Below, piece by piece: positions 1 to 64,000 of a stretch of DNA of 64,000 bases. Under the pieces are notes generated by a model. The model made no database searches. It was given only the letters and a program-made list of their open reading frames with translations, and was not told the DNA's origin. Source of the DNA: Rhizodiscina lignyota (taxonomy: Eukaryota); NCBI GenBank assembly GCA_010015805.1, contig ML978131.1, forward strand, positions 434,001-498,000. The letters run 5' to 3'. The first letter of the stretch is position 1. Each line of letters opens with the position of its first letter. Position numbers and translations under genes: made by a program.

Positions 1-1463
1 CCATCTAGCGCTCAGGGTGGCATCTCCAGTGCACCTGCATCAGTGCCAGGCGCGAGTACTGTTGCTGTCAGTACGAATGGAGTGCCTTCAACGGAAGCAG
101 CTGCAGCTTCGAGTCCCAGCGTCTCTGAAGGCCCTGCTACTCTTCCTACCATCACGCTCGTCACTTCGTCGACCACTCCATTCACTCCAACTACCCAGTC
201 GCTTGCCGCAACCGATGTTTCGGCGGGACCCGGTGTTGCGGTCACCACGGGTGATAACGGCCAGGCTGTTGTGTAAGTATTTCTATCTCGAGCCCTCAGA
301 TTGACACTAAAGTCCGCCACAGCTCGTTCGTTCCAGATCCTTCACAACCAACAGCCGAAGCTGTACAACCACTTCCTCCTATTCCAGCTCCCACAAACAG
401 CGACCAGCCGCAGCCATATGTCATCAGTGGAACAATCACCCTTCCGCCGCTTAACGGGACAGGTAGTAAGGCTAAGCGCGATGAGCCCGAAGTGAAGGGC
501 CGTGAGGTCCAAGTCGAGGGCAAGAAAGCGCAAGAAAATGTTCCTCGCTTTGTCCAGGATCGCAGACAGATTGCCGCGTTCCAGAGGATGATGATCAAAC
601 GACAGGGTACAGCTTATGCTGGCTGCATCTTCCAGGTTCTAGCAGATGGCGTTCCTGTATACAACACATCTCTTGCTGGGCTTAGCGGCACTATCCCCTT
701 CACGACTGACAATTTCACTCCGACTAATACTACGCTCATCACATATCGTGAGGTCTGCCCAGATGGCACTGCGCCGCCGGCTATTGGTCTCAGCGACCTC
801 GCGCTCGTGACGTCTCCACCTCCTCCGCCACCGGTGGTATGTTCTCCCTTTGCGCATAGCGGTTGTAGATATCTAACATTGCCCCAGGTCTCTTCAAGCA
901 TACCGGGAGCCTCTAGTATACCAGGCGTCATATCTGTGCCACCAGGCTCTATTGAATACATAACCGTCACGCAGCCTGGAAGCGTCATCACGGTCAATGG
1001 AACAATCACAATTACGCAGCCTGGAGCGACAATAGTGTCAACAGTGGCGGGTCCGACAGTCTTCGAGCCAACCACGGTTATCAGCACCTACGTTCTGACG
1101 CAGGTATCTACCGTGACGGTGACGACGACACAGATATCTGGCGCAGCAACTGTGACGGTGACGACTACCTCTGTTTCGACGTCCTACATTACTACCACGG
1201 CGTACGTTACAGGGATCCCACCAAGCTCCGGAGTTGGATACTCGATGGGAGGAGGTTCAATGGGTGGTGGTTCAATGGGTGGAGGCTCGATGGGCGGAGG
1301 CTCATATGGTCACTCTTATCCCCCAATAACGAGTCCAGCAGTATGCCCTGGTCCAAGAACAACAACTGGTATGTTTCATTTGATGACATGTCTTGAACTG
1401 AAATGAGCTAACGGGTTTGCTCTAGTTACCATTACACCTGTGGTTACGGTCTATCCACAATGA
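1..1463 (+). CDS. Ser/Thr/Pro-rich secreted or cell-surface protein, 5'-truncated by the window edge
   Basis: Open frame from the edge; introns 273-322 (GTAAGT..CAG) and 1369-1425 (GTATGT..TAG) join the ORFs, ending ..VTITPVVTVYPQ* (TGA 1461-1463). Thr/Val-rich TVTVT stretches, a Cys-containing module and dibasic KR sites. Confidence 0.75.
1245..1305 (+). repeat. Coding tandem repeat (MGGGS)x4, 15-nt unit
   Basis: atgggaggaggttca atgggtggtggttca atgggtggaggctcg atgggcggaggctca. Confidence 0.85.
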
Positions 1464-2325
1464 AGAATTTGATAAAGGTGAATGTAGGGCTTGACGTTGT
1501 ATTTCTGTTTGGGGATGGATTGGGGAGATGGTAAAAGTGTAATGAGCCAGCGATTGATGAAGATGGGCATGGCTGGATTTGAGTTCTCCCTCTACTTGCA
1601 TAGTTTGGAGATATTGGCGGTTTGGATTCGCGCATTTGTCGGATTAACGAGGGGAGCTATCGTAATTGTGATTGGGGCATAGTGTAATGCAGTATTGTTT
1701 ACTCCGTATAGCATCTGTGATTATGAGACTTCTCGCTGTATCCCCTTCCATGTTAATTCAGCCTTCACAATGGGCGTTCATCTCGTCGTTCACATGAAGC
1801 AACTCATACACGGGCACATGTGGTGGAGTTAAGCATCCCTGCAGAGAATCGCCGGCTGACTGGTCGAGCGGAACTGGCTTGGCGAGTGATTCGCGCTAGA
1901 GCTCGCCCTCCCTCCGCCGCCATCATTTGCATCTCGTCGCTTCTCCTCCTCAAGCAACACCGCGTGCACCAAATACACTCAAAAGCTTCGCGTCTTATCT
2001 GACTTCACCCTCTGCGCTCTTCAAAACACTTCTCTGGCCCTTTCCAAAAGCATTAAAAGCTCTTTCGACACCGGCATCAACCGACGAACCTCGCGTGTCC
2101 ACTCTTTTCTCGCTTTTTTATCCGAGCCCCAGATACTCTCACACTTCCCCAACTCTTCCAACAAGCACCCCTTTCCCACTATTTGCTGCTGAGCGCCAAT
2201 CGCCTTCAGCAGCTGCATCTCAATCCCTCTTCCACCTTAACCCTTTTAATCTCATCTCCACACCCCTCAGCGACCTCGACCCTCCCTTCCACTGTTAAGC
2301 GAACGCGGCGCTACTCGTCCTGAAA

Positions 2326-4207
2326 ATGGCAGCAGAGGCGGCACAGATGCCTATCAACGGCGCGTATGCGCCTCACCAAGCTCAAAGCTTCGCTACCACT
2401 GAGCAGAACCTCGCACAGCATAATGCGAACTCTGCCAATACCACCAACTACACCGCACCCTCGACCTCTCCCCCCTCCAATGCCGCCAGCGGCAATCCTG
2501 AGATATCGAAAGAAGAGGTCGGCTGGTACTTTGTCGAGCGGTACTACACAACTCTCAGCAAGACGCCTGACAAGCTATTTGTAAGTGTTTTCTTGTTCAC
2601 TCTCTTTGAGATGTGAGCTAACTCGCAGCCAGCTGTTCTACAACAAGCGCTCGCAATCAGTCTTTGGCGTCGAAGAGGAGAAGGCTCCAATCTGCGTCGG
2701 CCAGCGGGTAAGATGAGCAGTTCCGATTGTGTAAAGACCCATTAGCTCACCAACAATAGGCCATCAACGATCGCATGAAAGAGCTCGACTTTCAAGACTG
2801 CAAGGTCCGCGTCACCAACGTCGACTCACAAGCATCTGGCTCGGATATTGTCATCCAGGTCATCGGCGAAATCTCCAACAAGTCTGCCCCTCACCGAAAG
2901 TTTGTGCAGACCTTCGTCCTTGCAGCTCAGACCAACGGCTACTTTGTCCTCAACGATATTTTCCGGTACATTGCGGAGGAAGAGGAGCCAGTCGACCAGC
3001 CAGTCGAACAGGAGGAGGTACAAGGATCGTCTGCTCCCACCGCTGTCAGCGGCTACCAGGAGCCAGTCCCTACGGCCGGAGATACGGAGCCAAAGGGATT
3101 GACTAGTTCTGCCGAGACCGATGAGCAAGAGCATGACGCTACCATTGTCGACGAGGAACTCGAAAAGGTCGTCCAGGACGACGAAGAGGAAAAGGAGCCT
3201 GCTCCTTCAGCTCAAGTCAATGGAACGCCGGTCCCTGAAGGTGCTAATGTCGCTGAAGCTGACGATGCGCCTGCCACAGCCGTCGCCGCTCCTGAGACTG
3301 CTGCTGAAGCTGATGATGCTGCTGAAGAGACTGCTGAAGAGACTGTTGCTGAGGCAGACGTCCAACCTGAGAAGCCTAAGGATCCTTCGCCCAGCCCCGT
3401 CGCAATGCCTGCCTCTCAGCCTGCGCCCGCACCCGCACGCAAAGCTCCAACTCCAGCTGCCGCTCCTCCCAAGCCGGCTGCCCCAAGGAGCTGGGCAAGC
3501 CTAGCAGCCTCTGCAAACCGCACTACCACGCCTACTGCTCCGGCAGCTCCAGCAGCGGCTCCTCCACAGAAGCCAGGTCAGCAAGCACAACCTCAGTCTG
3601 CTGCATCTGCGGCCGCCCCAGCTGCTCCGGCTGCTGCACCAGCTGCGCCTCGCGACTCCTCCCCGGCAGAAGGACAACAGGGTGATGGATGGCAAGCTGT
3701 TGGTGGAGATCATAGCAGGAAGCAGTCCAGGGCTCAAGCACAACCTGGAAAGACTGGAGTGCAAGCGTACATCAAGGATGTGTTTGCCGGCGTCGACTTT
3801 GACACCTTGAAATCTGCAATGGCCAAGTTTGATGAGCTGCTCCACTTTGACATTAATCGTCCAAAGGTCAGTACCTGATTGACATTTATCTAGAGCATTT
3901 TACTGACCCTCTCCAGAACTGCGCTTTCCTCGAGTTTGCATCCCCCGCTGGCTTCCAAGCCGCAGTTAACGCCAATCCTCACCAGGTTGGCGAGTACCAG
4001 ATCTACGTGGAAGAGCGCCGTCGCAACCCATTCCCACCGCGCGGAGGCATGCGTGGCGGTCGTGGCGGCTTTGACAACCGCACTGGCCAAGGCCGTGGTG
4101 GCTTTGCTGGCAAGGAAAACGCTCGTCCAGGCGGCTTCCAAGCTCGAGGTGGCCGAGGCGGCGGTAATGTCACACCTCGAGGACGTGGTGGCGCTCAAGC
4201 TGCCTAG
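2326..4207 (+). CDS. nxt3: G3BP/Nxt3/Bre5-like NTF2 + RRM + RGG RNA-binding protein
   Basis: NTF2 motif EVGWYFVERYYTTL and KFVQTFVLA..GYFVLNDIFRY; acidic/Pro-Ala linker; RRM (AYIKDV, NCAFLEF); RGG tail. Introns 2581-2632, 2708-2759, 3867-3916. Confidence 0.92.
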
Positions 4208-6241
4208 TGGTAGTCGTCGCATTTGCACCATCTAACGACAGGAGATGTCCACGGCCGAATCAGAACCTACACTTCATATACTGTATTGCGTACATATCAC
4301 CTCTGCGCACGACTATTCGCCGATTTTCGGGATTGTATTTGCATTTTCGCTCAGCTGCTTCTTGCTGCTGTTCCTCCTGCTTGCTCAAAAGTCATTTTCA
4401 CAGATATCCTGGGGAAAAGTTCTGGCTTCTTGCATCTAGCGTGCGAGCGCGACCTTCTTCTCCCTTTGCATAGCGCTTTTATTTCTCTTCCTTCTGATTC
4501 GGCTGCCCCATTTTAACTCTTTCGCGAAGTCCCTTCATACACTCGTTTCAACCCCATCAGCACGTTGACATGTCTTACTGCACTCGGAGACTTGTTGACA
4601 TGGCTGTTTGGATCAACGAACGCGTTGCGCTTTGGAGAAGGACAACTGGCATTCTCAGCAACCAATAATCTATCATCTCCGAGATTGGATGGAAATGGCT
4701 CCTCTGTCAATGTATGGTTTTCTCATATCTCGAAGACTTAGCATCAGGTTTCTGCGAATTGCTAGTTTCATGGTGGATTCTGTCTTTTTCGCTGCGCGGG
4801 GCCTTGATGAGGAGCTTTTATCTTCAGATGCGGTGTTTGTAAATTACGAGTCTCTTTCTCTGGTTGTAACATAGACGAGCAAGTTATCGCGTGGAGATTA
4901 TCTACCTGTGCCTGGATGCATATTTGTGCGTGCATTCTGTATGTGTGGCTCTTTAGGTCAACGTCGAGGCGCATGAGGCAACTCTGCGTGACTGTGTCTG
5001 TACAGCGATGGGCAATGAACAGACGTCAATACTTGACTGCTTAATAGTAGTTCTAGGGCTCGTCATCATTATGATTGATTTCCCGTCCACATAACCACAC
5101 CACCCACTCCCTCCTGAGAGACTTGAGAAGGGGGCTTTAACATAATGCTGATAGCTACATTAATATAAAAAAAAGCTTATCAGTAGATGTAATGCATCAA
5201 TTGAGCGGGTTCTTCAATGGAGAGAGTTGGGTTCGTCAAATGAAAGGTCCCATGCATCAAGGTTGGGAGATGAGGTGCGGTCCAAGAGAGTTCAGGGGCC
5301 TTGCTAAAAAAGGTTAGAGATTAACATGCTGTGAGTTATAATGTCGAGGCAGCTCTGAGCGAAGCTACAGAGGAGCTACGCTACCTAGTTCTGGCGAGCA
5401 AACGAGCCCTGCAATGACGTCCCTTTTCTGTGATATCTAGAAAGAAATCCTGCAAGGCAGTGCTTATAAGCTACTCCCTAATAACCTCGAATATAAACTT
5501 ATCGTAAGCGTACCAGATCGGTAACAAGGCCTCTTTCCGCGATATCGAGAAGCGAATCTTCTGATGCAGGCTAAGTAAGCTGCTCTCTACGAACCTTAAA
5601 CACAACTTTATTAGCGCGGGGAAGTTTCGTAGAAGTATCGAAGTCAATTTTAATAGCGTGACTCTACAGATTGTTCGCTCACTAGACACTAGCTCCTTCG
5701 TATTTTGTCGCCGTGCAAGATGTAACGCAAAGGGCGTGTAGTTCTTCCACTTTAAGACACACGAGACGTCTCTGAAAGCTTAGGAATACCTCATTTAGAG
5801 TATACTAAACAGTGGTGCATGGTTTAAAAGCTTATGTGCATTATTTTTATCCAGCATCTTGAAAGTTGCGGCCAGCTTTTTTGTCACTCCCATGCTGGTC
5901 TGTGCACTATGGAGTGCAGCTCACTCGACATTATAGTTAGCATCAAGTGACAAGGGAGCAGGGATATCCGCACGTGCCATCTTCCAAATGTACACTTTTG
6001 ATATTCACAGCGAGACATCTCAACAACAACACAATAGACTTTCCACACTACGACTTCACAACACATTGGGAACTACGCTACATATGACATCAAAGGTACG
6101 TAATACCTCAACGACGCAAATAACAACAAATCCACGGCTATAAAAGCTCTCCTTCTTCCTCTTCTCTTCCCTTCTTCCTTCAAAAACAACCACAAACAAC
6201 CACATAAATCCTCTCACTCCAGAATACCAGCTCCTTGTCCA

Positions 6242-6351
6242 CTCTTCAAACCTCCTGTCGGCGCTTCAAACTCCCGTCGGCTCTTCAAATTTCCCGTCGG
6301 CTCTTTGAGCTTCCTGTCGGCTCTTTAAGCTTCGTACGAGCTTCCTGTCGG
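6242..6351 (+). repeat. Degenerate ~20-bp tandem repeat (about 5 units, ctcttYRARYYTCCYGTCGG)
   Basis: Units at 6242-6261, 6262-6280, 6281-6300 and 6301-6320, plus partials to 6351, lying between a TATA-like ctataaaag (~6138) and the ATG at 6409. Confidence 0.8.
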
Positions 6352-6408
6352 CCTGTCCAGCTCTCTACCAGCTTGTCCCGCTTACGAAACACCCCAACTT
6401 CTCAACAA

Positions 6409-7421
6409 ATGGCACCAAAGAAGCAGCAGACTTCTTCCCGCCGCACTACCCGTACTTCCTCCGCGACGCCCGGCGATGGCGTGTCCAAGACTTCTTCCCA
6501 CCGTCGCACCCGGTCTCCATCCAAAAAAGCCCCTGGAAGCGCGTCTCGCCAAACTCGCAGCTCTCGCAAACTCGCCGTCAGCCTTTCTCCTCTGCTCTCA
6601 GGCGAAGAGATCGGCAATCCTCAACCGCGCCGTCGCGCCCGCCACGAGTCCCCAGAGCACGCGGATGACGCCGTAATCACTACGGTTGAGACGACTGCCC
6701 CAGATGTCGGTGGTAAGTTAGTCTCTCTTTCTTCTCTTCGCACCCAACTCATCAAAGAGCAAAGAGAAAAAGCTCCCGGCTGCAGCAAGAGGCGGAGGCC
6801 AGGAAGGTGGAGTACGAGAAACTCCTTGGCGAGGCCAAGGACCTCCGCCAAGTCAACCTCCAGCAAGAGCAGGCGATCTGGTGGTTGAATTGTGATATCC
6901 GTGCCCTCAAGGAGAAGAAGGTCTCCCTCAAGAGGGCGGTGGCATCCCTTCTCCGCAACCGGGTTCCTTTTGTCGACAATGAGAAGAAACTTGCTGACAA
7001 GAACTCTACCATTGTTACAGACACCCCGGAGGTGGGTGGCGGATCCACAGAACACGATATCATCCCTGCTGTGTCGCAGCAATCTCCTCCGTCTGCATCG
7101 CCGAAGCACGTCTCTGAGCAGAAGCGAAAGCGGGAGGAGATGGCGGCCCACAGTACGCCGGCCGGACGGCAGCCATTTGCGCGGGATGCCGCAGAGAAGG
7201 CGATGAGTGCCGTCATGAGGCACAAACCCAGCACGCCCTCGAGCCTGCAGCGGGAAGTGTCGCATGACGGTACCATGGGTGCTTTCATGGAGGTGGGCGT
7301 GTCGTCGCGGCCCCGGCCCATCCTCACCCAATCCTTCCTCGAAAAGGTTGGTGAGGGTGAGGAGGCCAAGGCTCGGGCGTTGGCTTTCATGGATGCGCAG
7401 GGGTGGTGGAAAGGCCTGTAG
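6409..7421 (+). CDS. Hypothetical orphan protein: basic Ser/Arg-rich N-terminus followed by a predicted coiled coil
   Basis: ATG 6409 (MAPKKQ..); GTAAGT donor at 6713; downstream frame (..QQEAEARKVEYEKLLGEAKDL..) ends TAG 7421. The acceptor is uncertain: the only in-phase AG nearby is GAG at 6757-6759. Confidence 0.5.
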
Positions 7422-10400
7422 GGGGAGGAGGTGGAGGTGGAGGTGGGAGGAGGTGGCTGGCCCCCAGCGGGAACTTCTGACTTTCGCGGGAATGTGAGCT
7501 AAGAGCACCAACCGGTCGAAGGGAGAGCTAGGCAGCAGAGTAGATAGACAGCAATAAAACACACTTGAACGGCATTGAGACTCCCAAGTCATGTGACATT
7601 CTGCTGAGAAGGCTTCTTACATAATGAACATGATCGCTCGAATTCAATACAGCAGTTGCCCGTGCGTGGCAGAACTTAGAGAATATCTGCTATTGAATTC
7701 AGGTACTCTCGTGCATATTGGTGGCGAGACTGAGAAAATACCCGCAATTGATCCAAATGCGTCCGTGCACAATGGTGGTGAGTCTACATGTATGGACATG
7801 TTGTACTAAGCTAGCGTGCACGAGACCACGGCAAAGCTCAGAGACTGATCATCCAGTATTGACTGATAATGGTGTTCCACCTCTAAGCTTGATGCAGTTT
7901 GCGAATATATCGGTTGCGAATACTGCAATCATCATTCTTCTACCTCATTGAATGTCACGCAGCCTGAACCGGTGATACGAGAACTAGCATCTGCTAGCAT
8001 CTCCGATAGCTCATATCACACTCCAAGTGGTCTCAACTTGACAGCCGCAGCAGCAGGCGAGATATGACTGGGCTAGACTCCTAGAACCTATTTGAGACTT
8101 TGATTCTGTGTACTGCAGTAGTTAGCAGATGCAACGGCCTGCTTCTGAAGTACTGATATGGAATGGCCGACAGAATCATCAAACTTGCTTTTCGTTGAGA
8201 CAAGTCATATTAGTGAAGAAATTGGACATTGAAATCAGGCTCGTGAGTCCATGTCTGAAACGTATGGGTAATAAGGATCAGTGTATAAATACGCGAGTCG
8301 AGACTAGTCAATGCTGGGGTTCTTTGAACCATCTTCCTGCCTCGGGAGTCGGGGCTTCAAAACAAGGAGGGCTCGGAGAAGCCTTCCACACCACTTCAGA
8401 TCGAGCTCTTACCACTGTTAAAATGTGTCTAAAACACGAGCGAAGAAAAGTGACGATGCCGCAAGCCGTATGCAGAGCACCACGAAGGGAATCTTTGGCG
8501 ATGCAAGGTCTTCTACATCGCGGCTATCCAACTGTTACACACTCCGTATTGAGGCTTGCGCCTCAAGCGAGCAAGATACAAAGAAGCTTCCCAGACGTCC
8601 TTTGCAAGATGTCATTTTGATGGATTCGGACAGCAGCTAGTCGGGACGCTTGTCTCGCGATGGGTCTGGCCATGTACAGGAGATAGTCTGGCGGATGGCG
8701 GTCACTTGTGTGATTTTTTTCGCTACAGGTACAGCTTCGACTCGGCACCGGAAAACTCGACGAATGGCAATTATGTACGTGACGAGTGGGAAATTTTTCT
8801 GAGTGGCGGCTATGAATCGAAACGATCGAAGACTTCTTTGTAGAGATGAGAGAGGGGGGTGTGGCGCTCGTGCGGCTGTGACACTTCAGAAACAGGGAAA
8901 CGATGAAACTTTGAGCACGAGCCTTTCCGACTCCCGACTCAGCAAACTTCACTCATCGTTCGTTCATGAAGAGACGTTCTCTCAAATGTTGACAGCCTCG
9001 AAGTTCACCCAGTTGCAAAATCACTCAATAACGTGGAGAAGGAAACATTTCTGCTGATCGAGCATATCAAGGCGAGACGTAACGTTCCACGAATCGGGAG
9101 GACCACAGAGATGGGCCTGTTTCTCGATCATACATTACAGCTTGTGCTCCGTCTCGAGAATAAGACACCATGATATCGCCAATGATCACGGATAGTCACA
9201 TTATTGACCTAGTAGCAAAATGTCTAGCCTCTTTCCTACGAACCAACAGAATGATCCACGGCGAGTAGGAGGGTAGCACCACATTCTCTTCAGCCTTTAC
9301 AAAAAGTCATATACAAGATCGCGGCATCTTGAGCACTGGATTACCGATTCGATCGACTTTACGAGGCAATGGCTGGTGCATAGGCGATCGCAAGGTCCGG
9401 ATGTGCTGCAGAAAGCAACAAGACGTCTTCCGATTTAGGAAACTTGATGCCACAACAGGCCGAGCTTCTTGTGTGCGCCATGAGCCTTTGCACGAGCTCG
9501 AGACATCGGCAACGAACTTCCCAAGAAGGTGGAACTTCTGTACTGCGATGCAGGTATGACGGACTCGGCTTCATGCGTTAGATTTTGCATCGAGATTCCT
9601 CGGTCAAATTTGACTCTTCGGCTTCCGACATGGAGATGCAGAAAGCTACTATTCATTACAGCTCTTTAATAAGAAAACTGTACTCATAGGGAAGGGATGA
9701 TAGCGGACGCATGACTCCTCCAGACCCAAAATCTGATGACTGATGAGCTACAGGGCTAGTTACGAGCGGTGCAACCATCCGGTCAAGGCGAGTTGGATGC
9801 CATCGTCCACACCAAGAGAAAATTCAATAGCATGTGCGTTCTGCTTCCTTGAACCCAATCCGGTGAGCTAGTTACGCAGGCCAGCTTGTGAAGCCTTGAC
9901 AAAGTTAGACAAGGCGGACCTTCTCTCGTCCACTCTCGTGTCTTGCTTCTGTTGGTCGAAGTCCTGCACTACCGACATGTGACGGAAATCATACTGCGCG
10001 ATTGAATGTGTAGCATAAGCGACGCCTGGGACAGCAATCGTTTCTCAGCTGAAGAACGAGCGCCTACTGTCCGAACTAGCCGGCTCATAGGGCCAGTGAT
10101 TACTGCAAAGGGGCAAGCAACGGAGCAGCACATCTACTGTACCCCAGAAGTTTCGGCAAAGCCCAGAGAGTCAGCTTTAGGATATCATCAATGGAATGAG
10201 GTTAGGCATGCATCCGCCGGAGCATCAGCCAGTCCGTCAATTGCAGTCCTGACAGCTGCAACAGTCGGGGGCCAGGGTATTGTATGCGAGTCAAGTGAAC
10301 GCAGCAGCAAACCATTGATGGTGTTGAAGAAGATTGATAGACTTGCAGCGTAGCTCCTGCGAGGATATGCGCAGAGGGGTAGTGCGTGTTGGAATGCAGC

Positions 10401-11885
10401 CAGTGAGGTTGAAGCGGATGCGGCTTTCGAGGCGCACAGGGAAGACGCCCGGACACAGCGTCGGCTCTCCACAAACTCGCTCACTCGTTCACAACCATGC
10501 GCCTAATCTGTTAGAGGACAAGCCCTTGGTTTTATGGAGAATCTCCAGGCATGATCGCATTCTTTTCACCTGTAACGCTGCCGGCGCTTTTTGGCCGAGC
10601 GCCAACGGGGACGCGGATCCACAGCCAGGTCAACCGCGTTTGGAAACCTACGACATCAGAACCTCGATAACGCTCCCCACCACGCAAACTTCCCCACTGC
10701 TCCCGCAACGGTGACGAATTGCAAGAAACACTTTGGGACCAGTCGATGCCCAGCCGGTGCCTCTCAAGCACTGTTTGCTCTCTTGCGTCATGAGTAGCGG
10801 GAAGTCAATGGCGCCCGAAATGGGAGCCTCACAACCAGTGAATATTTCCATATCCGAGCCATGCTGATCATTCACGGCATACTCAGGCGCGAGCCATGCT
10901 CCTGTGCACCTTCGCGGGAATCCCGCTGGATCGTGCTGCTCGCATTCCGCGAAAGAGGGCCATGCCTCCCACGCATCAGTGGCTGACCTCGACCCATCTG
11001 TATCTTGCATTCCAACAAGGACAGGGTTATGTACAACGATAACGACGTCCAAAAGGCTGAGACAAAGGCTTGATGCTGCGGTTGACCTGGAGTCGTGCCA
11101 CATCAAAAGGGTCTCGCCTAAGCTTTCTCCACCTGCATGGAATATGCCTCCGAATGCGCGAGGCGCCGCGCCTTCCATCAACAGCAGCACCGTGCACTTG
11201 CTCCCTCCATCATGGAATTGGTTCCGTGGTAACCCCAAAGGGTCGATGGCATTGCGAAAGCAATCCTCACGGTCTCTGAGCATTCCATAGAGATGGTACA
11301 GCTATTCTTGCTAGTCTTGCTTGCCCGGTCAGGTAGGGGCAATTACGAATCTGATTCTTTCTCTCGTGCTTTGTCGGTCAACTCGCGAGCAATGCTCCGA
11401 GGCATCCACTGCAACACCATCCCTTATGTCATTCCTCTCTATTGTTTGTACGCCGGGTCCTGATGATCCTTTCCTGATATCGCGCGGCTAGGGATACGGC
11501 GCATTAGCAGCAACCGATGGTGTGCTGGCCACAAAGAAACGCCCAGTTAAATTCTGTCTTTTAACGAAACCCTCTTATTGCAGCCCATGCTGGCATCAAT
11601 CCTTCTGACATGCTTCTTGCAAGGGCCCTCAATCTTTTTCAGCCCAGAAGAAAGACTCGGCCTGCCAGGAACGGCCGCAGCTAGCCTGGAACCGCCGTGC
11701 CGGCATCGAATATATTCTGGATCACATCACAATCTCTTCGAGTGGTGATGTCGTATATTCTTTCCGCCCTAGCTTCAGCCTCCAAATCGTCCTGTGCCAG
11801 GCGCGTGTCCATAGTGTCTTAATCTCTATTCTATTTCATTTGTACAGTCTTGCTGCGACCTTGTCGTAGGTTAGATATCCAAGCT

Positions 11886-14266
11886 ATGGCTCTCGTTAAC
11901 CTACTCATCGTCCTTTCTGTTCTTATCGTTGCAACGCTCTGGAAGCGCTTCTCTCGCCGCGAGCAAATCCCTAAAGGGTTGAAGAAGCTCCCCGGTCCTA
12001 AAGGTATGATATTCATCTCCAGGGAATCTCCCCTCAAACCTCAATGGAGGGATCCGAAACTTATATCTCTTCTCACTTTAGGTTGGCCAATACTTGGCTC
12101 TGTCCCTGAAATACCAGAGGCGCTTGGATGGATCAAGTTCTCGGACTGGGCGAAAGAATATGGCCCAATCTATCAATGCAATCTCGCAGGAACAAACCAT
12201 GTCTGGATATCTACAGACCAAATCGCACACGACTTGCTGTCCAAGAAAGCGGCAATCTACTCTGACCGACCTCACATTCCTGCGCTCATTGATGATAATC
12301 GCACAAGCGCCCAGTATCTCCCCCTTCTCAGCAAGAACGGTATGTCCTCCACGCGCAATCTATCGAATCCGTTTCTGACACTCTGTAGAGGGCTGGACAA
12401 GACAGCGCAAGTTCGCAAGCAACATCATGCGTCACGCGGAGAGACTCAGCTTCAGTCATTATCCTGAACTTGAAGCCATACGTATGTGTGTAGAGCTCAT
12501 GATCGAGCCCGAACACTACAACCACGCGCTCGAATCCTTCATCGCACGAGTTACAAGCAGGCTTGCATGGGGTCACAGCGAGGCAAGCGACGAGCTTAAA
12601 CAGCGCGCGCGTGAGCTTCTCATTGGAGTTTCTCCAACTGGAGCCCTTGGTAATAAACTCCCACCCATCATGGCTCTTCCAGATTGGTTGTCGACTGCCA
12701 AGGCATGGGAGAGGAGGCGCGGAAAGACTGAGCGCGCATTCTTTAACATCATGCAAAATGATGTACGCCTAGACATGAATGAGAAACGCGCCGCACCGTC
12801 ATGGATGAAATTCTTCTTCGAGCATTCAGCCGCGACCGGATTTACTGGGGACTTGGAGGGCGCATATGCGGTAGGCATGCATGGCATTGCTGGTGCATTG
12901 ACAATTGCGGCTCCGATGCAAGCTTTCTGCCTGGCAATGTGTCACTATCCACAATACCTTGGCCAGCTTCAAGAGGAACTTGACCGAGTTTGCGGAGAGC
13001 GCATGCCGACTTTGGGAGATAAACCAAACTTGCCGTTCTTGCGCGCGATCATCCGTGAAGTTATTCGCTGGAGACCTCCCGTTCCCACTGGTGGGTTCTC
13101 GAATTCTCTTTCATTCCGTGCTTTCATGACAGCTAATATGATAATAGGTATTCCACACTACTTGATACAGGATGACGTTTACAATGGATACCACATTCCC
13201 AAAGGCAGTGTGATGCATCCTCTGGAATGGTGAGTCGTCAGACTTGGATTCCTTTGCTTACTGTGGCTTTCGCAATCCTTGCTGCACCGCATCCAATCGT
13301 AAGGTTTCCACAACGCCATGTGCGGGAGAGCAAGGACTAGCGACCGGCGCATGAATCGACATGCTCTCGAAATGGAATTTCGTCTCACTGCGCTGAAACT
13401 TGTTTCCAAATGTCGCAAACTTTATTTGCACCTCACGTTTTGCGCTGTTATGCGACAGAAATTTCGCTAACATCAACACCACGATTAGGGCTATTTCGCG
13501 CGACCCTCAGCAGTATCCTGACCCTGAGACATTCAACCCGCTACGATGGCTCGAGCCGGAGTACCCCACCTACAGAGAGCCGCTAACGCAATATCCGACC
13601 ATCCTCAACATGACACAATTCGGGTACGGCAGGAGGACGTGCCAGGGCCAGACGGTCACCGAAGCTGATCTTCTCGTCGGCATCGGATCTATCGCTTGGC
13701 TATTCAACATTTCGAAAAATGCGCAGGCGCCGCTGAAGAGCGAGCCGGAGCTCCCGCCTACCCCAGTCTCTCCCATGTCCGACGCCTTTGATTTGTCGAG
13801 CGACGAAAGCTCAGGCAAGGACGAAGAAATGGAGCAGAAGATGCGCAAGCTCAGAAGCAATAACAAGGCGTCAATTTCGTACGAGGAGCTGATTACCGGA
13901 TTGTCTACGCGTTCGAATGACGATGAGGAAGACGAGTATGTGGCGCGTATGCCCTGCACATTCCCTCCGCCAACGGAGGACGAGCTGCACGAGCAGTATT
14001 TCAAAGATCTGAAGAAGCAGCAAGATGCTGAAGAGGAGAAGACTCAGAAGACGCGCGAGGAAGACCCTACACTGCACTTTTCGACTCTTCTCATCGCTAA
14101 ACCCTTGCCCTTCAAGTTCAGCCTGACCGTCCGCAGCAGAAGTCGAGCTGAGAATGTCATGGGTGAATTTATACAGAAGAAAGCAGAAGGCGAGTTCGGC
14201 CCAAGCAGACAATACTGGGGTCCCGCTCAAGGCGCTGGCAAGGAGATTGGATGGGGCAAAGTATGA
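11886..14266 (+). CDS. Cytochrome P450 (resembles the OrdA/CYP64-type group of fungal P450s)
   Basis: N-terminal TM anchor, LPGPKGWPILG hinge, EVIR (ExxR), FNPLRW (PERF-like) and heme motif FGYGRRTCQG. Introns 12004-12081, 12340-12388, 13091-13147, 13230-13488. Confidence 0.93.
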
Positions 14267-17200
14267 CACGAAATTGGAAATCCATGACCGAGAGACACAA
14301 ACGAACCACGACCCCGACACGACAATATCCAACCTCCACTATCTAAATTTGCAATTGATGCGTCACTGGGGTATCTACTTAGAAGTAGACCAGAGAACGA
14401 CACTCGAGCGACAGTATTTTCCATTTCATGGGCACTCCTGAAGAGGCGTTGTAATTGTTGAAGGCATTTGTTGAATTGCGAATGGGAAGTAGAAGAGTAA
14501 TGGAGCTGCTGTGCTTCGAATGCGCGCCCACGACACTCGTTCCACAACGCCGTCCGAGATACGATTTACTCTCATTTAGTATTTTGATACCCGCATCTGA
14601 CTGGAGGATCTCTGGATGGATTTCCTTTCATGGAGCATCGGTATCGCGACTCTCGTTGTTACCATCTGCTATGTATGCATGTGTTTTTAGTTCAAATGGT
14701 CAAGGTGAGGGCGGAGGCGCATGGTCGGAAGTGAACAGTATGTCATTGGTTCGGGGGATGGAGTACAGCGCTGTCATAGATATTTATATCAAAGGATGCT
14801 TATTGAAAATGGATATGCATTTTTCTCTCTAGCTAAAGCTGATGGACATCAAAACTGTTCCCCATCATGTGCTTTTCAGTCTGTATTGACCGAGTCAAAG
14901 GTGAAAGAAGTTGCTGATTTAGCATCTTTCAATTATACCAGACTCACTGCATTGGACTGCATTGAATTCTAGGACAACAATCACATCATACTCTGAGATG
15001 AGATCGAGTGGACGGCAAGGTGGCAAAATGAAGGCCCTTCCTCGTCCGAACTTCGCTACAATTCCGCTCTCAGTGAAGAGTCACGCGACAGCAACTTTAA
15101 TCACAGAGCTTCCGGCCGCAAAAATTCTGTAGGAAGAAGCCCCAGCAGCGGCACAGCAGCATCCCGGTGATAGGAAGCGTCACTGCGTCTCCACAGAGCC
15201 TCCAACGCAAGCCGCACTTTCATCTTGAATTCGCGGCCTTCCGGCCGAAAGCGATCCCTGTGTCAGATGTGGAGGCAGTCCTGTGAATGGCTTCATTTCT
15301 CGAGATACGGCCCAGTCATACGAAGTATCGATGTTTGTAAACCGCGACTTCCGTGCGATTCGTCGCGCGATTCGAAAGGTAGTTTTGAGGCGAGCTTGTG
15401 GAGGAGCATCATAGCTGAAAGAAAATTCTGAACTTATCCATATCCTCCTTCATTGGGGATCCGATTCCGGCGCTGCAGAATTCGCTTAAGTACAGGCTTG
15501 CCACGAAGAGATGTGATTGACGCGTTGATGCCCTCCATGGCGAGCTGGACATGCCGAAGCGAGCAGATGGGCACACGAGCATGGGTGTTTCCCCAGGGCT
15601 GAGCTGGGGCAGCGGTGCTTCCGCGACACTGGAGACGAGAGCAAGGTTCTATGTCAAGGCGGCATTAGAGAGATTTTTCTGGATAGAGCTTCTTGCGAAA
15701 TAATGGGTCATGAATTTATCAAGCAGTGTGGGTGGGAGGGAAAATGAAAGGGAACTGATCGGCGCCCAGGAAGGACAAGGGCAAGGACAGGGGCAGGGGA
15801 CGGGACGCGGCAACGGCGTTTGAAACACCGACCTTCCGGGCCAACCAACGTCACCTTTCGAAAACTTCCATCGGACATTGAGTTGATGTTTGCATACACA
15901 TGAGCAGATTCCTGCATGAGGCTGCCACGTTGCTGCATTGGGAATTGCTGAAGCGCTCTACAGTCCCATCAGCCACACGAGACACTCCCCAGCATTGGCG
16001 GCTTCTTGGTGGAGGATCGTGCTATGTAGGAAAGTGCGATATGTATGCCGAGTCGTAGGAAGTGCGAGGAGGAAGCTGAAGGATTCTGTTAGGGTTGAGC
16101 AAGTATGCAAAACGAGGGTAGTTGAGCACATTGCATATTCAATAGTACTTTCGGCCTGTTCTGCCTCAAAACTGGTAGAAAGGCGAGAGGCGCATTCATT
16201 TCTGTGGAACCCTATCCAGATCATCAGTGACAAAGATAGAGATATGACACTGCGATCCGCGCCGGAATGTTGCGGCTCTGCAGTAACAGTGGAGCTGTCA
16301 ATGCTGTCATACGTCTATCGAGATCAAAGCTTGATTTTGCTATATTTGAATCGCGGTGTTTGCGGTGCTCAAAACACCGTTGTAGATCTGGCGTTGCCTC
16401 ACTGCTACGAGGGGTTGCATATCTTCCATGGATATGGAGTATAGGCGAGCGAGCGAGCCATGGAGTTTTAACACCGACTGAGCAGCCTTGAACGCTTAGC
16501 TTATCCGAGTGGAGGTCTGGAGAAGGCCCAAGAGAAACAAGAAGCATGGCGATGTTGCGGCGACTTGGCATGTTATTCGTCAACTCTCTTGGGTCTTGCG
16601 TAACGTATGAAGAGCGAATAGAATTATTCCTCTCGAGAAATGGTGCCGCTACAGGAACGGCAAAGAGTGACCTCGTTCGCACGTGAGACTCAGAACGGGA
16701 AGCACTCGTGTGACTCTTATCAGTGGAGATCAGTGCGTAAAATTGCCTTCTGCCTTGCATCATCTGGCTTCGAGCTTCGGCCTCTCCGCACTGCAGCTGT
16801 CAAACCTGTCAACCACAATATCCCTGTGCGCTTGAAGGAAGAAGCGAAGGTGCATATCCGTGCTACAGCCGCCAGCGGGCCGGAAAAGGCGCTTCTTTCC
16901 AAATTACCCCAGTCTCACCCAAGTCCGACGCATGCGGGAGAAGTGGAGCGGCGGATGGTGGCTGTTGCATGGTGGCTGTAACAATGTGCATGGAGTGCAG
17001 CGTCAGCGGCGGTCGAGCGAAGGTGGCGGAAATCTAGTACCATGTAATTAGTAACCCGTCGGAAAGCCGTGACGATAGATACCGATTGGATAGACCTCAT
17101 AATGGACCATGGATGACAGAGCAGAGTCGCAGAACGTTAGGGTGAAAATGTCCAAGGTCGAGGCTCAACTCGATGGCTTATGTAGAGGACTTTCGAGGCC

Positions 17201-18084
17201 AGAAATAACTCGAGATGAAAGCTGCCAGAGAACAAAAGCTAAAGGGCTTTGGATTTATTCCCTGGTGCGATCCAACGAAATGAAAGTACAGTTAGAGATG
17301 AAAGTCAAACTTTGAGGCGCCACTACCATTTCTTCAACGACGGTCATTGACACGACAGACACGACGCATTTCAAAGAGCAGTTAATGCCAGTTATTCTCG
17401 ATTGAGCATTGTCTTATACATTTTGATAGATGGATGCATGGCCGAAGAGGAAGGATAGCACAATGAAAACCTCATTAGTTAAGAGATGCGAGTGGCGAGG
17501 GGTTGGTAAAAGTGTCATGAAATTGCGCATAGACCGCATCTGAAGAGAGAAAACTCAGGAGGCCGGGCCGAAGTTGAACCGAGTCTCCGTGTATCCTGGT
17601 ATCTGATCGCATCGTAGCGACAGAAGTGAGGTGGTGACAGAGAAGCATGTCGGTCATCTTGAGATAGGATTCCCTTCGACTACCGGCGCTGCGATCAACA
17701 TGGTCGAGAGAAATGCAGCTTATGGGGGACATTGAGACGGAGAGCATCGCGATAACGACAGGGATGGCAAGACGCGTACGAGAACTCACTTGAAAGCTTA
17801 ATTGTACACATCGCTGAAGTCACAAAACTAGAAAGCGGACGCAAAAGGCCACAAATGTCATTTATCCAATGACTTTTCAATTGTGTTCCCTTGGTGTACA
17901 GATCCCCGCCCACCGGCTGACTTGTGATTTCTAACGCCCCAAATGAGATGCAGGCTGTAGCATATTCCTTCGTGGTTGCACGAAATGCATCTCTCTAATC
18001 CTGTTCTTTTCTCTTCTCTTCTCAACTCTTCCCTTTCTGGGTCCGATTCTCTACCACCGCTCCATGATCTGTCATCAGAAGTAC

Positions 18085-20519
18085 TCAAACTACCTCAAGA
18101 AGGGCATCGATAACCCTTCCATCCCTTATGGCCTCATAGATAACGCTTGCCCACATGCCAATGCTCTTTCTCTCCCGCTCCAATTCCTCCTCCACTACCG
18201 GATATCCAGCGGCGGACAAGTCGGTCGGATCCTCAATCAAGCCACGGAAGAAGGGGACACCTAGGTCCTTTCGCACGTGGGTGTACAACGCCTTTGATGA
18301 ACGGCCAAGATATGATGGCGTGATGGAGAGATAGTCATTGAAGAGTTCCGAGCGGATGGAGATGTATGTTGTGTGCAGAGCTTTGGAGAGGGACTGGCGG
18401 TAGGCGGTTATGCTTGCAAGGTTAAGCACGGGGGTGGCAGATGAGCTAGACTCAGCAGACGGTGCGGGAGTCGGAACAGTGGTGAGGATGTTGATCAACT
18501 GGCCCGAAATGGATTCCGCGGTCTTGTTGCATCGATCTTCAAGATCCATATTCGTAGTCGCGTTCCAGATGTCCGAAAACGCAAGTGCCATAGTACCTGT
18601 CACAGCAGTAGCCTCCCCTTCTGCGACGCAGGCATCGACCAAGAACTTCAATGTAAGCTTCGCGAACTCTGGCGCCACAGCGTCGAGGAAGCGAACGAGC
18701 AAAACTCGCAGATCCAGCGCCTGGCACGCGGCGAACAGATACGCGGCGGACATCATACTGAGCACCTCGACGCTTTGCTGCGTCGCGCGGCCAGCGATGA
18801 GAGCCAGCGAGTTCACTGCCTGATTGTGCATCTCCGCGCTCTGTACATTTGGCCCGAGTGGGTGATTGAGCCAGCCGAGCTCGCTCGCATACGATGCCAT
18901 GTTGATGTCCAATCCCTTGCAGGTGAACGACAGACTTGGGTCGTCTGCACACAGATTCGGCGGGAGACCGCGAGACGTTACCGGGTTGATCATCTCTGTT
19001 GCTTGGGCGAAGAGGATCTTTCCGATGTGCTGCAAGGCGTTGCGGGCTTTCTCGAGCGCCGAAGTGATGGAAAGAGCTTGGAAGTTGCCCCCATGATGAA
19101 TTGTCCCGTTGTCGTTCGGGTCGATGAGAGGATTGTCGGTAGTGCTGTTCAGCTCTACTGTCACTTGCTTGTACGCGAGTTGTAAGTCTTCCAGCAGAGG
19201 GCCGATCCACTGAGGAGAGGTTCGCAGCGCATATCGATCCTGACATAATCCAGAGATCTTGTTGTCGAGCTCGCTCGCCACCAGGCCCTGTGCAAGTTGA
19301 GAGCCTTGGAGGAACGACAGCATTGTCGCACTAGCATGCGTCTGGCCTTCGTGCGGGCGAGCAATTGAGATGAAGGGGTGGAATGACTCTGCAGTGCCGC
19401 GCATGGCTTCCACTCCCATCACAGTGAGAGCTTGTGAAAGTAGTGCGAGGTTGTTGGTTTCGTGAAGGGCTAGGGAGGCGACCGACGCAGAGGCAGCTGT
19501 GCCATTGAGGAGGCCGAGACCTTCTTTTGCGGCGAGAACCACAGGCTTCAGACCAGCCAGCTCGAGTGCTTCTGGCGCGGGGACGATACGGTTACCACGC
19601 TTCTTTCCAGTCCGTACGTACATAGAGGGATTGCCTTGCAGGACAGCAGCGACGTATGAGAGCGGACTGAGATCGCCGGAAGCGGAGATTGACCCGCGAA
19701 GGGGTATTACGGGAGTGAGATCTTGATCGAGAAGTGTAAGGATAGAATCGATGATTTTCAAAGAGACTGCAGAGTGACCGCGAAGCACAGAGTTGACGCG
19801 GCTGAGCATTAAACCACGGACCCAGGAAGTCGGCATCGAGTTAGACGTAATTTCGAAGTCATCTTGACCGCCGCCACCAATTGGTCCAGCAATGTCGGTT
19901 TGGGTAAGAATGCCAGAGTTTTGATGCTGGACGAGAGCACGTTGCAACGATATCAGGTTTGAGGTGCGCGTATCAGCGCTTCCGCCGAAGCCAGTGTTGA
20001 CACCTTTTGCAAATGTTAGACGAAACTGGTCTGGAGAATCTGAATTAATTAAGATGAAAAGGCGCACCGTAGACAAGATCGCCGTCTCTCAAGCGTGTGC
20101 CGAGTAAGTCTACGCCTGTTTCGATTCTCTCTAATATGTCGTCACTTCGATCGAGTTCAGCGCCTGCACCATATCTGTGACTAACTGTTAGCAAAGCCTC
20201 CTTGTCGAGTGCGGAAAGTCGCGGACGAATGGCATTAGAATTACCTCGAGACAGCAACAATGCTCGCAATGTCAAGACTCTCCCCGTCAAGGTTCACATG
20301 TTCGCCAGCACGGATAGAACGAAGCTTTTCATTTGTTCGACGAACTGTTTCGAAGAAGGTTGGATTGGGGGCTGAACGCAAGGGTGAAGCATCCCGGGTT
20401 AGTGGTGGCGTAGGCTCCATGGGTTGGATTTTGAAGGTCTCCTTTATCGTCGTTTGGGTAAGTGCTTGGTATGCGTGTGGAGTTGGAATGGTTGAAGAAT
20501 CCATTTTCCGCAATTGCAT
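18085..20519 (-). CDS. pal: Phenylalanine/tyrosine ammonia-lyase (MIO-dependent)
   Basis: YGVNTGFGG, MIO motif SISASGDL, KEGLGLLNGT, QDRYALRTSPQW, NSTTDNP, GGNFQ, AEMHNQAVNS. Introns 20175-20244 and 20004-20067. Start ATG at 20519 or 20504. Confidence 0.96.
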
Positions 20520-22623
20520 CTTTGATGTTACCAAATGAAAAGGATGCTGTGTTAGATGATAAAAGTCCCCAGAGAGCTGAGGACTATCAAAGTTTTGAGG
20601 TCTCCAAATGAGGGCGGTGAGTGTGCGAGAATCCCTTGGATGCAGGTGGCTGCTGTGCGCCACTCAAAGAGGGAAAGAAGCAAAGAGGTCGAGGCACAAG
20701 CCCTCGATTGTGTTGGTGTTAAAGAAATATGTTCTAAGAATGTAGGATTGAAGAAGAGTTAAATGATATAGGAGGTGGTACTATATAGCAGGAGCGATGA
20801 GTCCTTTTGCACTTGCCTAGGTATCCACAACCGCGGGTTGCTGCTTCAGTGACGCGGTTTCCCGCATCCTCAATAATCACGCGGTTCATGAAGGATGCAA
20901 TAGCACAGCCACGCCTGTTCTCCGATTCTCAAAGATTGCCCAGAGATACCCACTGAATTTACGATTTCCCATCCGTAGCCTTCCCCACCGCGCGCCTGTG
21001 GTGCAAGTCATTGGGTACGGAGGATGGCACCTTAGCGCGTTTTGTTGAGCTGCGCGAGGCTCATCTGATGTCAAGGAGACCTTCCAGGGAGCACACCGAG
21101 GATAGCCGCCGCCTCCGACGACGTCAGTTATGAAGATACGGTATGCGTTGCTCGATCCGGGCTGGAATGCAGAGGATGACATTGTATAGAGTAGGACAGA
21201 TGAGGTCAGGAACGGCCGCCGACGCTAAGGTTCTTTGTTGATAGTGGAGCGCATGCGGCTGTCGTCGGATGCATGAGAGATTTCTGAGCGGAATTTCACC
21301 GATTCTCTTTGATATTGTCCAGGTCGTCATATTGGTTGAAGAGCTGATAAGGTGAAAAAGGTCTCCCGTCGGCGATTAGCGTCGGACTGCTCTCAAAGGT
21401 GCTCGAGGGTGACAAATTATGTTGAGCACGACCGACCTGAAAGAGTGCAGTACATACGAGTTTTACTCTTCAACGTAAGTGAGAGCATCTCTGAAGGCTT
21501 GATTCGACGTCATTTGGCTAGAAGTCGACTGGCTCGTACTGCTTCTATGAGCCTGATTTATCTCAATCGAAGAGAGGAGACAGGGTGGCCTCCACTGATG
21601 ATCGAAGAGGATGCAGTATATTCAAGTTTCCCTCTCCAACGCCAGCAAGAGTATTTCTGAAGGCTTGAATTAACATGCTTTAGACGGTATTTGCTCACAA
21701 TGCACAACTTTAATGAATATAACCTGTATAAACTTAAGAGGGGAAGTGCCTCAACGGTTCCATATTTCGCAGCTGTGGCTCAACCTGCACGTCACCTTCA
21801 AAGAAGTGAGGACTACAGCGATAGAATGGGGCAAGTATATCCACGTCTCCCCCTTCAACGTTGGCGAGAGCATTAATAAAAGCTTGATTGCTCTCAAATA
21901 ACCTGCATCATGTGATGGAGTATTTTCCAAGACCCATACTTTGCTCCGCCTGGCCGATAATCCGAGGGTAGTGCAAGATCTGGTGGTGTTGTTTGTCAAC
22001 TTATAGGTGTATTGTTCATGGCATTCATGGAATCGGTTCTTATATTCCGCATGTGTTTCACGGATATACCGCGGTAGCTAGAGAGGTTGTCTTAGGACCA
22101 GTAGACGCCCCATTCCAGCAGATGCGAGGAACTATAGTACGCGCTGCTTAGATCTATAACTTAATTTTTGCTCATCAGAGTCAATAGGAGCATATCTGAA
22201 AGCTTGATTGAATATACTCTAGACTGTATTAGTTGAAATGGCTTTGCTTTAACAAGCTTAACCGGTGTCGATTGGAGAGAATATATGCCTTGAAATATCA
22301 ACGTATGGTAGCTATCACTCAACTATTTCGTACCCTTCGAGACATTCTGGAATCATGGCAAGGTACTTTACCGTAGGCGAGGGCTAGGTAGTCTTTCATT
22401 ACAGTGCACATAGAACTGGAACTCATTGTCAGATATCAAAGAAGTCTCTTTACTTCCACGTATATATCGCGGAGACAGAACGCGCGAGATGAACCAGTGG
22501 ATCCCTCCGTCTTCCGGGGCCACAGTCCCGCCGGATGTATGAAACTATGTAATACACTGTAGAAGCCCCATCCCCGGGGCAGAACTCCCAACGCCATGAA
22601 TGTGTAAGTGGAAAGACAGTCAA

Positions 22624-23529
22624 TCAAGATGTCGCTGGAGCCGCGAACTTCGCCTTCCTCGCCTCCGCCTTGGCCTTGTCCGCCTCGTTCATCCATCCAC
22701 CACCCTGCCCACCCCTGCCCTCCCTGGGCGCACCACCGTCCCTCCTTCCACCCCGTCCACCCCTGAAGCCTCCTCCGCCACGACCGAACCTTCTTCCACC
22801 GCGCTCGCGCTTGTTGCCGCCCTGACGTCCCTCGTCGCCGCCGTCACGGCGCCTCTTCTGCGGGCGCTCGGACAGGCCCTCGTTCAGGACCCGGGTGGCC
22901 TCGTCCTGGTCGCCGAACTTCTGCGAGCGCTCGTGCTTCTTGATCGCCTCCTTGGCCTCCTCGGTGTCCTCGGTGAGGCCGAACTTCTTTGCGCGCGCGG
23001 CACGCTTCTCGAGCTCCTCCTCGTACGTGGTCTTGGCGAGACCCTGCGAGAAGTTGGCGGGAGGCTTGTCTTCCTTGTCTTCGGCGGTGGTGGCAGGTGC
23101 GGCGGCATCGTCCTGCTCGGCTGGCTCGGCGTCGGCGAGGGCGTCGGCGACGGTGGTCTGCTTGAGGTCGTTGGTCTTGGATGGGTCTTCGGCGGCGACT
23201 TGGTTGGGGACCTCGAGGGGATTGTTCACGCGGCCGACACCACCCGCTGCGACGGCTGCTTTGGCGGGCTCGGTGGTAGCAGTCTCGGTCGCTGGCTTGG
23301 TCGCGTCGTCGTCGTCATCCCAGTCAATCTCGTCCTCGTCTTTCTTCGCGGTGGTTGCGACAGTCGAGGTAGTAGTTGCGGCCGGCGCAGTGCCCGACTC
23401 CTGCTTCTTCGCATCGTCTTCTTGAAGACGCGCGACCATCTCGGCTTTCTTGCCAGTGTGCTGGAGAGAGCGTTCTTTGAGGAGCGCCTGAAGCTCGTCG
23501 TTCTTGAGCTTAGAGTAGTCTTGCGACAT
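22624..23529 (-). CDS. tho1: SAP-domain mRNP protein, Tho1/SARNP-like
   Basis: N-terminal SAP domain (DYSKLKNDELQALLKERSL..GKKAEMVARL), Tho1-type RAKKFG repeats and RGG region; single exon. Confidence 0.85.
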   Translation of the reverse strand: MSQDYSKLKNDELQALLKERSLQHTGKKAEMVARLQEDDAKKQESGTAPAATTTSTVATTAKKDEDEIDWDDDDDATKPATETATTEPAKAAVAAGGVGRVNNPLEVPNQVAAEDPSKTNDLKQTTVADALADAEPAEQDDAAAPATTAEDKEDKPPANFSQGLAKTTYEEELEKRAARAKKFGLTEDTEEAKEAIKKHERSQKFGDQDEATRVLNEGLSERPQKRRRDGGDEGRQGGNKRERGGRRFGRGGGGFRGGRGGRRDGGAPREGRGGQGGGWMNEADKAKAEARKAKFAAPATS

Positions 23530-24822
23530 CGTGTTCGGAGTGATGGAAGTAGCTTGAATTGTGAAGGTGGAATGATTTGCGCGAAGCGAGGCTGTTGTGA
23601 TGGAGGTGTGATTTGAATTGCCTAGTGGGATGCAGGAAGGTCGAACAAGAAGGGAAGAAGAATTTAGTTGTGGGAAAGAAAGACGTTGAATGGAGGCTGG
23701 CGGCCGGGCTGTTGTGGTGCTTAGCGTCTTATTGTGCTATTGTCGAGTGGTAGAGAGGCTGGGGCTGCGGCGCGAACAATGGAAAGGTGACGCGCCGCAT
23801 CCAGAGCAAAGATCCTTGGCGCCCTTGCTTATGTAATATCACCAACGCCAAGACTTAGTTACTACAATCTAGGTGTGGTCCGCCGAACTCTACCGCGCAC
23901 CGTAACATACTCAATGACTCTACCCCCATGCCTCACTTCTCAGTGCTGAATGGAATTTCGGGCCGGCGCTCCTCCTGCAGTAGATGAATTATTCCCGTAT
24001 TGGGGTTCATACAAGGTACGGATGGAATAGTACCAACCTGAAATAGTATACAGCTTCACAGCATGCTGGAACAGCAAGTTATTAGACGCTTTGCTTTCAC
24101 GTACATGTGGGTGCACGAATAGGGACAAAGTCAAGGCCTTATGTACGCTTAGAGCATCACGCGCAAAGCTTTCAATTGCAAACTTTTCTCGCATGCCTTC
24201 ATTGATCGACGTTACGCTACGATACGGAGCATACTCCCATCTCAATCAGCTGCCGCATCAAAATCTGCAAAGAGTAGCAATCAAGCAAAAAGCAAAACAA
24301 AAAAGCAATCACCAAGCCGCCAGTAGCTCAAGCCGTTACACTGGCGAGCCATGCTAGATCAGTAGACAGCAAGCCCGCCAATGCTCTATGTACATGAGAG
24401 AGGAAAGATAAGAAAAGCAGCATCTAGCAGGGGAATCAGAAGTTGTTTCTCGCGAAAGCAGCAAGCAAGAAGCGAAGCAGCAACTGCAGCAAAGAACCGA
24501 GGCAAGACGTCCACCGCATGCCTTGAGGATGATCAAGCATAGCAATGTGCCGTCTTCGAGAAGGAAAGACAAAGCAGATATCGAAATGGAAAGGGAAAGT
24601 TTGACAAATGTCCAGCATCAACCCTTTCGCGCCCCATTAACCATCGTCCCCATCGAAGAAAGCAAAACGAATAGAGTTTCAAAAAGCAGGCCAACACGCA
24701 TCATTACTCCATTGTCGTTCATTGTTTGATTTTTGCCCGTCGTCGTGTCCAAGGTTCGCATAAGTCTTCCACAGATATTGAGATGAGTAACCTACTCAAT
24801 AAGGCCGACTCATCGCGCCAAA

Positions 24823-27202
24823 CTATCCATCGTACATCCTTCCATCAACATCCATGTTCGAGTCTTTCCCATTCTCCTTGGCTTTTATCGCCTTGTTGCT
24901 CTCGACCACAACCTCCATCTCCTGTCCCGCAACATCGATGTCGATGTTAAGTTTCCCATCCTGCCCTTCGGCATCCTCAGCACTAGTAGTAGCACTACCA
25001 CTGGTACTGCTGGCATCGAGTCGACGTCTCAGCCTCTCGATCTCGATCTCTTTCTCTTTCATCGCAGCGTCTCGGTCCTCAGCCTGCTGCTGTAGCAGCT
25101 TGATATACACGATCGCGCTCTCGACGGTTGCGGCCTTGGAATTCCCAGCGTTTGCATTTCCGGCCGCGTTAGCAGCAGCCACGCCATTCGCCTTCTTCGG
25201 GCCACCGCTACTATCTGGGCTCTTCCCATCCATCGCACCAATGACAGGGCTCTTGGCTCCTCTCAATTCAGCCGGGAGCAAGCGCCCCATCTCCGCCAGC
25301 GCGACGTTGATTCTGTTTCTGCGGCCTTGCTCCGCAATCTTATGGCTCGTGCGCTTGCTCGTCAGGCCGGTCGACAAACTCTCTGGGTATTCCAACCCGG
25401 GCACGTTCACATTAGTGCCATCGACAAGATGCTGGTAGTTGCTCTTGCTGGCGAGAAGCAAATGTGCCGTTTGCTCTGAGATGGTCATCGGCGTCGGTGG
25501 TACCGATCCTGGGGTGGATGCTGGGCCTGAAGTAGGCTGGAGGGGCTTAATAGAAGGAGAAATCTTTGGACGTAAAGCAGGAGAAATGAGCGCGCTGCTA
25601 TTGCTAGGTGGAGGAGGTCTGCCTTCGGAAATGCTAGTGCTGTTTCGTTTCTTGCCGCGTCCGGATTTCGGCTCTGCAGTGCTGCCGCGTTTCTGGCCTG
25701 CGGCAGGGAAGCTTGGAGTCAACGGAGAAGCGATAGGCGTCGAAACTGCAGACGTATTGAGCGGACCGAGTTTCGGTGTAGGATGAGCGGATGCTCGAGG
25801 CGTGGCCGCCCCAGTCGATGATCTCGAAGAGACAGCAGCTTCAGGGAGTGTGAGGTCTTCAAGTGACGATCCATTGCGCCTGAGGCCTTCCTGGGCTGCT
25901 GCAGGAGGAGACATCAACATATTTTGGCCGTGGACTCCAGGTATCTTGCCATTCGCAATGCGCATCAGCGATGCTGGAGTCGCAGGAGCAACGCCGCGAC
26001 TATGATCGTACTGGGCTTGAATTGCAGGTGATTGGATCGCGGACCCAGGTTTTGGGGGTGGCCCCATCACAGCTTCCGAAAGCGGCTCTGGAGAGATGGA
26101 TCCGCCTTCCGAGTTGCTCTGGCTCTCTGGAACAGATAGTGCACCATGCTGCTGCGCATGTGCCTGCGCCTGCGCCTGTTGTCTCTGTGCCTGGTCTAGT
26201 AGGCTTGCTACCTCATTTGGTGAGATTGTTGCGGACATTGTACTTTTCCTTTTGTTCTCTCGCGCTTTCACAATCGGCGACTGTCGAGTTCGAGAGGAGG
26301 TAGAATCAGAAGTGCCTGGTCGCTTGCGGTTTGACTTGCGATTTGGAGTCGGTTGTGACATGGCAGATTCGCCAAGCATGTCTACATCAATTTCGATCGG
26401 GGATGTCGTATTCGAACTGTTCGACTGAGGCGCACTTGGGTGAAACTGAGGGGTATGATTGCCGGTGTGATTATGACCTTCGAGCGCAGGAGACGTGAGA
26501 GGGCTGAAATAAGCACCTGGAACGGTGGTGTAGTCTTGGGGCATTTGGAAACGAGCGTCATGAGGGGTTACGGCGGGGGATACAAGCGGCGTGAAATTCA
26601 TCTGTTCTTTATCAGCCTTGCAACCCAGATTCTCCAAGTTTGATGCATACCATATTCTCCTTTCGCATTTGATATTGTTGTTCGACCACAGCACGCGTCT
26701 GGGCATCCAGCTGGTGCATGTATCGAGCTGGATCGCTGTGCATCTGAACGCTATTCGGAGTCGGGGGCACGACGCCTCCCGGATGGAAATTTGGATTCTC
26801 TTGCACGAACATGGACCGTTTATCGGCTTGATGCTGCTGCATCTGGTCGAAGTGGCCGCCGGAATGCATGTTGTACATATTGTTGCCATTCTGGTCCACA
26901 CCGGCGAGAGCGAAATTGGGGTTGTTCTGGTCGTGTGAACGCGGGACATGCTGTCGCTGCTGTCGCAATTGCTGTTGGGTTTGGCCGTGTTGCATCAATT
27001 GCGGATCCACCATATCCTGCAGGGCATTCTGCTGCTGCTGCTCTTGCTCTGCAGCGCTGACGGCATTGTTGAAGATGGGGAACTCCTGATCGAGATTCAG
27101 ATCGAGAAAGTTTCCAAAATCGGCATCGTCAGTGACGCCAGGCAAGAGGTCGAACTGCTCGCCCGGCTGGTGCGCCCACTGCTGCTCCTGCGGAGTGTCC
27201 AT
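24823..27202 (-). CDS. nuc-1: bHLH phosphate-acquisition regulator, Pho4/NUC-1/PalcA type
   Basis: SKRTSHKIAEQGRRNRINVAL..SKAATVESAIVYIKLLQ bHLH with a long loop; FTPLVSPAVTP and YFSPLTSPAL motifs; intron 26602-26650; ATG 27202 (MDTPQ..). Confidence 0.9.
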
Positions 27203-28531
27203 GGTGTTGGGACGTCGGTCAGGCCGGGCCCAAGGCTCGCTGGTAACGTCGACCCGGTATCGAAGGGTCGTCTGAGGTCCGCCGCGGCCTCGCGCAGCCG
27301 GTTGGCGGAGAGGTGGTGGAGCGTGAGAAAAGAAGAAAGTGCACAGGTCTGCGAAGACGCTACACAAACTAGTGCGGGGACTACTCGGAGCTGGGCGCGC
27401 TCAGTAGCGAACGCATCGAGGGCCGGACGCGGTCATGAGCCCGACGCTCTTCAGTCGAGGAAGAGCGGTGTTGCTGATGGAGGCAGCGCGACGTACAAGA
27501 ACGGGTGTTCTTTCTGCTGATGGATCGAGCTGGTCAGTCGCGCCTTCTTGAGATGAGAGGTAGTGTGGGAACGACTCGAACGACGCCCCACGCTAAATGA
27601 ATCAATCGGAAGGCGCTGACCGAACGGCTTTGCGCGCGCGCGCTGCAGTTCAGCAGGCGATATATATTCACGAAAGTGGTATCAGAACGTTCTCCTTGCC
27701 TTCGCGAACATTTCGAGTGGCGTCACAGGGCGTTGGTTGCGCTGCCATGGCGAACAAAACCCACTCGCCGCACAACGTTGTTTCTACAATCCTCTGCGCA
27801 TTGGAGTGGGGGTCATTGCATGGCCCTTCCCTTCTCATTATACTGTCTGCGACTTAGACAGTTAGACTGCGAGTCGGCTTGCGCTCACCACCTGCCATTT
27901 TTGTCCATACAAATACACATAACCGCGCGATAGTCTCGCGATACTCGATCTGCCTTCCACAAGAAGCTGCAGTTATACGTAGTGACGAGGACTGGTAATT
28001 GTAGAATAGCCCGGGAATAACGCGCACCTGCGCTATTACCCCATAAGTAGAAAATCTATGTCCAATAATGTGGAGCCCAGCCTCTCCCCTAAACTCCAAG
28101 GACTCGTGGCCGGCAGCGCTAGCACCGACATTATAGCCATCCATTCAACAGATCTGCGCCGTGCATTACAACCCTGTCCAATTTGCATCGCTTGAACCTC
28201 TTTTGCATGCCAGTATAAATAGTTCAGCACGGCAATAGGCAGAATTCATGAAGCCTTTAGAATTTTCACACTACATAGAGAGGTATCACAGCTCAGCGTC
28301 CTGCTAAGTCAACTTCGACTCTTCATCTCCGGGAGCATAATCCCTTGCTGGCAAGGGTGTCTCGCGCTACTGCTTATTGCGCCGCTATGGCTAGTCCGCC
28401 GCCCCCTTCGAAATTACGCCTCCGGTATCGAAGTTCTTGGTCATACAAACATGCCTCGAGAATTGGAAAAGCCTAGAATCTCGCGCTTCCACAACGCCAG
28501 ATGCCGTTCGAAAGATGCAAATTACACAGAA

Positions 28532-28914
28532 TTACATTACGACGCAGCATCCGCCAGATTGTTGCGGCGCATACGGGTCGTCGCGCTTGTCAACCTAAGG
28601 AGAAGTTACGAAGTGCCGAGAAATGGAATGTTGATGTGCACTCACTGTTCCCCAGCGCGATGGGATCATGAAGTCCTTTGGCTCCTTCTCCGTGAAATTG
28701 ATCAGGCTGTAATTACCGTAAGCATCTGAGCAAAATGGCATCTCCGAAAGACAAACTCATTGGCAGCCTCGGAGACTGGAATCCGTCTCCTATCCAGATC
28801 CTCCTTAAGCCTCAGGTTAAGCTCATTTAACCTTCGCAGCTTGAGCTCCGCCATGCTCTGCTTCTTGCTCTTGCCATCTCCACCAGCCCTCAACTCGTAT
28901 GGTGTGGACATCAT
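28532..28914 (-). CDS. gpgA: Heterotrimeric G-protein gamma subunit
   Basis: KKQSMAELKLRRLNELNLRLKEDLDRRRIPVSEAA / LINFTEKEPKDFMIPSRWGT / VDKRDDPYAPQQSGGCCVVM* over two introns; CCAAX prenylation end. Confidence 0.95.
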
Positions 28915-29776
28915 CTTGCCGAAAGTGCAGATCAGTTGGGCCGCAAGGTCGAAAAGGGTTCGTGAAGGCCGAAGTTGCTTGAACCTGCTAAAAGTGTGAG
29001 AATTCGTGCATTAAACGCGCAATCATGCCTTCGCACCTTGTGAACTGCACGCAGACAAGTAATAGAGGTTGTTGTCGGACGGAGCGGTGGATAGGGTTTC
29101 GCGACGAGCACACGGCTGGTCAGGGACACGCTCTGTCGGGCCGCTACGCGAGCAGACAGCAGGCTGCCGAAATGATCGATGCGTCCAGAGACAGGCGCTT
29201 CGACAGACACGCGACGACGGAGTCAAGGTGAGGGTGAGAAGCGACGGAGCGATGGAGTTTGGTCGTGTGGAGTTGCGGTGCGGTCTGTGATGAGGTCCGT
29301 GACTCTCGCTATTGGCAAGCAACACCGGCCTAGCCTAGATCGGGAAGGGTCAATATGCAACTTTCAAACGTGCTTCACGCGCAGGAGAGAAGATCCGCGC
29401 GAAACGGCAGAGAAGCATTTGGCATTGGGAGACTTGTGTCTGGAGGAGTGCTATATCCACCTGCAACGGTCGGGCAGCAATATGCCTCTCCGCAATCGTA
29501 CGATCAACGGTGTTGCACAAAGCCCTGAGAGGCGCCGCAATTTCCCGTGACCTCGGGGCGGACGGTCTCTCAGTTTTTCCACGCCGGTCGGCCCAATCCG
29601 CGCGCACACGCCAAGCCTCAGACTTACGAGAGAGCAACCGCTGCACGGTTGAATCACTCTTTCGACTTACGAAACCCACTCTTCACGACACACGGCATCG
29701 GCGCCATCAAAGAGATTCGAGCCTGCTCTTGAGTGCTTCTCTACCTAGACAACGCTCAACAGCAGGGCTGCCCAAC

Positions 29777-32700
29777 ATGCCTCCCCCACCGCACAGTCGG
29801 CCGGAGAATGTGCTCAAGGTACGCCCAACCGGTCTTTGTGCGCAGTGACGCGAGGATCAGACAGGCCTCCGATCACCTGCTATACTGATTGATGGAGAGT
29901 TTCAGGCTGACCTGTTATAGCGAGCACAAGAACTTATTGGAGTCGAACAGCAGCAAGCTGCTTTGTCGCTCCTCCACGAACATGTCATCTCCAAGCGAAC
30001 TCGCAACAGCCCGATCGCCTCGCTCGAGCCGGTGATGATCCTCTTTGTTGAACTCTGCGTCGACCTTAGAAGAGGCAAACTTGCGAAAGACGGGCTGTAC
30101 CAGTACAAGAACACTGCGCAGAACACAAATGTTGGCACGATAGAGGTATGATACCATGGAATATGGAGAACTCAGGGATTTTAGCTAACTGAGTTTGATA
30201 CAGCTTGTCTTCAAGAGGTTTATCGAACTTGCCGAACAGAAAGTCACTGAGGCCCAGACGAAAGCCGACGAAGTCCAGTCTACCCTCGAGTCCACGACCT
30301 CTACCGCAAATGTTGATGATCTCGAGGCTTCTGAGACTCCTGAATCAATCCTCCTTTCGACCGTGTCTGGAGAACAGTCGCGTGACAGAACCGACCGAGC
30401 TATCGTTACACCATGGCTGAAGTTCCTTTGGGAGACGTACCGCACAGTACTCGATATCTTCAAAAACAATGCTCGCTTGGAAGTTATGTATCAGACGACC
30501 GCCCACCAAGCCTTCCAGTTCTGTTCGAAATATGCCCGCAAGACAGAGTTCCGTCGCCTTTGCGAACTCCTGCGCAACCACTTGCAGAATGCTGCGAAGT
30601 TCTCGGCGCAGATGCACGCCATCAATCTTAGCGATCCTGATACTCTTCAGCGACACCTCGATACTCGCTTCCAGCAGCTGAATGTCGCAGTTGAATTAGA
30701 GCTGTGGCAAGAAGCATTCCGAAGCGTCGAAGATATCCACACCCTCCTCAACCTTAGCAAACGACCAGCGAAGAACATAATGATGGCCAACTATTTTGAG
30801 AAGCTCACACGTATTTTCCTCGTGAGCGAGAACTACCTCTTCCACGCCGCCGCCTGGAGCAGATACTATAACCTCATGCGCCAGTCTGCAGCAGCAGTTG
30901 CGTCTGGCCAGAGCCCAAAGAAGGATAATCCGGCAGTGACAGAGGCGGAAATGACCAAGGCTGCCTCCTTTGTGCTTCTCTCTGCACTTTCGATCCCGGT
31001 CATCAGCACTTCTCGCTCCCGAGGTGCCCTTGTCGATGTTGATGAGGCAAAGAAGAACAAGAACGTGCGCCTGACGAATCTACTTGGCATGTCCCAGGCA
31101 CCAACGCGCGCGATCTTGTTCAAAGATGCACTCAGCAAGGGTCTGTTGAAGAGGTGCCGACCTGAGATTCGCGATCTCTACGACATTCTCGAGGTCGACT
31201 TCCATCCTCTGTCCATCTGCAAGAAGATTTCTCCCATTCTCACTAAAATCGGAGCGGATCCGGAAATGGAGAAATACGTCTTGCCTCTTCAGCAAGTCAT
31301 CCTCACTCGTCTCTTCCAGCAACTGTCTCAGGTATACGAGTCAGTTGAGCTTAAGTTTGTTCTCGACCTGGCCCAGTTCCCCGATCCATTCCAGGTTACC
31401 AGCAGCACGATTGAGAAATTCATCATGAATGGATGCAAGAAGGGCGACCTCGCCATCCGCATCGATCATTCCACTGGAGTCTTGACCTTCGATTCTGATG
31501 TCTTCTCCTCTGCCCGAGCTCTCCACCCCGGCTCTGGAGCCGGTTCAGCCGAGGCAGAGACTTCATCTGTCCAGCGTCTCCAAAGCACTCCTGCAGAGAT
31601 CGTTCGGTCACAACTTACAAGACTGGCCAAGTCTCTGTACATCACCTGTCAATATGTCGATCCAACGTTCAACGAGGAGCGTCTCAAGGCTAAGGAGGCA
31701 GCCCTTGCTCGCGCTAAAGATGGCGCTGAGCAAGAGCATATGGACACACTGGCAAGACGACAGATCATCGAACATAAGAAGCAAGCTGCATCGGATGCGA
31801 CTGCCAAGAGGGAACGCGACATGGCCACTGAAAAACGCATGCGTGCTCAGCAGCAACAGGCTGCGGAAGCCAAGCGTCTCGCAGACGAGCAACGCGCCCG
31901 CGACCTGAAGAGAATCGAAGCCGAGAAAGCTAGGATAGCAGAGGAAGAGGCCGCGAGGGCGCTGGAAGAGCTCAAGCGCGGGACGAAGGGCATCGATCTC
32001 GAGGAGATCGATGTCGCTGGCCTCGATACTGGTGCCATCAGAGCGATCAAGATCCGTGCACTTGAGAAGGAGAAGAGCAAGCTCAGCGACACCCTGCGGA
32101 TAACGGCGAGGCGGGTCGACCATCTTGAGCGCGCGTTTAGGCGCGAGGAGGTGAAACACCTTGAAGAAGATTATCAAGAACAGACAAGGCGCGACAGGGA
32201 AGCCCACGAGAAAGCCGAGGCAGAGAAGCAGCAGGAGGCAGAGATAAAGCATAAGGAGGACGTGGCGCTCAAGCACAGGCTGAGCAGACTGGTGGGTCCG
32301 TACGAGCAGTTCAAAGAGATGATCACCAGTCAGCGACACACCGATTTCGACAAGAAGAAGAGGGCCGCGGATAGAGAGCTGAAACAGAAGATTGAGGCGC
32401 GAAAGAAGGAGGTGCAGGAGAGAAAGCTTAAGGAGCAGAAGCAGAGGGAAGAAGAGGAGAAGAGAGAGAGAGAAGAACAAGATAGACTCATTAAGGAAGA
32501 GGAGGAGAAGGCTAGGAAGGAAGAAGAGAATAGACAGAAGTTGGCTGAGAGGAAGCAGAAGCAGGAGGAAGAGAGGAGGTTTGTAGCCATCCCCAAACTC
32601 TATGCCCTTGATACTAATGCCTCGAATAGGAAGCTCGATGAAATCGCTGCTAAACAACGCGAGCGTGAGGAGGAAGCTGAACGCAAGCTTGCTGAGAAGA

Positions 32701-33257
32701 AAGCTGGTCGTGGCGGTCCCCGAATCCCAGAACGCTCTGCTGCTCCAGTAGAAGCTGCCCGTCCTGGCTCCTCTAGCGGCGCTGCTGAAGAACGTCCTTC
32801 CGGAGCACCTCCACGTCTCGCCCTTGCTGGACGCACTGGGCCGTCATGGCGTGAGAGGGAAGCTGCCAAGCAGACTGGTCCTGCACCTGCCGCTGCTGCT
32901 GCTGCTGCTGCTCCTGCTGCTGATAGTGAGCCCGCCGACGGTGAGCGCGAGCCGCCCAAGCGAGGAGTTTTCGTCCCGCCTGCTATGCGTAGTGAAGGCG
33001 GTGGACGCGCTGGAGGATGGCGCGAGCGCGAGAACAGCGGAAGGGGACGCGATGGCCCACCGCCTCCGGCGGGTGGCAAGTTCGTGCCTCCGCATCTGAG
33101 GAACCGGGATGGTGATCACGTGAGGGATGCTAGTCCCGCGAGTAGCACCGATGGAGGCCCAGGTCTTCCCATGGAGAGGGGTGGAAGTCAGAGCGGCGCA
33201 GCTGGGGCCCCTGGAAGGTACGTCCCGGGTGCGTTCAGACGGGGTCGAGGGGCCTAG
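29777..33257 (+). CDS. tif32: Translation initiation factor eIF3 subunit A
   Basis: [37 protein letters not shown] region and charged coiled coil. Introns 29819-29920, 30145-30202, 32579-32629. Confidence 0.96.
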
Positions 33258-33862
33258 TAGGAGGGCGAGATGGACCTTCGAAGGAGTGTTTTGATAGATT
33301 GAATTTCTTTGCTAGTTTTTGGGCTCTCTGTAGATTAGCAGAGGGCCGTCGTGTCCTGGCGTTTTAGCTTGACCTTTGGTACTCAGGTAGTCCTTCGGTA
33401 GTCAAAGGAATAGCAAGGCCGGTTCCACAACCCGAGCTGTTGAGGTGCACTGTATCTTTGAGTAATAGATGGCGCGTTGACTGGAGTGGTTTGTACTACA
33501 TATTGTGACCATTTACGTCTTTGCTATTATTGAGGACAAACTGACCGCACCGATGTCCCAACTTGGCTTAATGATACGACGAGAAAATGTCAAGTCTACG
33601 CGACCCTCCCTCAAAGAACACCTGGTACCAATGCTTGCAAGATTGTTGCACGACGCTAGGTGTTGATTTTGAAGCCTTGTGAATCGAATCCATATGAAGA
33701 GCAACAACATAAATCTGCAACAGCGAGGGACATGCGAGCTTCTGACAGCAGCGTGTGCTCTAACGCTACCCCGGTGGTAGTCTGGCATTAAGTAGGCGGT
33801 GTGCAAATAGCTGTACCCTAGGCCGTACTCCCTCTTCTACCTCTATGTAAGAGGGTTCTACG

Positions 33863-36800
33863 TTAGTTAGTAGCTCTAATCTCCCCTCGCTCTTCGGCAT
33901 CCGTCGGATCAGCAGCATGCGGACGACGCTGTGATAAGACAGATGATCTACTTGATCGGGCATCCTTTTCCCCATCTACGGCGTCCATTGGCTTCCTCTG
34001 TACTCCTGCGGCTTTTGTCGCCGGTGTGGTCGTGGTTGCTGCGGTCGCCGTGTTTGTCTTCGGTGTCTTCGTGGATATTTGTGTCGTCGTTGTTGGTTCT
34101 TTCTCAAGCTCCATCTCCGACCTGCTCATATCCTCAGATCCGTGCGAAAGTTGCTCCGCCCATGCGGTAAGGGCATCTTTATTGCGTAAACAGATCCATA
34201 CAAGTAGCACCGTTAGTAGGATGGTAATGATTTCGGAAGCGCCTTTTACTATGTCAGCCACCGTCTATTGCATCCTTTCCAATGGAGCGAGATACTAACC
34301 AAATGTCACGAAGATATACCATGATGGATATACGGCATCATCACCCGTGCCCTTCTTGTGCTTCACCAGCTCATCTATGTTGAGTGCGAAGAGCGCCGTC
34401 ATGAAGGCAAGCGGAGCGAATAAGATAGTGATGACGGTGAAACCGATGACTGCGATGGCGAGGAGCAGACTTGTCTTCGCGTCTCGGATGCTAGCTCGTG
34501 CATCGCGTATGCTGGCAAATGTGCGCTTCAGATTCAAGCGATCTTGGACGGTCTTGTCTACACGCTCAGCATCCTTGTCAATCTTGCTCACTCGCTCCCG
34601 GTATCCCTTGATCTCATCTCGAGCGGCTTGCAAGTTGGTCAGAGCAATAGCCGTATCATCCCTCGACAAAGTCAGGTCACTCTGTTTCCTAAAATGATTG
34701 TCTAGCTCCGCGTCCTGTAGACCCAAAAGCTGGCCTTCCTGTTTCTTGAGACTGTCCAGCTCCGCGTCCTGTTGACCCAAAAACTGGCCTCCCTGTTTCA
34801 TGAAACTGTCCAGCACCGCGTCCTGTTGACGCAAAACATCGTCCATCATCGCCAGTTCATCACGAATATCGGCGATGTCGTTCACAAGATCTTTCTCCTT
34901 CACTATGGCATCTCCGGCCAAGCTGTCGTCCTTCATGTAATCGTCCACGGTCGAAAGAACACGAACAACTCCGAGTTCGAAGATATCAAGCGGAGATTGG
35001 TACGGCCCGATCGCTTGTATCCGACCGAAGCGCCTGATCTGATCGATTAGCAAAGCAGCAATGTGGGCTACTGGAGAACCAATCTTCAGCTCTGCGAGGT
35101 TGGGGAGAGTTCCGATATTTTTTTCTATCCATTCGCGTCGTTTGCGTTCATTTGGCACAGATTCGTCGGGTGCATAATCTTTTGGGCGGCTGGGAAGCTT
35201 TCCCGGAGGCGAATACGATGAGATCACCAAATCCTTCAAACCCCATATCCAAAACTGCGGTACCATGAGAATTGCTCTTGTGGCGTCAGATATGTTGGCA
35301 CCGTTTATAGTCTCTTTGCACTCGCGCGTGACCACTTGATGCATGTTCCGGGTATTGAGTACTTTGCGAGTAAGAGATGGATAATATGTCTCATCTAGTG
35401 TTCGTGCCATCTGGAAGTATTTGCCGATATTTGACCATCCCACTGCATTTCGAAGGTCTCTGAGCTCGGCTCTCGACTTCTCAAAATTGCTCATGTCTTG
35501 TATCACAAGACATGGAAACTGTACCAATCAGAATTGACTACTTTGACAACTGCTTGAACTTACTACGACTGATATTAGGGTTGGATCCAGATTTGCATCC
35601 AGCTCCATAGAGCCATAGCATGATGGCACTCTGTAAGTGAGATGAGGATCTCCAGGCACTGTTGGCGAGTTGCTGAAGCTCTTGAGGAATCCCTCAAGGA
35701 TGGCTTCCTGATCTTGCAGTAGATCTGCCAGTGAAATTTCCTGTCCGTGTTTTTCTAGTGTATGTTGGGAAATTATGTTCTTCAGGACAGCCTAGATGAT
35801 GTCAGACCAGATCATGATAACACTCGCAACCTTACGTAGATTAAGGGTCCCTAGACTGCTGTCAGTTGACTGTTTGGATGCCGATCGCTTGACCTACATT
35901 TGTCCATGGGATGTGAACCCATGCTAGAATATCGACAGGAACAGGGTCTGTACTTCCAACAAAGGTCTTAAATGGCATGATCTTCGGCATAATCTTTGGC
36001 GTGGCTCGGTTTACAAATTTGTCAAATTCAGAGATATACAGCGGAAGGTCCAAAGATGATGGAATACTAGCGTATAATGTGCACATGAGAAGACATGCGT
36101 CATGATCACCAGCCTGGCCAAGATCCCAAACAGAACCGCCAGTCTTGTCCAGTATGGCTGGATCAGCACCATGCTCGGCGCAGAATTGGGCAACGCTTGG
36201 ATTGTTACGCTGTACGGCATAATGTAGTGCTGTCTTTCCATCTAAGTCTTGGTGGTTTAGCTCGGTACGAAAGACCTTCTCGTCGGTCAGCTTGCCAGCG
36301 ATGTACTTGAGTGTCATGTGTTCGGAGCCAAGGTCGTGAGCGGCAGCATACATAACCGGAGTTCTGCCTAGCATGTCTCGCGATAGTAACGAGGCACCGC
36401 ATTCTTCGGCCAGATACTTTAATATCTGCAAGTTCCTAGTAGCGATAGCTCTACGAGCGATACGATCAACGTCGATCTGCAAGACGGTTCTGCAGTTGTC
36501 CATCACGGTCCGCAATTTCTGGAGAGCTTTAGACGCATATTCCCCATCAAGCTTGTACTCTGGTATGATACCAGGGATTTGTAGGACTATATGCCACACG
36601 CATTAGTTACGTAGCTAATTCGACCGCCACTTTTCGTATGCGCTCACTTTGATGCCGTATGGCTGCTAACGAAGCAGTTGGATCTGCTTGAAGCGCCTGC
36701 GAGCTCCCGAGCTTGTCAGGAAGAGCCGGCGCTTTGGCCGCCGAAGATGGCGGGCGCGTCGTAGCCGTCACTGGGAAGTCGAGGAAGTTCTCGAACCATG

Positions 36801-36891
36801 GGTCAAAGTCGTCGCCTGATGGAGCGCATTTTGAATAAGGCAGAATGGCGTTGAAGGCGTCGAATGTTGGATCTGCTTCGTAGTGCGCCAT
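33863..36891 (-). CDS. Ankyrin-repeat protein with a C-terminal CorA/ZntB-like two-TM domain
   Basis: Ankyrin repeats (GRTPVMYAA, DGKTALHYAVQRNN), WVHIPWTN, LMVPQFWIW, helical stalk, then FTVITILFAPLAFMTALFALN and a second TM after intron 34243-34299. Multi-exon; 5' exon structure uncertain. Confidence 0.75.
34700..34836 (-). repeat. Coding 54-nt tandem repeat (about 2.5 copies of 18 aa)
   Basis: QQDAVLDSFMKQGGQFLG / QQDAELDSLKKQEGQLLG / LQDAELD; DNA repeat ccgcgtcctgtWgacccaaaa. Confidence 0.85.
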
Positions 36892-38879
36892 CAGAAACGG
36901 TGAAATTCATAGGGTTGACACAACTAAACAAGAGAACACGACGACGAGAGCATATGGCCCTTTTGATCAGGCTGCCCCACATTTCGCGCTGCGTGTTATT
37001 GTGATAGCACATCGAGTTCATTGCAGTACGCCACATGCACCTTTGCTTTGTCAGATCAGGCTGGCCCCAATTTCGCGCTGCGTGTTCTTGTGGTGCCACG
37101 TCGAGCTCATTTCATGAAGACTTCACAGTCTTGATTGCGCATCTACCTCGATCTTTGTCCAGTCATCTTCGCCGATCTATCAGACCCGGCCCTGACACAA
37201 GGTGGTTCTGGCTAACGGCAGCCTTCCTTTGATCAAGGATAGAACGACGTACCATACGGTTTGGTGAAGCTACTGCTACTGCCAAGGGTTGTTTGTCCAG
37301 TGCTGTTTGCTCGCGTAAATGCGTCTATGTTTGATAGTGGTTTGGTGAATTTATAGTCAATAGATACTTTCTTGGTAGCTTGAAATGTAGTTAAGGGTTA
37401 ATATTCAGAACTCACTACATTCTGCTCCAATAATGCTAATGAACCTTTGGTCAGTATGAAGCTCACGCATAGACATCGTAAAGACTGAAAAGAGAGACTG
37501 CTACTAGCTAGAATTGAGTGAAGGGAAGGTATATTGCCGGGACTACGGTCCAAAACTAAGCCACTAAATGCTCTGTGGTCCGAAAATGGGACCGGTCAGG
37601 CTCAGAACTTCCGCACCCCTGCCGCGGAGGTGCTTAGGCCCAATTTCAAGCCCTCTTCACGCTGCTCAGGGGTAAAATCAGGCGCTAGCTCATGGCGAGC
37701 TCAGTAGCTACTGCTCAGAGTAACTCACGTCTCAGACAGAAATGGACTTTGTGTGAGGTCACTTTGTCGTATGTCTCTCGCTATACATTACCTAATTTCT
37801 GAAGACGAAAATCGAGGCACAGGGGTAGAGCCGCTAGTTGAGTTATGGTGCGCTACGAACTACGGTGGACTGCAACTGAACATTGCGCTCTTCCCCTCCC
37901 TGCTTTTCGCCTTTTCATGAAGTGTCCCAAAGCTTCGTCTTAACGCCGAATAAGATTCAATGCTGCTTGCGATTGACAGGCACGCCTATTCCTGCTGTCG
38001 GTAAAGCCTTAATCTCACCAAAGGCTCCCAATTAATGCCGTTTTGCAACCTTTCGGGCAATTATCCAATGTACCAGACCACGCGTCGGCCATCGCGCTCC
38101 GCGTTTCAAAAGGACCGGAGCTTCTCGCATCCTCACCACACGCTCTCGTTTCATTCACCCTTGGTCAAGGAGATACTGTCGCAGCACGAACCGCACCAGT
38201 GCATAAAAAGTAAATCGATCGAGCTCGCTTTCCAAAAGCTTGTCTTTCCCCACAAATTGGTTGGACGGCTTCTGAGCGATTGTTTCCGAGGTGCTGAAGG
38301 TGCCCGTTTCAGCACAGTGTTGCTGAAGGCAATCGCACCGGAGATCGCTTAAACTGATACATTGGCAGCTTCTGGCTGGATAGATGGCGCTTGAGTACCT
38401 GTGAAAGCCAATTATCTTACCATTGCAAAGGGAACAGCGCGTGCCGGGTGAGTGTCAAGGCTCAATTAGGTACCTGTTTGATCGCTTTCTCTTCCTGTCC
38501 TCTTCCTCCGCACTCGTCTGCTATTGCCATATTGCTCTCGTCTGGACTCATACCCAGGTAGACAAAACATTTTGAGACTGCCGCATGTAGCCCCTTACTT
38601 GCTCACTGCCCCCCTTCATTCTCTTATATGCTCATTGTCTTTCGGCCGCGAGCTATCTCTTAGTCTTCATCTTGGCTTACGAATGCGCTTGCGTGGTAGA
38701 CCCACGACTGCTTGTGTCCTGCCCATCTCTTTTCTTGGAGCGTTGAGCAAGTTTGCGTTCAATCTTAGATCCTCTGCGTGAGCTGGTTTAGACAAGTCTT
38801 TCAACTTGCTACACTCTTCTTGTCTCCGTTATCCTCCCTCTCCTACACTTACCTGCCGGGGTACGGCACAGCTTTGATA

Positions 38880-40976
38880 ATGCCGTATGGCGCTGCACCC
38901 TCCAAAAAGAACAAGAGTCGTCAGGCCGAGCCACTATTATCCGACTACTTACAATCAGATTCTTCTCTTGAGGCAGGTGATCAAGAGCAGACACCCGCGA
39001 CATCACGTCTGCTGTCAAAGCACGATGTACATCTCAAATCCATCACCGCTGCCTCATCATCATCTGCTTCCTCGATAACACTAGTGGAGAAACTCGACGC
39101 CATATCTCTACGCTCACCATTCCCAACTGCGTTCCGCTCACCTTTCGAGGCTCCGCTCACATCACCATTCCCGAAACCGGAGTATCATAAACATAGCCCA
39201 TACGCCACCGATGGGCAACATCCTGCAGAACTCAACACCATCCCGGAGGCATCTCCACTGGGCCGCAACCTAAAGTGGTCATCTGCCTACCTCCTCATTA
39301 TCTCTCGAGTCATTGGGAGTGGTATCTTCGCCACTCCTGGTGTCATTGTCCATAGTGTTGGTAGTGTCGGTCTATCATTATTACTATGGTTGCTCGGTGC
39401 TGTCGTTGCAGCATGTGGCCTGGCAGTTTCTCTCGAACTCGGGTGCATGCTTCCTCGATCTGGCGGCGAGAAAGTATACCTTGAATTTATCTACAACCAT
39501 CCGCGATTCCTAGCAAGCACTGCCGTAGCAGTGCAAGCAGTGTTGCTCGGCTTCACAGCCAGCAATTGCATCGTCTTCGGCAAATACCTTCTCTTCGCCT
39601 TCGACATCGAGCCCACGGAATTTGCACAGCGAGCATGTGCTTTGGGCCTCTTAGCTGTCGTGACAGTGCTGCATGGCTGTTTCCTCCGGACTGGTATCGC
39701 CATCCAAAATGCACTCGGCTGGATCAAACTTGTTGTTGTTGCTTTCATGGCAATAGCAGGCATTAGCGTGCTTATTTTCCGCCCTACCGCCACGGCACAT
39801 CATCACCATCACCACCACGCACACATAACTCATCATGATCTTATGATGACGCCTTCCCCTTTCACTTCGTGGGCGGCACTGTGGGCTGGGTCCAATTGGT
39901 CTTTTGGCACGCTCGCAACATCCTTCTTCAAGATATCCTTCGCTTACTCTGGATACGACAACGTCAACAACGTCTTGGACGAGGTCAAAGACCCCGTGAG
40001 GACCCTGAAGACAGCTGCGCCAGCTGCGCTAATCACGATTTTCATATTTTATTTCCTGCTTAATGTTGCATATTTCGTCGTTGTCCCGGTCGAGGACATC
40101 AAAAAGAGCGGCGAGCTCATTGCCGCATTGTTTTTCGAAAGAGTATTCGGCGAGGGCGCAGGAGGCAGAGTGCTTCCGATCTTGATTGCATTAAGCGCAG
40201 CTGGCGCGGTGATGGTCAGCACGTTCACGCAGGTAATATTGCCTTGTATCACAAAGACTCTTGAGCGCTGTTGTTAACCTAGTCGAACAGGCCCGCGTAA
40301 ATCAACAAATCGCCCGACAAGGCTTCCTTCCATTCTCCCGCTTCCTCTCATCCTCCAAGCCCTTCAACGCCCCTCTCGGCGGCCTTCTCGTCCACTTCAT
40401 CCCCTCAATGCTCGTCATCACTCTCCCGCCGCAAGGAGAAGTGTACTCCTTTATTCTCGAGACGAAAGGCTACCCCGCGCAGTTCACTTCGCTCGCTATC
40501 TGCGCCGGCCTGCTCTGGCTACGGTCGAAAAGACCTGACCTGCAGAGGCCGTTTAAGGCATGGCGGGGCGCCGTGTGGTTGATCATTTGCTTGAGCGTGG
40601 CGCTGATGGCGGCGCCTTTCTTCCCGCCGCAGAAGGGCAAGGAGGAGTTCAGCTTCTGGTATGGGACTTATGCAGTCGTGGGCATTGGGATGTAAGTTTC
40701 TTCTGCTGCATGATTTGCGCGGGGAACAGTGAGCGGGCAAGTTGCTAACGCTGTTTCTTTAGTATGCTCTTCGCCGTACTGTATTGGTACATCTGGATCG
40801 TTCTGGTGCCGAAGCTGTCGGGCTACAAGGTAGAGGAGGAAATGGATGTCTTGGATGATGGGACATCGATCACGAGCTTGGTGAAGGTGAGGGATAAAGA
40901 GGCTGAAGAGCAAACTCCGCTCTGGGAGCGGCTTGGGTTCTTGAATCCTAGAAACTGGTTTCCTGGGCGCTCGTGA
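38880..40976 (+). CDS. APC-superfamily amino-acid permease, Mup1/LAT (methionine permease-like)
   Basis: IGSGIFATPG, LELGCMLPRSGGEKVYL, FAYSGYDN..EVKDP, LRSKRPDLQRPFKAW. Introns 40233-40290 and 40692-40762. Confidence 0.88.
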
Positions 40977-41245
40977 GGCAGGATATCTCCGACGTCCGAA
41001 GCGTTAAGGAGAGGGATTTTGTACAAAGTAGCGCCATTGTATATATGGAAACGCCAAATGGAGACCAAAAGCGTATATTATGAATCAATATGACCACAGA
41101 GAGCTTTGAATTGATTCAGCCTAGGTTTGAATCAGAATCCGGACCACGTGTCGCCGTATCTGATTTCATGCGTGAAGATAGAAATTTAGAATTATGGTCT
41201 GGCCGACATGAGATGCTGATTTTCATATGATACAACATCGCTGAC

Positions 41246-42350
41246 TCAAGCATTGACAGGAACATTGGGTGCTGATCCCTTGCTCGTCTCATCCTCGTTT
41301 TGGATGATGGCTTTCACTGTCGCTTCAGCACTCTCCCACCACCCCTTCCACTGTGTTCCAAACACCTTGTCTGCCTTCGCGGTGTCGAACTTTGACAAAG
41401 CAGCCTTGATATTCGGGTTCCGCTCGCCTACCGGGACACGGTCACGCAGCCAAGGGAATACCTCTCGAATGCGGTTCGCAACCGCTGCGGTATCCATGAA
41501 GTCTTTAGCAGCAAAAAGATATCGCTCGTTCCCGGGGATTTGGGGCGACAATGAGCGTATATGAACTCTAGCGACGTCATCTACGTCTCTGTAGAATCTA
41601 TTAGCTCACAGTCGCATTTAAATCAGCATTTGTGCTTGCTTACAAGTAGTAAGGGAAGATGAAGCCGAGTGTGTCCCGATCGAATATCTCCCTGTACATC
41701 ATAGAAATGCCCCCAAGACCCGCCTTGTTGGGTTTGAACCCATGTTGAAGAGTGCGGCCTGTGATTGATGGCACAAGCAAGAACAACAACTCGAACGGGG
41801 GCTTGTTGCTCTCCACCCATTCCCATGCTTTCTTCTCAGAGTGGACTTTGGAGTACTGGTATGCGTTTGGCAGGTTCTGAAGTGCTTCTTCATGCGTAAC
41901 GGGGTTGTAGTCCTTCTCAGTGAACGTCTCTCCGCTCATCAGCTGGTCTGGTAATTTCATCACGGTGACCGCGCTGCCGGTAATGACCACGCGCTTGACA
42001 GATCCAGACGTTGCTGCTGCTTTGAGTACGTTCTCGTTGATGGCTACGGTGCCTTTGATCATCGTGTTTTCGAAGTCTGAGTCGCTAATCGGAGTAGCAG
42101 CGTGAATGATGCCTGAAGCGCCTTTTGCGGGCTCGTCAAAGACACCGGGAACTGCCATGTCAGGGATTTCCGTGAAACGGAGCTTGTCGTTGGAGATGTA
42201 GGAGGCATATTGTTTGGAGAGCGCATCTTTGGATTTCGCAAAGGAGCGAAGGATTGCGTTGACTGTGTATCCGTCCCGGAGCAAATGTTCAAGAATAACG
42301 GAGCCGGTGCCGCCAGTCGCGCCCGTAAAGAGCACGTGAGATCCAGACAT
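41246..42350 (-). CDS. Extended SDR, Gre2/aldehyde reductase II-like NAD(P)-dependent reductase
   Basis: VLFTGATGGTG, IIHAATP, VKRVVITGS, YQYSK catalytic motif; LDVDDVA after intron 41589-41643. Confidence 0.88.
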
Positions 42351-43639
42351 GATCGTTTACAAGAAGACTGGTAACAATATTGTAGAAGGAAGGTTGACCT
42401 TGTGACGGTCAAGCTGTTTATATGCATTTCGTCGACGACGTGGATAGCGTAGCCTGGCGAACCATGACCGGTCCGGACGAAAAAAAGCGAATATTGCCAT
42501 GTGGGTTCCTCGAAGTTTTGACGCGTCTCGTTGTAGGCCTAACTTTTCAAAGTGTTTGAGTATCGAAAACTGGCTGAAAGTGGTCATAGAGACGATTATA
42601 TTTGTCGTGTTGACTGAGGGTGACTGAGGCAGGAACCGGTTTGTCAAAGGGGCGTATTATTAATTGACAAGCACACCACCGCGCGCGGGACAAGCCACGG
42701 GCTATCGCAGCCAAAGAAGAGCTTGATAGTGGAAGAAATGAGGGGAAGACGGAGTTGATTACTATCGATGACTTCAATCTTGAAATTGAATTGGCTGCTA
42801 TGGATTCGCGTATGCAGAAGAGATTCTAAGGTTCCTTGGCTGTCTCGCGCGTCAGCCCACGGCAAGAGAAAGTTGCTATGTGAGTTGTGGAGAATATTCG
42901 GTATTAACAACGACCCCTTAGCCATTGGAAAGAAGTGAGAAAGAATGAAAGCATATTCCTTGTGCATCAATCAATACGGGCGTCTCAAACTGCTCATTGT
43001 ATCCGGCTACACGGCGATGCTTGTCGCCGAGCTAGATCGAATCCTCCTCAGAAGCGCACGACCTGGAATTAATCTGTCAAAAGCTTTGCGAGCATCTTGA
43101 AACTCTTGAGAAGGTCTTTTTGGAGGGACGTCGATATCCTGTCACATCTTTTTATCCCAATGATCTAATCGCTTGTGACAAGTGATGTTTGAGTGGCTTT
43201 CCTTTCTGCTTCAGGTACTCTAGAGAGACGGGCCAGTTATGGGAGATGGGAAAGGGGCTACATGATAGCTTATGGGGATCATATATGGAAAGACCATGTT
43301 TGAGACTACATGTTGTAGATAGATATCCCAGTAATATCGTTGGGAGTTGTGTAACTTCGAGGAAAAGGTTCTTGTGCAGAACCTTTACCGTAGATGTCCA
43401 ATCTCAGTTGTAGCTCACCGAAAACGCGCAAACGCGAACGCGCTCTAGCGACAACTCCCCACTCACTGTCCACATTAACCATCGCATTCCTACACGGACC
43501 ACTACTACTATAACTCTGACCAGGCCACCCTCATAAAGCGTGCGATTTCCACAACACGCTCTGCGTAACTTGCGTCGGTCTTGTCAAGCTCAAAAACACG
43601 TTTGGCGCCTCTTGAAGGTAGCCCGAAGCAGACGCGACC

Positions 43640-46600
43640 ATGGGCAAACTCATCCGCCTTGAGCTTTTCAGTGCGTCCTTGAATCTATGTTGCGATGCTG
43701 GGGGTATGCGCTAATGCTCGGCAGACTTCAAATCTTATAAAGGTCATCACGTTCTGCAGTTCGGCGACTCGTACTTTACGTCTATCATCGGCCCCAATGG
43801 CTCGGGCAAGTCCAATTCGTAAGTCTCGATGCAATTTCTCCACTGTAGAAAAGTGGACACTGAACTCTGTATTACAGTATGGACGCGATCTCCTTTGTCC
43901 TAGGCATCAAGTCATCGCATTTGCGCTCCACCCATCTTCGCGATCTAGTCTACCGTGGACGTGTCCTGCGCACATCAAAGATTGGCGCAGATGGCGCTGC
44001 CACGGAACAGAATGGAGACGACGGCACCAACGGCGTGACAAATGGTCATGTTGATGGCGATGAAGAAGATGGCACACAGACCAGCAGTCAGAGGAACGAC
44101 CCCCAGACGGCCTGGGTTATGGCTGTCTATGAGGACGATGCCGGCGAAGAACAAAAGTGGAAGCGAAGCATCACTAGTGCCGGCCAAAGCGAGTACCGTA
44201 TCAACAACCGGGTCGTAGGCGCAAAGCAATACAATGAAGCGCTTGAAGCGGAAAACATCCTGATCAAAGCACGTAACTTTCTCGTCTTTCAGGGCGATGT
44301 TGAAGCAATCGCGAACCAGGCGCCGAAGGATCTGACGCGTCTGATCGAGCAGATCTCTGGCAGCGTAGAGTACAAAGCGGACTATGAACGTCTAAAGGCT
44401 GAAGCGGAGAAAGCCGGCGAAGAGCAAGCTTTTAAGCTCAATCAGCGTCGTGCGATCAATTCGGAGATTAAGCAGTATCAGGAGCAAAAGAGGGAAGCCG
44501 ACAGCTACCAACGCAAGGCTGAGGAGCGCGACCAAGCGCTAGTCACGCACGTGCTCTGGAAGCTCTATCACTTCCAGCGAGTCATGGACGAGTCTGGTGC
44601 CGAAATCGAGAAACATCAAGAGGAGCTCAAGGAGTTCCGTCGTGGGGTTGAGAAGTATGAGCAGCGTCTAGAGGACGCGCGGAAAGAACAGTCGAAGGTC
44701 AGCAAGGAGGTCTCCAAAGCTGAGCGCAATATCAAGCGCAAGGAGAAAGACATCGAAGAGAAGGAAAATAGCCTCGTCCCCATCGATGAGAAAATCGCCA
44801 TCTCGAACAGCAACTTGAAGAAATACGAATCGCGCATTGCAGAGATTTCGAAGGAACGCGATAGCCAGGCACGGAACGTTGATCAGCTCAAAAAGGATCT
44901 CTCCGCAGTCCAGAAGGCCCAAAGTAAATGGGAAGCAGAGTGGCAACAAGCGACGCAACAATCTGGCCGGCAATTAAGCGACTCAGATCTTCAGGATTAT
45001 AACAAACTTCGTACGCAAGTTACAAAGCGTACCGCTGCTGATCAAACACGCATCGACACGCTAACGCGCCAACTCAAGACTGACGAGGAGACCGCGAATA
45101 ACCTTAAGAGCAAAGTTGAATCTTCCCAAGCTCAGGCCACCAAGCTCGATGCGGAGATCCAGGACCTGCGCGAGCGACGCGATAGCTACAACAGCCAGTT
45201 CAAGCAAACTCAGAAAGACATTGACGCAAAAAAGAAGGAACACAATAATCTCACATCTGAGAAACGTCGTGCTGAGCAGATGCATAGAGAACTCGAAGAG
45301 AAGCATCTCGAGGTCCTGAGGAAGCTTCAGGAGGCCGACGATGGCAGGCGCGAGAGCGAGAAAGAGATTCGCGCTAAAGAAACGGTTGCCGCGATGAAGC
45401 GCATCTTTCCCGGTGTCCGTGGACGACTTCACGAATTGTGCAAGCCGAAACAGAAGAAATACGAGACAGCTGTGAGCACAGTGCTTGGTCGCCATTTTGA
45501 TTCTGTGGTGGTGGACACCGAAAAAGTGGCTAAGGAGTGCATCCAGTATCTTCGCGACCAACGTGTTGGCCAACTCACTTTCGTGCCCCTGGATACCATT
45601 CAAGTAAAGGCTGTCAATCCGAACCTGAAAGGCATGCACCGCGGAATGCGTTTGGCCATTGATACCATCGAGTATGACAACGTGGTGGAGCGCGCCATGT
45701 CGTATGCGTGCGGCAACGCGATGGTTTGCGATGACCTTAGTGTCGCGAAATATCTCGTGTTTCAGAAGAACGTGGAAGCCAAGGCAGTCACCCTGGACGG
45801 TGGCGTTATTCACAAGGCCGGTTTGATGACTGGTGGTCGTGGTCCGAACGACCGCAATGCTCGCCGTTGGGAAGATGCTGAAGTTGAGAACTTGCGACGC
45901 ATGAGGGACAAGTACTGGGCTGACCTCAATGCGCTGCCAAAAGCATCTCATGCAAGTGCAGAAGAGGACACGCTGCTTGCAGAATTGTCAGGCTTGGAGC
46001 ACAAACTCAGATATTATCAGGAGGAAGTCAAGGCCCTTGATCGAAATATAGAGTCTAAGAAGAAGGAGCATGCTTTTGTAAAGAACCAGCTCGACGAGGC
46101 CTCTCCAAAATACCACGACCAGGCACAGAGCGTACAGGCACTCAAAGACGCCTTGAAGGGCCATCAGGACACTGTCAGCGAAGTCGAGGACGAGGTATTT
46201 GCTGATTTCTGCAATCGTCTTGGGTATGACAGCATCCGCTCGTACGAAGTCCAGCAGGGCTCGTTACAACAAGAGGCTGCGCAAAAGAAACTCGAATTTA
46301 CGACACAGCGCACAAGACTTGAGAATCAGCTCAGCTTCGAGACACAACGACTTGAATCGACGAAAGAACGAATCAAGGCCCTGGAGAACCAGGCCAAGAG
46401 AGATGAGGATTTGATAGAAAGCCTTGAGACAGAGAAAGATAGCATCCAAAGCGAGCTAGATGTCCTCAATGACGAACTGGAGCAGCTTGAGAAGGAGGTC
46501 GAGAAGCTGAAGGAGCAGAACACTGAGAAAGCCGAGAACGTCGCCCAACAACGCCGCGAATTGCAAAAGCGCAGCAAGAACGTGGAGGCTACGCTCAAGA

Positions 46601-47636
46601 CTATCACAAGCCTGGAAGCTGAAGCTCAGAGAAATGCTGCAGGCAGATATAATCTTCTCAGGAAATGCAAGATTGATGAAATCAAGATTCCATTGACTGA
46701 GGAGTCAGAGAAGCTAGAGAGCTTGCCTTTGGATGACATGCTTGCGGGTGGCGAGGCCGATCCTGATGCTATGGATGTTGATGGCGACGATGACAATGCG
46801 GGCGTCGGCACTGCGGAAGTGAAAGACTATGGAATTGAGGTTGACTTTGATGAGTTGGACGATGACTTGAAAGAGGATGGGTCCGAAGCTCAAGAGTCAA
46901 ATCTTCTGGAAATCATCAACACCATTGCCTCCGAGCTTGAAAAGATGGCACCCAATATGCGCGCTGTTGAACGTCTCGAGGGCACGGAAAACCGATTGAA
47001 AACCACAGAACGCGACTTCGAATCTGCACGCCGCTCTGCTAAACGTGCAAAGGATGACTTCGAAGAAGTCAAGGAGAAACGACTTGAGCTCTTCGATAAA
47101 GCTTTCAATCACATCGCAGACCAAATCGGACAGGTATACAAGGAACTGACGCGATCACTCGCATTCCCCATGGGCGGCTCTGCTTATCTCGACAAGGAAG
47201 ACGATGATGAACCGTATCTTTCCGGCCTCAAATATCACGCAATGCCACCATTGAAGCGCTTCCGAGACATGGAGCATCTGTCTGGCGGTGAGAAGACAAT
47301 GGCCGCGCTGGCTTTGCTGTTTGCGGTGCACAGCTACCAGCCAAGTCCTTTCTTCGTTCTGGACGAGGTTGACGCAGCTCTCGACAACGCCAACGTTGCA
47401 AAGATTGCGAATTACATCCGCGACCATGCCGGTCCCGGCATGCAATTCATCGTCATCAGCTTGAAGACTGGGCTGTTCCAGTGCAGCCAGACGTTGGTGG
47501 GAGTCATGAGGGACCAAGTGGTCAACAGCTCGAGAACGTTGACTCTCGATGTGAGTTCCTTTCATACCCCCGAAAACGATTATTATTGCTAATGTCTTCT
47601 CAGTTACGGAATTATCAAGAAGTCGCAGTCAGATGA
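43640..47636 (+). CDS. smc1: Cohesin subunit SMC1
   Basis: MGKLIRLELFNFKSYKG, Walker A GPNGSGKS, hinge (PGVRGRLHELC), LSGGEK signature, FFVLDEVDAALD. Introns 43671-43724, 43819-43877, 47551-47603. Confidence 0.97.
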
Positions 47637-48741
47637 TATATCTCTTTCGGTATACGCCACATTTCCTCTTCTGGCGTTCTTTCTTCTTCTCACTTGGTAA
47701 AGGGGACTACCCTTTGATGAGGAGAGCGTGGAGTTATGAGACGTCAAGTGTGAACGATTCCTCTTTCTATGAGCTTTACGATGACTAAGGCTACGTGATC
47801 TTAAGTTCTTAATTCTATTCAATGCAAGAGGACTTATACAGGATCCCTTCGAATTGACTGACTTTATTCTCCGCTCTTGCTCCCACTTAGCTGCAGCGGT
47901 TTCTGGTGCCTCGACGTGCGGTCTTGTGCATATTCGACCCCTCTATGCACATCTTGCTTCCAGTGCTCACGGATGCGTTCAACTGTCAGTCGGCTCGCTT
48001 TGCTGTGCTCCGCATTCCCCATGGCACTGTGTCATGGCGAGACCATACTTCCTGTTATAATGGTTTGCTTGAAGGAGAGAGGTAATGGAACCTGAAATTA
48101 GGTAGCTATGACTTGACACATGCCATAAGGATGACATTGATTCCAATGAATGTGCTGAGGAGCCAAGGAACGTCTTTGTCCGAATACATCTGCGAATTTT
48201 GACTTCGTTACATAAACGCCTCACTCCTCCTGTCGGTGAATTGATTATCGATTGAGCAGTCGCCGTTTTACATGTATGTGGTTCTGGATTAGTAAAAGAA
48301 TGCAATGTTAGACCAATGGAGACCAGGGTATCGCTTTCTTCATCAATTCTGCTGTCACCGGGTCGGTATATTATTCGTGGGCGAGTGAACGAAAGGTTTC
48401 AGCATTCAGCGCTAGGACCAAAGAGGAAATCGCCGATTCAAACTCCTTCATGTCCAAAGCTGCCGGCAGGATGCAAGCGACCAAGTCTCACCCGAATTCT
48501 CCGTAACGACCGTGAACAGAACTAAAATGGAGAAAGAGTGGCGAGGCCCTTCCTGCAATGCCATTGTTGTGGGGACTGATATCGTACTCCGTTGCCTCTT
48601 GGGGCGATTTCCCCGGACTGAGCAACGCGTGCAGTAGCTCGTATTCAAATCTCGCGCTCCTTCAGTCCAATATCGATATTGTCTTCTGCGTCTCTCGTTC
48701 AATTTCTGTCCATGTCAAGGCCTTCCCTATCGTGAGTCAAG

Positions 48742-50608
48742 ATGGTTGTACTACACAAAGGCGACAGATTGCAGTTCATACCTCGCCATGTTGGACCAAA
48801 TGTCCTGCCCCAGTAAGAAAGTCCAGGAAGCCTATGCCTAGACAGTGCACTTACGGATATGCTTCAGATTCTTGCTCTTCGAAAGAATGGTGAGATGGGC
48901 AGCTCTCCAGCCACATCTTATAGCAGTAAAGGACTTGACCTTTGGTCACACTGCGAGTTACGCTCAGCTCCTCACCGATATCCTCGCAATGAAGAATGCT
49001 CTTCGTTCGAAATTGAGTCCCGATTTGATCAAAAAGCTTGACAACGACGAAGAAGTTTTCATCAATCTTCTCGCAACTCCAGGCTACGAGTTTACGGTGG
49101 GTTTCTTGGGCATAGTTGCTCTTGGGGCAGCTGTATCGCCGTTGTGTACGTTTGATTCAGATTTATCACATGCGCTTATCGGATCTTTGCTGACTACTTT
49201 CCAGCACCAGAATGGCCAGCTAAAGAGGCAGCTACATTGGTGAATCGTGCAAGTGCATCGGCTCTATTATCGACGCATAATTGCTTGCCAAAAGCAAAAG
49301 AAGTTGCTCAAATGGTATCCTCAACCACGAACCCTAGTTATTACTGCGTGGAGGTAAAGCCGTATATCATGAATCCTCCTTTACCTACCGATCAAATACA
49401 CATCAGCTCCGGTCTTTCACTTGATCTTGACGGATCTGGCCTCATCATTTTCACCTCCGGCACAACTGGACCACCCAAAGGCGCTGTTCGACGCCGGTCA
49501 TTCTTCATCGACCACTGCATGCACGTTGCGGATACTTTTGGCCTCACCACTGGCGAAACTGTGCTGCATCAGCTTCCAGTGCACCATATCACCGGCGTTG
49601 GTTTCACTCTCTGTCCTTTCCTGCTCTCCGGCGGCTGTATCGAGTTCAAGACTGGCGGGTTTGACACTGTTTTCACCTGGGAGCGGATTTCCAAGGGCGG
49701 GCTTACATATTTCTCTGGCGTACCCACGATCTACATGCGTCTAATGCAATATTACGAGCAAAACCTGGCAACCCTACCCCCTGAGAAACTTAAGCCGTAT
49801 CTCGACGGTATCTCCGGATTCAAGCATCTGATGTGCGGGACAAGCGCATTGCCGCGGCCTCTGCAAGAGAAGTGGACCAAGTTAAGAGGCGGAAGGAGGA
49901 TCATGACTCGTTACGGTGGTACAGAGTTTGGTAGTGGATTCGTTGTACCCCCCGGAGCTGATGATTGCCCGCCAACGTCGGTTGGTATTGTCACTCCTGG
50001 TGTCGACCTGAAACTGTCTGAAGGCGACGAGGGTGAGATTCTGATGAGGAGTCCCACAATGTTTGCACGCTATGTAAACGATCCTGCGGCGACAGCTGCG
50101 GCGCACACACCGGACGGATATTACAAAACTGGAGATATTGGACGAAGAGAAGGCAAATACTACTACATTCTCGGCCGTGCTTCCGTTGACAGTAAGTGGT
50201 TCCATCTGATTGAAAATGCCGCGATGCTTATTCATGACAGTCATGAAGTCTGGAGGCTACAAGATATCAGCGCTCGATGTTGAGCGAGAGATACTTGGAT
50301 TGCCTTACATTTCGGAGGTCATGGTCTGTGGTGTGGAAGATGAAGAATTTGGCGAACGAGTTGCTGCTGCGATTGTGCTGAAAGGGAGGGAGGACTTGCC
50401 CATCGACGACCTGAGAAAAGACCTTCGGAGCTCGCTACCAGGTTACCAGATGCCAACACTTCTCAGAATTGTGAAAGATATACCAAAGAACGCCACAGGA
50501 AAGGTTATGAAGAAGCAATTGCGGCCACAAGTGTTTCCACCCGGGGGCCATCCAGACATACAACGCTGGGTCAGGCCAGCGAAGAGAGCCCCGGAATCGC
50601 GAATTTAA
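48742..50608 (+). CDS. Acyl-CoA ligase, malonyl-CoA synthetase/ACSF3-like, probable peroxisomal (-SRI)
   Basis: FTSGTTGPPKG, LPVHH, RYGGTE, YKTGD, GRASVDIMKSGGYKISALDVERE, PKNATGK. Introns 48813-48867, 49146-49204, 50192-50240. Confidence 0.88.
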
Positions 50609-50782
50609 GTCACTGGAATATGAAGAGACTTGGATCACTGATCCTTCCTACATTTTGTAGAGTAAATACCTCAGACATAGATGTGTAGTCCCAACGGACT
50701 TGTTGAATAGTCGGTCAAATTGCGTAGCTCCTATATCAAGCAATGACCTTCTAATATTTCAATGCGCATTCTCAAGCTCTGC

Positions 50783-51591
50783 CTACAACTTCAGCTTTGG
50801 CCTCCTGTTCGTCGGTCTGCTGTGTACATAGCTCAACTTTTGAAACTTCTCTGCGGCGTCTCCGAGCAGCTCGTTGCGCAGGACGCCATACACACCCATC
50901 TTCGACTTGCTCTTCCACTTCTCTGCGTATTGCAAAGCGACATCGAACATCTGCTCTGGTTCTGCGATCGCATCTACAACGCCGTCTTGGAAAGCTTCCT
51001 TGCCCGTAAATTTGTGCGCCTCCAACAGCACTTTCCTCGCAACCTGCGGCGCCAGCTTCGCTCGTAACAACGAGCCCATACCATCAAAGTGCAGACCCAG
51101 ATTTGCCGGGGGCATCGAAAAGAAACCTCGGCGAGAGTTCATAATTCGGTAATCGTGAGACATTGCAAGAAGGCAAGCGCCTCCAAAAACGTGGCCGGTG
51201 ATGAGCGCAATTGTTGGATACGGGAAGTCCACAATTGTGTGGAGGAGGGGATAGAAGCCATCGGAGCTGGTGAACGCAGAGCTGTCGCGCTCGTCAAGAT
51301 CAAGTCCCTGACTTAACCATTACTTTTTATTTTTTTATTTGTGAGTCGAACATCTTCTCTTACAGTTGTGAAATATTTGTAATCGTTTCCCTTCAGAATC
51401 ACGGCGCCATCAGAATCGGGCCCACCCTCCTTGTTACCTCCCAATTCGTTTTGAATGTCGTGGTAGACCTTTATCATCTTTTGGCAGTATTTTACATTGA
51501 GCCGGTTTTCTGGTCCGCGTTTCATAGTAATGACGAAGATGTTTCCCGGTCGTCGCTCGACCAAAAGGTCGTCTCCGTACGAAGCCTCCAT
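50783..51591 (-). CDS. Crotonase-fold (enoyl-CoA hydratase/isomerase family) protein, PTS1-like end (-PKLKL)
   Basis: ENRLN, FTTGLDL (across intron 51308-51363), PTIALITGHVFGGACLLAMSHDYRIM, EAFQDGVVD. Confidence 0.88.
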
Positions 51592-51856
51592 CTTGCTGTT
51601 GTTGATGGTGGAGCTGCCAACCTGACTGACGTGAAAAGAAGCTACATAGAATTCCTCGGCACAGCACGCAAGTCTATCAATTGCTGGTCTTACTGCGCGG
51701 TCAAGGCCTTCCTCGCGTGACGTCCGGCTATCGCGTCGAGCTCCGTGTGGGGAAAGGTGGATAAGTGCCGAGAAATGTCGCAAATTTACCGTTTTGGGGA
51801 AAATCCGAACCCCAGATCTGCTTCGACCCTGCATCTTCTCCGATCCACTTTCCTGT

Positions 51857-51887
51857 AATCGCCGCAATGGGGAGTTGGCCGGCGATT
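51857..51887. promoter_or_regulatory. Inverted repeat AATCGCCG-N15-CGGCGATT in the divergent promoter; candidate Zn2Cys6 site
   Basis: Perfect 8-bp arms; the same half-site recurs at 48428-48435. Confidence 0.5.
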
Positions 51888-52024
51888 TTCGGCGACTGAG
51901 GCTCATCAGCTCATCCTCACGTCGTGGCCGGCTGAGCAGTTCATCATGAAGAGACAAATAGCTTTATATAGGGGCAGTATAGAGAGTCTCTGAATCGAGC
52001 GGACGGAAAGTCAAATGTGAGGCA

Positions 52025-54024
52025 ATGGAGAAGAGAAACATCAGCAACGAGGTGCATGAGACACCACTTTCGACTTTCCTTTGGGGTGGGAAGGACCGGA
52101 TACAGAGACGCAAGCAGGTTGTCAAAGCACTGACTTCGAACCCAATCTTTTCAAACTACCCGCCACCCGGATCGTTGGCTCGTAAAGAATCATGGACCAA
52201 GGCAGTGCATCAGGCGAAGGAACTCATCGCGATCAGCTTCAGGGAGAAATGGACTCATGAACAATTCCGAGATGCTGTTCGAATGTTTGATGGCATGTTG
52301 CCAGTCCAGCCACAATATCGCATTTTCCTTTCGAATCTAGAGAGACAAGCCTCAGATGAACAGAAGGCAGAGTGGGTCCCAAAGGCTGAGCATTTCGAAA
52401 TATTCGGCTCATACTCGCAAACCGAATTAGGCCATGGATCGAACGTGAAGGCTATCGAGACGACTGCTACATTTGACAAAGAGACGGACGAGTTTGTCAT
52501 CAATACTCCATCGGTCAGTGCCACTAAGTACTGGATTGGCACGACCGGCATCTGGGCAACTCATTCGCTCATTGTTGCAAAACTCATCATCGATGGGAAG
52601 AACTACGGCAATCATTTGTTCTTTACGCAGCTTCGTGACCTCAACACGCAGAAGCTTATGCCAGGCGTGGAAATTTACGAACTTGGTCCAAAGGCTTTCC
52701 AAAGCATGGTTGGTGTTGACAATGGTGCCATGCAGTTTCATAATGTCCGCGTTCCACGGTCACAAATGCTCTCTCGAAACGCCCAGGTCAAACGAGACGG
52801 TACTTACGTACCCCCAAAGAACGTGAAGCATTCTTACGGTTCCATGATCACGGTTCGGGCCATCATGGCTGAGATTACTGGATACGATCTGTTGAAGGCC
52901 GTCGCTGTAGCTTTTCACTACACGACATTCCGAAAGCAGTTCCAGCAGAAGGGTAAGAGCGAGGAAACCACTGTGTTTGACTATGCTAGCGTCAGATACC
53001 GCTTGCTGCCACTTCTAGCACAAGGAACCGCGCTTGTCATTGTGGGCCAGCATGTGAAAAGGAAGTTTGATCAGTACACCGAGGCCATGGTCAAGACCGG
53101 AGATATATCAGGCCTTGAGGACATCCATTTGCAGACTGTTGGTGCCAAAGTTTATGCAACGCATATCGCTGCGCATGGCATTGAAGTTTGCAGAGTAGCT
53201 TGCGGAGGTCACGGCTTCAACGCCTTGTCCGGATTTGGTCGAATGTACGCCAATTCAACGAAGGATCTCACTGTTGAAGGTGACAACTATGTCATCTCTC
53301 AACAAGTGCCGCGTGCGATTCTCAAACACTACGATGCAAAGTCGGAAAACTCTGTTCCTAGTCTCTCTTACCTTTCTCTTCTGAGGGAGGCTCAGCCGAA
53401 GCAGAAACTGTCGGTTCGCTCGAAATCTGACTGGTTCGCTTTAGAGAATCAGCAGTGGGTGATGGAGAGGCGACTAGCACATCTCGTAGAGCAACACATT
53501 CGTGCCACCAAGGCTGGAAAGGACACGAGCTTTTCGGTGCATGAGTTGACAATGGCACACAGCGATTACACTTACTGGAGAGGCCTCTGGGAAGTGATTC
53601 CCTCCGTCGACTCCTCCATTGCGGAGCCTTTGAAGGCCATTGGACAAGTGGTACGTCTTTCCATTCGAAACTATATACATGGATGCTGATATTTGTACAG
53701 TTCTCTTTGCATATTTTGCAGCATGCACATAAAGACTTGTTCGGCGAGTACGCCTTGTCTGCAGCTCAGCGTGACTCGCTCGCGGATGCGTATGACGACG
53801 CCGTCCAGGACCTGGCTAAGTATGCCAGAGACGTCATAGATGGATATGGCTTTACAGAATGGGAGATGGATAGTGCGTTAGCAAAGGCGAAGGACACGCC
53901 ATATGAAGCGTTGTTCAAGGGGGCTCAGGCGAGCGAAATGAATCATTTGCAGCATCTGTGGCCATTTATTATCTCGGTGAGGAACGTTTGGAAGGAGGTC
54001 CAAGCCGAGAAGGCCAGACTGTAG
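52025..54024 (+). CDS. Peroxisomal acyl-CoA oxidase (PTS1 -ARL)
   Basis: YSQTELGHGSNV..ETTATFD, KYWIG, GVDNG, CRVACGGHGF, TVEGDN (catalytic Glu); intron 53651-53700. Confidence 0.95.
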
Positions 54025-54255
54025 TCTGCAGATTGAACTCTATGTAAAATTTAATCAACCGATCTTCCAATCTGCTTCACTATCACACGATATCTTGCCA
54101 TCTTTGTGGGCTGTAAATTCTAACTTAAAGGGGTTAGCGTTGTTATTGCCTCGGTGGAAGCGTCCCGGTGGAGCAGCGTTATCTCACCGTTCACGCCGCA
54201 TCCGGCGGGAACAGCGATAACCAATACAGAAGGATGACTGAAAGAACAACGCCAG

Positions 54256-56926
54256 ATGGCGAATTTTTCTGGGTTTGCGACACCATACGTGGGAACCAAA
54301 TCGACAAGGAGAGCATGTGGGACCTGTCATAGCAGGAAGGGTGAGTTGACAAGTTCTTTGATATCACGTCGATCTCCTGTTTCGGTTTCGGGGCGATATG
54401 CACCTCTCGTATTGGATGGAAGAAACACAGCGTCTACAGGTGAGAAAGAGATGGATGCGGTTATTGTTCCACTGCATGAGGTCTAGAAGCTGTTAACGGC
54501 GGAGCGTCCATGATGTTCATCGGTGCCTATCGAGCGCCGCATGCCTGGCGACAGTCCCGGATGTTGCCATTTTGAAGTCGAATTGCGAGAAACAAGTCTA
54601 ACAATTGGTAGTGCGATGCGATGTTGCAACGACTGGAATTCCTTGCTCCAACTGTACAGCCTTAGAGAAGACTTGCGAGTAAGCCTTATCAGATACAGCC
54701 CAATGCTCAGTTGCGCATGTCACTTACGCACAATAGGATCCAGCCAAGGAAACGCCGGAAGTTACAACAGGTAAGAAACCTTTGGTCCAACGATCAGTCT
54801 CAAAGTTCAACATTGTCTCAATATATCCCGACTGCTCTGGAGTATTTCCGAAGGTGGAAGATCGATTGAAAGCCTTCAACCGCTCCAGATGAGCCGCGTC
54901 CTGAAAAAGCGGAAATAAGCGCATATGGGCTTGGCTAAGATATTTTCTAAACTATAGTCCGATACCAACGATAGCAACGACGCGAATGATGAGCGTACTA
55001 TTGACAATGGTCCTAGCGGGCCTGAGGAGAGTCCTCCCAGAACGCGACCTGAAGCTCAAGATCCTAATTCACGATATCCGACAACTCCAAATTCGGCTAC
55101 GAAACCACCGAGTGAGAACAACCCACCTCCCACTAATCGACCGCGAAGGGGATCATCTTTCCCTGTCCCGTTTGTTAATGCATCGGCAATTTCTCCCCAC
55201 TTGTACAGCGATTCATCCACCGTCGAGCACCATGCTCCTGTTGCAACCAATGGGGTAGAAGGGATGCCGTCGTTCATAAATCGGGGTGCTATTCTACCCG
55301 ATACCGTCCCTGGACTGGATACTTCCCCTGCGAACTCTGCCTCGAGCATGCCTGGGAACCAGATCTCCCAGACAGATTTACAAGTCTTGAAACTGCGCAG
55401 CGCCTTCGACCTACCCCCGCTTTCTCTGCGGCAGAGTCTGATAGATGCATTCTATGAGAAGTGCTGGACGTGGATGCCGGTTGTTGAGCCAGATTCATTC
55501 AGCCAGGGCGCTCCATCTTTCCTGCTACTGCAGGCAGCGTGCCTGGCGGGCTCACAGATGCGGCTTTCGGTGTCGAATTTTGCATCTTCAGCTGAGTACT
55601 TGGCTCGCGCAAAAGCACTTCTTGACGCCAATTTCGAGAGGGATCCATTAAAGGTGCTTGCTGCACTCTGTATGATTCAAATGTGGAATGGCACATCACC
55701 GAACATCGTCTCAACGACTACGTCTCGATTCTGGATTACGTATGCCATTAGTCTAGCTCAACAGCTAGGGCTCCATAGGATTTCCAAATCAGGCACGAAA
55801 GATTACGGACTTCGAAAGCGAATATGGTGGACAATATATGTAAGGCAACTGTAATATTTGGAAGATCCATGTCTAACTTTTTCGATAGGCACGCGACAAT
55901 TTTATTGCGTCTGCGCATGGACGGCCGCGATTGATCAATATCCAGGACTGTACTATCGACAGGCTGACCTTGGAGGACTTTCCGGACCCACAGGACCCAC
56001 GAAATGATATCTTCCGTTTTTATGTATCAATATGCGGCATTCTTGGTGACCTTTGCGAGATGCTCATGCGCCGCTCACATTTGAGCTCCCATGAAAGAAG
56101 CGCTATTGGCGCGGATCTACTGCGATGGCAGCGCGCCTTACCAGAGAGGTTACGGCTTTACGATGCCGAAGGAAAAGCTTTGCCATATAACTTTGAGGTT
56201 GCGCGCCTGCATATTGTCTATTTCACAACAGTCACAATTCTCTTCCGACCCCCTTCTGTCTATAGGCTATCGCCTAATAACACCGCTGCTGTCATTGCAT
56301 CTTCGATGAACTGCCACCTTGTGGAGGCCTTTCTTCTTCGGGACCAAGCACATTATTTGTCCGGTCAGGAAACGTGGCAATTACTTGTTGCGGCGATTCC
56401 GCAACTCTCCTCCTGGCCTGTTCCTAGTCTTTGGCAGGAAGCTCAGTCGGGCTTGGATGTCATTGAGGAGGTCCTTACAATAATGGGACGCAAGTTACCA
56501 TCGGCGGTAAACAATCTGCGCAACGTACGTTTGCTTCGATCTGCAATTGCGAACGGTACCATAGCGGCGTCAACGGCTCCAAGAGAACCCCCTGGAGAGG
56601 ACAACAGCTACGCATACTTCTGTCCCTGCGATTTGTTCGAGTCTTTCGGAACTGACGTTAGCAACAATTATCGGCAAGTCGAGAGGCTGCTCAGCGACCT
56701 GTTAGACCCCCAGACCGAGAGTATGATCGGAGCCAGTGAGGAAGCAGGACCTTACCTGGCAAATGGCGGCATTACACCAGTTCAACCTGAAGATCAATCG
56801 GGGATCGGCAGCGTGCCCGACATGTTGAACGGGGAGAGCAGTTTCTACGAGGGACTATCCGGCTTTGATATGTTCGATCAAAATAACTGGATGGTCAACT
56901 GGGTATTCGATCAGAACATGCCATGA
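54256..56926 (+). CDS. Zn(II)2Cys6 transcription factor with Fungal_trans domain (Ctf1/Far-like)
   Basis: Spliced binuclear cluster ACGTCHSRK|VRCDVATTGIPCSNCTALEKTC, NLS-like RKRRK, RKRIWWTIYARD..HGRPRLI. Introns 54341-54611, 54679-54736, 54771-54957, 55840-55888. Confidence 0.92.
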
Positions 56927-57062
56927 AGAATTGAGATACCAGAATTTCTTCCGCCAAGCAGAAAGCTTGCATTATCGAAGCTAAAATGCTGGATACTTGA
57001 TACCCTCGATCTGCGGGGGCTACGGTCTGCATTCCCGGCATCAAAGGTCACGAAGAACTCTA

Positions 57063-58781
57063 TCAGCCAAATCCAATCGCTTCAGCAAGGCTTTTTGGCA
57101 AAAGCCCTCGCTCCTCCATCTCGCTTGCCACATCGCGCACCCTTTCCAGCGCCAAAGACATCCGCTTCGCTCCATCTTGGATGAACGCAAGTACATTCGC
57201 AGACGTACCCAGGGCCTCTACGATGAGTCTCCTCACGTTAACCTCCTCTAAAAGTTCATTCGGATCTGTGCCATCTTCTCCAAGTTCGTGGCTTTGTGCC
57301 GCGCGCGACGCGCAGGCTCCAGCGAAGCTGTATGATTGGTCTGCGTCTGAAAGCGACTGTACGTCAGGAGCAGTAGTTTGCTGTGTCGTTGCCGCGACAA
57401 TTATATACATGCGAAGGCGAATATCCCCGTAAAGGAGCAGCAGTTGAGCTCGCTTTAGTTGCGGATAAGGTTCAGCGCCAACCATGGACTGAGATTGCGA
57501 CAAGACGGGAAGGAAATCATCGAGAGTTGCTTTCGCTTTCTCCAGAACGGAATAGAGCGTTTTTGCAGAAGAGAGATTGCTTAGTTCGTTCTGGTCTTTC
57601 ATTCCAGCGGCCGCAAGATCGTCAAGCGCATCTGCGTACGAGGAAGCAACAGACAGAAGGTACTTCGCGGCCACATTTGAGGATGCATCTCGGGCTATCT
57701 CGTCGCCAACGATCGTCTCGAATGCGTCTTTGAGTCGCACTGCGTAGGTCTCAAGATCTGCAAGACTGCTTCGATACTCCGCATCAGCTGCAACTGCTCG
57801 GAAATTCGCAACGGCGATGTTGGCTTCAGCTCTCGCTTCCGATTGAGGATTTCGGGGAACTTGGGTTTGTGTGGATGGGGTGAAAGTAGCGGTTGCATTG
57901 GAAGTGATACTGAGGACCGGAAGACTTGCAGTAGACTCAACGTCCTTTGTAGATGTTGTCGGTATTAATGAAATGTACGAAGAGATCTTTGTTTGGATGA
58001 GAGGGTTCGCAATCTCTGTTAATGAAGCGAGTGTGCTGCTTGGTACTGGGACTGACAATGATATCAACGTGCTCAAGCAGGACAGCTGCGCCAAGGCACT
58101 TTCAAGAAGAGTGTCTGCAGTTATAGGGTCTTCGATTAATGCCCATTGCTGTGCAGGTTCGCTTGTGGTTGAAGAAGTTTCTATCACTTCTTCAGTCTGG
58201 GTTTCCGCTGACGCGGCCATGTTGTCGAATTGAACTTGAGCTTCTGCAAGATCGGACTGGCGCTCGTAGAACTCCATTTCCTGCCTCGAGAGGCATGACG
58301 AGAAGAGCTCGACCGCCTCTTGAAGTAGTTGAATCGCATTCTCTTGTGATCCAGAGGCTCCTTCATCGTCCAGCTCCTCTGCAAGGCTCGTGAGGACTTG
58401 TGCAGTGTTGAACAAGACATCAGCGTTTTGCTCATTCAGGCGCAGCGCATAACGATGAGCCTGCACCGTCTCCTTCAATATCTCCAGGCGCGGGCCTAAG
58501 TGCGGTAATATTCGCGGGTCTTGATACAGCTCGTATTGCAGATGAGCTTTGTTGTAGGCCAGGTCAAAGGACTCTGGAAATTTCAGTAGTCCGGCATTGT
58601 ACGTCTCTATCGCGCGCACGAAAAACCTCGTGGCTTTAACAGCGTCGCCAGCTTTCCACTTGCCGCCTCCTCTTTCGTGTTCATCTGCGAGTTCGAGAAA
58701 GTCGTTTTCTGATTCGGGAAGGGCTTGTTTGCTGGAGCCGGCCTTCTTCTTTGGCTTTGGAGCTTGCTTTAATTTCGCCAT
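57063..58781 (-). CDS. Conserved fungal TPR-like helical protein (UPF0656-like)
   Basis: 572-aa single-exon ORF; GGKWKAGDAVKATRFF..SFDLAYNKAHLQY..NADVLFNTAQVL TPR-like pattern. Confidence 0.7.
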   Translation of the reverse strand: MAKLKQAPKPKKKAGSSKQALPESENDFLELADEHERGGGKWKAGDAVKATRFFVRAIETYNAGLLKFPESFDLAYNKAHLQYELYQDPRILPHLGPRLEILKETVQAHRYALRLNEQNADVLFNTAQVLTSLAEELDDEGASGSQENAIQLLQEAVELFSSCLSRQEMEFYERQSDLAEAQVQFDNMAASAETQTEEVIETSSTTSEPAQQWALIEDPITADTLLESALAQLSCLSTLISLSVPVPSSTLASLTEIANPLIQTKISSYISLIPTTSTKDVESTASLPVLSITSNATATFTPSTQTQVPRNPQSEARAEANIAVANFRAVAADAEYRSSLADLETYAVRLKDAFETIVGDEIARDASSNVAAKYLLSVASSYADALDDLAAAGMKDQNELSNLSSAKTLYSVLEKAKATLDDFLPVLSQSQSMVGAEPYPQLKRAQLLLLYGDIRLRMYIIVAATTQQTTAPDVQSLSDADQSYSFAGACASRAAQSHELGEDGTDPNELLEEVNVRRLIVEALGTSANVLAFIQDGAKRMSLALERVRDVASEMEERGLLPKSLAEAIGFG

Positions 58782-59026
58782 GGACGGTCTTCTGGAGATT
58801 GGATTTCACTGAGAAACGCTCTTTTACTGTGGCGAATGCAAGAACTTTGCGTTGATTAGTTGATTATAAAAGTTTAGGGTCAGGTCATGTCACACCCACC
58901 TAATGCAGATCCACGGTAGATTTTCGATACTGTAAATGAGCTAGGCCTAATTAGTGATAAAATATACTTTGCGCATCGCGAACTTCGACATGAAATGAAC
59001 AACTCCGTCTTCAAATTGCCTTCACA

Positions 59027-59771
59027 ATGGCATGCGCGAAGTGTCCATCACAATTACGGCATGCTCCACAAGAGCTTTTAGTGCTATTATCGTCTCCGCT
59101 GCACCGTCCCTTCCACTCTCGATCGTCCCTCCAATTCGTCCTTCGCAATTCGCGTATCGCGTCGACTTCATCTCTTCCACGCGTCGCTCAACCGTCCCTA
59201 TGGGAGTCACTCATTCCCAAAGCTCTCCGAAAGCGTCCTGCGGACCAAAAACCAAACCAAAGCGTCCTTAATAATGCTCGAAAGAACCCTGCAACTCCAT
59301 TTATATTGCTTGGGTTGCTCTGCGGCTCACAAGCAATCCATACCATCCGGATAAAAGGCGAGATAGCAGCTTATAGCAGGAAAACAGATGCGAAGATACA
59401 CCAACTGAGGACGGTGATCGAGAAGGTACAAGCGGGCCAAATAGTTGATGTCGAGAAAGAGCTAGGGACAGGCGATCCAAATAGTGAGAGAGAATGGCGT
59501 GAAGGTGAGCTTTACCTCCTACATATGGAGTTCATTGGTTGCTTACGATCATATGTGGACAGTCATCGAAGAGATCGAGAAAGAAAACCCTCTTTGGCAA
59601 GGAAAGAGGCAGAAAAAGAAACGAAAGGAAGACGACGCAAGCACACCCTCTGAGCCTACAGCTAAGATGCAAGCAATACCGATTGAGAGCGTGACAGATT
59701 CTTCAGCAGCATCGCCTTCGCAGGCCGAATCGGTTACCACGCCTGACGACCGAAGGCCCAGATTCTATTAA
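59027..59771 (+). CDS. Small conserved fungal protein, probably mitochondrial membrane (DUF5321-like)
   Basis: Arg/Ser-rich presequence, NPATPFILLGLLCGSQAI TM segment, DVEKELGTGDP..EREW; intron 59505-59562. Confidence 0.7.
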
Positions 59772-59894
59772 ATATATTCGCCATCTGGGTTTCCATTGTT
59801 TAGCAAGATTATTGTTCTTGTGCATATTATTGACGCTAAGCCGATTACCTGTTTTTCTACCTTCCACTAAAATCAGCTCTATAGCGGCTCTTCG

Positions 59895-61919
59895 TCAAGT
59901 GCTCCCTTCTAGCGTGTAGTGCTGTTCTTCCCAGAGGCATCTTTCACATTTGCAGACGCCGCCCAAAGCACCTGCAGCCCATTCTCGCCTTTCTCGGACA
60001 TCCAAATCTACGTCGCAATAGTGGTTCATGACCTCTTTGCCCTTTTGCACACCGGCCTGCCTCTTGTCGCCGACTGGCTTCCCTAACCACTGCGCTCTCT
60101 CAGGCTTCACCCAAAACTTCATTTTGCCTTCCCATTCCCAAGTTCCATGCGGATCGCAACTATGGTTTGCTAGGGACCAGAGCGGATGGACAGCACTAAC
60201 ATCTGGACGGCCGTCATGTCCTTGTCTGGCTGAGGCAGTACCCCGGAACTTGGAGTAGAGCGTGTTCAGCACCCATGTATCGAACCGGCCGCCATTGTCG
60301 AAGATGTTGACGTCCATCTTCTCAAGCATATTCAGAGGCATCAGGATCTGATACTTGAACGAAAATGGCAATGCTCGAGGCAGACTACCATGCGCATTCG
60401 TGGAGTCTTGATTAAAGATATCCCAAGGAGAGCGTGAACAAAAATCACCCCAGAGGTATTTCACTTCCTTCACATCTAAGGGATGTATGTCTTGAGTTTC
60501 TGACATAGCCATTGCTCGCAAGAGGAGGAGGCTATATAATGCATCTGCTACCTCGACCGGTGGAACGTCTCTGGCTATGGCAGAAATATCTCTTCCGCAT
60601 ACGGCCGGGTGATAAGTCTCCTGAGCCATCTCGAGGCATGATTGACTGCAAAAAACAGCGTCATCGCACTCATCACAGCAGACAGTATTCGTCCGACTAT
60701 CGATGGAACTTGTTGGAGCATTTGCTATGCTGGGCAACGTAGCACTGCAGGCATCGCAGAAGTCGCCATGCAAGCGGCTGTTGGCAGTCAAGAGGGAAGT
60801 CTCCAGAAGGACCGTCTCTCCTGGCTTGAGTTCGTCCTTGGCGAAGACTCCAAATTGTCGTGTTACTGATGATTCTCTATTCGCGGATTAGTAAGACCTT
60901 CGACTTCAGAAGCCTTTATTTCAAAATGGACTCCAAGATCAGACCACTTACGAGCTCCCCGATGCATTCGGGCTAAGTACAGGAAGCGCAGTAGCTCGTA
61001 CCTCAAGCTTCGGTCCCGCGTCCTGCATCCACTCGTTCAAGAAATTCAGTGTCTCTTCCGCGAATCTATCCGGCTCATGATCATTCCATGGGTATAATTC
61101 TCTACGTACTAGACCCGACTCAGGCAACGCTTGCACACCGATATCGACTAAGGCTCTGCGCAGGTCATCCCTTGACAAGTGAGGGTGCTTTTTCATCATC
61201 TGAGCGTAAAGCTCAGAAGCACTGCGCAGGCAACCACATGCCGCGAGATTTGCAATCAGAGCAGTATAAGATGCTTCTGAGAATGGACCCTCTGCCCAGA
61301 GGGATACCTCTTCGTCCGTAGTTTCAGACGTTACTCCGTCCCTTTTCAACTCTTCCCCAGTTGATTCGATCTGTGTCGCAATAGCTTGCCTGGCTGCCTC
61401 AAATGCGAGCTCATGGTATTCTCCGCTCTCGTCACAGACCTCGTCGACCAGCAAGAGCGCTTTGTATGCTTCGCCAGCAGCCAGATCCGGATAGCGGAGA
61501 GTTTGATATGTATCAGCAAGAGCCAAACGGAGAGTGATGTTATATGGCTCGCTTTTAACAAGAGCTTGTAGTTCCTCAAGCCGAAAGAGACCGTTTCGAT
61601 ACTCTCGCTGGTTCTGTGTGATTTGTGGGATCTGCTTCCGTGTTAGGTCTCTTTCGAGCTACGTTGGAGGAAGACAGACATCAGGTCGCCACTGTGAATC
61701 TGATGTTGCCACTGAGAGCTCCCGGGTGGTATCGTAGTTTCTCAGATAGTTTTTATATGAACATAACTTCAAGTTTTCGATGTTCTGGTTCTTGTTGTCG
61801 TGGACGGCTGTTGAGTCGCTATCATGTGTCCAATCGCAAATGTGTCTGCATGATTCGATCGATAAATTCAAGGTACGCAGAGCGTTATCTAGGCGCTTAA
61901 TAGCCTTAGGAGATTCCAT
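59895..61919 (-). CDS. SET-domain lysine methyltransferase with MYND-like insert (Set5/SMYD-like)
   Basis: YPDLAAGEAYKALLL, CDAC..CDEC..FCSQSC..YH, ANHSCDP, YCD, post-SET CKCERC. Introns ~60877-60951 and 61632-61679; the start codon is uncertain. Confidence 0.85.
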
Positions 61920-62953
61920 TTGTGCACTTTTATTGAAATTAATTACTTCGCTAGGTGCTAATCGACGAAGGGGGTAAGAAATTTTTTAAGTTATAGTTAT
62001 GTAAGCAGAAGTGGAGACAAATTTGCGCGGAATCGTCTCAACTTTCTTCCCCCTGACATCATTTTTGCAGCTGGAAAAATGGATAGGATAATCCGATGCC
62101 GAATTCCAACCCATGTCACGTGCCGCGCATACCCCTTTCGACGTCGGGCGTCCATAGCTCACACCCATTATATTGTACAGTCATTTCCTCATTATCGTAT
62201 GTCGTGATTATGGTGGATACTTTGTCTATGGCTATGATACTTTGGTCTGCAGTCCCTGTGATCGCCATCAACTTTCGGCAATAGCGGACGCCCTTGATCA
62301 GCTGAACCCCGGAAGCTTTATCGTCACGAAGTAGACAAGCCCATAATGAGGCATTCAGTGTCATTATGCTTCGCTGACTCCTTATATGATGTCATTGGCC
62401 TTGAGGACCACTTTCTCTTCTCGCAAGTCGGGCCCTGTCTCCACTGCTACGCTACTTCAGGAGATGCAGTTCGAACGTGCGTAATCATAAGAGATGGGAC
62501 TATAGGATACTCTCTCAGTCCAGTAACTCGTGAGTATTTTAGTAAGGCTTTCTGTGTAACATAAATTTGTCTTGTTTCATGTCGCCTGCCATCTTACCCC
62601 CAGGAGAAGGCGGATGTGGAGAACGGACAACACCATCTTCGAAAGATTAAAAATGAAAGAGATTTAAAGACTACAAACAGTATCAGAAACCGATGATTAT
62701 GGAACCCCATGGAATGCACTGAGATGCAGCAGGTGAAGTTGAGGTGGGCTTTGGGCTTTGTTGGTGAGATTGTCCAAGTTGGGAAAACCTGTGGTCACCC
62801 ATCACTTCACTTGACTTAACACGACGAAACTCCCAGCCACCCGACAAACTTTTAACACATGGCGAACCTCCCAGGCAGCACTTCTATTCTCGGTGTGGTC
62901 CTCTGATTCGTCAATTGGTCCTATTGACCAGCCACCTTAACGATACTTTCAAG

Positions 62954-64000
62954 ATGAGTCCTCCACCGGAGCCTCCAGTCTCCTTTGCTCCCGACACCTC
63001 TGCGCCCAACTCATCCGCTCCCGACTTCTCTACTCCCGACTTTGATCCCGTCGCATGGTTGCAGAAGGGTAGGAACAATCTTGCAGCGTGGCGCAAAACT
63101 ATTGAGCAGAATCAGCGGCCTCAGGTACACCGCCAGCCACAGCTCGTTGAGGACGAATTGAGCAACATGGCCAAACCAATGGCAAAAAAATCGATTGCGA
63201 AACGAGACCCGACCTTGGATAAGCTTCTCAGCTCCCCAGTCGTCAAGTTCACATTCCCAGACCTTGCGCCATATCCTTCGCCTATGCAATGTCGTGAACT
63301 CGCACCATATCACGCAAAACGAGTTCAGTTCACGCTTCACTCAATGGCGGATGATCTCTACAATCACTTGAAACTCTCAGAACTTTGGAACAAGACTGTA
63401 AGCAATATTGAACCGAGCAGCGCAAAAAAAACAGCTGACGCTTACCCGTTTTCAGCTTCGCGACGGACACAACGACTTGCTGTGGTTCCTTCACCGCGTC
63501 AATCTCGAAAAGCCGACTACGCCAGCTTCTGCCGTTAGAACCACCGCGAAAGACATGGCCTTCGGAAGTTTCTTCGACGAAGAGCTACCTTTCCCCTTGA
63601 CTCTCAAGATCTCGCCCAACACTGGCCGCATGAGGCGCCGCGTGACACCGCTCCGCTTTGGCGATCTCACCGACTTCGAAGACCTGTACTACATGATCTG
63701 GCACAAGGTGCTTACAGTCTACCAAGACTTGCGAGTAAGATATGCTTGCGGATTCATCTCACGAGAAAGCGTCATTCACCACCACGGCGTCACCCTTCGT
63801 GAAGAGAAGCCTTTCACTGTCAAGGAGCTGTCCTGGTTTCTACAAGCGGCCTGGGCAGAGCTCACTGATCCCCAACTCATTGTCGCGTTGGACTCAGCGC
63901 TCGGTGCTCGGTACCTTCAAGAGGACTTAGTCCCTGGCTACGACCCGCAAAAGCATTCGCTCGAGGATGAACTCCGTATTCGACAGGCCTACAGCAACCG
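62954..64000 (+). CDS. Hypothetical protein, 3'-truncated by the window edge
   Basis: ATG 62954; intron 63398-63455 (GTAAGC..GCTGAC..CAG) joins a frame that stays open to the window end; no family recognised. Confidence 0.6.

Follow-up and report, generated by a model that had tools for sequence, protein, structure and literature searches.

A crotonase of Rhizodiscina lignyota without the two canonical catalytic glutamates, its ligase-oxidase cassette and a possible role in decarboxylation

In a 64,000-nucleotide stretch of contig ML978131.1 of Rhizodiscina lignyota, hereafter the window, we found a two-exon crotonase gene with an acyl-CoA ligase gene on one side and an acyl-CoA oxidase gene on the other, and a gene for a transcription factor beyond the oxidase. 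The features, in window positions, are these:

48558-50608, plus strand: gene for an AMP-binding acyl-CoA ligase made up of several exons, its 5' end placed approximately, converging on the crotonase gene, product ending -SRI
50785-50783, minus strand: stop codon (TAG) of the crotonase gene
51307-50786 (to 50783 with the stop), minus strand: crotonase coding exon 2, residues 77-250 (174 amino acids)
51363-51308, minus strand: crotonase intron, 56 nt, GTAAGA...TCAG (GT..AG), from reading the sequence
51591-51364, minus strand: crotonase coding exon 1, residues 1-76, ATG at 51591, ending ...KYFTT, from the translation and from reading the sequence
51592-52024, no strand: divergent intergenic region between crotonase and oxidase, 433 bp, with one CCTCGG at 51654-51659, from ORF coordinates and a motif scan
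52025-54024, plus strand: gene for an acyl-CoA oxidase, at least two exons, intron near 53.55-53.69 kb (approximate), product ending -ARL
54238-56926, plus strand: gene for a fungal-specific transcription factor of the Zn-cluster type, made up of several exons, its 5' end placed approximately, from Fungal_trans and the ORF list

The two coding exons of the crotonase gene encode 76 + 174 = 250 amino acids, and the spliced product is the database protein 'enoyl-CoA hydratase [Rhizodiscina lignyota]' (P0003), with 100% identity over exon 2. The stops met when 50783-51591 is translated unspliced are due to the intron, which splits the first oxyanion-hole motif (FTT|GLDL). This motif and the others quoted in an earlier note on this DNA (GHVFGGACL, FFSMPPANLGLHFDG and LGLHFDG) were all recovered; exon 2 carries GHVFGGACL, SHDYRIMN, SMPPANLGLHFDG, SYVHSR and the C-terminal KLKL. 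Pfam ECH_1 scored 72.4 bits on exon 2 alone (cut-off 27; 4.8e-20), and an AF2 model of the protein (pLDDT 92.8) matched dozens of crotonases at Z 24-28, which places it in the crotonase superfamily. We found 610 homologues at E<=1e-5, and the crotonase, the ligase and the oxidase each lacked an NCBIfam family above cut-off.

HMMER alignment with human and rat enoyl-CoA hydratase puts Leu122 at the position of the first catalytic glutamate (GGGCE versus GGACL) and Pro143 at that of the second (QPE versus MPP). Among the 96 full-length relatives that make up the clade, position 122 is Pro in 54, Leu in 38 and Val in 4, position 143 is Pro in every member as part of an invariant Pro142-Pro143 pair, and no member has an acidic residue at either site, as a two-glutamate hydratase would. 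The [N/P]-Glu pair of single-glutamate isomerases is likewise replaced, with Pro143 in all 96 where relatives have Glu. The oxyanion-hole segments F-T-T-G77 and G-H-V-F-G-G119 align with their counterparts in hydratase and methylmalonyl-CoA decarboxylase, and G77 and G119 are invariant in the clade. Leu122, Pro143 and these segment alignments bear out what the earlier note had put at its centre, the absence of both canonical glutamates with retention of the oxyanion hole. The residue that it had suggested for checking, Asp151 of LGLHFDG, fared less well: it is present in the window protein, and position 151 is acidic in 63 of the 96 members (D in 52, E in 11), but the remaining 33 have Pro (26), His (5), Asn (1) or Gln (1), and cassettes whose crotonase has Pro here (L039, L023 and L060/61) keep ligase and oxidase. 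Because the position is conserved neither in the family nor in related cassettes, Asp151 is an unlikely catalytic base, and it was rejected as an Eci1-like one.

The clade spans Pezizomycotina, with identities of 53-71% between members from different fungal classes. For the tree, 110 rows (100 full-length representatives and 10 family members) were reduced to 105 by dropping five bad gene models, and a quick IQ-TREE run was made with SH-aLRT support only and a midpoint root for drawing. Position 143 is Glu in 81 of these rows, belongs to a Pro-Pro pair in 14 and is something else in 10. In this midpoint-rooted quick tree the Pro-Pro group forms one branch (SH-aLRT 99; 98 together with its sister) nested among the Glu rows. 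Furthermore, a Glu-bearing Pezizomycotina clade has [N/P]E in all 117 of its newly listed members, which end in AKL, SKL or PKL, one of them in AKI, and at least six species possess both the Pro-Pro and the Glu-bearing form. Since the Pro-Pro clade nests within a large Asn/Pro-Glu, PTS1-bearing family, the loss of the glutamate appears to be derived. The fold of the model agrees with this lineage: its best match is the human mitochondrial isomerase 1sg4 (Z 28.3, rmsd 2.2, 234 residues aligned), with M. tuberculosis Rv0632c/EchA3 (4fn7, Z 28.1) and the rat mitochondrial isomerase 1xx4 (Z 27.5) close by, and the isomerase matches (Z 27.5-28.3 over 223-235 residues) extend over nearly the whole chain, C-terminal helices included. 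Alignment, tree and model strongly support the view that the crotonase is a neofunctionalised paralogue of a PTS1-bearing, single-glutamate, enoyl-CoA-isomerase-like eukaryotic family. The earlier note had overlooked this descent from Glu-bearing, PTS1-carrying isomerase-like enzymes.

Equally strong is the support for what changed within the clade, where the catalytic Asn/Pro-Glu became Pro-Pro and the first oxyanion Asn a Thr, Glu82, an acyl-loop motif, a Ser-Tyr-Val-His238 motif and His149 were gained, and one residue of the loop before helix H4 was lost. Glu82 is present in 96 of 96 members, His149 and Ser235 in 95 each and His238 in 91, and none of the four occurs in the Glu-bearing relatives; together with Thr76, which occupies the first oxyanion position where these relatives have Asn76, and with the C-terminal Ser-Tyr-Val-His238 motif as a whole, they make up a conserved clade-specific set. 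His149 sits in the very loop that bore the lost glutamate, the loop preceding helix H4, which is one residue shorter in the clade. The acyl-loop motif (residues 84-96) is also conserved and particular to the clade, and the oxyanion loop has been remodelled from FAGG in the relatives to FGGA. The invariance of Pro-Pro and the remodelling of this loop suggest a changed chemistry. On the other hand, His115 and His127-Asp128-Tyr129-Arg130 are not new catalytic residues, because they are common to the clade and its Glu-bearing isomerase-like relatives. Conserved acidic residues, Glu82, Asp/Glu84 and Asp92, would be odd near a carboxylate substrate, and this speaks against a decarboxylase.

The oxidase has the Pfam domains ACOX_C_alpha1, Acyl-CoA_ox_N and ACOX, and nothing in the PDB matches it better than human and rat ACOX1 (about 1e-84). 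The ligase has AMP-binding and AMP-binding_C, and the label 'malonyl-CoA-synthetase-like' given to it earlier holds in part: the best PDB match of one of its exons is indeed the Streptomyces malonyl-CoA ligase MatB (3nyq, 1.1e-30), but the NCBIfam malonyl-CoA synthase model NF005702 ranks third, after generic acyl-CoA synthetase models, with 97 bits for the window exon and 188-190 bits for cassette ligases of full length where the cut-off is 558, short of what a MatB/ACSF3 assignment takes. That the ligase might be a malonyl-CoA synthetase, or use dicarboxylates, is a weak reading.

We compared 18 dereplicated related loci whose flanks measure 15 kb or more. The crotonase is accompanied by the ligase in 12, by the oxidase in 12, by both in 10 and by the regulator in 6, and 16 of the loci have one or more of these partners. 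The functional linkage to ligase and oxidase that had been proposed from the window is borne out by this recurrence in independent fungal contigs. Homologues of the regulator adjoin the crotonase in other fungi, and one such locus (L002) has Zn_clus as well as Fungal_trans. Moreover, MFS transporters with a TRI12 efflux-type signature recur in five of 13 loci, and two crotonase subtypes pair with two oxidase subtypes. The 128 ORFs that surround the crotonase in 13 loci include no recurrent thiolase, dehydrogenase or hydratase, and the cassette is without a thioesterase. It is strongly supported by gene order that the crotonase works in a compact cassette with the ligase, the oxidase and the Zn-cluster regulator, often joined by an MFS transporter. 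The 580-aa ORF at 57063-58805 was rejected as a further member, as it had no match in any related locus; the CCTCGG hexamer, a FarA/FarB-type element, was dropped as evidence, as the window shows no enrichment of it (19 copies, with 29.8 expected). A search by locus tags of the literature covered found no paper on the pathway, and one for a ligase/oxidase/hydratase cluster found general papers only. The cassette is likely to represent an undescribed short acid-degrading pathway. As to whether the type II oxidase is the orthologue of A. nidulans aoxB, AN6765 did not appear among the names, generic or missing, of at least 120 listed matches.

The C-termini of the three enzymes are -LKL (crotonase), -SRI (ligase) and -ARL (oxidase). 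Peroxisomal targeting signals of type 1 (PTS1) follow a consensus of the kind [SAC]-[KRH]-[LMI], by which the -LKL of the window crotonase is non-canonical; among the 96 family members the endings include VKL (34), AKI (31) and VKI (17). The crotonase is probably peroxisomal. According to PMC13343957, -AKI functions as a PTS1 in Histoplasma.

Our best guess, which we put forward tentatively, is that the enzyme decarboxylates a carboxy-acyl-CoA through an enolate held in the oxyanion hole. The ligase would activate a carboxylic acid, for which dicarboxylic acids are the most plausible candidates, and the crotonase, equipped with only its oxyanion hole and a histidine as proton donor, would decarboxylate the carboxy-acyl-CoA via an enolate or dienolate. 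In the order that we prefer, the oxidase would act first and give a glutaconyl-type 2-enoyl-CoA, on which the crotonase would then carry out a vinylogous decarboxylation like that of the ECH2 enzymes CurF and PksI; in the alternative order, that of the earlier note, an alkylmalonyl-CoA would be decarboxylated first and the oxidase would come afterwards. The product would pass into general beta-oxidation. Several lines argue for decarboxylation: the two glutamates have gone but the oxyanion hole remains, Pro142-Pro143 is invariant, the loss is derived, paralogues with the canonical Glu persist, new polar residues are conserved, decarboxylases are among the sequence neighbours, PksI and CurF offer a precedent, the cassette recurs, the three products have putative peroxisomal signals and the third known acid/base position is unconserved. 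Against it, the closest folds are isomerases and the lineage is isomerase-like, Tyr140 and His66 of the known decarboxylase are not kept, and the best match of the ligase, on which its dicarboxylate reading depends, is a weak one. A fuller version, in which the whole cassette would be a peroxisomal, oxidase-dependent dicarboxylic acid route, with dicarboxylate-CoA ligase and oxidase making a glutaconyl-type enoyl-CoA from which the crotonase removes the distal carboxyl via a dienolate, His149 and/or His238 being the only catalytic side chains, we consider unlikely. If true, the crotonase would be the first glutaconyl-type CoA decarboxylase with this fold in primary catabolism, and would offer filamentous fungi an alternative to glutaryl-CoA dehydrogenase.

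Nearly as likely as decarboxylation, though doubtful in its own right, is that the protein is still a delta3,delta2-enoyl-CoA (or dienoyl-CoA) isomerase, in which the lost glutamate is replaced by His149, perhaps with Glu82, or by Asp151 where this is present, and which shifts double bonds in the product or substrate of the oxidase. The nesting of the clade within isomerase-like enzymes speaks for this, as do the best folds (human and rat mitochondrial isomerase and Rv0632c), the nearest named protein-atlas cluster besides its own, that of a plant delta3-delta2-enoyl-CoA isomerase, the name delta3-delta2-enoyl-CoA isomerase given to some clade members by JGI, and the origin of His149 in the loop of the lost glutamate. 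Yeast Eci1 takes its glutamate from that loop and not from the hydratase positions. However, Glu-bearing paralogues in the same genomes already provide for the usual isomerase reaction, a cassette of ligase and oxidase has no obvious need of an isomerase, Asp151 is substituted in 33 of 96 members, and neither the invariant Pro-Pro nor the change from FAGG to FGGA would be expected of an enzyme that kept its old reaction.

The lack of a thioesterase and a hydratase in the cassette, and the TRI12-type MFS transporters that adjoin in 5 of 13 loci, could be accommodated by some other oxyanion-hole reaction on the oxidase product with the help of His or Glu, be it thioester hydrolysis with release of a 2-enoic acid, hydration, or a retro-Claisen or lyase cleavage. 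Crotonase-fold hydrolases and C-C hydrolases use sets of His, Asp and Glu, and the conserved His115, His127, His149, His238, Glu82 and Tyr129 recall such sets; but His115 and His127-Asp128-Tyr129-Arg130 are shared with Glu-bearing relatives and no hydrolase or lyase ranks high in PDB searches, and we find a reaction of this sort quite improbable. It is also conceivable, with still lower probability, that the protein does not catalyse at all and, like M. tuberculosis EchA6, whose structures are among the fold matches (Z ~24.7), binds acyl-CoA as a subunit or chaperone that passes substrates to the oxidase. The absence of a conserved acidic residue at the three known acid/base positions would fit, but hardly the strong, clade-specific conservation of active-site loops (Pro-Pro, His149, Glu82 and the 84-96 motif), the retention of both oxyanion-hole segments, or 53-71% identity across fungal classes. 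Finally, the NCBI name 'enoyl-CoA hydratase' and the generic hydratases at the top of the PDB profile search (5z7r, 6.1e-21) might suggest a standard hydratase of beta-oxidation, but this is scarcely credible for a clade in which both catalytic glutamates are missing from 96 of 96 members.

The reaction of a crotonase-fold enzyme is usually read off its acid/base residues. Here is a well-conserved fungal clade that conserves an acidic residue at none of the three known acid/base positions, is nevertheless kept under selection, presumably peroxisome-bound, and co-inherited with ligase, oxidase and regulator. Automatic annotation files what would be a compact peroxisomal pathway under 'enoyl-CoA hydratase', 'carnitinyl-CoA dehydratase' or 'isomerase', and the clade offers a clean natural experiment in the rebuilding of an isomerase active site. 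Among model fungi, A. nidulans provides AN6767 as a candidate and perhaps also aoxB (AN6765), its unexplained second oxidase. By way of context, members of the clade are found in black yeasts and in human-pathogenic Onygenales too, fungi for which peroxisomal metabolism is important during growth in a host.

Compared with known systems, the mitochondrial delta3,delta2-enoyl-CoA isomerase and Rv0632c are about 20% identical to the window protein, and the catalytic glutamate of the former lies at the second hydratase position, which is Pro143 here. Yeast Eci1 and human ECI2 (PECI) are peroxisomal and are not known to carry either hydratase glutamate, both of which the window protein lacks too, and the Eci1 glutamate would come from the loop before helix H4, where the window protein has Asp151. 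Enzymes of this type were absent from the best 60 PDB sequence matches and from the best 50 VIA rows listed, and a 39-residue piece of P0003 searched against PDB at E<=10 for an Eci1 alignment gave no match; in Foldseek, ECI2 ranks 17-47 with TM of about 0.68-0.70.

The likeness to a decarboxylase suggested earlier stands as far as sequence searches go. E. coli methylmalonyl-CoA decarboxylase (YgfG/ScpB; 1ef8, 6n92) is the best single-sequence PDB match (phmmer, 2.4e-12), with FSM.P.NLG aligned, Z 26.1, 26% identity and the second hydratase glutamate missing from both proteins, and its NCBIfam model PRK11423 is the best one, although sub-threshold (66.9 bits against a cut-off of 257). It does not extend to the active site or the fold: Tyr140 and His66 of the decarboxylase correspond to Phe150 and Leu78 here, its first-position Glu to Leu122, and the fold is nearer the isomerase (Z 28.3 versus 26.1). 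Unlike the window protein, this decarboxylase is bacterial and has no oxidase partner.

The ECH2 enzymes CurF (2q2x, 2.2e-8) and PksI (4q1g, about 1e-12 with the family profile) share with the window protein an isomerase-like character, the GH.FGG motif and hydratase positions devoid of Glu. With NCBIfam NF005496 the score is 48.9 bits, below the cut-off of 215. As stated in PMC7501309, the decarboxylation of 3-methylglutaconyl thioesters by PksI and CurF depends on the oxyanion hole and one catalytic His, which is universally conserved on the C-terminal (last) helix, and ECH2 of this type also take a CoA thioester in vitro. The clade has a C-terminal His238 in 91 of 96 members; by eye, and with a PksI C-terminus worked out from published primer sequences, the PksI His falls nearer residue 226. 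ECH2 decarboxylases differ in being bacterial and in acting on carrier-protein-bound 3-methylglutaconyl groups.

A peroxisomal isomerase of Penicillium, PbECI1007, has proven 3-to-2 activity (PMC12591190); it could belong to the Pro-Pro clade, which would be a point against a decarboxylase. Also close are monofunctional peroxisomal proteins from plants, fungi and protists that resemble delta3,delta2-enoyl-CoA isomerase, about 27-35% identical, whose names in databases ('Enoyl-CoA delta isomerase 1/3', 'dodecenoyl-CoA isomerase') come from automatic annotation. They have in common with the clade NGH.F.GG, H-D-Y-R, K72-F73 and a C-terminal PTS1-type tripeptide, but they carry [N/P]-Glu at 142-143 and Asn76 where the clade carries Pro-Pro and Thr76, with Glu82 and His149 in addition, and the clade alone has the loop shortened by one residue and an extra Ser-Tyr-Val-His motif ahead of its PTS1-like ending.

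The crotonase studied here lies on the minus strand at 51591-50783, in DNA that is fungal, and forms a cassette with a ligase, an oxidase and a regulator:

51591-51364, minus strand: crotonase exon 1 (translation, sequence read)
51363-51308, minus strand: crotonase intron, 56 nt, GT..AG (sequence read)
51307-50786, minus strand: crotonase exon 2 (translation), stop at 50785-50783
about 48.56-50.61 kb: AMP-binding ligase, tail-to-tail with the crotonase
52025-54024: acyl-CoA oxidase, head-to-head with the crotonase
about 54.2-56.9 kb: fungal Zn-cluster-type regulator, beyond the oxidase

Splicing gives a product of 250 aa, and exon 2 is 100% identical to the database protein P0003 (250 aa, 'enoyl-CoA hydratase [Rhizodiscina lignyota]'), for which the printed sequence consists of exon 1 and then exon 2. 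The motifs quoted in the earlier note were all found in it, with FTTGLDL split by the intron, and it scores 72.4 bits against Pfam ECH_1 (cut-off 27). In HMMER alignments with human and rat mitochondrial enoyl-CoA hydratase, the two catalytic Glu residues are matched by Leu122 (first) and Pro143 (second), and both oxyanion-hole segments align with those of hydratase and of E. coli methylmalonyl-CoA decarboxylase. Across 96 full-length members of the Pro-Pro clade of Pezizomycotina (alignment A1, 53-71% identity to the window crotonase), position 143 is Pro in every one, position 122 is Pro in 54, Leu in 38 and Val in 4, and Gly77 and Gly119 are invariant. The alignments and the fixed Pro143 confirm the earlier claim of canonical Glu loss with the oxyanion hole kept, and the counts at 122 and 143 make the absence of Glu a property of the whole family and not of a single gene.

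The loop equivalent to LGLHFDG, where the earlier note had pointed to His and Asp, contains a functional acidic residue in yeast Eci1 and in dienoyl-CoA isomerase. Position 151 in this loop is variable in A1 (D 52, P 26, E 11, H 5, N 1 and Q 1, thus D/E in only 63/96), and in 80 related metagenome loci it alternates between D, E, P, Q and S inside both crotonase subtypes; since the loci with Pro-151 (L023, L039/40, L060/61) still carry ligase and oxidase, Asp151 is unlikely to be essential. His149, in contrast, is conserved in 95 of the 96 members.

The AF2 model of the crotonase (pLDDT 92.8, pTM 0.92) matched in VIA-align human mitochondrial enoyl-CoA isomerase 1sg4 (Z 28.3, rmsd 2.2, 234 aligned), M. 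tuberculosis Rv0632c (Z 28.1), rat isomerase 1xx4 (Z 27.5), MenB (Z 26.4), methylmalonyl-CoA decarboxylase 1ef8 (Z 26.1, 26% identity) and CarB (Z 26.1), where rows no more than 1 Z unit apart are ties and a fold match gives no function. Classical hydratases were poorer in Foldseek (TM 0.66-0.69, rmsd 5-6), a result that fits a predicted C-terminal arrangement unlike theirs.

When the family profile was run against 1.84 billion representatives, 26,309 matched at E<=1e-3, and among them the clade, present as one full-length representative plus fragments, was followed by a broad set of 215-335-aa relatives (1e-48 to 1e-31). Their automatic names include 'dodecenoyl-CoA isomerase' (Actinomortierella) and 'Enoyl-CoA delta isomerase 3' (Hondaea), and the nearest named protein-atlas neighbour is a plant delta3-delta2-enoyl-CoA isomerase cluster. 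The relatives have NGH.F.GG and His127-Asp-Tyr-Arg130, both as in the clade, and a canonical PTS1 (AKL, SKL or PKL), whereas at 142-143 they read [Asn/Pro]-Glu, the Glu aligning with the second hydratase Glu in HMMER, and the clade reads Pro-Pro. For a tree we combined 100 full-length representatives (of 150 listed) with 10 clade members and left out five mis-modelled rows (P0128, P0132, P0135, P0138, P0139); the remaining 105 rows have Glu at 143 in 81 cases, Pro-Pro at 142-143 in 14 and other residues in 10. In this quick IQ-TREE reconstruction, with SH-aLRT support and midpoint rooting only, the Pro-Pro rows form a single branch (SH-aLRT 99), sister to a protein of Lophiostoma that reads Asp-Ala (SH-aLRT 98), and the two together are nested among the Glu rows. 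Glu-bearing paralogues in Pezizomycotina were sought with a profile of their clade, which matched 862 proteins at E<=1e-20; among the best 120 listed, all 117 newly listed proteins have [N/P]-Glu and end in AKL (89), SKL (23), PKL (4) or AKI (1). At least six species have both forms among the matches listed (Cyphellophora europaea, Cladophialophora carrionii, C. psammophila, C. immunda, Exophiala viscosa, E. xenobiotica). Because the branch is nested and Glu-bearing paralogues occur in the same species, the Glu-less clade is best read as an extra, derived paralogue in organisms with another isomerase-like copy.

Five further proteins (P0160, P0217, P0253, P0261, P0267) form a second Glu-less group in this radiation, on their own branch (SH-aLRT 98) and with Pro-Val, Pro-Ala or Pro-Leu at 142-143, so that the catalytic Glu may have been lost more than once. 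In Cyphellophora europaea the Glu-less P0027 (HMPREF1541_05200) and the Glu-bearing P0585 (HMPREF1541_05192) are eight locus tags apart, on a contig recorded with one and the same length, and may be near neighbours. The 90%-identity crotonase clusters also include two long gene models, P0323 (706 aa, 'MFS profile domain-containing protein', Penicillium solitum) and P0366 (789 aa, a hypothetical protein of P. chermesinum), which are probably annotation fusions; that of P0323 is consistent with a transporter gene adjoining the crotonase.

Residues were taken as clade-specific where the clade conserves them at 90% or more and no more than 15% of the Glu-bearing relatives have them. They are Thr76 (relatives Asn 94%), Glu82, Gly93, Thr100 (relatives Arg 77%), Asp103, Gly118 and Ala120 (FGGA against FAGG in relatives), Pro143, His149 (relatives mostly Pro), Gly154, Ser235 and His238. 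Residues 84-96 form a motif specific to the clade, the loop that leads into helix H4 has one residue fewer than in relatives, and the Ser-Tyr-Val-His-x-Arg tail, a gap in 93% of relatives, is modelled by AF2 at pLDDT about 93. Since clade and relatives have His115 and the HDYR motif in common, neither arose as a new catalytic feature of the clade. This conservation pattern indicates an active site that is rebuilt, not decaying.

The metagenome scan gave 80 related loci, or 63 groups once near-identical ones were merged, and partners were counted in the 18 groups that have 15 kb of flank or more. Homologues of the window ligase and of the oxidase each occur in 12/18, both together in 10/18, and the regulator in 6/18; at least one of the three is present in 16 groups and none in two. 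The cassette genes are not in a constant order or orientation, and the loci differ in the genes around them. By Pfam, 128 ORFs at 13 loci contained no other recurring enzyme (thiolase, dehydrogenase, hydratase), and an MFS transporter is found at 5/13. Type I crotonases (GHVFGG, including the window's) are accompanied in 6/7 loci by oxidases that share 60-70% identity with the window's, and type II (GHTFGGACP) by oxidases that share 33-43%; this pairing of subtypes points to a cassette that duplicated and diverged as one unit. The A. nidulans member is AN6767, orthologue of AFUA_2G14850, and, judging by gene numbers, AN6765 may be part of the cassette there; PMC4117967 describes this gene, aoxB, as a second peroxisomal acyl-CoA oxidase not induced by suberin.

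Several other features of these loci were noted. A 580-aa ORF just past the regulator (57063-58805, minus strand) has no Pfam match and was rejected as a cassette member, having no tblastn match beside any of the 80 loci. The divergent crotonase/oxidase promoter holds a single CCTCGG (51654-51659, plus strand), the core motif of binding sites for the fatty-acid regulators FarA/FarB, which shows no enrichment in the window (19 copies, 29.8 expected). An aromatic amino-acid (phenylalanine-type) ammonia-lyase gene (18085-20088, minus) and a multi-exon cytochrome P450 (11823-14266, plus) lie 30-40 kb upstream, with housekeeping eIF3a and SMC genes between and no link to the cassette seen. Upstream of the SMC gene, a two-exon amino-acid permease (38769-40695, plus) and an NmrA/epimerase-like gene (41640-42356, minus) do not recur beside the crotonase in other loci. 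At two metagenome loci, L015 (12301-14050) and L075 (12129-13835), a gene 2 kb downstream from the crotonase encodes a fusion of a TrAA12-like domain with a cytochrome domain of cellobiose-dehydrogenase type; the regulator is adjacent at both, and no oxidase was found inside their flanks.

The best PDB match of the ligase is a Streptomyces malonyl-CoA ligase (1.1e-30, one exon), of MatB type, and in NCBIfam generic acyl-CoA synthetase models score above the malonyl-CoA synthase model, none near cut-off, so 'malonyl-CoA-synthetase-like' serves as a lead but does not place the ligase in that family. The earlier observation is thus confirmed and its interpretation partly supported: the kept oxyanion hole and the ligase/oxidase linkage hold, the malonyl-CoA-synthetase reading is weak, and Asp151 is unlikely to be a base. 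The crotonase is a variant within its superfamily, from an isomerase-derived Glu-less clade in a conserved uncharacterised cassette; in the literature searched, no publications on either clade or cassette were found.

The protein keeps an intact CoA-ester fold with its oxyanion hole, none of the known crotonase acid/base positions keeps a conserved acidic residue in the clade, conserved His and Glu residues are gained, and the clade is co-inherited with a ligase and an oxidase, the C-termini being of peroxisome type (ligase -SRI, oxidase -ARL, crotonase -LKL). Base-free enolate chemistry is best fitted by a decarboxylase, which we put forward tentatively and by analogy: the crotonase would stabilise an enolate or dienolate that needs no general base for its formation, CO2 loss giving the (di)enolate and a histidine donating the proton. 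Ligase, oxidase and a vinylogous decarboxylase could in this order convert an acid of glutarate type to an ordinary enoyl-CoA, which would account for a cassette that needs no further beta-oxidation enzymes; in the alternative order of the earlier note, alkylmalonyl-CoA would be decarboxylated first and oxidised afterwards. Nearly equal in standing, and likewise doubtful, is an isomerase with its base relocated to His149 or Glu82, which lineage and fold favour, but for which the oxidase is an odd partner and the retained Glu-bearing paralogues are a difficulty. Hydrolase, hydratase or lyase chemistry seems unlikely, and a non-catalytic binder more so.

An experimentally proven peroxisomal isomerase of Penicillium, PbECI1007, is described in PMC12591190 and could be a member of the clade. 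For decarboxylation, PMC7501309 describes PksI and CurF ECH2 as isomerase-like crotonases without glutamates that decarboxylate 3-methylglutaconyl thioesters with one catalytic His and also accept the CoA ester in vitro. In a by-eye reading of the C-terminus from printed primers, the PksI His falls nearer residue 226 than His238, and residue 226 is acidic in 80/96 clade members as well as in 52/81 Glu-bearing relatives.
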